DNA from: Chrysomallon squamiferum
Lineage: Eukaryota > Animalia > Mollusca
DNA: 64,000 nt
Direction of reading: 5' to 3'
Assembly (NCBI GenBank): GCA_012295275.1
Contig: CM022670.1
Location: forward strand, 5,766,001 to 5,830,000
Shown here: positions 1-64,000 of the stretch, in pieces
How the letters are laid out: every line of letters begins with the position of its first letter
How positions within the stretch are numbered: the stretch's first letter is position 1
Notes under the pieces: generated by a model
Databases searched by the model: none
Told to the model about the DNA's origin: nothing
Seen by the model: the letters and a program-made list of their open reading frames with translations, nothing else
Made by a program: the position numbers and the translations under genes

Positions 1-379
1 GATATTATGATTATTCAAAATAACTATAAGTTAGTATTTTCTTTTCTTTTCTTTTTTTTTCGTTTTTCTTTCTTTCTTTCTTTATTCACTAATATACAGC
101 ATTTTTATTAACTAACTTACATATTTATTTATTTACAAATTTATCTACGTTATTGATTTATTTACTAACATAAAATACATATAAAATTATATTTATTTGG
201 ATTTTTTTCATTTACTTATTTGTTTTTGGTATTCATTCATTCATTAACTGATATTAAATACTATATATTTATTTGTTTTGTTTGTTTTCTGGATACCTCC
301 AGCCAGCCAGCAGCTGAAGCACGGAATATTTGTCCTAATGACTGATAATTAGAAGCGAAAGATATTACTGGTGCTCTGG

Positions 380-500
380 CTGCAGGCGAAAATAGCACAC
401 AATTTTAGATTATTGTTGAAGGGACACAACTCTGTTTTGTTTTGTTTTTATTGGAGTTTGCCGCGAAATTTTATTTCGGTACTTTGTTTTTCAGTAGTGT
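380..500 (+). promoter_or_regulatory. Putative RFC3 promoter / 5' UTR region with E2F-like and CCAAT elements
   Basis: CpG-retaining patch in AT-rich DNA. TTTGCCGCGAAA at 457-468 is E2F-like and ATTGG (reverse CCAAT) lies at 450-454. An acceptor-like TTTTTCAG ends at 494, 17 nt before the ATG. Replication genes are commonly E2F targets. Confidence 0.45.
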
Positions 501-511
501 CATTAGCAATA

Positions 512-3307
512 ATGAGTCTTTGGGTCGATAAGTATCGTCCAACTTCTCTTAACAAACTTGATTACCACAAGGATCAAGCAAGTCTTTTAAAGAAACTGGT
601 AAATATAATGCATATATACGAAAAATTTATAGAATTGGGTTTGTTTTTCTAATTCTTGTTAATCAACTTAAAAGTTAATGTTTCCAAACACCTGAAAAAC
701 TTGTAAACGTACATGAATGTAATGATCTTATTCGATATTTTCATGTTTTGTTGTTGTTACAATAATAACATTTCTGTTTGTGAGTAATTTCTTTTCTAAT
801 TTTATTAAGAATCAATAAATTTACATTATGATTATCATGATTATGGTTACAATTAACAGAATTATGAATTATACTTGACGTTCAGATTAACTAATATGTA
901 CTAAATTAACAAATATATTTTTACAGGTGGCAGGAGGTGATTTTCCTCATCTTCTCGTGTACGGCCCGTCCGGTTCGGGTAAAAAGACTCGTATTATGTG
1001 TTTGCTGCGAGAGCTTTACGGATCTGGCGTTGAGAAGCTGCGCATTGAACAAAGCCATTTTACCACTCCTTCCAATAAGAAACTGGAAATCTCAACAATC
1101 TCATCTAACTATCACATAGAAGTGAATCCAAGGTTAAAGGGTTTTTAATTATTATTATTATTATTATTTGTTTTGTTTCTTAATTATCTAAATATGTTAA
1201 AAATAATGTTTAATTATCCAAATTTAAACTGTTATAATTGTACCGTGTATTAATAGTTAGAGGTTTACATAAGAACTTTCATTATTTAATATTATTTAAT
1301 ATTTTCAGTGATGTTGGTAACAATGACAGAGTAGTAATACAGGAACTAATTAAAAATATCGCACAGGTGAACCAGCTTGATTCATCAACACAAAGAGATT
1401 TTAAAGGTAAAGTAAAAATATTTTGTAACCTCAGGTTAATATTATTTTTCTGTATGTCATAACATTTAGTAAATTTTTATTAATGGCATCTTCTGTTCAG
1501 TTGTGGTGCTCACTGAAGTGGACCGACTCACTAAAGATGCCCAGCATGCTCTGCGTCGTACTATGGAGAAGTACATGTCAACATGTCGCATTATTCTCTG
1601 CTGTAATTCCACCAGCAAGGTCATCCCAGCTATCAAGAGTCGCTGTCTAGGAATCAGAGTTGCAGCCCCTTCCACTGAAGAGGTAACTGTTAAATTATTT
1701 TACTTGTTTAAACTGTTATCTTAAATTGAATTGGTACAGCTGATAAATAAACTTTTGTTGTATATTACCACACAATATTTTCTCTATTATTAGATTTCAA
1801 ATATTTGCCTGCTACTAATACTCATACAGTATAGTCACTGGGTAGAATGAAAAAGAAATCTTTATGTATGCTGATAATATTTGATCCTGTTACTGTCTAA
1901 ACCTGATGTCAACACTCTACTACTGTACATATTGTTTTTCACAGATCTGTCAGATTTTACAAAATGTCTGTAAGAAGGAAGGGTTGAATTTACCACAAGA
2001 GTTAGCAAAGAAAATAGCAGATAAGAGCAGCCGCAACTTGAGAAGAGCTTTGTTGATGTGTGAAGCCTGTAAAGTTCAGCAGTGAGTTGTAATTATTTCA
2101 TATATGTGAGAATTTTTAATTTAAGATATGTGTTTCTAATTGCTCAGTATATTCACAGAAACTTTATATTACAAAAAAGAATATTTTCAACCGCCAAGTG
2201 AAATACTGATAACATTTAGAGATGTGGTGGATTTGATTGTTAATTACTGTGTGGATTTGATTTTGAATGAACTGTTTTATATTCAGGTATCCATTCAGTG
2301 CAGACCAGGATGTCTCGGAGCCTGACTGGGAGCTTTACTTAAGGGAAACAGCAAACATGATTGTGAGTGAGCAGTCTCCTAAACGGTAAGTAACATTATT
2401 ATCAGTCAGCAGTCTTGTAAATTGTGAATGAGTAGTATTAAACAGTAAGAGGCATACTGAATCGTCTAACACAGTCAGTATTAAAATAGTTCATGTTCTT
2501 CAAAAAAGCACGAGCTCAAGCCATGAATTTTACTAGAATTTCTGTTTGCGACATTATCACTGATCTTTGTGTGTCAACATTAACAACAAACCTAAACACA
2601 AAGCTTTATATCAAATGATCAGTTGTGCTGCACTACAGTTACTGCTAAACTGAAAAAAAGAAAAGTTGTTTGTAACCAACTTCAAAACTACCATTGCTAC
2701 TAGATGTAACAAATGAAAAGATGTGTCTGTGTCCAGAATCTAATTCTACATCACCTCGGTGAAAAAGAAGTCAGATATTATTTTTTTTAAAGATTACCTG
2801 AATGGCAACAGAATGTATACAGCATACCTCTAAGGGGGAGAACTCTGTTAACAGTTGTCTGCTCAATCAACAATCGTTCTTCTAAGTGGCTTAATGGAGT
2901 AAAATTAAAAAAAAATCCCTGTCATTGCCAGACATGGGTGAAAATTTGCACATTGTTTACACATGTGTGATTGGGAACACTGAAAGTTGTAACTAAAAAA
3001 TTTGAAATGTTAGTTACAGTTTGTTTATCTTTGTCTTAACTTGTAATTTACCAGAAGAAAAAAATAGTGCTATTTTGAACTTCAGACTTCCATGAAATAC
3101 CTGATTTAAATTATTTAATGCATATGATTTAAATTATTTAATGCTCCATATCTTGAAATAAATATTATGAACATTAATCCTGATTATTGTTGTACAACTG
3201 CAGGTTACTGGAGGTGAGAGGTAGGCTGTATGAGTTACTTACTCACTGCATTCCACCAGATGTCATCATGAAGGTGAGACAACTAATTCATATAACATTT
3301 GTTCAGC

Positions 3308-3352
<45 letters not shown>

Positions 3353-3777
3353 TTCTGAAGTTAGGAACTCAAACATCTGTATAAACCATGCTTACAGTGA
3401 TTTAACAGGATTAACAGGCAACAGAACCAAACAAACATCATTGTACAATAAATATACCTCTGTCGTGTCAGTCTTATTTACTTCATATATTTTTTTTAAC
3501 TAATACTCTGTGAGTACTTTGTAATTAAACTTTGTTTACTATTTTATTCAATGTTTGTAACAACTGATTATTAAAACTCATATTTCAGGGTCTGCTACAA
3601 GAACTGCTGTTAAACTGCGATGGGCAATTGAAAAAGGAGCTCATCCAGTTTGCTGCATACTATGAACATCGACTACAGCTGGGACAGAAAGCTATTTATC
3701 ATCTTGAAGCTTTTGTGGCCAAATTTATGGCAATTTACAAACGATTTTTTGAGGAGGGACTCGCAGAACTGTTCTAA
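512..3777 (+). CDS. RFC3: Replication factor C subunit 3 (clamp loader, AAA+), about 355 aa, 8 coding exons
   Basis: Exons 512-598, 927-1132, 1309-1406, 1501-1682, 1945-2081, 2287-2385, 3204-3273, 3589-3777. All introns are GT-AG and the frame is continuous (1068 nt). Motifs: [10 protein letters not shown], Walker [34 protein letters not shown]-terminal [10 protein letters not shown]. Confidence 0.97.
3314..3348. repeat. (TA)n microsatellite in RFC3 intron 7
   Basis: Direct reading of the sequence. Confidence 0.9.
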
Positions 3778-4319
3778 TTAAACTGTTATGGTGTATTAAT
3801 ATAACTGATACACAGACTGAAAAAAACATAAACTGTATCTTCATGTTATTAAATATTCAACAACTGATGATTGTGGCTTACAGTACCATCACTGAAGCGG
3901 TTTTGAATGAACAAGACAATTTATATACATTGCTTAAAATAAGAATAACAGGAAGAACCAAAAAAATGACAATAAAAATGTTAAATCTGGGCCAAAATAA
4001 AAAAGATGATGCTGTAAAAGAGTTGTGATTAAGTTTTGGTTGAAACATAGAAATAGTGTTAATGCCTACAAAAATAAACAAATTGGTAATTGTAAGATTT
4101 TTGGTTTTCATTGATTTTAATAAACAAAAAACCAGAATGAGATCTATTTTGGTTTAATATGTATCAGTGATGAAATTCAGAAGAGATTTATGACTCATCA
4201 TACGTTATTTTTTTTATAAATATCACAGGTTTATGATACGATTTGAAATAAATGGTGAATAATAATTTTTATAAGAAAAAGATACGTCGTTACAAATATT
4301 AAAACGTGTTTTTTGTTTG

Positions 4320-4498
4320 TTTTTTGTAAAAGGCGGAATGTACGAACAGAATAAAAGTGTCATCTTGACTTCCTTTTCCGGAAGTGAAAAAAAAAAAAAT
4401 ATTAGTCACATAAATTTACCAGCAAAATAGCATATGTCGTTCATTTAAAACAAGCATGTGACGTCTTCTTATATTATTAATTTTTACAGATAATAAAA
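4320..4498 (+). promoter_or_regulatory. Putative ATP8A promoter (ETS and CRE-like motifs)
   Basis: CCGGAAGTG (ETS/GABP-type) at 4378-4386 and TGACGTC at 4459-4465, with local CpG retention, immediately upstream of ATG 4499. Confidence 0.5.
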
Positions 4499-7400
4499 AT
4501 GGCTGATGAACAAGATACAACCGACATCGGTCGGCTGGGAAGAGGTAAGATTTATTCCGGCGTTCACATTGTGATTGTCGGCTGCACTGCAGTCTAAATT
4601 AGTAAATACAATTTTATATTGCTATATATATCACTGACTCACATTAATGCCACTTTATCATATTATAGAATATATAGCAATTGTCGTTAGTTGATATTTA
4701 TTTATGATGTTTAGTCCATTATTAAGTCTTAAGTCTTTGTAAGTTAGTTTACAACAGTCGTGTTTAAAATATTCACCGTATTAATTTAATAATATTAATA
4801 GGTTAATACTTAATAGTATGTATATATTCAGGTACTGCATAATATATTGTTATATGATTCTAGTTTCAGTATTATTATTTTATTTAATATATTCATTCAT
4901 ATAGTGCACCAGTTGTACGTGAATTAATGTGTTTGGACAGATATTTAGCATATAATGTGGAATTTATAACTGGTTCATAGAATAGTTTGGCAAAAACCAA
5001 CCATGAACCTTATGATCAGATCTTTGAAATCTCTGTATGACATAATAATAATAGAAAGTAAATACAAACTGCAAGCCACTGTTCTTTGAAATGTAAAAAT
5101 TTATAAATCCAAGTTTTAAACACTTTAAGAATTTATGAATATGTTTAATAGCATCCATAAACTTAAATATAAAGTGGGTAATTTAGGTTATCTGTTGTCA
5201 GTATTGCTATTACATTAACAAAATAAATTTATATTGATAAAATAGTGTTACCATTTATTTCACATGGAGGAGTACATCATACGAAGGACTGAATGTAAAT
5301 GTATTTTTATGTGTGTTTATAAATATTTAATTAATATTTCAGTCACATATTTTGTGGAATTTTTCTACTTTGTCTATTTAATCATTTGAATGATTTCAGA
5401 TTCATGGAAATAACTGAAATGAATCAAAGCTACAGTATTTTTATTTAAAGGTATCAGTAATTAATATAACTAGTAACCAGTTTAAAATATAATGCTATAG
5501 CTTATTACCAGGACAGGAAAAGATGTATTTGTTTGTTAAAAGTCGTGCATATTTCAAGTTAGTAATTATGGTGGACTGTAAATAGTATTCAGAAAAACAC
5601 AAAAAAGTTACAGATAATGTGTGCTTCTCTTTTTTTTCACTAAAATTATATTATCATCAAGAAAATTTCTATATATATCATTATATGGTTGATATAGGTA
5701 TTAATTAGTACACCATGTTTAAAATAATAATATTTTAAAAACCTGAGCTTATTACGCTGCGATCATTTTTTTTTTTTTTAGAAACCTATAATGTAATGTT
5801 GAAATAACATACACCAACAGAGATGGTCAATTATTATTATTATTATTATTATTATTTTGGTTATTATTGTTGTTATTAAATAAGTTATTTTTATTTCAGT
5901 AAACAAATATTGGTGATTGCAATAATTATTTATGTTTCCTTTTTTAGAAGTCTATTTTATTTTTTCACTTCATATACAGACAAGTAGATAGATCTGTACT
6001 AAAGATAGATCAATTTTAATTGGTTTATGCTGAATATTTGCTGTAAATAATTACAGTATAATGATCTAATTGTGTTTAAAAATCAAAATAATTGGTCAGA
6101 ATGTAAAGACAGAATTTTACTTATTTTTTATTTAATTTTAATTATCATTTGTTGTTGTTTAATGACACTTGGTGTATATAATACAATAAATGAAGATCCA
6201 ACTGTTACAAGTCACAGATGTTAAAAATGTAATTTAGTGAAATAAGCATGTTGTCATTGAATCAATTAACATTCGTTTAGATCAACATATATTTTACTAT
6301 TAACAAGGCATGTGTGTATCACAGTTTTTAACAAAATTGTGTTTGAAAAAAATTATAGTGACACCAGCCATGTCAGGTTTATGTTCCTCTGTGTGTATGT
6401 TTTTGTTTTACTTTTTACTTCCCATTTAATAACTTTCTCAGGAAAACACTAAGTGAAAGAAAAAATGCAATCAGTTTTATAATGTAGATTGGTGAACTAA
6501 CAAATGTTAAAAAAGATATTAAAAAATTTTAACACAGAAAATAAGAGCATCAGCTGATAATTATAAAAATTTAAATTTTAAAATAATTATTTTTTCTGTC
6601 CATAGATTTATAATTATATGGAAAATATTGACAAAATGCAGAGGCCCTGTAAACAATACATCATAATGAATGCATAATTATATTTTAATAGAAGATAACA
6701 GGTTCACTGATGTCATTAATTTTAAATATTTAACCTTTTTCTGAAATAGAATAATGTTAATTATGGTACTGCTATTTTAATCAATAATAAAGATTTTGTT
6801 TTACCTCCTGGTGAGGTATTGCATGTGAAAATTTAAAAAAAACACAGATTCTTTCAGTGACACATTCATGTAGACAATTCACACCATACTAATTCTGGTG
6901 GTGCACATCTGATAAAACATCAGAAAAATGTATGACACATTTTTTTTTCTTACTACCAGATTTTCATTCAAATTTATAAATAATTTAATTAACTAAGAGG
7001 AGAATTCGATGGTACATCTCACACAGAAAAATCAGTTATAATTAAATTTTTGAAATCAGACAAAGTAAACATCAAACAGGAAATCAGGTATAATTAAATT
7101 TTTAATAGCAGGCAGTAAACATCAAACAGGAAATCAGATATAATTAAATTTTTAATAGCAGACAAGACACAGTAAATATCAAATAGGAAATCAGATATAA
7201 TTAAATTTTTAATAGCAGACCAGACAGTAAACATCAAACAAGAAATCAGTTATAATTAAATTTTTGATATCAGCCACAGTAAACATCAAACAGGAAGTCA
7301 CTTAGAATATAATTTTTGATATCAGACACAGTAAACATCCAACAGGAAATCAGTGTAATACATTTGTCATTTATTTACCATCTGTGAAAAAAAGTAGTTT

Positions 7401-10400
7401 GTTAAATAACCATTGTGTCAAACATCCACGTGAGTTTTTATATTTCAGTCTGTATTAAAGAATGTCAGCAAATTATTAACTTCACATCTACAGACCTAAA
7501 ACTAAATGCTCAGACTGGGATGCATATTACACTGGTGTATTTCTCTAGACAAATTATACAATATTTCCCCACAGGAAACAAGCTTATAATTCAAACAAAG
7601 ACACTAAATTTTTATGAGTGAAAAACGTATTTCTTTTATGACACAGATATATATTGTTAATTACAGTTAATATATTATTTTACTGTTTAATTCATCACAT
7701 ACATAGATTATTTTATCACACTACAGATGTTTTTCTTTTAGTTCAAATGTAAAAGGCTACACAGTGTAGATCAGTTTGTAAAATAACATTTGCTTTTAAT
7801 ATCCAAGCTACCTGTTGTAAACTGAACTATTGATCTGCTTGCTGTTGATGTTTGCATGCTTTTGGCCAATTGTTGTTAGAGTATTGATTTATATTAACAC
7901 ATGTGACATTAGATTGTTTCATAGAGAGTAAACGTACATCAACTACTGTGTGTGATTAACAATCTCTTCTGTTACTGATATAATTTGCATTTTTATATCT
8001 TACATATAAAATTATCTGTATGATAATACACTGTACATAAAGCTTTGTGGTATACAACATATAGTTATGTTATAGTACTTGTATAGCTATTTATCACATT
8101 AAAAACTATTTATACAGATAGTATATTGATACATTCAGTATTATAGTGTCTAACATACAGTTATCATAGAGTGATCTGTGTATAAAAATATATACTGATA
8201 CTGATACAATCTGTATTATAGTATATAACATACTACAGTTATCATACAATAATCTGACTACTTACACAAATATGTTCTGTATTACAGTGCATAATATACT
8301 ACAGTTAGCTTTAAGTAATTTACTTATGTATTAAACAATCTGTTGATACCAGTTTTTCTTCTCCAGTGAGTTTTCCACTAAAAGACAATGTCTTACAATT
8401 TGTGTAGAGTTAAATGTAATGTAAAATAGTTGTAGCTGCTAATCATGATGTGATCATTACATTTGTGAAACGTGTTGAAATAAGTTACAAAGGAAAATGC
8501 TTCCACAGTTTGAAAAGTGAACTATGCTAGTATATGACAGTGAAATGTTAATTACGCATTAGATGATTAATTGAAATGTCCCCAAGGATCATATTTTTTT
8601 GCACCCAAGTCATGTGTCACTGAAATGATTAATAATAATAAGTTCGTTTGGTTACAGAATTCACTGTCTGTTTAATTTAGTATGAATGAATGTTAGCAGT
8701 AATTACAAACCTTTTATTTGTAAATAGTGCATAATCAAATATATATATACAGGTATATTATTTTACAATATCACTTGGTACGTATTATACTTAATATTAC
8801 TTTATTGGTATATTATTTGTAATATTATTATTTTGATATAATCACATTGATGTAATATTCTAATATAACCAAACTGGTATTTTGAATTTATGAAAATACT
8901 TTAGTAATTATTATTTTTAAAAATTCAGTTATATTCGTTTCAGATTTAAATATGTTAAATATAAACAATATATTTATGGTAAATATATATACATATACAG
9001 TGTTGTAATACATAAAACACTGAAATACTAAGTGGTCGGATGTGACTGATGACATGAAAAGAAATCAAACAGGACGTTATAATAACTGGAACATGTTTCT
9101 AAACATATATTAAGTTGATTAACTGATGAAGATAGGCTACTTTGAATGCAATTAAAAATGAAGTTACATATATATATATATAATGTAAAAATAAACATCC
9201 AGTCAAAAGGCAGTATTTTATTACATGCAGTAATGGCTTCTTTTTGATACATGTCATAAAATAAGCAATTTGTGCGAATAAAAAAATCACTTACCAATGT
9301 AACCATGTCTTGTTTCCACCATTGGTTTTTTCTAAGTGAACTCCTATTTCTAGGTTTTATCAGTTAGAATATCATGTGCTTGATTATGACAAAAAAAAAT
9401 ATGTGCAACAGAGAATTTGCATCTTGTTGTTTTAAACTAAGATTTTTCAAATGTAAGCATTCTGTGATAAGAAAACCAAATGGATTAATTAGTTTTTTGC
9501 TTCAATTATTATACAGAGATAAGTAGCAGTGTTGTAGTCCCTAAATCCGATGGAATGCTGGAACGTGATTTTTTATAGTGTCCGATGTCAAAAATAATGA
9601 AATGCTTAATGTGTCTTTATTTTGCCTTTGTTGTCATCAAACCTAAGCGAACTTTTTTCTAGTTGTATGATTGATCAGTAGTTATTTTATATTTTTTTTT
9701 TTCCAGGTTTTGCATGTGATGAAGTGGCAGAAATAAAAAAATACCACTACGGCCAAATAAATCTTTTATTTAAAATAAACAATGCAAACAAATTATTATT
9801 CAAAGACAACAGTACTGATTAACTTGCTATAGTAATTAATTCATTTATGAACTGAGTTGCAAAATTTCTCAAAATTTGGTAATACTCGTCATGACTGACC
9901 ACCATTTTAAGAACTCAGCAATGGTACAAAAACAAGGATAAAAATCAACCTTTTTTTTAATGGAAAGAACTGTTAAATTATTACAATCCATAAATCTGTT
10001 TTGTTTTGGAATGCACTTAATAGCAGAGTGCTTAAGATTGTATGAAGATTGTTTTCATGAGGGAATTTTTATATGCCTTTCAAATCATTTGCTCAAACAG
10101 TTTTGTTTAACGCCACAAACATACTGTTGTATTATGTAATTTTTTACTGCATATACAACATGGAGATTATAAAAAAAATATATATATAGCGAAAAGGTAT
10201 TTTCACTTTTAACATGGTAAAGCAGGAATCATCTATACAGTTCAGCTTTTGAGATAATTTATATTATTATATTAAATATCTGCATCACAGTATATACAGT
10301 TCTGCGTTAAAAATATACTGCAGAGCTTTGTTAAATATATACATCACAGTGTTAAGTACACAAAATGATTTGTTAAATATATACAATGCTGTGTTAAATA

Positions 10401-13400
10401 TACACAATGCTGTGTTAAATATATACAGTGCTGTGTTAAAAATTTACTGCTGAGCTTTGTTACATATATATAGAACTATGTTAAGTGTATGGAGTGCTGT
10501 GTTAAAAATATACTACAGAGCTTTGTTAAATATATACACTAATCTGTCAACTATATACAGTACCACCTTAAACATATACAGTGCTATGTCAAATGTATAC
10601 AGCAGAGCTATTTTGAATACATTCAGCGTGCAGCTCTCTACATGTTCTGTGAGTAAGTGTCTCCTGGGATGTTTCCTGTTCTTGATGCTGCTTTAATTAT
10701 CATTGTGTATTGTTACTGTATGATGGCGTCTATGTGTGTGTAATGGTTTGTTGTCAGTTTCTGAAACCATGGAGCTTCTTAATCTTCCTATACGATCAGG
10801 TACCTTTAATTACATAAACATGAAATTTTAGTGTAATTATGTACTTGGTTAATCATCAACTGTTGTTTAGATTTTCATACAGCTCTTGGCTCATGTCCAG
10901 GTTTGTTTGGTTAATGGATTGGACTGTACACACTGTGTCACTGCCATTAGCCTTTTCAGAAATCATAGTTAAAAAAAATTAATTATTTGTCGTCTGCAAA
11001 ACATAAGTTCTTGCTATATAAAGATTGAGGGATATTTCTTTTGGTTAATGTATTTCACCAGTTTCATTGTTTATGCTGAATTAATATGTCTCAAATCTGA
11101 CAATATAAATTCATAATAATTTTATGATAGATTTTAATTTACCTACAATACATTTTTCATAATTTATTCGTCTAGAAATATGCATATTTGATAACACATT
11201 TTTACATTAATATAAAAGCATAATGAACATAAAAATCATTAAATGTTCATATGAAGGTACACAGATTAAGTGCATTATAAATCATTTATTAATATGTGTA
11301 ATGTACCAATTTACAAAACATGATAAATACATGTGCAGCTGTTTTTAATAAACATAATTACTTAATTTCACAGTGACATTGTTTTATATACTATTCCATT
11401 AGAGAGGTTTAATATAAACGGTGTGTGTTATTGTGGGATAAGAAGGAAATGTAGGGCAGTGTGTATTACAGTAGAAAGGTAATAGATAGATGTTAAAGTG
11501 TAAATGTAATATGTTATTTTGATGTCTCTCATCTGTGTAAAATAACCCACATGTTCATTCAAGTACTGACAAATATATTGATTTACTAGTTCATAAATGA
11601 ATTATTGTCTTTGGTAAACAATAAGTTCACCCACTGGAACATGCAGTGTTTTAGAATTTTAAAGATTTTGAATATGTTTAATTTCAAAAGTACACTTAAA
11701 GCAGTATACATTTTAAATGTTTTGTGTGTTTATTAACTTACAATGATACATGAATTATTTAATCTTCAACAACTGCAACTATTTCAATCTGTAGCTATCG
11801 GCTTACAGTCAAGTGTATCTGCTTTTGACATGGTTTCTGTTTATACTGAGTTTCACATGCATACATAAACAGTTGGATAGAACTGTGTATCTAGACTGTA
11901 TATTAAAATTTTCACAGAATCTAAATTGTGTGTTAAATTTTCACAAAATCCATGTTTTAAATGTAATCCAGTATTATTGTTTTAATGGTAATACAAATTT
12001 ATCATGTTTTAAATGTAGAATATCCATAAATGGACAGCTGTGATATAGATTATCAGATTACATGTTTTAGAATATTATATATAATATGTTGTATATCACA
12101 CACACATTTCAGAATATCATCATATGGATGAGTTACCAACAACAGATGCTGCAGAACTTGAACCCCAGCAAAAGAGAATTATTTATTTGAATGCTCCACA
12201 ACAGACAAGATATTGTTCAAATCAAATCAGGTATGTTTGTACTCATACTGGGTGTTTTAGTCAACTCGGGTGTTTTTGTAATCAGCTCAATTACTTTTTG
12301 TAATGAGATCAGGGTGTTTGTAATTAGATCAGATATGTTTGTTACAAGATGAAGAGTATTTGTAATGAGATCAGGTATTCATAATTGGATCACATTATGA
12401 TGTTTCTGTATAATATATTTGGTAATGTATACTGTTAAAGAATATTATTGTCTTTACTTTTTATCAGCTTTTCTTTTCTTTTCCTGATATGTTTAAATAT
12501 ATATGTGTGTGTATTTTCATCTTTCAGCACAGCTAAATATAATTTCCTGACATTTTTGCCAAAGTTCCTGTTTGAACAGTTCAGAAAATATGCCAATATA
12601 TTTTTCTTGTTTATTGCCCTTATACAGGTAAAAGTTAAATATTATATTTAAAAAAGCAGTAGTACCAGCCAGTTTTATGTGTTTTATTTACTTGTTTCTT
12701 TTATTACTGTTTTATTTTTTAATGTTTAATTGCATTACAAGCATGTAATACAGGTTACAGATATTTAGTTAAAGTAAAATATTCTGTTTTCCAAAATATT
12801 TTCTATTAATTTTTTACTACAAATTATTTCTTTATTTACATAATATGATTTTGATTCAGTTATTTACAAAACTGTTGGGGCTATTATTTAATGATTTGAG
12901 TATAGCTAATTTCATATTTATTTATTTATTTTAGCAAATTCCCAATGTTTCTCCTACTGGACGCTATACAACAGCAGTTCCACTTCTTCTCATTCTCATG
13001 GTGTCTGCTGTTAAAGAAATTGTTGAAGATTTTGTAAGTGACAGTTCCACCCTAAACACAACCAATCAATATTTCTGTAATCATATATCAACACATTTTA
13101 TTCTGTTTGTTTTTATCCTTTGTCTTTGTATTAACTAATTTAATAGGATACTGGATCAGTCACGAAAGTATTTTTATTTTTATGTTTTGACATGGACTTT
13201 GACCATCTGTAGGAAAACTGTTTCAGTCAGGAAAGTATTTTTATTTTTATCTTTTGAGGTGGATTTTGACCATCTATGGAATACTGGCTCAGTCAGAAAA
13301 CAAAATTGATTTCTACATTATATTGTTTTCAGAAAAGACACAGAGCTGATGGTGCTGTCAACAACAGAAAGGTTCAAGGTATTTTTAAAAACATGATTTT

Positions 13401-16400
13401 AGCTGGAATGACCAATATCTCAGTGATGTCTCACTTTATATTTATACACAACTCTGTAGGTTTTATGTGAGAGAAAAAACTTGCAAAAATACTGACAATA
13501 AATAGAAACAGTCAGGTTATGGATAAAACAATTTAAAAAAACCTGATAATCAGGCAGTGAGCTTTCCTCACATGTGACGTTATAATAATGAACAGCTGGC
13601 ATGACACACCCTTTGTAATGAAGTTAATTAAACCTAACTTGCAATATGGAGATACTGCTGCTCTTGTAATGTCACATTTCTAAACTATAATATTTTTTAT
13701 TTTTATTTTTTCTAGTCCATCGCAATGGCAAGTGGTTGACAGTCAGGTGGACAAAGGTTGTGGTTGGTGACATTGTCAAAGTTGTTGATAATGGTTTCTT
13801 TCCTGCAGATTTGATCTTGCTGTCCTCAAGGTGCTACTCTTCATTCTGCTATTAATTTATCTACGATTAACATATGTAATAAATAGAAATAAAAAAGTTT
13901 ATTATTTAGTTTACAGACAATTGTTTGGAATTTGCTTAAACACTTTACAATTCTGAGTGAAAATGATTAAATAACTGTTACATTTAATATGATTCAGTAA
14001 ACTCATTGAGTTGTAGCCTTTCAGAACATCAAGGTGCATATTTCTGAAAAAGATTTCTATATTCACTTTGTTGATTAAAATATTTGTACATGTTGTATGT
14101 ATTTTGAACGGTTACATGCTGTTTTGTGCCCTTCAGATTTACAAATTTAGAAGAGAAAAATGACTATAATATGTAAATCCAGAGATTAAATTACACATTT
14201 ATTCGAATTATTAACAATTGTCTACTGAAACATGGAATTACTGATCATAGCAAGCATAGAAAAACATTCCAAACAATAAAACATTTATCACTGAATTATA
14301 AAAAACAACAAAAATCTGTTGTATTATCATCTTATATTTATCCTTTCTTTTTATCTTACTAAAAGATATTCTCTTAAATTCTTACTGAACAAAAGATTGT
14401 GTGAAATAATGTTTCCGTTTCACTCTCGTGTTTTATCTGTCCTTTTGTTTTACAGTGAACCGCAGGCTATGTGTTATGTAGAAACATCCAATCTTGATGG
14501 AGAAACTAATCTTAAACTTAGACAGGTTTGTACTGTCATTGTACAGATACTAATAGACAGCTGAGTTTAAGTATTACTGAAACCAGAAACAGTAGTATGT
14601 TTGTTATTACATATCTGACAAAGTTGTTAAATAAAACGCATTTTCCTTATTTTCATACACAAAGTAAAACATCAGCAGCTTATTAACAGATGTATGTTTT
14701 GTCTGGTAAGTTTGACATCTCTTGATCTCCATTACAGACACACTGAAGAAAGAGGTAAACTGGATCATTAATAAAATTGTTAGATTTCTAGATGCTGATT
14801 TACTGTTGGTCTATGTATTGATTATTTTTTTTTAAATTCTAATTTTGTCATTTTGTTTTGAATCCAGGGCCTGCCAATAACAGGAACACTGCTTTCAACT
14901 GAAGATCTAAAAAAATTTAGAGGCATAATAGAGTGTGAGATGCCAAATAAACATCTTTATGACTTTGTTGGCAACTACAGAGCTCCAAACAATACGTGAG
15001 TGATTTGTTATTTTTTAGCAACTGTTTATTTATTTTATTTATAGTACAAAGATTTAACTGTTTTAATACAGAAAGTTCTATAGTGTTTTAAAATTCATAT
15101 TCTGAAATTTTTTGTTTGTTTTGGGATATTGTGAGTATTTCTTTTCATACAAGTCTTTGTAATATATTATTTTCATATTGATTTAATACAAATGTTGAAA
15201 TATAATTTTTACTTTGGGAAAAAAACGTAGGAAGCTGAGTTTTATTATTCATATTTGATATTTTCAGGGCTTATCCATTTGGGCCAGACCAGTTACTGCT
15301 TAGAGGAGCCATTCTGAAAAACACAAACTGGATATTCGGTATTGAGTTTTTTCTTTGTGTAACTTCATAACTTTATTGCAGTATGTCATAATTTAATATC
15401 ACAATGATTTTACAGAAACAAATATCAGCAAGTTTAAAATTGTTAGTTTTAAAAATAATGACTTATTATTAGATATTGTTCTCAGTTTTTATTCTGTTTT
15501 CAGATATTTCATACAGTATTTTTGTAATGTTTGATTTACAAATTATTACAGGTGTGGTGGTGTATTCTGGACCACAGACCAAGTTGATGTTGAACTCCAC
15601 AAGTACACCACTGAAACGATCGAATGTTGAGAAAATGACAAACACACAGGTAAATCATTTACTTAGCTAGTTATTATTTATTGAAAAACACATCTGTTAA
15701 TATGTGTTGAAGATATTAATTATAGAATCTTGTATTAATCTTGTATTTGTATTTCAAATTCTGCTATTGGGATGCAAATGGTTATGATTGATTTTATATT
15801 TGATGTACTTCTATTTTTTATGATTATTATTGTTATTGTTATTTTATTATATTTTATTTTATATTTTTACTTTTTTGTTTTTTTACTTTTTTACTTTTTA
15901 TCTCTTTTTTTTGATTGGTTGTTTGGTGTATTGTTAATGTCTGTCTTTTATTGTGTTTCAGATTCTGCTGCTGTTTGTCATTCTGGTAATTCTGGCAGTG
16001 GTGAGTGCAGTAGCCAATACATACTGGGTACAACGTCACAAAGACAGAGCCTGGTACCTCTTCTTCAAAGGTGAGAACACTGTTATCTATCAAATGTAGC
16101 ATAAACAGTCATCTAATTATCTTTTATTACTTAGCAATTGTAAAATAAAATACAGCAGATTACCTTTATCTTGTCACCTTTTGCTTCCTAGTCATATTTT
16201 TATATCCAGTTACATTAGAAATGTTGTTTCATTTCATTTAATATTTTCTCACTCAAACAGAAATGCCTCCATCCAACTTTGGCTACAACCTGCTGACTTT
16301 CATCATCTTGTACAACAACCTCATTCCTATAAGTCTGCAAGTCACGCTCGAGCTTGTCAAGTTTGTTCAGGCTATCTTCATTAACTGGGTAAAAACCATA

Positions 16401-19400
16401 TATCTTTTGTAAAACTTTAATAACTGTGCAAAAAGAATATACTTCTAAAAAAATTTAATACCCCAGTAAAAACAAACTATCTTTTATAAAACATCAATAG
16501 CCCATTGAAAACAATATATCTTTATAAAACTTTAATAAATGAGTAAAACAAAAACTCTTGTAAATTTTGATTTTATGTGTAAATTGTACTGCCATTTCAC
16601 AGAATGAACATTAATTTTTATAATTACATTTCAAGATACTGACACTATAATATACATTTCAGGATACAGACACTATATTTCAACAAATTGACACTGCATT
16701 TTACATTTCAGGATATTTACATTACATTTTACATATTGGAATACTGACATTATATTTTACATTTCAGGATATTGACATGTATCACAGTGAAACAGACACA
16801 TGTGCGATGGCCAGAACATCAAACCTAAATGAAGAGCTGGGTCAGGTGAGTTGACTTGTTGATTAGTAGCTTGTTATAGATCACACTGTTTTAACAGTTT
16901 TTATCTAATTTACATTATTATTTTATAGGTTTTTTAGTTCACAATAATAATTTATAGTGTATTTTTTTTATTTTTTTTTATTTCAGAATAATAATTTATA
17001 ATTTCTCATCAATGCACAGTAATTTATATATATTTTTTTTATCTCAGTAATTAGAATTTTCTTTAGTAGCTCATAATTAATAGAAAATCATAGAAAATAC
17101 ATAATTATGATTAATAATATACAAAATTTAAAACAGTTTATATAGAAACAAACATTTGTCACATGTCTCTTAGTGATAGAATAACAGAATAGAATCTTTT
17201 TTTAATTTTATTTCTTCCAAATATAGTTTATTTTAAAATTGTAATTTTTGTTTTGTTGTTTGCAGGTCAAATACATATTTTCTGATAAAACTGGAACTCT
17301 GACCAAAAATGTGATGGTTTTTAAAAGATGCTCTGTAGCTGGAATTGTTTATGGGTGTGTAGATTTCATTACCCACATTACTTCTATAGTGCTTCAATAT
17401 TATATTTATTTAATTTATGTTTTTATCTAAAGTTAATATGGATGTTTTCGTTATTTTGTTTTGTGATGTTCTTTATGTTTTTATCATTTGTTTGGAGACA
17501 AATAATATTTTTTAATGATAAATTGAGTATCATTTCTTTTAAATAAAATGTTTTAAATTAATAATTATGGTTTATCATACATTACTCTGATTTAACAGAT
17601 GTTTTTGACCAGATATTTTTATTTAAAAACATGTTAATAAAATATTTGTAGGAGTCCAGATCCACACCTTGAGTCTTTTGATGACCAAGCACTGATAAAC
17701 AATCTGAAATCAAAACATGTAAATACTACTTTAACTATTACTTCATCTTGTTAGTCTTTAACAGATATTTTCTATATTACAATTTCTCTATCAGTTTTGT
17801 TGTAACTAATACATAAAAATTGTCACTGAGAAATACACAGCTGTGATTTATCAATTGTTACTTGTTTCAGGAACATCCTGTTCAAGATGCCAGAATCAAT
17901 TTGCAAAATGAAATAAATTTCATTATAAAGAAAATGAGTCAGTGAAAAAAATGGGTGATATTTCTTTTTGATACACATGAAGTATCATGAGTTAAATAAT
18001 TTTATATATTTGTTTTGGGGTTGCTGTTTGATGGTTTTGGCCTATTGTCGTTAATCTGAATGTATATTTCTAATTATAAATTGATTGAATTAGTTAATTA
18101 TTCTTATTTTTAAAATAAAGAAAACTGCGAATGTGATTCGTGAGTACTTGGTTCTGTTAGCTATCTGTCACACAGTGGTTCCTGATAAAAACCAAGACTT
18201 GGACAGAATCACATACCAAGCATCCTCTCCAGGTAAATATATTTCTCACTGCTTTAGTTAATTACCAGTTTGAAAAAAAATATTTAATTGATCATTTCTC
18301 TTTTTCTTTTTTTCTTTTTTTATTGTTATCATTATTTATATTTATTTTTTGTTTGTTTATTTGAAGATGAAGCAGCATTGGTGAATGCTGCTAAAAAACT
18401 TGGCTTTGTGTTTACAACTAGAACCCCTGAAACAGTCACCATAGAAGTTGTAAGTACAAAAATCTTATATCACTTCCTGTATCTTTAGTGAATGCTATTT
18501 TAATTTAAAACTGATCTACATATTTATATATGTATATTTCTGAGATGCTGTTATTCATGATCTCATTCTTTCTTTTCTTTCTGTTTGTCATTGAAATTTA
18601 ACTTAAAATTGATGATGAAAACATTTTGACTTTTTTATTCAGTTTGGAAAACCAGAAAAGTATGAAATCCTCAATGTATTGGAGTTCACCAGGTATTATA
18701 TTTGCTAAATCAAACTGGAAATTTAATGAAATTTTTGATTTTGTATATGTTTCAACACCTGTTTCATCATTATGAATTTTTTTGCACTCCACAAATTTTG
18801 AGTTATTCAAGTATTCATTAAATAATGTTTTGAAAGCAAAGTTTTAAATATTTTTTATATAACTGCCCTTGATTGTCAAATGTAACTTTTAAAACTGTAC
18901 TTATGTTTACTTTGCTTATATTCATGCACATTTTTGTTTAAGTACAAGAAAACGCATGTCTGTGGTTGTTCGCAATCCTGATGGCAGAATCATGTTGTAC
19001 ACAAAAGGAGCTGTGAGTTTTTTAATAAATTAAATACCAATTACTAATACATCACTCATATTCACTTCTTTCACTTGATATTAAAGTCTAAATGGGAATT
19101 TGGCAATGATTTAAAGACTTTATGTAGTCTTCATACTTCAGTGTATTAATTACTTTTAACCTACATTTTGATTTTGTAGAACCAGTGACTTAGAAATGAA
19201 CCTAACTCACTAAAGCAGATAAAAATCTACTGTTGTAATAATAATGATACACACAGAGTAATATTTCAAACTCAGTACTATTATAATAATTGTGAAATAT
19301 TTCAGGACACAGTCATTTTTGAAAGACTGAGTCAGTCTCAGCCATACAAGGATGTGACTCTACAACACCTTGAAGAGTTTGCTGTGTTAGGTGAGCAGGT

Positions 19401-22400
19401 GTTAAATATATTTTTATTTTACTCACTATTAATGTACAGTGAATAGGTTTTAAATGTATTTTTACTTTACTCAGTTTTTATGTGTTTAGGGTTTTTGTAC
19501 CCTCCATATTTTTACTACAACAAAGATATCAAAGAGTTTTTATGTATTTCAGGTCTTCGTACCTTGTGTATTGCTACTGCTGATGTATCAAAGAGTTTTT
19601 ATGACAAGTGGAGAGAGACATATTACAAGGCCAGCACTGCAATACACAACAGAGAGAAAAAAGTGGAAGAAGCTGCAGAACTGATAGAAAAGGCAAATAG
19701 TTTATTTCTTTCTGGTAGTAGTCTCAGTGTTACCTCTGAAACATTATGAAAGAGATTTCATGCTGCTAATCAACAAAGTCTCAGGCTTTCTTTAGATATG
19801 ACATTTTTAAATATATTAACATTGATATGATACTGCAGATTTTACCTGTATGACTCATCATCTTCTGTCACTGTTAATTATAGCATTATTGATCTGTTAA
19901 TGTTAATTATTAAACTATTGATTTAATTCCTGTTTTAGAATCTGAAACTTCTTGGTGCCACTGCAATAGAAGACAAACTTCAAGATGTAAGAAATTATTT
20001 TATTTATTTCTGAAAAAAGTAAATATTTACTACATACAAAGATTTCTGATTGTTATTCTGAACACTAAACTCGAAAAAAGTGTTTTAACTGTCTAAACTG
20101 ATTCAGTTTCTACAAAGTTTATTTTATCTATATTTCTTAATTTTTTATTAAAAAATTCTGGATCCATGTTTTCAAGAAAAAAAAAATTGGTTCAGTGTAA
20201 TGTTATGTTTTTTTCATTTGAACCATGTTTTCTTTTGTTTTTGTTTGTGTTTGGTTGTTGTTATTTTTGTGGGTTAATTTTGTTTTTTAAATGAAATATT
20301 TCATCTGATTTTTAACAGGGAGTTCCTGAAACAATTGACAGTTTGGCTAAAGCCTGTATGAAGATCTGGGTTCTCACTGGAGACAAGCAGGAAACTGCTA
20401 TCAACATTGGTCAGTTTTACCTTAGTAAACATTTCTTATAAAGTAGAAAGTGATTGCAAATAAATTTAAATTTGTTTAAAATGATCTGTTTTGGTGGATT
20501 TTGTTAACTAAATATGTATATTGTAAAAAACAAATATTAATAATAATAATAATAGTTATAATGATAATTTTTTCTCTGTATTTCAGGATTTTCTTGCAAA
20601 CTGCTGACACAGAATCTGGATCTGATCATTATCAATGAAAATGGCTTGGATGTAAATATAACTTATAATATTAATATGTCTTAGTAAATGAACATTTGCA
20701 TGATTAGAGCACAGATTCTGATTTGTCCAGAAATTGCAGTTTTGAGATTCATTGTGTTTCCATCTATCTATTTCTTACTGAATTTTTGACTGAAGATGGC
20801 ACTAAAAATATATATTTATATAAATGTGTTTATGACCTCTTTAGTTGGTTTGTTTATATTTTTATTTGTTACTGATTAAGAAGTAAATTTTGAGTTTGTT
20901 TTTTCAGGCAACTCGAGATGCTCTGATCAAGAGAAAACAGGAGTTTGGAGATACCTTAGGAAAAGAGAATGAGGTTGGACTTATTGTTGATGGAAATGTG
21001 AGTACTTACAAACAATTCTTATTTTCAATGAATTTACCTTTTTCTCTGAGAAATCTTTTTTTCTTCTCATTTTATCTGTTTGTTTATCTATGTGAAAACA
21101 TCCCTTAGATCATGTAAAATTATAGTGAGTTGAAATGATATTAAGTTCAGAATAGTTTAATACTGTCTCACCAGTTGTTCTGATTTCTTTATATACACAA
21201 ATATATTAATTTGTGAATTACTTTGCCAGGTTTAAATATTTGACTTAGTGATTTTCCTGTGTTTCTTGTTATTACAGACACTGAAGTATGCTCTATCCTG
21301 TGACTGTAGACAAGATTTTCTGGAAATTGCTATTTCTTGTAAAGCTGTCATCTGCTGTAGGTAAGTTGTCATTCTTTCCACGAATAAAATCAACTACAGA
21401 CCATCCTATTTCCTGTTTCTTAACTTTATCAAACCCTGTGGTATGTGTTGTCATGTCCCAGAAAAGGAACACTACACTCTACAGATCTACAGAGTTTGAT
21501 ACCCAGTAATAATTAACAGCAAAACAATTAATGTTTTGTTCTGTCATTATTAACTACTCTCTGATAATAGAACATCGATCAGGGTTTTGTGTTATCTAGC
21601 CCCTGATTACAGAACACTGATCAGTGTTTTGTGTTAACTAGTCTCTGATTAGAGACAATTGATCAGTGTTTTGTGTTAATTAGTCTCTGATTACAAAAAA
21701 AACGCTCAGTGTTTTGTGTTAACTAGTCTGATTACAGAACACTGATCAATGTTTTGTATTAACTAGTATCTGATTATAAGAAATGGATTAGTGTTTTGTA
21801 TTAACTAGTATCTGATTATTGGAACTTGATTAGTGTTTTGTATTAACTAATCTCTGATTATTTAAAATTGATCAGTGTTTTGTACTGGTATTATTAATAA
21901 ATACTGTACTCTCAGAAAGGATGAGACAAAACAAATGTTTTATTTTTATTTCAGAGTTTCTCCAATTCAGAAGGCTGAGTTGGTGGAGTTGGTTAAGTCC
22001 TCACAGAAGGCAATCACTCTGGCTATCGGTGATGGGGCTAACGATGTTGGTATGATCCAGGCTGCCCATGTTGGTGTTGGCATTAGTGGACTTGAGGGAC
22101 TGCAGGCTGCATGTGCCTCTGACTATGCAATAGCACAAGTGAGTCAGTCTGTTATTTGACCAAACAACAATAATAATTAAAAAAAAAAAAATGGTAAATA
22201 TAAAATGTAAGTAACTTTAGTTTTTACTATAAAGAGAAAAGTTTTGTTTATAATATCCAGTTTTAGCCTCTGTTTTTTTCCCTTAATAATTTGTTTGTGA
22301 TTTTTGTTTCAGTTCCGATTTCTTCAGAAACTTCTCCTTGTGCACGGAGCATGGAGCTACACTCGACTGTGCAAACTGATTCTCTACTCATTCTACAAAA

Positions 22401-25400
22401 ACATCTGTCTGTATGTCATAGAGGTAAATGTGTTCAGTTTTCTTCAGTCACTTCTGATGTTTTCAGTGTCAAGTAAACAAATCTGATATTTTTTAAATAT
22501 TGAAGGTTTTGTTGTAGTCTTATACCTTTCATTATTCTCTGAAAAGTAAAAATTTCTCCAGTAGTCTGTCACATTATATAGTTTTTCTAAATAAAATTTG
22601 TCAGTTCAGTTACAATTTGCCATAGTAAATGTTTTTAATTTATTATAATTATTTCATTATTTTTATATATAATATCTGGTACTTCAGCAGTACTCTGTCA
22701 TACTAAATAATTTCTATATAAAATTTGTTTTGTTTCATCTGCAGTTTTCCATTACCAGTATTTTATTTATGTAATTTTGTACTTTTAGCTGTGACTTGAA
22801 TTAGTCACTGGTTTTACTAATATTTGTTATTTCAGCAGTGACTTTTTAGTAATATTTGTTTTTTCAGCTACTGTTTACAAAGTCGGTGTTTCTGTAAATG
22901 AAATTTGTTATTTTGGCCATGACATGACATAGCTGTGGTAATAATAATAATTGTTATTTCAGCTGTGGTTTGCCATAGTCAGTGGTTTCTCTGGACAAAT
23001 TCTGTTTGAGAAATGGACACTGGGTCTCTATAATGTGGTATGTGGGCCAGTTGGTCACACAGCCAGACTGTTGTTAACAATACACTGAGTACACACAAGT
23101 GAACAACTAAAATTAAATCAATAACTGTTGATTGATTTCTTGATCAATCACTGATGAGAAAAACTCGTAGACAAACATGAGCAGACTTTTGTCATGTTTA
23201 AAATGTAGTGTTTGATACCTAAAATTCTTGAGTCCTTGTCTGACAGTAAAACAGTGTGTTGTTAATGACACGCAGGGGTCATCTGATTAGATAGATTAGC
23301 TAGAGGCATGAGAGACATGCTTTAGACAATGTTTTAGTCATATCACTTGTTTTTATTGTTCTGTGTTGTATGTGTTGTGTGAATTTTATTTTGGCAGTTT
23401 TGGTTTCAAATAGCCAATGGATTTTCTGGCCAGATTCTGTTTGAGAGATGGAGTATTGGTTTATATAATGTGGTATGTATGACACACCAAAACAATCATC
23501 TGCACTTTTCTTATCACTTCTTTTAAACTAATTACAAAAATACAAATTACCATTGAGGTGTGAGGATGGTTATAAGCTATTTAACGTTTCTTTTATCTTT
23601 TTTTTTATGATACATTTTAAAACTGAATAACCCTCTTTTTAGATTAAATATTTAATTTTAATGACTCACATCATTTCAATACTTTGCACTCAAAGATAAT
23701 ATTGCATTTGATAAGTGCCATTTGATCATCAGCTGTAGTCAGAAAAATGGAGACTTAGACTAACACTGTTTATCACATTTTCACAGACAATTTATTAATA
23801 TTTAATAAAACTTGTCACATTTACATAGTTAATGTAATATTTCAGTATTAACATATAATCTGGTTTTCACAATGATAACTGTATAGTTAACACATACATA
23901 GTGTAACCAATATATTTTCATAGTATTATTATTGTTATTGTGGTTATTATTTTTATGAAGATGATGATGTCACTGTTTAGATCACAGATTTTGTTATTTA
24001 TGTATTGTTTCAGTTGTATGCACTCATGCATGAATCTGTTTCTAGTCTGTGTTTACACTCTGACTCTACTGTAGAATAGTTTTACCCTCCATTTTATCAT
24101 AACATATTAATTTATGACTGTAATAAATTAATTTTTAAGTTGATTTTTAAGAATTATTTTGATTATTTAACCAACATTCTAATGAAAAGAGAGAAATAAA
24201 AGACAGGAGTTAATTTAAGCTTTCCTAATCACGTAATAGAATTGACTGCATTGCATATAATCATATTGTAGGTTTTCACAGCTGCACCACCAATGGCAAT
24301 GGGTCTGTTTGACCGGTTTTGTTCTGCAGACACAATGATGAAGAACCCAGTACTGTACAGTGATACACAGAAAGGAAAGTTTTTCAATGTCAGAGTAAGT
24401 GAAGTTGATTGTAATACAGGATCACAATATAGAATGGGTTGTTTTGTTGTTGTTTTTTCATTGTTTTTTCATCTCATCAAAATGAGGAATCTGTTTTTCA
24501 TTTCTTTATTTTTATTTTATTTTTATTTATGTATTTATTTTTTTTATTTTTTTATCATTGTGAGAAACGTAGATTATTATACATAAGACATAGTGTAACA
24601 GTATTGTGTGTGAATATATATGTAAACCTGTGATTATCTGTAATGTGTGTGTTGCAGGTTTTCTGGTTCTGGATAATGAACTCAATATTCCACTCAGCTG
24701 TCCTCTTCTGGTTACCACTGATATCACTGCACCAAGGTAACATATTAGTAACAATCACTTGAGTCTTGTATCTCTATCTTTTTTTCTTTCTAATATGTAA
24801 GATGGATCTATATCTTAACTCTTTTTTTTTTACAGTCAAATATGTTTTATTTACAGTAAAATATTTTTCCTTTTATTTCAGATATTGCTTTTTCAAATGG
24901 AAAAATTGGTGATTATTTATTCTTAGGAAATTTCGTGTACACTGTAAGTATAAATAAATTGTTACATTTTTTTATTTGTATTTTCAGTATGTAGTTATTA
25001 CAGTTTTACTTGTATTTTCAGTATGTAGTTACTACAATGTTTTACATGTATTTTCAGTATGTAGTTACTACATTGTTTTACTTGTATTTTCAGTATGTAG
25101 TTATTAGATTGTTTTACTTGTATTTTCAGTATGTAGTTGTTATATTGTTTTACTTGTATTTTCAGTATGTATTTGTTATATTGTTTTACTTTTATTTTCA
25201 GTATGTTGTTATTATATTGTTTTACTTGTATTTTCAGTATATAGTTGTTATATTGTTTTATTTGTATTTTCAGTATGTAGTTGTTACATTGTTTTACTTG
25301 TATTTTCAGTTTGTAGTTGTTACTGTGTGTCTGAAGGCTGGATTAGAAACAAGTGCTTGGACATGTGTGAGTACAGTATACAGTTTCTTTCTATATATTT

Positions 25401-26715
25401 ATAAAATGATAGAATGAGGGAGAGGTTATAACTCACATGTATTTATACATGTCAGTTATAACCTCTCCCTCAATCTATCATTTTGTTATCTATTTCACTT
25501 ACTTGTTTCTTTGTGTTTGTGTTTCTTAGTAAAATCACACACTTGTCTTCAACCTGAACATTATAATTACACTGTTGTGTGTTTGTTTTTCAGCTGACAC
25601 ATTTGGCTATCTGGGGAAGCATTGCCTGCTGGTTTGCCTTTCTTGTAGTCTACAGTCATATCTTTCCTCATCTGAAGCTTGCTCCAGAGATGGTTGGGAT
25701 GGTAACTTGAACACATCTTACTTATTTTACGTTTTTCTTGTATATAATATGTTTGATAATAGTAGAGGAATGATGACCTATTTCATCTTACAGCTGTTTA
25801 TTAATTATTTAATAATTAGAAAAAAATTATAACTGAATTTTACAACAACAAAAAACCACATTACAAACCTATGTACTTTTAATGTGCAATTTTTTTCTAA
25901 ACTGGCAATTTAGTGTGAAAGCTTTATGACTATAATTATTATGATTTGTACTTTTTGTGTAAAAATGATTTCTTCCATATTTTCAGGATATACATGTTTA
26001 TGGCTGTTCTCTGTTCTGGTTGGGTCTTATCATCGTTCCAATGATAGCCCTGTTTAGAGACTTTGTTTGGAAAGTGTATGTATCACACACAATACTAATA
26101 ATTTTATATTATAATATCTATCACAATCTGGTTGTTACATGGTTTGTTATTCAGCTGCTAATTGTTATCTCTGTCATTATTTATTATGTTTTACTCAAAC
26201 AATTGTCTAAAGTAATAGCAAAATCCTAAATACATTTTTTTACTTACAGAATTAAACGCACTTACTTCAAGACAGCACGCCACTACATACAGGAGCTAGA
26301 ACTCAACAACAAGATTCCCATTCTGGAACCAGGGTCACCGAAGTTGAAAAGGTTTGATATCAGATTATTACATCTTTTTATTATTAAAGTGGCTTAATTC
26401 CAGCCATTACTCATACATGAAAACTTATGGCATTTATTTTCCAATCCACTTAAAAAAACAAACAGTAATTGGATATCTAATTGTTAAAAAATAAAAATAT
26501 GCATTAAATATAATTTTCCAAAGAATTTTTGTTTATTTTTATTTTTTATTTTTGAATAGACAGAGATTCATAATATTTTAAGGAGAATTTAAGTTTATAT
26601 TCATGTACAATTTTTATTTTTAGTTACTGATGACATTAATTTAAGTAACATTGTTTTATCATTATAGTGCTAGCCTTTGTACACTAGCCCATCAGTATTT
26701 ATTTCTATAAATTCC

Positions 26716-26758
<43 letters not shown>

Positions 26759-29700
26759 TATAAAGATCTCTTCATTTATTTACTTGTCATGCCTGTACAT
26801 TTATTATTTTCAACATCAAGCCTGTAGATTTGTGATTTTAAATGTGTGTTCAGGTACAGACCTATCAGTGAGCGAGCCAAACTTCTCAGTTCTACTGCAC
26901 TTGGTCGACAGCCTGGACGAATAACTTCAGCCACCCCAACCCCACGTGAGTTTTTATTTTATTTACTTACATGTTGTAAATTTCTTTCGACACTTTATTT
27001 ACTTAAAGGCCATTTTTCAGTTTTACTGTGTTTTTGTTGTCTTATTTAATCAGTTGTTGTCATGTAATTAAAACATTTAGTTAACATGGTGTTTAATAAA
27101 GTTTTTGTTACAGTAAATAAACGTATTTGTGACTGAATTTTAATTTAAAAGTTTTGTAACTTTATTTTACTTTTAATATTTATGGCTGTATCTTAATTAA
27201 AGTTTTTGTGACTTTATTTTGATTAAAATTTATGTATTGATGGTGTCAGTGACTAGATTAGTGTAATTGTAAGCATGCAATTATTTCATTTATTCAGCTC
27301 CTTCACCTTCACCTTCACGTAAGTGTCACTTTTTTGACAAAAAACATTTAGTAATGGTTTCTGGTCTGCTTTTTCTAGTTTCTAACCTCTGATGCTGACT
27401 TCTGTTTACTACAGACTATCATCAACATATTCATGTCTATCTTTCAGTGACAGTAATTCTAAATTTTGTGTTTCCTTACAATAGTCTCAACACTAATGTT
27501 TATCTTTGAGTAACATATTTTATATATGACACCTAACACAGATCTTTACACTTTACTTACCTTGAATAACTTTAATCTGTTTACTTTGTAAATGTTACAT
27601 TGAATAACAGTCAATTCTTTACTTTGTAAATGATTACATTGAATAACTATAAAATCTTTACTTTGTAAATGTTACATTGAATAACTATGAACTCTTTATT
27701 TTATAAATGATTATGATGAATAACTGTAAATGTTACACTGAATAACTGTAAACTCTCTACTTTATAAATGTTACATTGAATAACTGTAAACTCTTTACTT
27801 TGTAAATGATTACACTGAATAACTGTAAACTCTTTACTTTGTAAATGTTACATTGAATAACTGTAAACTCTACTTTATAAATGTTACATTGAATAACTGT
27901 AAACTCTCTACTTTATAAATGTTACATTGAATAACTGTAAACTCTTTACTTTGTAAATGATTACACTGAATGGTAATAGCCTCTGCATTTTACACTTGTC
28001 TATTTCAAATAGCAATGACCTCTACTCTATACACATTACCTTTAACCTTTAGATACATTTATACAGTAACCACTAACCTTTAGATACTTTATACATGAAT
28101 ATTTACCAATGTATAACATTAACCTGTACTTTATGTATGTTTATCTTAGTTCTTTTGGTTTGTTCATTATGACTGGTTTGTTTACTTCTGATGCACACTT
28201 TGTGTAATAACACTAACCTTTGCCTGCATGTTTATCTTTGAGTAACATGCATTCTATTATACACACACACATATAGGCCAACATGATAGGTAGATCAGTA
28301 TCAACTCAGTATGTATCTTGTGTTATTTCACAGTTGTTAGAAACATCTTATTATTGTCTAAGATGTTTCTCTAAGTAACAGAATACACTGGTCAGCAAAC
28401 AGTGTATTGATATATTACTGTTCAGTTTTTAAACACAAACAGTACAATTAAAAGTGTAGTGTTTTGGCAGTAACAACAGATTATTTTAAGAGTTAATCTA
28501 ATAATTTTATTTTACTATTTGAAGTGTCAGTTTTGCAAAAGTAGAACAATTTTCAGTTGGCTGAAGAATTTCATAGAAAAAATTAGCATCTCATCCTTGC
28601 ATTCAGAGATTGAGGCAAATTTTTGTTTGTTTTTCTTTTTTTAACTTTTTTTTCTTCCACCTCCCCCCCTAGTAATACAAATTACTGTTGCATTTACATT
28701 TTAATGTTCATAATATTTTTTTACTGTTTGTTTTTGCAGGATTTATACTCCTATTTACATTATTATTGTTGTTGTTCTGTTCTCAGGATACACAGTGTTT
28801 CTCCTTTTTTAACATTACTGCCTGTGATCAGCTGTTTATTTTCAGTATTAAACCAGTGCAGTGTATTACAAATAAAACAGCTGACAAGAACAGCCAGATC
28901 ATCAGTATTTATTGTCAGTTCAGAGATCTGCTGTTAGATTGTCACTAATACAAGACTTAGGAATGATGCTGTCTCAAACAAACTTTAGCTTTTGGTGTTA
29001 CTTTTCTAAATACTTATTTTTTTATCAACTATACATTTTAATTTTTTTTTAATTTTTTTTTTAATTCATCAAATCATTTCACTGTTGAATTTTCATTTGA
29101 TTTGAATCTAGTGTTTACATTTTGTTTGTTTTTGTTTTATATTTCTAATTTGTAATTTCTTTTTAATGTAAAATGATATATGAAAACTAGGAATGAAATA
29201 AGTTAAAATCAAGAGACAAAATGGACTTCCACTAAGAATTTTATCTCTGTCAAACATCCTTTCATCTGTCTATTTGTTCTCAGTGGTCATTAAAGATATA
29301 TTAATCACTCAGGGTAGTGTATGCAGTGATGTCACTAGTTTGCTTCATATTCATCTTCCTAAACTCGTCTTCCTATATTGATGTTTGTAATAGTCATCTT
29401 GCAATACTCATCTTTGTGTTTTCATCTTCCTATACTCACCTCATACTCATCTTTGTAAACTCATCTACCTATACTCATCTTCCTATACTCACTTTTCTAT
29501 ACTCATCTTTATAAGCTCATCTTGATATACTTATCTCCATATACTCATTTTGTCAACTCTTTCAATTGAAATCAGAGAGACTAGAAAATTAGTAATTTCA
29601 AAAGAGTTTAATTTTTTTTATTTTTTTTTTATTTTTATAGATTAAAATAGATATTTCAATGGTTATTAAGTCTTTTTGTTGCACTTAATACAAACTACTT

Positions 29701-32700
29701 ATCCTATTTATAGGTAAATCTTCATATTGCTTATGAATTGGAGTTTAATTATTAAAAACAATAGCAACAAGAAGACAAATCCATAATAGTGAACTCTTGT
29801 AATACTGAATTATTGCAATATGAACAAAAGTTAGGTATTAGTGTGATTTAAAAAAAATTTCATGACTTTATTTTAATAGATTTGTAAAATTATAAAAACA
29901 GGCCAGAGATAGATGTAAAGTTACAAAATGATCTGTGTTAATTAAAGCAATATAATCTAAATCTAATAAAACATTTGAAATAAAGAGTCATATTGAAACC
30001 AGATGTAAGTAAATAGGCAGATCATGTACGACTGTCCCTTTAAATCAGGGATTAAATCATAATACCAGTTTCCATGTCAGTACTGATAAATGTGAGTCAG
30101 TAATAATTTTTGTTCTGAGAGACTTTGACAGAAAATGTTCTATGCATCTTTATTTAACAACTCTAACAGAAAAGAAATCATAAAGACATTTTTGAAATAC
30201 CTTTTTCAATGATAGATTGTAGAAATTACTCCAGTTCCAAAATTACCAGTGTCAGCTAGGCTTGTCTTTACAACCACACTAGTTATGGAGGTGGAAATGA
30301 TATCAAAAACAAATATATGACACAAGGAATACAAATACTGCATAACTCAGTACATGAATAATGCAGCATACGTTCATTCCAGGAATATAATGACAAGCTT
30401 TAAAATACATTAATTAGTTTCATTGTTTTAGCTGATGAATACTTGCATAATGGATGTTGAACGACATACTTAAATACAGACCTCAAAACATGATTTTGAA
30501 ATAGGGTTCAGTTACTCTGCTATATTATTTAAGTGACATAATTATTTCAAATGTTTTACAGTAAGTTCATACCAGACTTTTTTTTTTTACTGTAGCATTC
30601 ATGTAATTATTTCATTTATTTAGCTGCTTCATCCTCGTCTTCATGCAAGTCTCATACACATCTAATCTCATTATTGGATTTTTATTTAAATTACATGATA
30701 AATATGTTTACTTTGATAACACTAACTATATATGTATTTCATGAAATGATTTTTATATTTTATATTTACATATCATTTAGTTATAACTTTCATATATTTA
30801 AATACTCACTGATTTATATCAAAGATTTTTTTTTTTTTCACAGATTTTGTTTTGATTCCTGTTGGCTGTTTGTTGCTTTTAATTGCTATTGACTAGCATT
30901 GCAGTTCTCATAGTGTGGTCTACAAGACCATGTCATGTATTTTGCAAGGTCATAATAATACTAATACCTTCTGTTACTTGATTTTAATAGCTGTATTTTG
31001 TACAAACAAAAGCTCTTTGTTGTCCACTTGGTTTTTTTACAGTGTAAACATTACTGATGGGAAAATGTTTGAGAACCACAGGACAAGAGTAAGAGATCAG
31101 AATTTGGAATACAGTGTCAGCCTATGTTAGAGAGTAGAAATTTGTTTAATTTAGCCAAAAATGCTATGTTACTATAATTATGTTAATCATAATTTAGTCA
31201 ACTTTAACTCAGACATTTAAAATTAAACATCTTTATAAAGGTTTATAATAATTTTGTTGCTGAACAATTTCAGAAGAGAAATTTACTTTTGGTCCTCAAC
31301 TAGGCAAGTATCATTTATGTTGAGTTCAGAGAGCCTGCAAAACTTGTTATTTGTTTCAGAATACTGTTTCAGTTTATTTTTTAATTGTTGAAAATAGATT
31401 TCAGTTTTTAGTTTTATTTAAAAATATGCCAATTTCATATTTAAAGTCACAAAGTGATCTGTTTTAAATTAAAAAAGAGTAAGATATGAACTATGAAATG
31501 TATTATAATACTTGTAAAATATTTGAAATAAAGATTCATGTTCAAATCCAATGTAAGTAAATTGACAGATCACACATATTGTGCCTTTAAATTAGGTATT
31601 AAATTTTAATACCAGTGTCCATGTTAACACTAATAAATGTGTCAGTAATAATTTTTTTATTGTAATATTTTGACAGAAAATGTTCTATGCATCTTTATTT
31701 GACAACTAACAGAAAAGAAATCATAAAGACATTTTTGAAGACAAAAAAAATAAATGTTAAAGTTATTTTCAAAGTGCCTTTCAAAGTAATAGATTGTAGA
31801 AATTACTAAAGTTACAGAGCATTTCTCAATATTAAATGGTATATATTTGTAACCTCACAAACTATTTAGATATACAAAAACATACATGACATCACAGATA
31901 TAACTATAAGTATACATAAATTACAGCTTGATTTCACTGAACTAAATCAGTTCACTTCTACATTCCTCATTTTTGTGATATTTTTAATTACTGTCACGTT
32001 GACATTCATGTAATTATTTCATTTATTTAGATTCTTCACCCTCATCTTCACGTAAGTCATCTACAGCTCATTATTACTTCCTTCCTTAATAACATGATAA
32101 ATGTGTTTAACTTTGTTAAAATACTAACCTATATTTCATAAAATAATTTATATATTTTATATGTTTACATCGTAAGTAACTGTAACTTCTGTATATTGAA
32201 ATGTGTACCACTGGATAATTCTAACCTCTACTCTTGACATGTTACCTGACATTACATACAAGTCCTTGCTACTGACTAGGCCTGCAGCTCTCAAAGTGTG
32301 GTCCACAAAACCATTTCATGTGTTCTGCAATGTCAGAATTATTTTGATAATAATACTAAGACATTCTCTACCTTTTATTACTTTCATTGATTTAGATAAA
32401 TGTAACTTTCACAAATAAAAGCTCTTTGTTGTCCCCATATTTTTTTGAAGTGTAAACATTAATAACACCAAAATGTTTGAGAACACAGGTCAGGACTAAG
32501 AGATCAGAATGTAGAATACGCTGTCAGCCTATATTAGAAAATATAAATAAATCTGTTAAATTTAGCTGAAAAGATTAATCATGTTTGTGGTAATTCAGTA
32601 AATTTTTTATCAGGCATTTTGAAATGTTATATTTTGTAATGTTTCAAAATACATTTTATTGCTGAACAATTTCAGAGCAAAAACTAGCTTCTGGTTCTCA

Positions 32701-34475
32701 ACAAGGCAAGTATTATTTCAGTTGAGTTCAGAGATATTGGAAAACATGTATTTGTTTCAAAACAGTCTCAGTTTATTCTTTATATATTCAGATTTTCAGT
32801 TTTAATTTTTATTTATTTAATTCTAATTTGTTTGGTTTTTTTTTTTCTTTTTTTGTTTTTTTTTTTTTTTAAGTATTCACATTGTTCATTGCTGTATTGG
32901 GGAATTATCATTAAAAATATTTTAAAAAGTGTAATAGTGAGTTCTTGTAATACAAACACTAAAGGTGTAATTAATTGAGTTTTCTTTTCTTTTCTTTTTC
33001 TCCTATAGTTTTTTTTTTTTTTTTTTTTTTTCTTTTCTCTTTCTGGAACTGTATTTTAATGGGTTTGTAGACTTACAAAAACAGGCCCATTTTAAATATA
33101 AAGTCACAAAGACATTTATTTTATATTTTAAAAACCCACAAAGAACAACCTACCATATAGCACTGATAAATGCCAGTCAGTCATAATTTTTGTATTGTGA
33201 AATTTTGACAGAAAATGCTTCATATGTCTTTTATTTACCAATTCTAATAGAAAAAAAATATAACTAAAGAGGTTTTTGAAATGCCTTTCTGAATGATAGA
33301 TTGTAGAAATTGCTCAAACAGCAGAGAATTTTTCAGTATTTTGTTAAGAATATCTTCACACAAGTTCTCAACAAATGGAATTGGAGTGATTTGAAAAACA
33401 AATTTATGACACAAACAAAATGAATATTTGTGTAACTGAAAACACAACATGCAACTTTCATTTCAGCTCAATCAGTTCATTTCTACATTATATATTTAAG
33501 TTTTTGTGATATGTTTAATTACTGTCACATTGACATTCATGTAATTATTTCATTTATTTAGCTATTTCACCCTCATCTTCACGTAAGTCATCTACAGCTC
33601 ATTATTACTTCTTTCCTTAAATAACATGATAAATATGTTTATCTTTGTTAAAACACTAACCTATATTTCATAAAATAATTTATATATTTTATATGTTTAC
33701 ATTGTAAGTAACTGTAACTTCTGTATATTGAAATGTGTACCACTGGATAATTCTAACCTCTACTCTTGATATGTTACCTGACATTACATACAAGTCCTTG
33801 CTACTGACTAGGCCTGCAGCTCTCAAAGTGTGGTCCACAAAGCCATTTCATGTGTTCTGCAATGTCAGAATTATTTTGATAATAATACTAAGACATTCTC
33901 TACCTTTTATTATTTTAAGTTAATAACACCAAAATGTTTGAGAACACAGGTCAGGACTAAGAGATCAGAATGTAGAATACGCTGTCAGCCTATATTAGAA
34001 AATATAAATAAATCTGTTAAATTTAGCTGAAAAGATTAATCATGTTTGTGGTAATTCAGTAAATTTTTTATCAGGCATTTTGAAATGTTATATTTTGTAA
34101 TGTTTCAAAATACATTTTATTGCTGAACAATTTCAGAGCAAAAACTAGCTTCTGGTTCTCAACAAGGCAAGTATTATTTCAGTTGAGTTCAGAGATATTG
34201 GAAAACATGTATTTATTTCAAAACAGTCTCAGTTTATTCTTTTATATATTCAGATTTTCAGTTTTAATTTTTATTTATTTAATTCTAATTTTTTTTTTTT
34301 TCATTTATGTTTGTTATGTTTTTTTTTTTTTTTTTTTTTTTAGTATTCACATTGTTCATTGCTGTATTGGGGAATTATCATTAAAAATATTTTAAAAAGT
34401 GTAATAGTGAGTTCTTGTAATACAAACACTAAAGGTGTAATTAAGTGAGTTTTCTTTTCTTTATTTTCTCCTATA

Positions 34476-34506
<31 letters not shown>

Positions 34507-37500
34507 CTCTTTCTGGAACTGTATTTTAATGGGTTTGTAGACTTACAAAAACAGGCCCATTTTAAATATAAAGAGATTTATTTTATATTTTAAAAACCCA
34601 CAAAGAACAACCTACCATATAGCACTGATAAATGCCAGTCAGTCATAATCTTTGTATTGTGAAATTTTGACAGAAAATGTTTCATATGTCTTTTATTTAC
34701 CAATTCTAATAGAAAAAAAAAATGTCAGTATTTTGTTAAGAATATCTTCACAAGTTCTCAACAAATGGAATTGGAGTGATATGAAAAACAAATTTATGAC
34801 ATAAACAAAATGAATATTTGTGTAACTGAAAACACAACATGCAACTTTCATTTCAGCTCAGTCAGTTCATTTCTACATTATATATTTAAGTTTTTGTGTT
34901 ATGTTTAATTACTGTCACTTTGACATTCATGTAATTATTTCATTTATTTAGCTATTTCACCCTCATCTTCACGTAAGTTATCTACAGCTCATTATTACTT
35001 CTTTCCTTAAATAACCTGATAAATATGTTTATCTTTGTTAAAACACTAACCTATATTTCATAAAATAATTTATATATTTTATATGTTTACATTGTAAGTA
35101 ACTGTAACTTCTGTATATTGAAATGTGTACCACTGGATAATTCTAACCTCTACTCTTGACATGTTACCTGACATTACATACAAGTCCTTGCTACTGACTA
35201 GGCCTGCAGTTCTCAAAGTGTGGTCCACAAAGCCATTTCATGCGTTCTGCAACGTCAGAATCATTTTGATAATAATACTAAGACTGTATTTACCTTTTAT
35301 TACTTTCATTGATTTAGATAAATGTAACTTTCACAAATAAAAGCTCTTTGTTGTCCCCATATTTTTTTGAAGTGTAAACATTAGTGACACCAAAAGTTTG
35401 AGAACACAGGACAAGACAGATCAGAATGCACTGTCAGCCTATATTAGAAAGTATAAATAAATCTTTATAATTTCGGCAAGAAATTCTAAATTATAGTTAG
35501 TGCTGAAAAGATTAATCATGTTTATGGTAGTTTAGTCAATTTTTACTCAGACATTTTGAAATTTTAAATTTTGTAACGTTTTAAAATACATTTTATTGCT
35601 GAACAATTTCAGAGCAAAAACTAGCTTCTGGTTCTCAACGAGGCAAGTATTATTTCACTTGAGTTCAGAGAGATATTGGAAAACATGTATTTGTTTCAAA
35701 CCAGTTTCAGTTTATTTTTTTATGTAGTTCAAAATAGTTTTCAATTTTAATTTTTATTTATTTAATTTGTTTTTGATGTTTTTTATTTTTTATTTAATTT
35801 TTTTAATACAATGTGCTTTCCCATTTATTTTAGTGTTGACATTGTTCATTGCTGTATTGGGGAATTATCTTTTTAAAAACCCATTTAAAAAATATATACA
35901 TAAAGAAAAGTGAGTTCTTGTAATACAAACACAAATTTACTAAAGGTGTAATTAAGTGAGTTTTTCTTTTACTTTCTTTCTTTATTTTATTTTGTTTTTT
36001 TTAAATTTTTTCTTCTTCTTTTGAACAGAATTTTAATGGGTTTGTAGAGATTTATTTGAAATTTTAAAAACCCACAAAAAACAACCTATCAAATGAACAT
36101 AGAAATGTATTAGAAACCTAATAAAACATTTGAAATAAAAATTAATTTTCAAATCAGATGTAAGTATGACTGACTGTCCACATTAAATTAAAGATTAAAA
36201 CAGTCACAGTTTCCACTTAGCACTGATAAATGCCAGTCATAATCTTTGGATGGTGAGATTTTGACAGAAAATGCTTCATATGTCTTTTATTTACCAATTC
36301 TTGTAGAAAAAAAATAACTAAAGAGGTTTTTGAAATGCCTTTCTGAATGATAGACTGTAGAAATTACTCAAACTGCAGACATTTTTTCAGTATTCAGCTA
36401 AGCATTTCTTTGCAAGTTCTCAACAAATGGAGATGGCAGGTGATATGAAAAACAAATTTATGACAAGATAAAGAAAATGAATATTTGTGTAACTACAAAC
36501 ACAAAATACAACTCAATTTCATTTAGCTCAGTCAGTTCATTTCTACATTATATATTTAAGTTTTTGTGATATGTTTAGTTACTGTCACTTTGACATTCAT
36601 GTAATTATTTCATTTATTTAGCTATTTCACCCTCATCTTCACTTAAGTCATCTACAGCTCATTATTACTTTTTTCCTTAAATATGTTTATCTTTGTTAAA
36701 ACACTAACCTATATTTGATACAATTATTTTTATATTTTTACATTTTAAGTAACTGTAAGATCAATATATTTAAATGTTTACCATTGGACAATACTAGCTT
36801 CTAGTGTTGACATGTTACCTGACAAACCCCTTGTAGACCACAAGATCATTTCATGTGTTTTGCAAGATCAAAACTGTTTTCATAATAATACTAATATCTT
36901 CTGTACCTTTTATTACTTTCATTGATTTTGATAGCACTAACTTGCAGAAATAAAAGCTCTTTGTTATCCCCATACTTTTTTAAAGTGTAAACATTACTGA
37001 CACAACATGTTTGAGAAGTACAGGACAAGACTAAGAGATCAGAATACAGAATATACTGTCAGCCTATATAAGAAAGTATAAATAAATTGGTAAAATTTAG
37101 CCAAGATTTCTAAATTATAGTCAGTGCTGAAAAAATTGATCACGTTTGTGGTAATTTAGTCAATTTTTACTCAGACATTTTGAAATGTTATATTTTGTAA
37201 TGTTTTAAAGTACATTATATTGCTGAACAATTTCAGAGCAAAAAGTAGGTTCTGGTTCTCAACGAGGCAAGTATTATTTCATTTGAGTTCAGAAACATTG
37301 AAAAAAAATTTATTTGTTTCAAAACAATGTTTCAATTTATTTTTATTTTTTTTACATAATTCAAAATAGTTTTCAATTTTAATTTTTATTTATTTAATTT
37401 TAATTTTATATTTTATATATATTTTTTTTTAATTATTATTATTATTATTTAATACAAACTACTTTCCCATTTATTTTAGTGTTGACATTGTTCATTGATG

Positions 37501-39114
37501 TTTTGGGGAATTAATTTAAAAGAATAAAAATAAAAAAGTGTAATAGTGAGTTCTTGTAATACAAACACAAATTCACTAAAGGTGTAATTAAGTGAGTTTT
37601 TCTTTTTTTTCTTTCTTTTTTTTTTTTTTTTTTCTTTTTCTTTTTTTTCGTCTTCTGAACTGTATAAAAATTAATTTTTCAAATCAGATGTAAGTAAATT
37701 GACAGATTATGTATGACTGACTGTCCACATTAAATCAAAGATTAAAACAGTCACAGTTTCCACTTAGCACTGATAAATGCTAGTCATAATCTTTGTATTG
37801 TGAGATTTTGACAGAAAATGCTTCATACATTTTTATTTACCAATTCTAAAAGACAAAATTTAATTCTAAAGATGTTTTTATGAAATGTCTTTCTGAATGA
37901 TAGATGGTAGAAATTACTCAAACTGCAGAGAACTTTTCAGTATTCAGCTAAGCATAACTTTGCAAGTTCTCAACAAATGGAGATGGCAGGTGATATGAAA
38001 AACAAATTTATGACATAAAATAAAGAAAATGAATATTTGTGTAACAGAAAACACAAGAAAAACAACTTGATTTCATTTAACTAAATCAGTTCATTTCTAC
38101 ATTATATATTTAATTTTTTGGTGATATGTTTTATTACTGTCACACTGACATTCATGTAATTATTTCATTTATTTAGCTACATCACCCTCACCTTCACGTA
38201 AGTCATCTACAGATCATTAATATTTTTTTCTTAAATATATGATAAACGTTTATCTTTGTTAAAACACTAACCTATACTTCATACAATAATTTTTATATTT
38301 TATATGTTTACATTTTACCTGACAATACATATACACTTCATACATGTTTAATATGTTACACAAAATCTTTAAAATATCATGTTAACTGTTGAACAGCTCT
38401 AACTTCTAATTAAATATTTATCACGGATTTCATTATACAAGAGATAAACAAATGATATCTAACAACTGTTGATAGAAAACGTTATTTAGATTTCATTAAA
38501 TCTGCAGTCCTCATAGTGTGGTCCACAAATCCCTTGTAAACCATAAGATCATTTCATGTGTTTTGCAAGGTCAAAACTGTTTTCATAATAATACTAATAT
38601 CTTCAGTACCTTTTATTACTTTCATTGATTTTGATAGCTCTAAATTGTAGAAATAAAAGCTCTTTGTTGTCCCCATATTTTTTTTAAAGTGTAAACATTA
38701 CTGACACAACATGGTTGAGAAGCACAGGACAGGACTAAGAGATCAGAATGCAGAATACACTGTCAGCCTATATAAGAAAGTACAAATAAATCTGTTAAAT
38801 TTAGCCAAAAATTCAAAATTATATTTAGTGCTGAAAAGATTAATCATATTTGGTAATTTAGTCAATTTTTAATCAGTCTTTTGAAATGTTATATTTTGCA
38901 ACATTTTAAAATAAATTTATTGCTGAACAATTTCAGAGAAAAGAATAACTTCTGGTTCTCGAGGCAAGTATTATTTCTGTTGAGTTCAGAGACATTGGAA
39001 ACAAATTTATTTGTTTCAAAATGCTGTTTCAGTTTATTTTTTTATATAGTTTAAAATAATTTAAATTTTTAATTTTTATTTATAAAATTTTTATTTTTTG
39101 TTATTTACTTTATT

Positions 39115-39145
<31 letters not shown>

Positions 39146-41151
39146 GTTTTATTATTATTTTATTTAATACAAACTACTTTCCATCTATTTTGGTGTTGCC
39201 ATTGGTCACTGCTGTATTGGGGAATTAATTGTTTTTAAAATAAAATATTGTAATTGTAAACACAAATTTACTAAAGGTGTAATTAAGTTGGACTTTTTGG
39301 TAGGGGGGTTCTTTTGTGTGTTTTTTTGTTTGTTTGTTTTTGGGGGGTTTTTTTGGGGTTTGTTTAGCACTGATAAATGCCAGTCAGTCATAATCTTTGT
39401 ATTATGAGATTTTGACAGACAGTGCTTCATAAGTCTGTATTTACCAATTGTAATAGAAAAAATTATAATTGTAAAGATGTTATAGAAATGCCTTTCTGAA
39501 TGATAGATTGTAGAAATTACTCAAACAGCAGAGAATGTTTCAGTATTCTGTTAAGCATGTCTTTGCAAGTTCTCAACAAATGTACCTGGAATACTATGAA
39601 AAATAAATTTATGACATAAAGAAAATGAATATTTGTGTAACTGAAAACACAAAATACAACTTAATTTCATTCATCTCAAATGGTTCAGTTCTATAGTCCA
39701 TATTTGTTTTTGTTATAATGTTTAATTACTGTCACTTTCACATTCATGTAATTATTTCATTTATTTAGCAACTTCACCCTCATCTTCAAGTAAGTCACCT
39801 ACAGCTCTAATCTCATTATTACTTTTTTCCGTATTTACCACATAAATCCATTTAACTTTGATAAAAACTAACCTATACTTTATTCCGTAATTTTTTTATT
39901 TTATGTTTACATTTTAAGTAACTGTAACTTCTGTGTATTTAAATGTTTACCATTTGACAATACTAACCTCTTCTCTTAACATGTTACCTGACAATACATC
40001 TACACTTTATACACGTTTAGTATGTTACACAAAATCTTTAATATATGTTAACTGTTGAACAGTACTAACTTTTAATTATTTATCTCTGACTTCATTATAC
40101 AAGAGATGTACAAATGAACAACTGTTGATAGGAAACTATTTAGATTTCATTGAATATTCATTTTATCATTTTTACTTAAGTATCAAAGAATCTGTTTTTT
40201 CTTGTTGATTCCTGTTATTAGTTTGTTGTATTTTTATTACATGTCCTTGCTACTGACTAGGCCTGCAGTTCTTATAGTGTGGTCCACAAAACCATTCATG
40301 CAAAGTCAAGAGTTATTTAATAATAATACTAAGATCTTAACCTTTCATTACTTTCACTGATTTTAATAGCTGTAATTTGTACAAACAAAAGTTCTTTGTT
40401 GTCCCCATATGTTTTAAAGTATAAACATTAGTGACACCAAAATGTTTGAAAACCACAAGACAAGACTAAGAGATCAGAATGCAGAATACACTGTCAGCCT
40501 ATATAAGAAAGTATAAATAAGTCTGTTAAATGTAGCCAAAAAGTCTAATATATAGTCGGAGCTGAAAAGAGTAATCATGTTTTGTAATTTAGTCAATTTT
40601 AATCAGACATTTTGAAATGTTACATTTTGTAACATTTTAAAATACATTTTACTGCTGAACAATTTCAGAGCAAAAAGGATCTTCTGGTTCTCAACGAGGC
40701 AAGTATTATTTCAGTTCAGAGATACTGGAAAAAAATGTATTTGTTTCAAAACACTTTTTCAATTTATTTTTTTTATATAGTTTAAAATAGTTTTCATTTA
40801 TATTCTTTAATTATTATTTTTTTATTTTTTTATTTTTTGTTATTTACTTTATTTTATTTATTTATTTACTTATTTTTAATTATCATTAAAAGTGTAAACC
40901 AGTCTGTTAAATTTAGCCCAAAAGAGTTAATGATATCAGTTGTAATTTAACCAACTTTGAATTTATTCAGACATTTTGATGATGTTTTAAAATATTTGGT
41001 TTTTTTATTGCTGAAAAATTTCAGAGCAAAAATTAGCTTCTGGTTCTCAACAAGGCAAGTATTATTTCTGTTGAGTTCAGAGAGCCTGCAAAACTTGTTA
41101 TTTTTTCAAAGCACTTTCATGATAGTTTTTTATAGTTGAAAATAAGTTTCA

Positions 41152-41203
<52 letters not shown>

Positions 41204-44200
41204 GTTAATGTTTAATACAAACAGTTATTTTAATGTTCATGTTATTATTGAGGACTGATTTGTAAAAAAATACTAAAAAGTCATAATTATGAAAATTAGT
41301 AATGAGTTCTTCTAGTACAAAAAAAAATGTATGAATTATATTTTATTATTATTATTTTTTATTATTTTTTTTTTTTTCTTTATCATTTTAACTGTATTTG
41401 AACTGATTTATAGAATTATAAAAGAAGGACAGTTTTAGATATTAAGTCACAAAGTAATTTATTTTAAAATTAAAACCACCGTCAAATGATTGATGAAATA
41501 TATTATAATTGTAATAAAACATTTGAAATAAAGATCCATGTTCAAATGAGATGTAAGTAAATTGTTAGGTTATGTGCAAGTGTCCACTTTAAACCAGTGA
41601 ATCACAATACCTGTTGTATTTACTCACATTTGTTCATTATAAACCAATATTCAACTCTGTATATCACTGACATAAGGAATATGGATTTTGTAAAACTCAG
41701 TAGTTGAAGAATAAAACTTAATCATTCAGTTAAATCAGTTCATTTCTATATTCTATATTTAAGGCTTTTTTCACATTGACATTCATGTAATTATTTCATT
41801 TATTTAGCTACTTCACCCTCATCTTCACCTCAGTCATCTACATCTCTAACCTCATTATTACTTTTTTCCCTTAAATAATATTTTAAATATGCTTATCTTT
41901 GATAAATGCTAAACTATATTTCATACAATAATTTTTATATTTTATTTGTTTACATTTTAAGTAAGTGTAACATCCATATATTGAAATGTTTACCATTGGA
42001 TAGTACTAACCTCTACTCTTGACATGTTACCTGACAAACTCTTGTAGACCCCAAGTCTATTTCAGGTATTCTGTGAGGTCATAACTATTTTGATAATAAT
42101 ACTAAGATAGCTTTATTTGACTTTATTACTCTCATTTGAAACATTATATTATTTATTATTCAGTCAGCTTTTAATTAGACAACATGAAGTATTACATTTT
42201 CTAATGTTTTGAAATATTTTTGTTGCTGAACAGTTTCAGAGCAGAAAATAGCTTCTGGTTCTCAACGAGGCAAGTATTATTTCTGTTGAGTTCACAGAGG
42301 CTGGACAATTTGTTATTTGTTTAAAAATACTGCTCCGTTTTAGGTTTTTGGAGGTTTTTAATTTATTTATTTTTTGTAGATTTTGGAGGGGGCATTGATG
42401 ATTTGAAAAAGTTTGTTTCATTACCATCTAAGCCTTATATGTTTATCTTTGATGAGATTAATCTTTAAAATTTAATAATTTTTATTTTTAATATCAAAAA
42501 CATTTTTAAAACAAATTTGTTGCTGATTCAATTTACTAGTTTGTTGTTTTTTATTGTAAGTCATTGCTACTGAGTTTGCCTTCAGTTCTTGGAGTATGGT
42601 GCACAAGCCCCTTATTGACCCCAAAACTATACCACAGATTCTGAGGTCAAAACAGTTGTCTTAATAAGACTTAAGACTTTATTAACCTTTTTTACTATCA
42701 TTTCAAACAGTAAATTATAGTTGGTGCTGAAAGGGTTAATTATTTTAGTCTTAATTTAGTCATCTTTTTCTCTCAACATGTTGAAGTTTTACATCTTTAT
42801 AAAGGTTTAAAGTATTTTTGTTGCTGAACAATTTCAGAGCAAAGATCAACTTCTGGTTCTCAACAAGGCAAGTATTGTATCAGCTGAATTCAGAGAGGCT
42901 GTAAAACCTATTTGTTTCAATTCATTTTGAAACACAATACTGTTTCAGTTTATGTTGTTTCAAAATGCTGTTACAGTTTGCCTTATTTCATAATGCCATT
43001 AAAAAATGTGTTCTGAGTTGTAAAATTATAATTAATAGAAAACTTAAATACACTTTTTATAATAATGCTTGAAGTTGTTTGGATTTTGTGATTTTATTTT
43101 ATTACATAGGTGGAAATTATTAAAATAGAACCATATCAATTCTAAAGTCACAAATTGATAAATACTTTTATTTTCCATTAATGGATATAGAAATGATGTA
43201 AGAAAGCTGGTGTAATACAAAAAGATATACATCTACACAGGTGTGATGACACTTTAACCATGTTGAACAGTATTAAAAAGTGTCTTTGTTCAGAAATAGT
43301 GATCTGACACTTATATTTCATTCAGTAACCTATAATTATTTCAAATGTCTTTCAGTACGTTCCACATCATATGAGTCTCTTTTTTTCTTCTGTTAAATCT
43401 AAAATCAGTTCATTTCTATATTCCGTATTTGTTTTTGTTATAATGATTAATTACTGTCACTTTGACATTCATATAATTATTTCATTTATTTAGCTGTTGC
43501 ACCAACATCATCACATAAGTCACCTACAGCTCTAACCTCATTATTACTTTTTTCTTTAAATAAAACAAAATATTTAAGTTGAGAAATATTAACTTAAATG
43601 TACATAAACTTTATCCAGTAATTTGCCAGGTACATTTTAAGTTGTTATAATCTGCATCACTTTATATTTTCATCTAGGACACAATCTAATATCTACACAC
43701 ACTATACACTATTTATCTTTGAACAGTACTACATTACTAACTTTTACTCTATATATATGTAGTGCCAAAAATCTTCTACTAACCTTAACAATTCCTTTTA
43801 CTAATAATATACAATTTTGGTAATTTCAAAAAATTCATAGTTTACCTTTGAACATTTCCTAGACCATTTCACGCTGGCTTGACATTGGTCAGGGAAAAGC
43901 CAGGCAGTTTTGGAAAATACTAACAGATGTCAGAGGAAATTGTATTTTCTTTATGGATGCATGATATTGTATATGTTTGTGAAATACTGTAGATAATGAA
44001 TAAAATTATAGGTTTAAAAACAACAATTTATATTTATTTCTAATCAAAGTATGGCACTGAAATGGCAGATTGATTGCAATTATTTAATTATATATCAGTG
44101 TTCCAAAATGTGAGTAATTGTTTATTTGTATATGCAGCAGTCAAGATTTGAAGTAATTCAGTTACCATGATTGGCTAAAACATTATGAATACATGGTTTA

Positions 44201-47200
44201 AGGAGGGAGAATATTAGTGATGATGGAGTTTGGTTCATAACTTATAATGATAATAGACAATTAATATTTAGTTTTTCTTTCTCATCAAAAAACTGCCAAG
44301 CAAAGTTGTATGTCCATTACTAATTATAGTCTGTAAACAGTGAACAGTTTGTGAAACAGTGCATGACCATTTACAATTTCCCATAACATAAACAACACAT
44401 TTCCCCAAATCAGTTTATTCCCCATTTTAGTCTTAGCATGTTTACTTTTGATCAGCATTAACTTCCATATACCTAACATATTTACCTTTGAGTAATGCTA
44501 ATCTCCACACTTAATGTTTACCTTTGAGTAATACTAATCTCCACACTTAATGTTTACCTTTGAGTAATGCTAATCTCCACACTTAATGTTTACCTTTGAG
44601 TAATGCTAATCTCCACACTTAATGTTTACTTTTGAGTAATGCTAATCTCCACACTTAATGTTTACCTTTGAGTAATACTAATCTCCACACTTAATGTTTA
44701 CCTTTGAGTAATACTAATCTCCAAACTTAATGTTTACTTTTGAGTAATACTAATCTCCACACTTAATGTTTACCTTTGAGTAATACTAATCTCCACACTT
44801 AATGTTTACCTTTGAGTAATACTAATCTCCACACTTAATGTTTACTTTTGAGTAATGCTAATCTCCACACTTAATGTTTACCTTTGAGTAATGCTAATCT
44901 CCACACTTAATGTTTACCTTTGAGTAATGCTAATCTCCACACTTAATGTTTACTTTTTGAGTAATGCTAATCTCCACACTTAATGTTTACCTTTGAGTAA
45001 TACTAATCTCCACACTTAATGTTTACCTTTGAGTAATGCTAATCTCCACACTTAATGTTTACCTTTGAGTAATGCTAATCTCCACACTTAATGTTTACCT
45101 TTGAGTAATGCTAATCTCCACACTTAATGTTTACTTTTGAGTAATGCTAATCTCCACACTTAATGTTTACCTTTGAGTAATACTAATCTCCACACTTAAT
45201 GTTTACCTTTGAGTAATACTAATCTCCACACTTAATGTTTGCCTTTGAGTAATACTAATCTGAACATACTGTACTTTTTTATCTTTTAGTAACAGTAATT
45301 TCTATATTTTATATGTTTGCTTTGTTTAACTTTACACAGTACATACAATTAGCCATACTCTTTTTAGTGAATATTCACAAACAGAAAGTCATTTACATCA
45401 CCTTAAAACTCTTTATTGCCTCTAATTACATCTGAATTCATCGAAAAATATCAGTGTAGTGAAATGTTTTTAAACACAGTTAAGCTGTTTTACTCAATAT
45501 TTTGAAGTATAGAGGACTTCTGTTGTAATTTTTATTGGTAAACAATTTCAGAGGGTAAAAAAGGTTCTAGTTCTAAAAAGCATGGCAAGTATCACTTCAG
45601 TTCAATTCAGAACAGGGTGGAAATCTTTTTGTTTGAAGTTTGCTTAACAAATAATTAATTTCAATTATTTAAACATGTTTGCTTTTTCTTTTTCTTTTTT
45701 TTTCTTTTCTTTTATTTCTTTTTTTTCTGTTTTGTTTTTTGCTTCTTTTTTTCACTTTTTTTTGTTGTTTTTGTTTTGGAAGATGTTCTGTGAGTATTGT
45801 TTCTTGTTTTGTTTTTTTCACAATTTTGTTCCATTTACTTTTTATTGTTTACAGGTTTTTGTTTTTGTTTCTTTCTTAGTTTGTTTTTTGGGGAGTTCTT
45901 TTTTTTTATCATTATTATTATTTTTAGGATTTGTTTTGGGTGGGTTCATTACAAAAAGCTTATTTTGACTTCTGATTGTATGCAAGTTAATATTATGAAC
46001 TTAAAAAACAACAGTTGACTTTTAAACTTTTCTTTATATTCTTTTTTTATTTTTTTTATTTTTATTTTTTTCTATACCTTTATCCTAATTTACTTTCCAG
46101 TAATTGCAAAAAGAAATTTAAATTAAAAAAAATTATCATAAACAATTTCCATACACTGTATTATCATAGAACCTCAAAATCAGCTAAATTAAACCAGGTT
46201 TTAAACAGCAATTGTGCTATAATTATTTTCTGATACTTTAAATGTTTGCTTAGCTAAACCAACTAAACACGGGTGCATAGCCTATGACATGGTCATTATA
46301 AAAATATCAGCCTGTAATTCACATTTGTCTACATCATGGTATTTATAAAGATATCAAACTGTGTATGTTGTCATTTGTTACATGATGTTCATACTAGACT
46401 GGTTTTTCATACAGTAAACATTGAATTTCTATTATTATTATATTTATTATCTGCTAGAAATATGAGGTTATTTTAAAATTAAAATCAGCTTTGTTAACTG
46501 ATGAAAAGTAAAACAATCTGATAGAAAGTCAGACAAAAAGCTAAGGAAAGAGAGAAAATAAGACATGACGAATCAATAATCAGTGAAACAACCAGGGTCA
46601 ATCAATGCATTAAAAAACAAACATGAGTATTGAAGAAGTATTGAAAAAAAAAGTGCTTGTAAAAACTTGTATGAAAAGGAAAAATAAAAATAAAGGCCAA
46701 TTATGTTTTTTAGTTTAAAAGTGTCAAACATATTGTAAATTTCAGTAGACATCTTTGTTTTACGTATTGTTTGGTAGGTGCTTGTTTGCTTTCACACAAT
46801 AAATGCTTTGGCTACTGGTGTACAAAATAATAGCAAATACTTGAAATATATGTGTGTGTGTGTGTGTGTGGTTCCTCTGAAGCAGTGTTTTCAATCTTTT
46901 TGTTTCGCTATATTAACTTCTCTCTTCTTTTTTTTTAATTCTTTTTCATCACTTTTGTGAGTTGTTTTGTTTGTTTGTGTGTATTTTTCTTTGCATTTCC
47001 CAGAGGTCTGAACTTGTTTTCACTTTTCATTTGTTTGTATTGTAATTTTAATGGGTTTGTTTGTTGTTGTTTTTTTTTTTTTTTTTTTTTTACAAACATA
47101 GACCCAAATACAAACACACTTTCTTATTAATATAATGTGAAGCCAGGTATTTTAGATACTAAATGAATTATTTGCAGAGGGAGATGGGTTGCTATGGTGA

Positions 47201-48434
47201 CTGTATTGTTTTAATGCATGCCAAAACAGAAGGACTGAAAGAAAAATAGTTTTAAATATTACCATATGTTTGACATCTGTTTCATTTGCCTTGGTATTTT
47301 TTAAGTTCCACTTCATATCTCATTTAAAAATTTCACAAATAGTATCTTTATTAAAAATATCAGATAGTTTTTGAATAATGACACAAACAAGACTTTCAAC
47401 AGGACAGATAATAGTTTAATAACAACACAGGTAACCCTCTTTAACAGTAATGTAAAAACCTGCAACAATAACAAAAAGCATGTGTTATAATATATATTAA
47501 AATATGTACATTGTTTTGTTGAGTTTATCTATTTTCATTCACATTATTAACTTTATATGTTAATTTTTGTTTGGGGGGAGTTCAGATAGTTAAGAATAAA
47601 TATATTTAATTAGCATAAAGAAATATTTCTGAGAAATAAAAAGTAACATGTTATAATAGGGTTACATAATGTGTTATATTTTGTATTTGTTGTGATTTGT
47701 GGTTATTGAAATAGTGGTAAGTAGTTCATACAGTAATTTAAACAATAATTATTTAAAGATTTGTATACGTTTGTATATTTTCTTTTTTATGCAGATGGGT
47801 ATGCTTTCTCCCAGGAAGAACATGGAGTGGTGGGACAGGTCAGTGCTAAACACATTTGTATTATTTCTCAAACAGTTAAAAACTTGCATGTAACTTTTTT
47901 TAAGTTCTTAAATATCTCTCTCTACAATTCATATTAAGAAAATTGATTTTGTTTTAATTTATTTTTTTTTTAAATTGCTTTCATCAATAAATACATTATA
48001 ATTTACTTTTGTGAAAACGTTTTTATTATTTTGATAATGTTATGTGAAAATATTAGTTCACCATTTTGTTATATTTGTGCATTATAAGTTGATTTGTTAA
48101 ATTTGAGTATTCTTAAATGAGAAATATTGTGAAAAATAATTACAGAATCATAAAGATGTGAAATAATGTGAATAATGTTCTTTTAAACTGAGTTATGGAA
48201 TATTTTAGACATGTTTGTATAATATCTTGTTACTGAGCACTGTTTCAATAGGTCTTACAGAAGACACAGTCACTCTGTTAATATCAGAGAACATTATTTT
48301 GATACAATCTGTTACTCTGTGTTATTAACATGTAGTCATTCTAGTAATATTTATAGACTCAGTATATGTCTTTAGTACATTCAGTTTCTCACTGATGTTG
48401 ACAGACTCAACCAAGGTATTGTATTTAGTAAACT

Positions 48435-48472
<38 letters not shown>

Positions 48473-48699
48473 CATTGGTAGACTCAGTAAATGTACATAG
48501 TTGGTAAACTGTCTGTTTATGTAGCGTTGGTAGACTCAGTCTGTAAATGTAGATGGTTCACTCTGTGTGTGTGTGTGTGTGTGTGTGTAATTATATATAT
48601 ATATATATACACACACACATATATAATGATCTGTTTATTTTTCAGTCGGATGTTATCCGAGCATATGACACAAGAAAAGGAAAGCCAAAAGGCTATTAG
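4499..48699 (+). CDS. ATP8A1: P4-ATPase aminophospholipid flippase, ATP8A1/ATP8A2 (Drs2-like) ortholog, about 1152 aa without optional microexons
   Basis: Core exons: 4499-4544, 12113-12230, 12528-12627, 12935-13033, 13333-13378, 13716-13830, 14456-14525, 14868-14995, 15268-15338, 15552-15649, 15962-16070, 16261-16388, 16768-16845, 17266-17354, 17652-17718, 18121-18232, 18367-18449, 18643-18692, 18943-19012, 19306-19390, 19553-19692 (GC donor), 19939-19986, 20319-20409, 20587-20651, 20908-20997, 21278-21360, 21955-22138, 22313-22423, 22963-23037 or 23398-23472, 24272-24394, 24658-24736, 24882-24943, 25310-25366, 25594-25701, 25987-26075, 26250-26351, 26854-26945, 47795-47838, 48646-48699 (TAG). 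The frame is continuous. Motifs: IQQIP (QQ, PS-flippase type), [42 protein letters not shown]. Confidence 0.96.
7026..7355. repeat. Minisatellite, ~50-55-bp unit, about 6 copies, in ATP8A intron 1
   Basis: Recurring CAGTAAACATCAAACAGGAAATCAGATATAATTAAATTTTT. Confidence 0.85.
10270..10620. repeat. Degenerate ~20-23-bp tandem repeat
   Basis: Recurring TGTGTTAAATATATACAGTGC-like units. These explain ORF 10457-10696. Confidence 0.7.
10769..10799 (+). CDS. ATP8A1: Probable alternative first coding exon of ATP8A ([10 protein letters not shown])
   Basis: Strong Kozak context AAACCATGG, a 31-nt open stretch and a CAG|GTACCT donor in phase 1. This is the same phase as exon 4499-4544, so it joins exon 12113 in frame. 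Confidence 0.5.
21549..21880. repeat. Minisatellite, ~40-42-bp unit, about 8 copies
   Basis: Recurring TTAACTAGTCTCTGATTACAGAACACTGATCAGTGTTTTGTG. Confidence 0.85.
22963..23037 (+). CDS. ATP8A1: ATP8A mutually exclusive exon a ([25 protein letters not shown])
   Basis: TTTCAG|75 nt|GTATGT, phase 0-0, homologous to 23398-23472. Confidence 0.85.
23398..23472 (+). CDS. ATP8A1: ATP8A mutually exclusive exon b ([25 protein letters not shown])
   Basis: GGCAG|75 nt|GTATGT, phase 0-0. Many synonymous differences from exon a while [15 protein letters not shown] is preserved. Confidence 0.85.
24961..25322 (+). repeat. 36-bp tandem repeat made of a 3' splice site plus the first codons of the exon, 10 copies
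   Basis: Unit TTGTATTTTCAG|TATGTAGTTGTTACATTGTTTTAC. AGs end at 24987, 25021, 25057, 25093, 25129, 25165, 25201, 25237, 25273 and 25309. Confidence 0.95.
25403..25484. repeat. Near-perfect inverted repeat (40-bp arms, 2 mismatches)
   Basis: AAAATGATAGAATGAGGGAGAGGTTATAACTCACATGTAT-TT-ATACATGTCAGTTATAACCTCTCCCTCAATCTATCATTTT. Confidence 0.9.
27298..43514 (+). CDS. ATP8A1: Family A candidate microexons (21 nt, phase 1-1, Ser/Pro-rich), 10 copies
   Basis: All follow AATTATTTCATTTATTYAG. Copies with a GTAAGT donor: 27298-27318, 32031-32051, 33562-33582, 34952-34972, 38177-38197, 39769-39789. GCAAGT donor: 30624-30644. Broken donors: 36622-36642 (TTAAGT), 41808-41828 (CTCAGT), 43494-43514 (ATAAGT). 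The phase matches flanking exons 26854-26945 and 47795-47838. Confidence 0.7.
27555..27970. repeat. Minisatellite, ~38-bp unit, about 10 copies
   Basis: Recurring GAATAACTGTAAACTCTTTACTTTGTAAATGTTACATT. Confidence 0.9.
29345..29550. repeat. Degenerate short tandem repeat (ATACTCATCTT core)
   Basis: Direct reading. This explains ORF 29317-29514. Confidence 0.75.
29600..43800. repeat. Intronic tandem segmental duplication, about 9 modules of ~1.4-2.0 kb
   Basis: Shared blocks recur in the same order, e.g. GACATTCATGTAATTATTTCATTTATTTAG, AAAAGCTCTTTGTTGTCC, GAGATCAGAAT, TGCTGAACAATTTCAG and TTTTGACAGAAAATG. Near-identical ORFs occur at 32203, 33735 and 35125. Confidence 0.95.
31274..45584 (+). 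CDS. ATP8A1: Family B candidate microexons (27/30/33 nt, phase 1-1, GC donors), 11 copies
   Basis: TTTCAG|exon|GCAAGT at 31274-31303, 32676-32705, 34137-34166, 35613-35642, 37237-37266, 38937-38963 (27 nt), 40669-40698, 41025-41054, 42240-42269, 42838-42867 and 45552-45584 (33 nt). All are multiples of 3 and stop-free in phase 1. Consensus (Q/E)QKLASGSQ(Q/R). Confidence 0.6.
41155..41203. repeat. (TTA)n microsatellite
   Basis: Direct reading of the sequence. Confidence 0.9.
44481..45261. repeat. Homogeneous 36-bp minisatellite, about 21 copies
   Basis: Unit TTTACCTTTGAGTAAT(G/A)CTAATCTCCACACTTAATG. Period 36 (CCTTTGAG at 44485, 44521, 44557 and onward). Confidence 0.97.
48437..48620. repeat. 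(TA)n, (TG)n and (CA)n microsatellites in the last ATP8A intron
   Basis: Direct reading of the sequence. Confidence 0.9.
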
Positions 48700-49765
48700 T
48701 TTCAACATGATCTCACTGAGTTAACAGTATTTTCTCATCAGTATGTGACAGATGTCTAGAGAGCTACATCATAAACTGTAATATGTGAAAAACCACTACC
48801 CAGCTATTGAAGTATTTTGTCTATGATAAAAAAAATTAACTCAAAGTATTTACTGACAATTTCTTTTTGCACTTTTAATGCAATTTAAACTTTGAAACTG
48901 TATTTCATTTGATTTTGATTTTGATTTTGGGGTTTTTTGTTTGTTTGTTGTTTTTGTTTTTACTTGTTAAATCTAATTAAACTTATAATATGTTTATACA
49001 TTTATTATTCCATCATTTCTGTTTAGTAAGATTTTTAGAAGTTTCATCAAACAGCTGACAGAAATTTTGGTTTTAAAATGAAATTTTTTATCATTTTTCT
49101 TTTTTTTCCTCTGTTTATTTGTTTATTTTGTTTAACTTTGTGCATATTGGGTGCTTTTTATGAGAATCTGTATACTATATTGCAGCTTGTATTTACAATG
49201 TTTCTCAGATATCATAACAAAAAAACTAAAAAAAAAAAAAAATTCCATCATTAAAAATTGTCATCTGAAAATTAAAATTCAATATATTTGCTTTGTATAT
49301 TATTTAAATTATTTAATTTTAATATAATCATCCTAGTCACTTGTTAATAAACTTTCTGCTTGTAGGTTAAAACTACAGTAGTGTATCATTAGTAGCAACA
49401 TTCCACTGTTATACAGAAATTTAAATATTTAATGTTGTCAGTTGTCTCCAAACAACTGTTGTAATCCAAATTAAATATGTATTTTCTGTTTTTTTAAATT
49501 TTATAAGGAATTAGCATTTTGTGTGAAATTTTTCCTTTATATGTGCAATCAAATGTTTTCTTTAGTTGATGTGTATAATATTTTGTATTTATATCTTATT
49601 TTTATTGAAATATACTCAAAATTTTATCTTTTCTTTCATTTCATATAGTTAATTTGTGATTGTTTTTTAATCTGTCCTTTCTTTCATTTCACTGAGTTGT
49701 GACTAACATTTAGAAATCACTTGACACTTTACTCTGATTAGTTACCTGTTTGTGTTCTGTAGTGT

Positions 49766-49862
49766 TAGAGATATCGATCTTGGAACATTTCTCTAGTACT
49801 AGAGATAGCCATCTTGGAACATTTCTCTAGTATTAGAGATAGCCATGCTGGAACAGTTCTCT
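49766..49862. repeat. 34-bp tandem repeat, 3 copies, downstream of the ATP8A stop codon
   Basis: TAGAGATAGCCATCTTGGAACATTTCTCTAGTAC-like units starting at 49766, 49800 and 49834. Confidence 0.85.
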
Positions 49863-51878
49863 GGTGTTTTGTCAAAAATAAACCAATGCTCCCACATGCT
49901 ACAGAACATCAGCAAAATTTAATTTGTTATTTTTATAATAATGAATTAGAATTTCCAATTTAATTATCTCTGGTTTATGAAGTATGTACAAATCTTTGTT
50001 TTCACTTTATTAAGTACTAATCTCACATACCTAGTACTTTTTACTAAGTTTTAAACATTTTCCATACAGATATGTGTATTATTTCAAATCTTCTCTTCAA
50101 TGTGAATTCCTCAGGTGAAACAAAAGTTTGAAATGAAAAATAAACCATTTATGTCAGATAAAAACTTTAAAATTAAGGAAAACAGAACTTGTTTAAAAAA
50201 TACTAATTTATATTACAATTCAATTGTAACATAACAATAACAAAAACTAATAACAATAGCAGCAGCTATAACAAATATTATTATACTCTATAATTCAAAA
50301 AGTATCCAGTATATAGTGAAGATATTGTTTGGAGATTCTTATTTTCGTTAAAGGCAAACTAAACATGAAGGGGAGAAAGATATCTAAAGAAGTCGAGACT
50401 ATGATAATGTGCCAAACTACAACCTTAATTGAGACAAAATTGTCTTCTAATATAGTATTCTGAAAAAAGTACAGTTAAGAATTTATTTTAACCTCCTTGA
50501 CCTTATACAGGAATAATAAACTAGCCAAATATTGAAATAATTTGTAAATCATTTAATATTTATTTGTACAGAACTTTTCAGAGATGTGTAAAAAGAGTTT
50601 GTCTCATACACAGTTCAGTTTTAGTGCTATTGTTGTCATCTCTTTAAAATGTTTTATTGAAATTACTGTAGTACAAAGCATGCAGTGTGTATGTTTATGT
50701 TTCCATCGTGTATGTGTTTTTAAGATATAACAATTTCCTGTATTTTATAATCTCCAACCAAAGAGTCTGAAGTGTTTGCCTTATACAAATGATATTTTTC
50801 TAACATCACACACAGATTAAACTGTAGCACAGTCTTTGTATCATTCAGCTAATCCAACTTTTTCTGTTATATATACATTTTATCTGTATATTATCTATAT
50901 TTCACTCAATAATATCATTTGAAGGAAATTTTGTGCATTATGTAACAGAGATATAAAATAGATTTGTACATAAAATATAGAAATGACAGACACAGCTTGG
51001 TCTCAAGCAGCCAAGTGTGTGAAAGAGATGGATCTTGCCATTTCAATCAAAAAATACCTCAGCTAATTAAACAACAAAAAAAACAGAACACCATAGGAAA
51101 ATTGAGGTCCATGGTAATTTACACTTTTTAAATTACTAACTGAAAAAAGAAAAATAATAAAAATGTTTACCTAAATATTTATTAAATAACTTTATCATTA
51201 GTTCAAGTTTCAACAGTGATTTTTCTGTTGTACTAACAATACAGGGTCTAATTTCATAACAAATCAATGTGCCATTATTAATAACATTGTTTGTCTTATT
51301 GTATATGTGTTAACTCATTTAGGTTTATGGCCATGAATGTGTTTTATAAAGATTATGTAATTTACCCCCCCCTCTTAGTTGACTCAGAAATTGCTCAGTT
51401 TTGCCATAGTACATTAATTTTGTAAATCTAATTATTTTTAACTTTGTAGATTTTATTTTAAGTGTCACTGTGGTCAGTGGTTTATCAGTCTGATACTGTG
51501 ATGATCACTTTATTCAGGTACATCTGCACCAAGTTCTCTACTTGTTCTACAGCTTCCAGTTTTTATTATTTGTAATTAGTGGTCAAATCAGTTTGATTTG
51601 TGCAGTTCATTTGAAAGCGCTACAGAATCATGACATGAAATTGTTTGCTGTTGTGCAAACTGTATATATGTTCTGATTTTTTGGTGTTTTTTCCCCCCAT
51701 TTTGTCATATTTGTAATTTCTTTTTAAATAAAAATAAAACTTATTCCACCTTAATAGGGTTTTTCTTGTTTTGTTTTTGATATATAAAAAGGTCAAACTT
51801 GAATGTAATGAGATATTTGTTTTAAAAATTTTAAAAGTATAATTTTCAATAGTTTGAAGGAATACATTTTTATTTATA

Positions 51879-51923
<45 letters not shown>

Positions 51924-53087
51924 AGCTTAATTTTAACAGGAAATAAAAACTGCTTACCAACCTTAATAATGTCTACTCATAATTCATCACTTGAAAAACA
52001 TTTCAAATTTTTTTTAAATAGGACATCCCACTCTTTCCTTCAATAAGCTTGTTAATATTTTAACCACTAATCTTGTCCATCTCCTGGTCAATATGAATTA
52101 ACAAAACAGATTAAACAAGTCAGTAAAGAACTTTGTTCCAACATTTATTTTTTTTTTCTTGATGATTTATACAAAATAAAAGAACTAACTGATAAAAACA
52201 CATATACATGTTTGTATGTTAATGAGAGGGCAAACTAGGTTACACAACAAGAGCTTAATGTAAAAACAAGACAATGTCAACAACTGTCTAATGATGTACA
52301 CTAAATTTACTTTGTATGCTGCATTTCGTTACAGCCATGAAATAAATAACTTTAAAACATTTCGTTCTTGCTAACTGATAAATTAATGAATTGTATGAAC
52401 ACATTAAAAAAGCTTGGCTTGACAATAAGCCCTGTCCACACCCTCGGTCTCCTGTAACAACAGCAGCAAGAGGAGCTAGTGAACAAATTTAAAACAGATT
52501 AAAATACATTTCAATGACGTCTTGCGAGTTAAAACACTGAAATGCATGAATGAAGATTCATGATCACGTCAAATAAGAGAACTTTTATGAGGTATTCCCA
52601 GCTAAAAACGTCCAACAATCTATTCAGAATGAGTCTGTGCTTGCGACATCATGGTGACAGCACTGTTAAAATTGTCACAGCTTCAAGTAAACTTCAATAC
52701 TGCTGCAGGCTCCTCTGTGTGTAAATGGTAAACAAGTCTTACGTCCAGTAAACGAGATGAATTTCTATCCAGAATTATTGGGTATTATTTTTTTTTAAAA
52801 AATTATTCTTCTAATATGTAATCAAGATGTTATTTTTTTTTCTACTGTCACTTTTAACAAAAGATAGTAAATTTTCTTTCCACTGTCAACATCACATTAT
52901 AAATGTTGGCCGATAAACGAGATATTTTCCTTTCCCTTTACGTCTGTGATGTAAACTTGAGTTTACCATCCTCTGTTGTGAAATAAACAATTGAATGTAA
53001 ACATGTTAAATCCTGTGTTGTTGTAAATGTGAGTGAAATGATGTTTGTGAGAAACAAGTGAGTTTACTCAAAGCTGTCTGTCTTTAT

Positions 53088-54926
53088 TTATTCTGCTTCG
53101 TCATCTTCCTCTTCCTCCTCCTCCTCCTCCTCCTCCTCTTCCTCTTCTTCCTCCTTAGCTGGTTCTGCCTGAGGCTTTGGTTTTTTGGCAGGAGAGATTT
53201 TGCCTCCCTTCTCATAGGCGAGTTTTTCCTGTATAATCGAAACAATTAGGTTTTTTTAAATTTCAAGAGAATAATTTGTCAAAACTAAAATACATTTTTA
53301 CAATCTGATTTTATCACAGCTGCAATGCATTTCTTTATGACATAGTATGTTGGATTCTAAGTGTGTGAAAGACATTGTTTTGGTATTTACATGGCACTGT
53401 GTTTGTTTGCAGCTGTGTGTGTATAAGATGTGGTTTTAGGATTGTTATTAAAAAAAAAAAACATTCTTCTTTTTTTACCATTTCATATCTCTTCTTATCC
53501 TTGGCTGCCATTATGTCATATTTTGGTTTGTCCTTGCAGACTGCCCACATTTTACCGAGATCTTTAGCAATGTCCCCCACTGACCAGTCTGGGTATTTCT
53601 TCCTCAGTGCTGGACGCTCATCCGCACAGAAGAAAAAGAAAGCAGATCTGAAAACACAAATAAATAATGTAAAAACAAGTGTTTGAAACACTACTACTTC
53701 ATAAAGAAAAGACTTTTATTCAATGTCACAACACATTTTTATTCTATAGTTTTAAACAGGTGAAACAAAAAGTCTGTAGTATTATTCAGTAGATTTTGTT
53801 TCATGCATGGCTGACATGTATGACATAGATACAGTGAACAAAATGAAAATGTGGTGAAAAAATCAATGTTTAAGTCCTAGTATCTTTTATTCCAAGCCAA
53901 TACATATGCAGTTAAAAACCACATACAAAATCAGCTGTCACTACAGGATGAGTTACTATTTTATTAGAATATTTATTATGCATTTATCCAAACAGATGCA
54001 CATCAAAGGATTCTCAACAAAACAAATCTGCTGTGTACAGATTTATGAAAAAAAAAAACTATCAAAAGCACACTACAGAAAAACAATACAAGTATTTATA
54101 AATACAGTAAACTGCATGAAAATTTGCAAATAAACATAGTATCCTGTACAAAGGTTTATATAAAAATATTTTAAAAGTACAATAAAAAAAAACTTACAGT
54201 GCTCTTTTTGGTGCATTTGGATCTTTTTTGTGTTTGCGTTTTCTTCCTTTGCCAGGACCTTCACCAGCAGGTGGCGTGTATGTGGACATTTCATTGTCAT
54301 AACGAATCTTATCTTTAGCAGCCATCTCTTCAAACCTCATTTTCTCCTTCGCACTCATCTCCTGAAATTACAACACTGGTAGTATTCACACACAGTAACA
54401 GTATTGTACTAGTTACACAATGGCATAGAGGTGTCACAACTTTATTCCAGTTGTCTTGGATGTAATTGAGAATACAACTTCTATATATTGTTTTTCACTA
54501 ATCCATCAAAGGCTTTGTTCTGCCAGTGAGAAGTGCATGTAAAAGAAGATGTCTAAGTTACCCAGGACTTGAAATAGCTTTCTCCATCATTGAACTTCTA
54601 ATAACTTTAGATGTGGGGAGTTCTCAAATGTTTTGTCATATATTAAAGATGTTATTAAAACTAATGTATACCTGGTTATAAATATAGTTATAAGTTATCT
54701 TATTACTGTCTGCAAGTTAATAATTAGTAGATGAGATGAGTGAAGGTTATGTGTTTTGACAATTAAGTTTACACACCTTCCACTTCTCTGAACATTTTCG
54801 ACTGAACTCTGTGAAGACAACATTCTCGCCAGGATGTTTCTTCTGATGCTCCTCACGACAGATTTTCACAAAAAAGGCGTATGAAGACATGCGTCCTCTT
54901 GGTTTATCACTCTTACCTCGTGGCAT
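53088..54926 (-). CDS. HMGB: High mobility group B protein (HMGB1/2-like; two HMG boxes plus acidic tail), 207 aa
   Basis: Exons (-): 54926-54777, 54361-54198, 53647-53479, 53228-53088, all GT-AG. Sequence [20 protein letters not shown]...[25 protein letters not shown]...LGKMW, poly-E tail. An acceptor at 54941 indicates a non-coding first exon. Confidence 0.95.
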
Positions 54927-57531
54927 GGTTGTCTAGTAATCTGCAATTAAAAATACCAAGTGTTATAATATGCAGAGAGGGTATACCTAAATGATTTACA
55001 TTCAGATTGGTCATTTCAGAAAAAGCATTTCTTTTAGTGGAATGGGGTGAAAGGACAATTTGGGAATTGTTTTCTTTCTTTTATCATTCTTAAAACAAAA
55101 GGACATGCTAAAGAGCACGTTTTTTATCAAATATTCTAAAGACAAAATATTCAGACTGGATCTGAAAGGTCTTCTCATTCAAAATGTGAACATTTTTACA
55201 TTTAGTATTTCTTGTACAATTTTATTTTATTTCACAAACACAGTAAGTACAAATATTTTAAATCTTTGCATTAAAATGAATATATCGCTTTTAAAGATAT
55301 ACCTACTGTTTCTTGAATGTGTCACTTGTTATGGAACTAAATGTTTATATTCAGTAAATTTTACTGCATACAACATGTAGTAGGAAATAACTCACATTCA
55401 ACATTTCATATATTTGTTATTCTGTAAAGCTGATTGATAAGAACTTTTGTAAACACCAATTTACATTATTTTCAGCTCGTATATGCATATAAAAACACTA
55501 ACAAATTTTAAAAGCTGCGATACAACTGCAGAATTCATTGCAATGAATAAAAATATTTAACTTAAAAGCTACTGATATTTAGCAATCAAAACAAATAAAA
55601 TAAAAATTTGGAAACTATTTATTAATTTAATCTGACAACAATTTTAATGAAGTATTACAACTAGGATTTAACCATATTTACTGCTCAGTACAACGTTCAT
55701 TAAATATAAAAAAAATTCCAAATCCAAGTAATTATGAAAATGGTAAAATTTATTTCAAGTAACAGGTTGGTTTCAAAGAAATATTTTTCAAATGTAACAA
55801 TTTAAGAATATATAGATTTATCAAATTAACTTTATCAGTGATTTACTAAACTGCTTTATGGTGAAACTAAGACAAAGTAACTACTGAATTTACATGTTTT
55901 TTCAAACTCTGAACAAACTTGATTTTAAGAACTGAAAATCTTGGCAAAAGAATTTAACAATTACAAAAAAAATAAAGGTAAAGTCAAAGGGTACAATTTT
56001 CCGACATCCACAATTTTTTCTTCAGAAATTTTTAAGTATATAATTTTTAAAAATATACAAAAACCTAAATGTCTCATACATTTTTTATTATTAATACCAA
56101 GTACAATCTATTACCTTCTGATATAAAATATGCTTTTCTAATATTATTATAAAATAACATCTTTAAAAACAGATTTAATGTTGAAATATAAATTCTGAAA
56201 TTTAATGATAAAGTACATTGTTAATTACTCAGGAAATCTATTTTCAAAAACAGCAAATACAAGAGTGGGGAAAAAAAAGAATCTCGCCGCTTGCAAATGT
56301 TTCACCAACAATTATGATAGTCAAGTGCAGTTGTTTACCCTTTACAATTTTACTTTTTTTTATAAATCAGGTGCTAGGTTTCAGGGTTTGTAATTTGTTT
56401 CACAATCTTGATTTGCATTCCAAGTTTTACTGCCAGTCTGACAAAACTAGAGGAAGCACATATCAAGGGAGCAAACTCAGACAGGTCAGCAATAAAACTT
56501 GAATATCAATACAACTTTTACGTGACAAAATTCAGTTTGAAAAAAACAACATCAGTAATTGTATTATATTTTTTATTCCCACAATACAGAGACACTGACA
56601 ATCTTTTGTACTAAAAACATTTCTAACTAGGCAACAATCCCCCCCACCCATTTTACAACACCACAACAAACCATGATGACCACTACCAAACTTATTTTAA
56701 TGACAATTTCAGATAACATCAAATTAAAAAGAATATACCCAGAATATATGAAATAATTACGTTTCTTTTAAGAAATTCTTGAGTGCTAGTGAGAATCAAA
56801 TAAAAATACAATATCTCTACCAGTCTTGCCCCATGGCTGATCTTGAATTTGGTTTCGGTGACTTCTAAACAATGACCAGTCACTGAATTATCACTTCACG
56901 TCTTACTAACTGAACACAAAAAAAGACTGAGGTAGAAACCCAATTATCCAACCCCCTGAGATTCATTGAACATCCTGCCTAGGATTAATTTTTTTTTCTT
57001 CTCTATATTCTGGTCATCATGCAAAAAAAAATTTGTTTGCCTAATTTTCTGAAGACACAATTCATTTTATTTTGGCACTAAAATAAAGCTTAAGAATTTG
57101 GAGAACATTTTTTTTATTATTTAAAAAAATTGTGACTTATCAAGAAAATCAGTATACAAGAATGACAATGTTTAAAATATGATATTACAATGATTATGAA
57201 AAACAAATTATGAAATTTTAAAAGCCAAACAAGCATGCTTTTAACATGTGTCCAGTTCTGCAACATGGTACGGAGAAATTTCTACCTTTCCATGAATTTG
57301 ATGAAAACTAAAGATGTTACAGTTTTTAAAAATTCTTGACATTCACATTAAATGAGTAAACAACTACAGGACAATGAAGAACTAGAAAAAACTATTTGGA
57401 GATGTCATACACAATGTTTAATGGGTCACTGCCGTTGTTGCCCATGCACACATGTGGGATAATGTCAACATCTGACACATAATGAAAATATGAAACAGTT
57501 TATGATTGGGATCATTGACTAAAACAAATAT

Positions 57532-59192
57532 TTATTCATCATCATCATCTTCTTCCTCTTCCTCTTCCTCATCATCATCTTGAACTTGTTTTTTGGCTTT
57601 CTTTGCTGGAGAAGGCTTGGTGGCAACCTTTCCTCCCTTCTTGTAAGCAGCACATTCCTAAAAAACAATTAAAAAGTTGTTTTACGAAATGTAAGTGAAC
57701 TACAGTGATTGAGCAAAAATTTGTTTCAGAACAAACCATTATCCTTTCTAGTTTATTTTCAAGGATTGTGAACAATAAACATGTTTAAAAATCTATTAGA
57801 GAACAAATTTTCTAGAATATATACATTATGCATATTTACAAAGTAATAATAAAAGTAATAAAATAATACAAAGTTAGTTTTCTTTTATCAGCCATCTGAT
57901 AATACATCTACATTTTCTTATATTCAAGGACAATAATCGGGTGTTTCCAACAAAGTTACCTCAAACTGATTAGAGAAACAACATTCAGACCTTTTTATAA
58001 TATGTATCCTCTAATTACACAGAAAAATGTAAGTTCTACAATTTCAGTATTTTATCTACAAATTTTGCTAAATACCTTCTCATATCTCTCCTTGTCCTTC
58101 ACATTCATGGCTTCGTATTTTGCTTTTTCTTTGCACACTCCCCATCTCTTTCCCAGTTCTTTAGCAATTTCTGACACAGGAGCATCGGGCATTTTTGACC
58201 TCACCTTGGGGCGCTCCTCAGCACAGAAAAAGAAAAAGCCTGATCTGTAAAATAACCAAAACAGAAATACTGAAAAACAACTGTATAGTTATCCTTGTTT
58301 TTTTTATACTTATTAAACAATGCTCTCTATAATCAGATTATTTTCTTTATCATAAAAGTAATTGATTAACAACCTCTTTCAACTTAATGTTGAAAGCATA
58401 CATTAAAATGTTGTAAATGTTTAACAAATGCCTGTACTAATTATTTGTCAGCCTTTTAACATTAAAAAGGACTTTTTGGTACAAACTATAAACACTTCCA
58501 AAACTCAGATGGGTATTTTTTTTTGATGCATAGAATAATTTATGAAGTCCACAAATACACTCAATTATAGAAAATGTTTAACTATGTAGGAAATATAAAT
58601 CTGAAACAAATCACTAAATGCAATACAGGATAAGGTAAATTGTTATAGGTACAGGTCCATGTTTTTGTTACAGCATCCAAGAAGTCACAAGTTTTTTTGT
58701 AATTTACAATGTACGACATCAATGTTTTGTTTACACTCCTTAATTACATCTTTTACACCTATAATAAACTTAAATTCTATTACTTCCATACTGTTTGTTT
58801 GGCCTAACAAAATGAGCAAATGGTTTAGATATACTACTTGTTAATATGCCATGTTCACCATCAAAACATGTTAAATATATCAACAGTTGAAACAATTAGG
58901 TTTGTATGTAAGTTATCACAAAGACATTTAAACTTTCTAAGTATTATATAAAATGTTAAATTACAGTCGCCGACACCCAGTGTGTTAATTCTGAAATACC
59001 AACAACTATTTCCTGAAGAATTAAATAGCACTGTGATACAATTATACTGATGTACTGTAAATCAAAGTAATGCAACAGAACTGATTCATTTGATACATAT
59101 ATTAAGTGAGATGTGTATAATTATACTAACAAAGGTCTCTTTGGTGCATTGGGATCCTTCTTTTGTCTTCGCTTTGTTCCTCTGGCAGACAT
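57532..59192 (-). CDS. Single-HMG-box HMGB paralog (box B plus basic and acidic tail), 118 aa
   Basis: Exons (-): 59192-59131, 58244-58076, 57657-57532. Sequence [37 protein letters not shown]...ELGKRW...[35 protein letters not shown]. There is an in-frame TGA upstream of the ATG and an acceptor at 59222. Confidence 0.9.
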
Positions 59193-61234
59193 TTTTATTT
59201 TTGAATCTCAAAACAAAAGCCCTGAAAAACACAAAAGTATCCATACAATAATAGTCATCAACATAAATGTATATAGAACAACAAATTAAGTAGTGAATGT
59301 TAAATATCAGATGGGAAATGTACAAAGTAACATGCGGAGACTGATTAATTTACACTCGGAAAGACTTTCCCTTGTTTACTTGCTCTCACGATGAATAAAG
59401 CAGAAGATTTTATGAAAAAACAAATCTCATCCAACTGCCATTAGATTTGAACTTGAAATTTTAGTTCAAACTGTCCTGTCACAACTTGATGGCTGAAAAA
59501 ATAAAGTTTTGTATACAGTTCAATTAGGTTACCACTGCATGCAAAACAATCACACTTAAATATGAATTAAAAAGATTTTACTTCAAATATAATTGTTCAG
59601 TTCTTTTTTCTGTACACACAATTTACCACCAAGAAATTAACAGATGTCTTTTTTTTAAATATGGGGGTACAAAGGAAAGTCTTGCCCTTTAAAAAAAAGT
59701 ATCACTTATTTTTGTACATTATATTAATGTGTTAGAACGTTCAATTTATATTACTTTAATTTACTAAAAAAAAAAAAAAAAAAAGTATTATGTAATTAAA
59801 GAATTTTATTTTGTTGAAGAAATTTATAATATACCTTTCATCCCCAGCAAAACATCCATTAAACGCTTGGCAGCAAACATCTTGAGAACTGCGCAATTCA
59901 TAAAAACCCGAAATAATGCACAAAAAAAGATGTCCAGTTTCAAAATAAAATTGTTTTATCACTCCGTCAGCAAAAATCTATTTACATTAATTAATCAACA
60001 AAAGATAAATAGATTAAATTATTTTGTTGAATGATTTACAACTGCATCTCAATGTACAAAAATTGAAAATTTTAAAAAAATTAAAATTTTGTAATTAAAC
60101 AAAAAAATTGTCTTCTAATTAAATTTTGGGGGATGCAAAATAAAATAATATTTACAAACAAAAGATTTGTAATTGGGTCAAACCACTAAGAAAAACAAAC
60201 ACACAAATATGAATTTATTTTAAAAATTTATTTCAATCTGCAAACAAAAAAATACAACAGAAACAACGCTGTACTGTAATATCAACAGCATTGCCTGAGC
60301 ATGTATCTATTGTACATTTCCCATTCACTATGTTTTTATTCTCTATTTTTTTTTTTTTCTCTTTCTTGCCGCCATAGAATGTTTAACTGGATCAAACCAG
60401 ATCTTCAGACAAAGAAAGAACATTAAATAATCTATAAAATCATTAAAACAATCTAACACACCTACCAAAATTATTAAATTAATAAAACACTATTGCATGC
60501 ATTTCTACTATGTACTACCATTACCCTATAGTTAAGTAGTGTGTATGCAGAATCCAATGTTAAAACGAAAAAGAAATGGCGGCTTCACCGTCGGCAAACA
60601 ACGACCCCAAACATCACCTTCTCAATGTCAAATTCCAATCTCATGAATGAAAGACCTCTTTAAAATGGCCAACCTGTAAGTTTATATCATAATCTTTTGA
60701 CGACATTCGTGTACCTACAAGTTTTAACTTCGATTTTCAGTGTCCCATCGTTCACTGTATGTTATATACTGTCTGTAATACTGAAGCAATTGGTATGGCT
60801 ATACAGTCTTGTTGAAGCCTAACACAGCCTATATGGCCGCAACATGGCTATCGACAATGAGCTTCGTGGTTTAAATTCAGTGTATCTCAAAAATTAGACG
60901 AAAAAAGCAGGTCAAAAAATTTTGACAAATTAAAGATTTATGTAAGAACATATTCCTACCAACAAAACTTGAAGCGAAATATATTTAAACCAGCTATCGT
61001 CTTTTTTCCAAGTCCTATTTTCTTATGCAGCTATAATGGCTAGGCCGACATGTCTGTTGCAAGCTCTATATAGGACATGATGAGAGTGACCGATGAAAAA
61101 TCAAAATAGCATATATTTCTAACATATAACACTTCAAAAAATAATATGCACCCAATTCATAAGATATAATACTACTGCATACAATATTTTTTCTAAGCCA
61201 GAAAAATTGTAAAATAAACTTTTAAGAAATTTAA

Positions 61235-61410
61235 ACTCACCGTCCTATTGCAAAAACAGATGCCGCAAATAGTATACCCACGCTATGTATTCTGCTAAAC
61301 ACTTGGGTGTCTTTCGGCGTCTAGTTCGATGATTGGATAAAACTCAGAATGACCGCACAAAGCAACCAATGAACTATAAGGATTTGAATGACGTATTTGC
61401 ATAATAATAA
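61235..61410 (-). promoter_or_regulatory. Putative HMG promoter and non-coding leader exon
   Basis: Minus-strand donor ACG|GTGAGT at 61241/61240. CCAAT boxes at 61332-61336 and 61366-61370, TGACGT at 61389-61394, octamer ATTTGCAT at 61395-61402, and CpG retention. Confidence 0.6.
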
Positions 61411-61796
61411 GAAGCCATCAACAAATAATGAATGTCTAAATTTATCGCAAAACTTGTATACTACTATCTAGAAAGTAACTTTTAGTTGCAAAAACAATCG
61501 TTTCAATATTTACAAAATTTTAAAACATTATTTATGTCATTAAAACCTACAGAATAGGTTGTTTTTATTGTCTCAGTACCTAGTAGTATGGTAGATGATA
61601 TTTTACCTGCATAACAATTACAAATCTGATTTATAAATCTGAATTAAAAGTACTAGGCCCCATATGGTATAATCACACAAATATAGTGACAAAGTATTTA
61701 AAGTTCTTCATTTACGTGAATAAAAAAAAAAAGAAGAAGAAGAAGAAAAGGATTTGAATTAAAAAGGAAAATGTTGGGGGTAATCGCGATGTTTTA

Positions 61797-61832
<36 letters not shown>

Positions 61833-62194
61833 TGTGTGGGTGTGTGTGTGTGTGTGTTTTGGGGGGGAAGGGTTGCTGTTGTTTTACATCCCCATGATTC
61901 AAATCTGTTTCGTATTTCCAGTTTTTAAATGTCTGCCTGCAACAATCAATTTTAAAATTCCTTTTTCTATTACCGCTAATGAGAACCCGAGGCCCAGATG
62001 AGGATCTGACGAGTTGTTTAAGTAACCTTTCTTTGTTCCTCTCTCGGTCTGACCATGTTTAGAATTTCTGAATGCACATGTAATCAGTTAAGCGTCAGTG
62101 AGTTTTCAACATGCGTTGGTGGAGATTTTATAAACGTAATAGAAACGTCCTTTAGGTGACTGGATTTTTTAAATTATCATTTATCTATTCTTTA

Positions 62195-62291
62195 TTTTTT
62201 ATTATTATTATTTTTTAATTATTATTATTATTTTTTAATTATTATTATTATTTTTTAATTATTATTATTATTATTTGTTTTATTTTTACTA

Positions 62292-62324
<33 letters not shown>

Positions 62325-62366
62325 TTTTTGTGTGTGTGTGGTGGTTTTATTTGTTTCTTTATTTTG

Positions 62367-62398
<32 letters not shown>

Positions 62399-62400
62399 TT

Positions 62401-62437
<37 letters not shown>

Positions 62438-62530
62438 TGGTTTTATTTGTTTCTTTATTTTGTTTTTATTATTATTCTATTATTATTATACTAAGCCTAC
62501 TACTATTACTATTATTATCATCATCATCAT
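62195..62530. repeat. Compound (TTA)n/(TG)n low-complexity region with an internal duplication
   Basis: Direct reading. TGTGTGTGGTGGTTTTATTTGTTTCTTTATTTTG occurs twice. Confidence 0.85.
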
Positions 62531-63669
62531 CACTATCAGTGTTGTATATACAATTTGACAAGGAAATATATAGCAGTAATTAGGAATATGGAATTGCTTT
62601 GCAATTTCTTGTTTGTTTGTTTTTTAGTACTTTAAATTTTTATTTGTTGTTTATTTTGGGGTGATTTTTGTCATTTTTCTTTTGTTTTCTTTGTTTGTTC
62701 ATCTTTAAAATTTGAAAATTTAATTGCCTTCTGGTCATCATCCCTCAAATTACAATCTGTATATAATAAAACAGTCATATAATTTTTACTTCAATTCATT
62801 TCCTTTAATTCTGATATCAAGAACACTGTCTGCATTCATTATTATACAAAGTGCTTTTTTATGTATCAGTAAAAACAACGTCCGTGGTAACAATTAAGTA
62901 TGTAATTATACCATTCAACTCTCCTGCCTCGTCTGGAACTTAATGCCATCTTACAAAGAAGAGCTTAATTAGTATCGTTTTTATAACGTGTCATTCCAGA
63001 CGTTTATTTTAAAAGAATTCTATGAAGTCTTTGTTCTCAACAGGTGTTATGCATATATGTATAGTTTCGAATTGTTAGCAAATGAGTGGTTTAAACAATA
63101 CATAATACGTAATACTGCATGCAAATAATTTTAAATTCGATAATAAATTTTTTTTAAATGTCCTAGATGATCTCTTAACTCATTTATTTATTGAATATTA
63201 AAAATAATATTAATTTCTTTTGTTTTCAATGTTTTACAATTATTAGTTAAAAAACAAAATTAGGTAAAAAATATATAAATCTTTTTTGTTAATTTTTTTT
63301 TTAGTATTATACAACATAAGAATCTATTTTTAAATGTTCAGATTTGTAACGGTTTGAACGTATATCAGTCATCATCGACATTTGTATGTACATGGCTTAT
63401 TCATTACGATATATATATTCTTAAGAATGTAAATTTTTATTTCTGTGAAAGTTATAATACATTTACATGAAAAATAATGCCGCAGGAAGTTATAAAGATT
63501 ATTAAAAATGAATACGTTGTTTAGAATATACGATTAATTTAAAATCCAAATTTGCTTAAAATGCAAAAGATATTATTGAAAATAATATGTATTTATTTCA
63601 TTTTATTGTATATTATCTAAGTTATCAAAGTATGTACTTAATTATTATTATTTGGTGTAAGTAGTCTAT

Positions 63670-63815
63670 CGACATTTGGCGGGATGTTTATGGTGCCAAC
63701 TGGGCGGGGCACAAACCCTTATTTGGAAAGTCGACGTCATTTAACCTTTGACCTAGCCACGCTCCAAAACACTCCGCCATTTGTTTCGCTTTACCATGGG
63801 CTTCGATACGACGAT
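63670..63815 (+). promoter_or_regulatory. CpG-rich promoter of a gene extending beyond the window
   Basis: E2F-like TTTGGCGGGA at 63675-63684, GC box GGGCGGGG at 63702-63709, GACGTCA at 63733-63739 and YY1-like CCGCCATTT at 63774-63782. Confidence 0.55.
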
Positions 63816-63896
63816 GTAATGTTTTTTTATATAACTGGAACGGAAAAAAAGAAAGATTAAATATTTTAGGTTTTGAATTTTCTGTGGTGCTTAAAG

Positions 63897-64000
63897 ATGA
63901 TGAGGTAATTATTTAAAAATAATGATATGTAGTTATAGAAATTCCTTTATTTTTGTTTATTAAGCACCATCATCAGCGCGAGCTCAGAGCTGGTGTTTTT
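63897..64000 (+). CDS. Possible 5' coding end of an unidentified gene (MMSTIISASSELVF...)
   Basis: ATGATGAG|GTAATT at 63897-63904, a 60-nt intron, then TTAAG|CACCATC at 63965, with the frame open to the window end. No recognisable homology. Confidence 0.25.

Follow-up and report, generated by a model that had tools for sequence, protein, structure and literature searches.

Two interleaved families of candidate microexons amplified in tandem ahead of the GYAFS exon of a gastropod ATP8A gene

Arrays of tandem exons governed by competing RNA pairing have been described mainly from arthropod genes, for exons the size of a domain. In the Dscam exon 6 cluster, as described in the available text of PMC6071210, an exon and its flanking intron were tandemly duplicated, a unique upstream element is complementary to a conserved element preceding the variants, and variants are chosen under a one-and-only-one rule. 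The products of schistosome MEG genes are flatworm proteins that carry a signal peptide and are secreted, and most of their coding sequence lies in microexons (PMC4350168, in the part available); the mirage minisatellites of amphioxus are intronic tandem repeats with units of 10-160 bp (PMC3087553, in the part available). The tail of the flippase ATP8A2 is autoinhibitory and contains a CaMKII site, S1138; in the available parts of the same sources (PMC11750469, PMC11775268, PMC5341728, PMC13642993), no splicing-based tuning of the GYAFS tether was found. Outside supplementary exon lists and most subscription papers, the array reported below was found undescribed in the literature on ATP8A microexons, tandem microexon duplication, P4-ATPase tail splicing and alternative splicing in peltospirids, and PMC9741552 does not mention ATP8.

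The window analysed comprises 64,000 nucleotides of the Chrysomallon squamiferum assembly GCA_012295275.1 (contig CM022670.1, positions 5,766,001 to 5,830,000 of the forward strand), and all coordinates refer to its first nucleotide. A first-pass annotation of this window, made from the sequence alone, had proposed a MEG-like cassette producing many exon subsets in a flippase tail.

Host gene and anatomy of the array

The host was assigned to the P4-ATPases as a gastropod ATP8A gene on the basis of its GYAFS tail and full-length homology: using tblastn, residues 1-1159 of Gigantopelta ATP8A were covered by exons in order between 4499 and 48693, and the best protein matches carry the name ATPase IA. 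The array lies in a phase-1 intron of 21 kb (26946-47794), as the first-pass annotation had it, and the upstream end of this intron is fixed by the RNA joint from 26945 to 27298.

Ten type-A (21 nt) and eleven type-B candidates (one of 27 nt, nine of 30 nt and one of 33 nt) were distinguished, each following an AG (Table 1). The coordinates previously given for all 21 are correct, as is the diagnosis of dead donors in A36622, A41808 and A43494. The donor is GCAAGT in 11/11 B candidates; among type-A candidates it is GT in 6/10, GC in 1/10 and dead in 3/10. Since all candidates are symmetric and stop-free in phase 1, any subset keeps the frame, as had been claimed. The earlier count of 17 best candidates and about 150 residues was corrected to 18 candidates with a GT or GC donor, totalling 159 residues. 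A twelfth, decayed B was recognised near 28575; it has no GCAAGT donor.

Table 1. Coordinates of the exons, microexon candidates and putative pairing element at the 3' end of the ATP8A gene
Feature	Position	Strand	Basis or remark
Exon ...RITSATPTP + 1 nt, phase 1	26854..26945	+	RNA joints either side in 3/3 RNA runs; tblastn to Gigantopelta ATP8A
A1, ancient 21-nt microexon PPSPSPS, in main transcript	27298..27318	+	GT..AG joint 26945 to 27298 in X1, X2, X4
Candidate docking site, sole reverse complement of the 12-mer preceding array A copies	27446..27458	+	putative function
Decayed B remnant, acceptor AG gone, without donor	28558..28600	+	
A copy PASSSSS, GC donor, without selector	30624..30644	+	
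B copy, 10 residues	31274..31303	+	
A copy HSSPSSS, GT donor, selector 31986	32031..32051	+	
B copy, 10 residues	32676..32705	+	
A copy PISPSSS, GT donor, selector 33517	33562..33582	+	
B copy, 10 residues	34137..34166	+	
A copy PISPSSS, GT donor, selector 34907	34952..34972	+	
B copy, 10 residues	35613..35642	+	
A copy, dead donor (TT), intact acceptor, selector differing by one G-U-compatible change	36622..36642	+	
B copy, 10 residues	37237..37266	+	
A copy PTSPSPS, GT donor	38177..38197	+	present too in second individual's DNA
B copy QKRITSGSR, 27 nt	38937..38963	+	
A copy PTSPSSS, GT donor, selector 39724	39769..39789	+	
B copy, 10 residues	40669..40698	+	
B copy, 10 residues	41025..41054	+	
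A copy, dead donor (CT), acceptor intact, selector lost	41808..41828	+	
B copy, 10 residues	42240..42269	+	
B copy, 10 residues	42838..42867	+	
A copy, dead donor (AT), selector 43449 intact	43494..43514	+	
Most diverged B copy, 33 nt, 11 residues, without TGC ahead of acceptor	45552..45584	+	
HGYAFS exon, His + 14 residues	47795..47838	+	directly after A27298 in X2 and X4 contigs; tblastn
Last coding exon, 17 residues	48646..48699	+	tblastn

The distance from one A candidate to the next is 1390-2039 nt, which bears out the module size of about 1.4-2 kb estimated earlier for all intervals except the first (3326 nt). Modules align with 66-97% identity across hundreds of bases; three are mutually 95-97% identical over such lengths, and most modules differ by 15-30% and have their own indels. 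As for clusters of the Dscam type, these alignments establish tandem duplication including flanking intron as the origin of the copies. When the intron outside the array was scanned strictly for further microexon families, A27298 alone was returned, and no Rfam match was obtained within the intron at E values up to 0.1.

Transcripts and orthologous cassettes

RNA contigs from three runs of one study (X1, X2 and X4; a fourth, X5, is DNA-like) were compared over 26200-28500, so that the comparison ended at 28.5 kb, short of the interval 28.5-47.8 kb; contig assembly drops rare forms. The contigs run unbroken from 26945 into A27298 in 3/3 runs, and none leaves 26945 for another exon in the region compared. 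In X2 and X4 (2/3 runs) A27298 is joined straight to the exon at 47795, both contigs being devoid of array copies, which means that the other 20 candidates are left out of the main transcript. No RNA record with any copy besides A27298 was seen among these contigs over 26200-28500, from which rare forms drop out. A27298 therefore qualifies as an alternative microexon (30 nt or less, spliced upstream in 3/3 and downstream in 2/3 runs), skipping of this type of cassette being seen only in models of other species. The single included microexon, which the first-pass annotation had named as an outcome against its own reading, is thus what was found in the contigs of this one study over 26200-28500.

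The X1 contig ends one letter beyond 27318. An overhang of this length is what a branch into any of 11/11 B copies would leave, and is expected neither for the 9 array A copies nor for intron retention. A contig break where an A-to-B splice would branch is a weak hint of B splicing; a heterozygous third-codon SNP, or another break in the assembly graph, explains it too.

The first-pass annotation had given A27298 the same rank as the other copies. It is instead a real, ancient microexon, the conserved original of the array and the orthologue of a PPSP(S/T)xS cassette which is present or skipped in models of Gigantopelta, Haliotis, Mercenaria, Mytilus and Ylistrum, and present in Patella. Its peptide PPSPSPS occurs in Gigantopelta isoforms X1 and X2 and is missing from isoform X3. 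A second cassette of 27-30 nt was found in Haliotis rufescens, Mercenaria, Mytilus and a cephalopod cluster, and database models of Mercenaria, Mytilus and Babylonia contain none, A, the second or both at the same position, which upholds the earlier proposal of a real alternative-microexon site just before GYAFS. In a bivalve-like genomic locus (L044), the same phase-1 intron measures 2.35 kb and contains a single exon candidate of the PSPTPS type, without repeated modules.

Other searches were negative. Neither B peptides nor repeated cassettes were found among 89 related proteins inspected, and a protein search for B-peptide isoforms in C. squamiferum or its relatives returned only 8 short proteins, none of them such an isoform. 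The 30-residue upstream exon had no match among 50%-identity representatives, and the A acceptor motif had no exact match in metagenome contigs. Of 63 loci with a GYAFS exon in metagenomes, L044 alone had a PSPTPS-type candidate; likeness to the A and B signals was limited to two T-rich chance matches.

A UGC close to the 3' splice site is a mark of eMIC-dependent neural exons (10.1101/2021.02.24.432780, in the part available). TGC was found at -25 to -4 in 10/11 B copies and in A27298, which thus bear this mark of eMIC/SRRM4-dependent neural microexons, and in 0/9 array A copies; as a three-letter motif inherited from a single ancestor, it is weak evidence.

Constraint on splice signals and possible functions

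Substitutions were compared with a neutral simulation on trees built from the flanks, without gene conversion or indels, using 9 A copies and 10 B copies (B45552 was excluded for having the most diverged flanks). B acceptors have 2 changes against a simulated mean of 22, and A acceptors 1 against 29, with 0/1000 simulations as low in either family; with branch lengths halved, Poisson P values were still 3e-8 and 2e-6. In the seven full modules, the A acceptor has no change in 24 columns, the minimum among 395 background windows being 4. B donors have 0 changes (8 expected), and AG, donor and stop-free reading were jointly kept by the B copies in 0/5000 simulations. Both indels in B are of 3 nt, and 14/77 short module gaps are divisible by 3. 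The 3' parts of both A and B exons are constrained as well (0/1000). A donors have 5 changes against 7.3 expected, and the usable number, 6/9, equals the neutral median. Purifying selection therefore acts on all acceptors and on the donors, frame and stop-free reading of B, A donors being outside it, and the array copies are not neutral debris. Neutral divergence of the splice sites, the other outcome named in advance as adverse, was clearly not found. The three A copies with dead donors have nearly intact acceptors (P about 0.05), which fits a non-cassette role.

Two further processes were considered and rejected. For the 5' parts of the exons, pairwise identities of 0.64-0.69 had hinted at diversifying selection, and the rates there are neutral (611 and 147 of 1000 simulations). 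Recursive splicing was rejected by inspection, since no copy starts with GT.

A 12-mer upstream of the array A copies (the candidate selector) is exact in 5/9 and differs by one change in two more, giving 7/9. Its duplex with the candidate dock is predicted at -16.0 to -17.6 kcal/mol, and no window scanned in the unique parts of the intron is a better partner than the dock. The selector has 2 changes in 12 columns against 6.9-10.5 simulated, two A copies without it being excluded. This pairing was noticed post hoc: among 200 shuffled introns, 58% offer a partner to some multi-copy 12-mer, a 13-nt pairing arose in 8/100 whole-intron shuffles, and chance is rare (1%) only for the positional version. 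A hairpin around B was rejected (weak consensus fold, -6.2 kcal/mol; unfavourable covariation term). The candidate layout behind A27298 would resemble that of Dscam exon 6.

The preferred explanation, held with evenly balanced confidence, is that an old optional-microexon site in the ATP8A tail was amplified about ten times, with A and B as a unit, and that the copies are optional cassettes, included rarely or elsewhere and probably one or few at once. Rare inclusion, or inclusion in other tissues, is considered likely because the splice signals are far better preserved than the surrounding DNA. The main assembled RNA takes the original A exon only; the array copies would be repressed by default, and B copies may be spliced somewhere, possibly in neurons given the UGC retained just ahead of their 3' splice site. 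Pairing of the dock with one upstream 12-mer could loop out the intervening modules, so that a module is picked or bypassed, as in Dscam exon 6. Each insert would add 7-11 Ser/Gln/Lys-rich residues, which might lengthen the tether or add phosphosites beside the autoinhibitory GYAFS, and so bear on pump activity. A stricter form of this scheme, in which competing selectors and a single dock choose one of about ten A/B cassettes for the autoinhibitory tether and thereby set cell-type-specific phosphatidylserine flipping, is conceivable and rather unlikely.

Instead of optional cassettes, the copies might be kept for their splice signals and not their peptides, as decoy acceptors, regulatory elements, or alternative last or poison exons ending the protein before GYAFS. 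A acceptors are almost invariant, yet three different changes at +1 have destroyed A donors; reading on through any A copy leads to a stop, within 30 residues in 8/9 array copies; the 5' parts of A and B exons evolve at the neutral rate; and models of Haliotis, Babylonia, Aplysia, Mercenaria and Mytilus have C-termini that end in the same intron without GYAFS. If the dock paired with the final selector, at 43449, 16 kb of the array would moreover be looped out. However, the joint retention of acceptor, donor, frame and stop-free reading in B is what internal cassettes require, read-through frames vary among copies, and no end inside the array was seen in the RNA contigs over 26200-28500, so that this alternative is judged improbable.

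The MEG-like reading of the first-pass annotation, in which numerous subsets of the 18 usable exons give a ladder of tail lengths, would account for the symmetric, stop-free exons, the constrained splice signals and the two-cassette combinations of other molluscs. A common ladder would nevertheless fragment contigs, and those of the single study compared run unbroken as described above; no ladder was seen, and this reading now appears distinctly unlikely.

More doubtful still, and already disfavoured, is a neutral by-product, in which intron DNA was amplified with a microexon inside, is ignored by the spliceosome and slowly decays. The array is skipped by the main RNA, donors are dead in 3/9 array A copies, one B has decayed, and amphioxus mirage repeats likewise bear splice signals without disturbing splicing (PMC3087553, in the part available). 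Conservation is, however, sharp and stays within the splice signals and the 3' halves of the exons, the modules being otherwise about 75-83% identical, and one would not expect concerted evolution to single out acceptors of 15-24 nt in both families. Were the copies never to be spliced in, it would be puzzling that those with dead donors have kept such strongly conserved acceptors.

An expanded repeat created by the assembly is hardly credible: three modules are nearly identical and independent DNA confirms one module only, but most modules are divergent with distinct indels, and X5, whose sequence departs from the window in many places, carries the A38177 module with its downstream flank at single-copy depth (44, against 46 for unique DNA), which argues against a pure artefact.

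Comparison with known systems

Two interleaved microexon families within 21 kb, partly young (the modules of 95-97% identity) and with selected signals, would show a system of tandem exon choice in formation, and would provide a direct test of the stem-loop-duplication model (PMC6071210, in the part available). The linker ahead of GYAFS is pointed to as a splicing-tuned regulatory site across molluscs, assayable in ATP8A1/2 constructs.

Like the Dscam exon 6 cluster, as far as described in the available text of PMC6071210, the array consists of exons duplicated with flanking intron, has dead copies beside live ones, and possesses a unique candidate element upstream that is complementary to a conserved sequence ahead of most copies. 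Unlike Dscam, its exons are of 7-11 codons in a disordered tail and not domain halves, its two families are interleaved, and its main RNA form (X2, X4) skips all array copies instead of obeying a one-and-only-one rule. The putative pairing involves 12-13 nt, its candidate selector being present before 7/9 array A copies.

With schistosome MEGs the array shares many tiny symmetric exons of which subsets keep the frame (PMC4350168, in the part available). The host is, in contrast, a ten-helix gastropod membrane ATPase and not a secreted flatworm protein with a signal peptide; its microexons are optional, supplying at most 159 residues to a pump of about 1160 and not most of the coding region; neither a ladder nor accelerated exon evolution was seen; and one form dominates the contigs of three runs of one study, whose assembly drops rare forms. 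Amphioxus mirages are similar as intronic tandem repeats with splice signals that are skipped in the main mRNA, and differ in their short units, those here being of 1.4-2 kb with whole microexons and constrained signals (PMC3087553, in the part available). The GYAFS motif is conserved here as in ATP8A1, ATP8A2 and Drs2 (available parts of PMC11750469, PMC11775268, PMC5341728 and PMC13642993).

Related to the array, too, are the ordinary microexons of mollusc ATP8A genes, which have the same phase-1 position, include the orthologue of A27298 and commonly a second short cassette. Those genes have one or two cassettes, and the genomic L044 locus has no amplification, whereas 21 candidates in 21 kb are found here.

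Host gene and anatomy of the array

A complete ATP8A-type P4-ATPase (flippase) gene was located on the forward strand using tblastn, residues 1-1159 of the Gigantopelta aegis protein matching ordered exons from 4499 to 48693; for one exon the nearest named proteins were those of Gigantopelta (83%) and Lottia (76%), which indicates a gastropod source, probably a close relation of Gigantopelta. The 3' UTR was present in five sequencing runs. Isoform pairs of equal length in Haliotis, Mercenaria, Dreissena, Mytilus and one cephalopod cluster differ by exactly the 22954/23395 segment, which indicates, by sequence comparison, that these two exons form an old, mutually exclusive pair.

Features mapped in the window and in L044, a bivalve-like metagenome locus with a GYAFS exon
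Feature	Position	Strand	Remarks
Replication factor C subunit 3-like gene	600-3774	+	ends ~700 nt upstream of flippase start
Duplicated exon pair, flippase gene	22954-23040 and 23395-23475	+	peptides [25 protein letters not shown] / [25 protein letters not shown]
Two minisatellites flanking the module array	27557-27970 and 44487-45260		~38-39-nt units; 36-nt units
Two HMG-box (HMGB-like) genes, tandem	53087-54932 and 57535-59207	-	acidic tails; tail to tail with flippase
Phase-1 exon candidate containing PSPTPS	L044 954-989		36 nt; longer form of A cassette

In intron 26946-47794, before the exon encoding the autoinhibitory GYAFS motif, the first-pass annotation had placed 10 microexon candidates of 21 nt (A) and 11 of 27-33 nt (B), named by their starts. 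When checked on the sequence, its coordinates were correct for all 10 A and 11 B, every one is a symmetric, stop-free phase-1 exon candidate as it had proposed, and the donors of three A copies are indeed dead. All 11 B copies carry a GCAAGT donor. Directly after a constitutive flippase exon, which ends near 19682, comes GCAAAT, an apparent GC donor (19683), so that GC-AG introns in this gene seem to extend beyond the B copies.

Pairs of modules (the repeat units with A and B) share 66-97% identity across hundreds of bases and are spaced by 1390-2039 nt, apart from the first interval of 3326. Clear similarity of the first A copy, A27298, to the others is confined to ~51 nt; a decayed B remnant sits downstream of it, near 28575, and the ancestral unit was therefore probably A+B too. 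The A38177 module was also recovered in X5, a DNA-like run (introns covered, no spliced joints, 17 listed differences from the window), at a depth of 44 versus 46 for unique DNA. The first minisatellite is ~170 nt shorter in the X5 contig. Comparison of the intron with Rfam gave no matches.

RNA evidence for a single microexon

RNA evidence was taken from the assembled contigs of four runs aligned to 26200-28500, three of the runs being RNA (X1, X2 and X4) from a single study; rare forms are lost in such contigs. A joint from 26945 to 27298-27318, with GT..AG borders, was present in all three RNA runs, and one microexon, A27298, is proven. No other exon joined to 26945 was seen in the contigs of these runs over that interval. 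Contigs of X2 and X4 pass from 27318 into the first letters of exon 47795; the main RNA form thus skips all 20 later candidates. The X1 contig ends one letter past 27318. Exactly one first letter is common to the GYAFS exon and all 11 B copies (none in intron retention or in eight of nine array A copies, two in A32031), so a branch into B would be expected to end a contig at that letter. The X1 end fits such a branch as a hint only, since the same end would result from a heterozygous SNP or from a contig break of another kind. From 27868 to 28500 and beyond, intronic contigs were found in all three RNA runs at depths of 4-45 versus 47-98 for exons, beginning within the 38-39-nt tandem repeat; those of 27868-28500 showed no exon joint, long ORF or Rfam match, and candidates for this RNA are an intronic transcript, an antisense transcript or an alternative end.

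A TGC before the acceptor is kept in 10 of 11 B copies; 10.1101/2021.02.24.432780 describes this motif as enriched in neural exons dependent on the eMIC domain. An eMIC-type motif would account for B skipping, were the sample non-neural.

Selection on splice signals and a candidate pairing

Constraint was counted on seven full modules (tree length 0.95), in which no changes were found in 24 columns of the A acceptor (against at least 4 in each of 395 background windows of 24), 15 of the B acceptor and 6 of the B donor. Neutral simulations on flank-only trees, with indels and gene conversion outside the model, used nine array A copies and ten B copies (without B45552). The B acceptor has 2 changes versus a simulated mean of 22, the B donor 0 versus 8, and acceptor, donor and absence of stops were jointly kept in 0 of 5000 simulations; the A acceptor has 1 change versus 29. 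The signal survives halving of branch lengths. In both exon types the 3' parts are constrained and the 5' parts change at the neutral rate, so the simulation gave no sign of diversifying selection in the latter. The array is thus genuine in its layout, and selection acts on part of it. A donors changed at the neutral rate (5 versus 7.3 simulated, with three different hits at +1), and acceptors of the three dead-donor copies have 1 change, so few being allowed by only 0.05 of simulated death times; neutral donors beside these preserved acceptors count against a simple cassette reading.

An intron scan retained a sole non-dinucleotide 12-mer occurring at least four times with its reverse complement present at most twice. 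It lies 45-34 nt upstream of five array A copies (one-change variants in two others, missing in two), and its reverse complement occurs once, at 27447, ~130 nt behind A27298. For copies with the element the duplex comes to -16.0 to -17.6 kcal/mol, versus -4.3 to -7.6 for the rest. Excluding the two copies without it, the 12-mer has 2 changes in 12 columns versus 10.5 simulated (0/3000), or 6.9 at 0.6 of branch lengths (66/3000). Shuffling just the 300 nt behind A27298 gave a 13-nt pairing in none of 1000 trials, shuffling the whole intron in 8 of 100. In 58% of 200 shuffles some multi-copy 12-mer gained a partner; rarity (1%) is limited to the positional version. Pairing of the 27447 site with the 12-mers may be a mechanism of choice among copies, but at this stage it is a lead rather than a finding; pairing with the last of these 12-mers might just as well bypass the array. 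A search around B detected no covarying structure.

Cassettes in other molluscs and comparison with known systems

Database models of 89 related proteins were compared, the Mytilus cluster being represented by 15 of 37. A 7-residue PPSP(S/T)xS cassette with matching skip forms is present in Gigantopelta, Haliotis, Mercenaria and Mytilus, and in both forms in Ylistrum; the Patella model has the cassette, with no skip form listed. Mercenaria, Mytilus and Babylonia models have a two-cassette site with none, the first, the second or both. In Haliotis rufescens a cassette of 10 residues begins with Q and resembles B in length, a likeness that does not establish homology. Neither B peptide nor repeated cassettes occurred in any of the 89. 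The equivalent phase-1 intron of L044 (2.35 kb) contains a single exon candidate with PSPTPS and lacks module repeats. These comparisons indicate an old origin for both the microexon site and exon A, and an amplification that is, as far as seen, lineage-specific.

The GYAFS tail of ATP8A2 is in contact with the N domain, and ATP8A2 without this tail is more active (PMC11750469), tail binding in ATP8A1 occurs in the E2P state (PMC11775268), and a CaMKII site within the tail affects ATP8A2 activity (PMC5341728, PMC13642993). Tether length or phosphorylation would plausibly change through inserts of 7-11 Ser-rich residues immediately ahead of GYAFS.

No description of this array was found in the open-access literature (articles exclusive of supplements). 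The first-pass proposal of a cassette like those of schistosome micro-exon genes (MEG) was not supported, the array not being a MEG by the definition in PMC4350168 and being skipped in the main RNA seen. That skipping also separates it from a strict mutually exclusive cluster, and its constraint is stronger than in mirage repeats, as far as PMC3087553 describes them. The layout of the 12-mers and their partner site is like that of the Dscam exon 6 docking/selector cluster, and the duplication model described in PMC6071210 fits too. The closest working likeness is a tandem exon array under default repression.

Follow-up and report, generated by a model that had tools for sequence, protein, structure and literature searches.

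The question raised by this locus, which lies in a 64,000-nucleotide stretch of the Chrysomallon squamiferum genome (the window), is whether eleven very short sequences, each bounded by a 3' splice site and a GC 5' splice site, are exons that the host gene uses or elements maintained, or merely left behind, for some other reason. A preliminary description, made from the letters of the window, had taken these copies (family B) for selected, weakly included and possibly neural microexons, and we examined their setting, conservation, splice sites and expression.

The host gene (4499..48699, plus strand) encodes a P4-ATPase of the ATP8A type, a phospholipid flippase, as indicated by full-length similarity to ATP8A/Drs2 proteins and by the C-terminal GYAFS motif. 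The coding model runs uninterrupted from 12113 to the stop codon at 48699 (1144 aa), the 5' exon at 4499 having been called by eye, and shares 959 identities with Gigantopelta aegis P0130, for which 6k7g_A is the best solved relative. The human relative, ATP8A2, underlies neurodevelopmental disease. The N domain is reported to be the docking site of GYAFS, with ATP8A2 activity rising once the tail is cut (PMC11750469), and the tail region of ATP8A2 that holds GYAFS contains a CaMKII serine (PMC5341728). All 11 intact B copies lie within the ATP8A intron that precedes the GYAFS exon (Table 1).

Table 1. Exons, exon copies and the module array in and around the intron preceding the GYAFS exon (positions in the window; A, 21-nt family; B, GC-donor family)
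Feature	Position	Strand	Description	Support
Upstream constitutive exon	26854..26945	+	ends in phase 1	covered by RNA contigs, 4/4 runs
A0	27298..27318	+	21-nt microexon (PPSPSPS), GT donor, used copy	joint 26945-27298 in 4/4 RNA runs
B0	~28575..28617	+	decayed twelfth copy: acceptor AG to AT, exon 10 nt longer, GC donor remnant	nhmmer E 3e-6
Tandem array	29950..45660	+	A+B modules, complete module ~1.4-1.7 kb	
In-module A copies	30624..43514	+	nine copies, 21 nt	sequence
A copy, GC donor	start 30624	+		
A copies, GT donors	starts 32031, 33562, 34952, 38177, 39769	+		
A copies, dead donors	starts 36622 (TT), 41808 (CT), 43494 (AT)	+		
B1	31274..31303	+	30 nt, GC donor	
B2	32676..32705	+	30 nt, GC donor	
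B3	34137..34166	+	30 nt, GC donor, exon sequence as B2	
B4	35613..35642	+	30 nt, GC donor	
B5	37237..37266	+	30 nt, GC donor	
B6	38937..38963	+	27 nt, GC donor (QKRITSGSR)	
B7	40669..40698	+	30 nt, GC donor	
B8	41025..41054	+	30 nt, GC donor, partial module without A copy	
B9	42240..42269	+	30 nt, GC donor	
B10	42838..42867	+	30 nt, GC donor, partial module without A copy	
B11	45552..45584	+	33 nt, GC donor, most diverged, without TGC	
Downstream constitutive exon	47795..47838	+	carries the GYAFS autoinhibitory motif	first 30 letters follow A0 in 3/4 RNA contigs

The copies belong to a tandem array in which each complete module contains one 21-nt exon (family A) and one family B exon. Pairwise module identity is 62–92%, and because the modules thus differ by 8–38%, an assembly artefact appears, judging from the sequence, an unlikely source of the array. 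Most particulars of the preliminary description held up: the TTTCAG acceptor and a donor reading G/GCAAGTAT (slash, exon end) were found in 11/11 copies, the lengths are as described (nine of 30 nt, with 27 nt at 38937 and 33 nt at 45552), the peptides agree with those listed, none of the 11 copies has a stop in phase 1, and TGC stands upstream of the acceptor, at −16, in 10. The statement that all copies are intact is right for these 11, but it overlooked a decayed twelfth copy, B0, which carries an out-of-frame insertion. The closest B copies are 356 nt apart and the others farther, any combination of them stays in frame, B2, B3 and B8 encode identical peptides, and private bases distinguish the copies. 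Family B thereby combines a canonical acceptor and donor with symmetric phase and freedom from stops, as expected of cassette microexons.

Conservation is most pronounced at the splice sites. Across the 13 sites of the B splice-site cores we counted no parsimony changes, against 19.6–19.8 expected from base-matched flank sites, and none of 200,000 resamples of such sites reached the observed value. In a window null built from eight whole modules, 0/278 background windows matched the acceptor 15-mer, and 1.4% of 349 matched the donor 9-mer. Neutral simulation (20,000 runs) left 1.5–3.5 of 11 copies intact, all 11 being intact in 0 to 0.07% of runs and the set stop-free in 2–8%. The proposal that B is conserved above its flanks is borne out at the splice sites but not clearly for the exon body as a whole (34 changes vs 43–44 expected, P 0.06–0.08). 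Within the exon, the 3' half is conserved (4 changes vs 20 expected), its synonymous sites included, and most substitutions in the 5' half alter the amino acid (24 vs 17 expected, P ~0.055). At codon positions 1 and 2 the rate of change equals that of the flanks (28 vs 30–31 expected), and third positions are more conserved than these, which indicates constraint at the RNA level. Selection, as earlier proposed, can thus be recognized on splice sites and reading frame, but not on the amino-acid sequence. The assertion that only frame-preserving indels occur is correct for both exonic events, but there are just two of them (P ~0.02); among module indels, 8/54 are divisible by 3. The GC and the TGC common to the B copies are one ancestral event that was inherited, and retention of C at +2 taken alone has a P of 0.14. 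Invariant runs of 8–13 nt are also present in the modules away from the exons.

Family A shows a different pattern. Three of the nine in-module A donors are dead, and A donors decay at the background rate, whereas the B donors of those modules do not. The A acceptors are nearly invariant, and they stay so in the dead-donor copies (0/28 differences vs 24/95 in flank, P 0.0009; in a further comparison, 1/28 vs 26/98, P 0.005), a separate signal for which we have no explanation and which means that conservation in this array is possible without cassette use. The densest YCAY clusters of the host gene sit at A copies.

B donors have the character of U2-type GC-AG introns, with GC at +1/+2 and otherwise close agreement with U1. 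Ten copies score 9 of 11 and B11 scores 8, compared with an average of 7.1 over 38 other donors, by a U1 consensus taken from the published eMIC literature. Elsewhere in the host gene, at 19692, the model includes a single constitutive GC-AG intron. The GT at +5/+6 was rejected as the B donor, since its use would lengthen 11/11 exons by 4 nt, putting them out of frame, and nothing supported it; a hairpin common to the copies was likewise rejected, since B9 alone folded more stably than shuffled sequence (z −4.1) and the remaining ten gave z of −0.6 to +1.5. On the acceptor side, the pyrimidine tract is weak (5–6 of 12 vs 8.6) and TGC at −16 marks 10/11 B acceptors but 2/37 constitutive ones. 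Short, frame-preserving exons whose weak 3' splice site has a nearby UGC recall eMIC (SRRM3/4-regulated) microexons, although here the UGC goes back to a single inherited event. The long AG exclusion zone and UCUC-rich tract of eMIC exons were not found: the AG-free zone of B, at 4–60 nt (median 52), is not distinctive against a median of 37 (range 11–120), and there is at most one TCTC/CTCT within −40..+50. According to two studies (10.1101/2021.02.24.432780, 10.1101/2024.09.17.613571), eMIC targets in mammals generally have strong donors, unlike B, fly eMIC exons have weak donors, like B, and in mammalian assays the response to SRRM4 is weaker once GU is replaced by GC. The likeness of B to SRRM3/4-type neural microexons is taken as a resemblance only.

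We separately considered RNA contigs from four runs of one study, without tissue label, over the stretch 26800–27340. The first A exon, A0, is spliced in in all four contigs and all B copies are skipped in three, so that the A0-containing form without B is the main isoform in three of the four runs, bearing in mind that contigs drop rare variants. The contig of the remaining run (X1) ends one letter past A0, the sole letter common to the skip path and the B paths, and this break at the B branch point is a weak hint of a B path. No junction at any GC donor was present in the contigs of the four runs over this stretch, which covers the upstream side. Weak inclusion, as previously suggested, agrees with the skipping in three runs; because no inclusion junction was observed, B use is something we infer.

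Comparison with other molluscs places the array in an evolutionary context. ATP8A isoforms of molluscs in the databases carry no insert, +7 aa, +9/+10 aa, or both, directly before GYAFS; single-copy cassettes of both sizes occur in Mytilus, Mizuhopecten and Haliotis, and the 7-aa cassette is present in 7 of the 8 mollusc groups tabulated. These cassettes resemble the array in intron, order (7-aa exon first), phase, preservation of frame and optional use, and the Haliotis insert also equals B in length, with +10 aa that start with Q and end with D, as B would give. They differ in that one peptide is seen per species, compared with 11 intact copies and one decayed copy here. Peptide likeness of B is weak for the Haliotis insert (shuffle P 0.007–0.14 over 11 copies) and absent, by the shuffle test, for the scallop and mussel inserts, so that orthology with the mollusc cassettes rests on position, phase and length. 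Protein similarity and cluster searches retrieved no related protein with a B-like peptide and no protein of C. squamiferum among the database matches, and the closest annotated relative has three isoforms, without the second cassette; it is plausible that annotation misses B exons. In the light of this comparison, an old mollusc cassette pair seems to have been amplified in one lineage to give the array. The preliminary description had not placed B as a duplicate of this pair beside the autoinhibitory motif. Four metagenome loci matching a degenerate GYAFS-exon pattern were set aside, since their tails and weak match to the window mark them as not close relatives, uninformative on the array.

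On balance, we consider that the B copies are probably real cassette microexons, skipped by default and included only occasionally or only in some limited cell type. The ancestor would have had one 21-nt and one 27–30-nt optional exon in this intron, as in other molluscs, and unequal crossing-over would have amplified the A+B pair. The poor acceptor, together with a donor that fits U1 almost perfectly apart from its GC, may hold each copy off until an activator, possibly an eMIC-domain protein, switches it on. With no mechanism forcing a single choice, inclusion would be independent and additive, the copies entering singly or several together. Each included copy would insert ~10 Ser/Gly/Gln/Lys-rich residues into the linker just before GYAFS and change H-GYAFS to D-GYAFS, potentially tuning the docking or phosphorylation of the autoinhibitory tail. 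In that case the peptide would be under weaker selection than the splice sites, the reading frame and the freedom from stops. A bolder version, possible but doubtful, has the array acting as a rheostat that sets flippase autoinhibition by copy number, with many B exons spliced in together in neurons or other activator-expressing cells and the weak GC donors kept for a dose-graded number of inserts; if true, up to ~110 Ser-rich repeat residues could precede GYAFS, and more with live A copies.

Part of the evidence could be read as a role in RNA alone, the conserved sequences staying untranslated and serving as splicing decoys or as sites of protein binding that control A0 inclusion or the splicing of the 20-kb intron. 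Such a role would accommodate the conserved acceptors of dead-donor A copies, the concentration of YCAY at A copies, the conserved synonymous sites in the B 3' half and the lack of B junctions in the RNA contigs (26800–27340). However, a decoy would not need the two splice sites that B retains, freedom from stops (P 0.02–0.08) and in-frame-only indels (P ~0.02) would be needless, and the cassette at this position is translated in other molluscs, all of which makes this account unlikely. Less probable still is that the copies are mostly relics, one or none working and the rest neutral passengers alike through recent duplication or gene conversion. The decay of one B copy and three A donors, the invariant runs elsewhere in the modules, the skipping in RNA contigs and the unconstrained codon positions 1 and 2 speak for decay of this kind, but at 8–38% module divergence just 1.5–3.5 of 11 copies would be expected intact, conservation that peaks at the splice sites and spares the exon 5' half is unexpected of conversion tracts, and background-rate decay is seen in the A donors but not in the B donors that share their modules.

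The tandem origin, equal length and phase, and mostly amino-acid-changing 5' half of B also bring to mind a mutually exclusive, choose-one array of the Dscam type that diversifies the tail sequence, which we regard as the least probable of the readings weighed here. Exclusion among such exons is enforced by steric, frame, spliceosome or docking-site mechanisms. Here, spacing of at least 356 nt implies no steric block, every combination of copies is in frame and the donors are all of one type. A duplex scan, for which there was no formal null, gave scattered matches of −12 to −17 kcal/mol with no common docking partner, and 10/11 copies fold no better than shuffles. Moreover, the main isoform has no B at all (zero in 3/4 contigs), at odds with exactly one per mRNA, and one peptide is encoded by B2, B3 and B8.

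Known systems offer partial parallels to cassette use of B. Avian fast troponin T P exons are likewise a lineage-specific series of small exons with repeated motifs in a variable regulatory terminus, up to seven in number and several spliced in together in one tissue (PMC7581897). For troponin T, a different protein, inclusion and tissue have been demonstrated, whereas the array is known from sequence; furthermore, two exons make up each repeating module of the array, and its B donors are GC throughout. Dscam1-type exons share the origin by tandem duplication with equal length and phase (PMC9741552), but the array has a main isoform without copies, no exclusion mechanism that we could find, and a 10-codon linker instead of a folded subdomain. 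Schistosoma micro-exon genes also combine 10–20 very short exons per gene with alternative splicing, yet build whole secreted proteins (10.1101/2023.06.21.545858), whereas the array is limited to one part, the tail, of a conserved enzyme. In the literature searched we found no tandem array of eMIC-type exons, ATP8A1 microexon, GC-donor microexon array or mollusc Srrm neural microexon; subscription papers and supplements were thinly covered, and supplementary tables may list a mollusc ATP8A event.

If used, the array would be an uncommon example of elevenfold amplification in which a regulated microexon has kept its weak non-canonical donor, and it would sit in the tail that controls a flippase with a disease-associated human relative. 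The private bases would allow one deep RNA set to tie the fate of each copy (kept, silenced or decayed) to its post-duplication sequence, and the array could show whether molluscs use eMIC-type control and whether autoinhibition is tuned by how long the linker preceding GYAFS is. As to the peptides themselves, the D at the junction arises from any exon ending in G. By eye, the full CaMKII consensus, as quoted in PMC5341728, matches no B peptide, and R-x-x-S alone is present in those of B6 and B10.

The array lies within a P4-ATPase (flippase) gene on the plus strand, for which a gene model guided by P0130, the ATP8A-type protein of Gigantopelta aegis, runs without a stop through 1144 residues, 959 of them identical to the guide. 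The G. aegis protein is the closest of the 15 proteins compared with the window's P4-ATPase, so by sequence the source animal is a gastropod. The best solved relative of P0130, ranking above Drs2, ATP8B1 and ATP11C entries, is 6k7g_A, which we take to be human ATP8A1. The array occupies a 20.5-kb intron, extending from the 21-nt exon A0 to the exon encoding GYAFS, the C-terminal autoinhibitory motif, with phase 1 junctions on both sides; the remaining 37 introns of the model are all shorter than 1 kb. Its repeat unit is a module of ~1.4–1.7 kb, consisting of a copy of the A exon followed by a GC-donor microexon (B), with 62–92% identity among eight compared modules, and the order is A0, decayed B0, A1-B1 to A7-B7, B8, A8-B9, B10, A9-B11.

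Searching the window for GGCAAGT yielded 11 plus-strand sites within 31303-45584, each forming the 3' end of a 27-, 30- or 33-nt B segment that begins directly after TTTCAG, and one extra site (13727) inside a coding exon. This pattern search recovered all eleven GC-donor microexons of the preliminary description with both signals, and all 11 are open in phase 1 with the peptides reported there. Profiles built from the flanks, leaving the exon out, returned the identical 11 places. The earlier count holds for intact copies, but a whole-unit profile added a decayed twelfth copy that it had missed.

Features of the flippase gene, its array intron and the neighboring genes
Feature	Position	Observation
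Exon A0	27298-27318	upstream border of array
GYAFS-encoding exon	47795-47838	downstream border of array
B0, decayed twelfth copy	~28575-28617	whole-unit profile, E 3e-6; acceptor AG changed to AT, body 10 nt longer
Downstream-flank fragment of B unit	29560	whole-unit profile
Exon A1	30624-30644	GC donor, last base T; by inspection, splicing to any B copy would make a stop codon
Minisatellites in array intron	44481-45261; 27557-27971	36 nt x 21.7 at 97%; units of ~38 nt
Similar tandem exons	22963-23040; 23398-23472	same transmembrane segment, both matching P0130 residues ~852-880; likely a mutually exclusive pair, judging by sequence
Candidate short flippase 5' coding exons	4499-4545; ~10768-10799	each with ATG and GT donor; possible alternative N-termini
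Look-alike acceptor series	25000-25310	~31-nt TTTTCAG|TATGTAG repeats directly before acceptor 25310
Short look-alike acceptor series	before 16768	
Tandem HMG-box exon sets, minus strand	~53090-59230	two sets with acidic tails (Pfam HMG_box)
Compact gene, plus strand	511-3777	one exon scanned, no Pfam match

Agreement with the U1 consensus reaches 9 of 11 positions in the B donors (8 in B11), whereas the 38 other donors average 7.1. In protein-coding genes of human and mouse, ~0.8% of junctions belong to GC-AG introns, whose host genes are described as more prone to alternative splicing (PMC7242645); here, one of the 38 introns of the model, the constitutive intron 19692-19939, has a predicted GC donor (AAG|GCAAAT). 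B acceptors carry TGC at -16 and 5–6 pyrimidines of 12; among constitutive acceptors, TGC is nearby in 2 of 37 and pyrimidines average 8.6. A0 has TGC at -22, and the remaining A copies have none. In flies, exons dependent on eMIC, the domain of the SRRM3/4 regulators of neural microexons, pair a very weak acceptor with a weak donor and also carry UGC, a long AG-free zone and UCUC tracts (10.1101/2021.02.24.432780). Relative to that description, B shares the very weak acceptor, weak donor and UGC, but lacks the long AG-free zone and the UCUC tract. UGC is reported in 74–79% of SRRM3/4-dependent microexons, and a GU-to-GC change is reported to weaken the SRRM4 response (10.1101/2024.09.17.613571). 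Because the copies descend from a single ancestor, the splice features of B count once.

On a tree of the 11 B copies, the acceptor (-15..-1) accumulated 4 changes over 15 sites and the donor (+1..+8) none over 8, with 137 over 101 sites in the flanks. The 13 core splice positions show no changes, versus ~20 expected from base-matched flank sites on both trees. Under the more cautious window null over eight whole modules, none of 278 windows reached the conservation of the B acceptor and 1.4% of 349 reached that of the B donor, with the A donor at background (47%). Neutral simulations with flank-derived rates (20,000 runs; full, 0.7 and half branch length) left on average 1.5, 2.4 and 3.5 of 11 copies intact, respectively, and all 11 in 0, 0.01% and 0.07% of runs; every copy stayed stop-free in 2–8%. 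Both exonic indels of B are in frame (P ~0.02, given 8 of 54 among module indels).

A single study supplied four RNA runs with the gene, each in the form of assembled contigs that carry no tissue label. All four runs contain the 26945-27298 joint (contigs aligned on 26800-27340), so A0 is a real exon; no GC-donor junctions were seen in the contigs on that stretch, which lies upstream of the B copies. In runs X2, X3 and X4, A0 is joined directly to the GYAFS exon, skipping every B and later A copy, although contigs lose rare variants, so this skipping does not establish that B is absent. The X1 contig (762 nt) terminates one letter beyond A0. The first letter is A in the GYAFS exon and in every B copy alike, and the second differs, whereas intron retention and eight A copies would share no letter with the skip path and one A copy two. 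The break thus falls at the point of divergence between the skip path and an A0-to-B path, a weak hint of the latter, since a base variant or error there would look alike.

We consider it somewhat probable that the B copies are independent, normally silent cassettes, because every combination preserves the frame (joining all 11 to A0 in silico yields an uninterrupted Ser/Gly/Gln/Lys-rich repeat) and means of exclusion by steric hindrance, frame or donor type are absent from the array. An array from which one copy is chosen, the least probable of the readings, would suit the tandem arrangement of similar exons; duplex scanning and folding revealed no docking site or common hairpin for the B copies.

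That the copies are relics is quite unlikely: skipping in three runs would fit, but the simulations seldom or never kept all 11 intact. Codon positions 1 and 2 of B change at the flank rate, position 3 changes less (6 versus 13.4 expected, P 0.02), and the 5' half equals or exceeds the flanks in variability, with conservation confined to the 3' half, all of which argues against protein-level constraint. Non-coding regulatory elements are an unlikely alternative that would accommodate this pattern, set against retention of frame in all 11 intact copies. Family A likewise counsels caution in taking B conservation as proof. The nine in-module A copies (30596-43514) have five GT, one GC and three dead donors, and joining all live exons in silico leaves no open frame; still, the 28 nt upstream of the A acceptor show no change in eight of these nine and one change in the remaining copy, dead-donor copies included, and A copies hold the densest clusters in the gene of YCAY, the Nova site (5–8 per 90 nt versus a mean of 1.4). 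The invariant A acceptors may serve as decoy acceptors, as protein sites or in an alternative last exon. AATAAA sites are common in the modules.

Optional microexons at this ATP8A site are already present in database isoforms. Among the matches listed, isoforms in Mytilus (15 of 16 proteins matched) have no insert in 5 cases, +7 aa in 4, +9 aa in 1 and both in 5; in pectinids (16/18), none in 4, +7 in 3, +9 in 1, +7+9 in 4 and +7+3 in 4; in Haliotis (13/14), none in 4, +7 in 7, +10 in 2 and both in 0; and in Gigantopelta (3/3), none in 1, +7 in 2 and the second insert in 0. Each species has one second-insert peptide among those matches. This insert has a terminal D before GYAFS, as B would give, and in Haliotis it has the length and first residue of B; peptide likeness to the Haliotis insert is weak (shuffle P 0.007–0.14), and the shuffle test found no sequence likeness to the scallop and mussel second inserts. 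We therefore infer orthology of B and the second insert from position, order, phase and length. In four Pecten maximus isoforms (P0058, P0062, P0067, P0068), the 7-aa cassette is followed by an insert of 3 residues, which implies that a microexon of 9 nt occupies the B position there.

The GYAFS motif of ATP8A2 is autoinhibitory and contacts the N-domain ATP site in related structures (PMC11750469), and the same tail contains a serine phosphorylated by CaMKII (PMC5341728). B inserts, placed directly before GYAFS, would plausibly alter the reach of the motif or its phosphorylation.

The literature searched yielded no eleven-copy, all-GC microexon amplification in a flippase tail; known tandem series of small exons include schistosome micro-exon genes and the avian troponin T P exons, as described in PMC7581897. 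Outside the flippase gene, the HMG-box exon sets could belong to two HMGB-like genes or form alternative 3' halves. The compact plus-strand gene, read by eye, is presumably replication factor C subunit 3.
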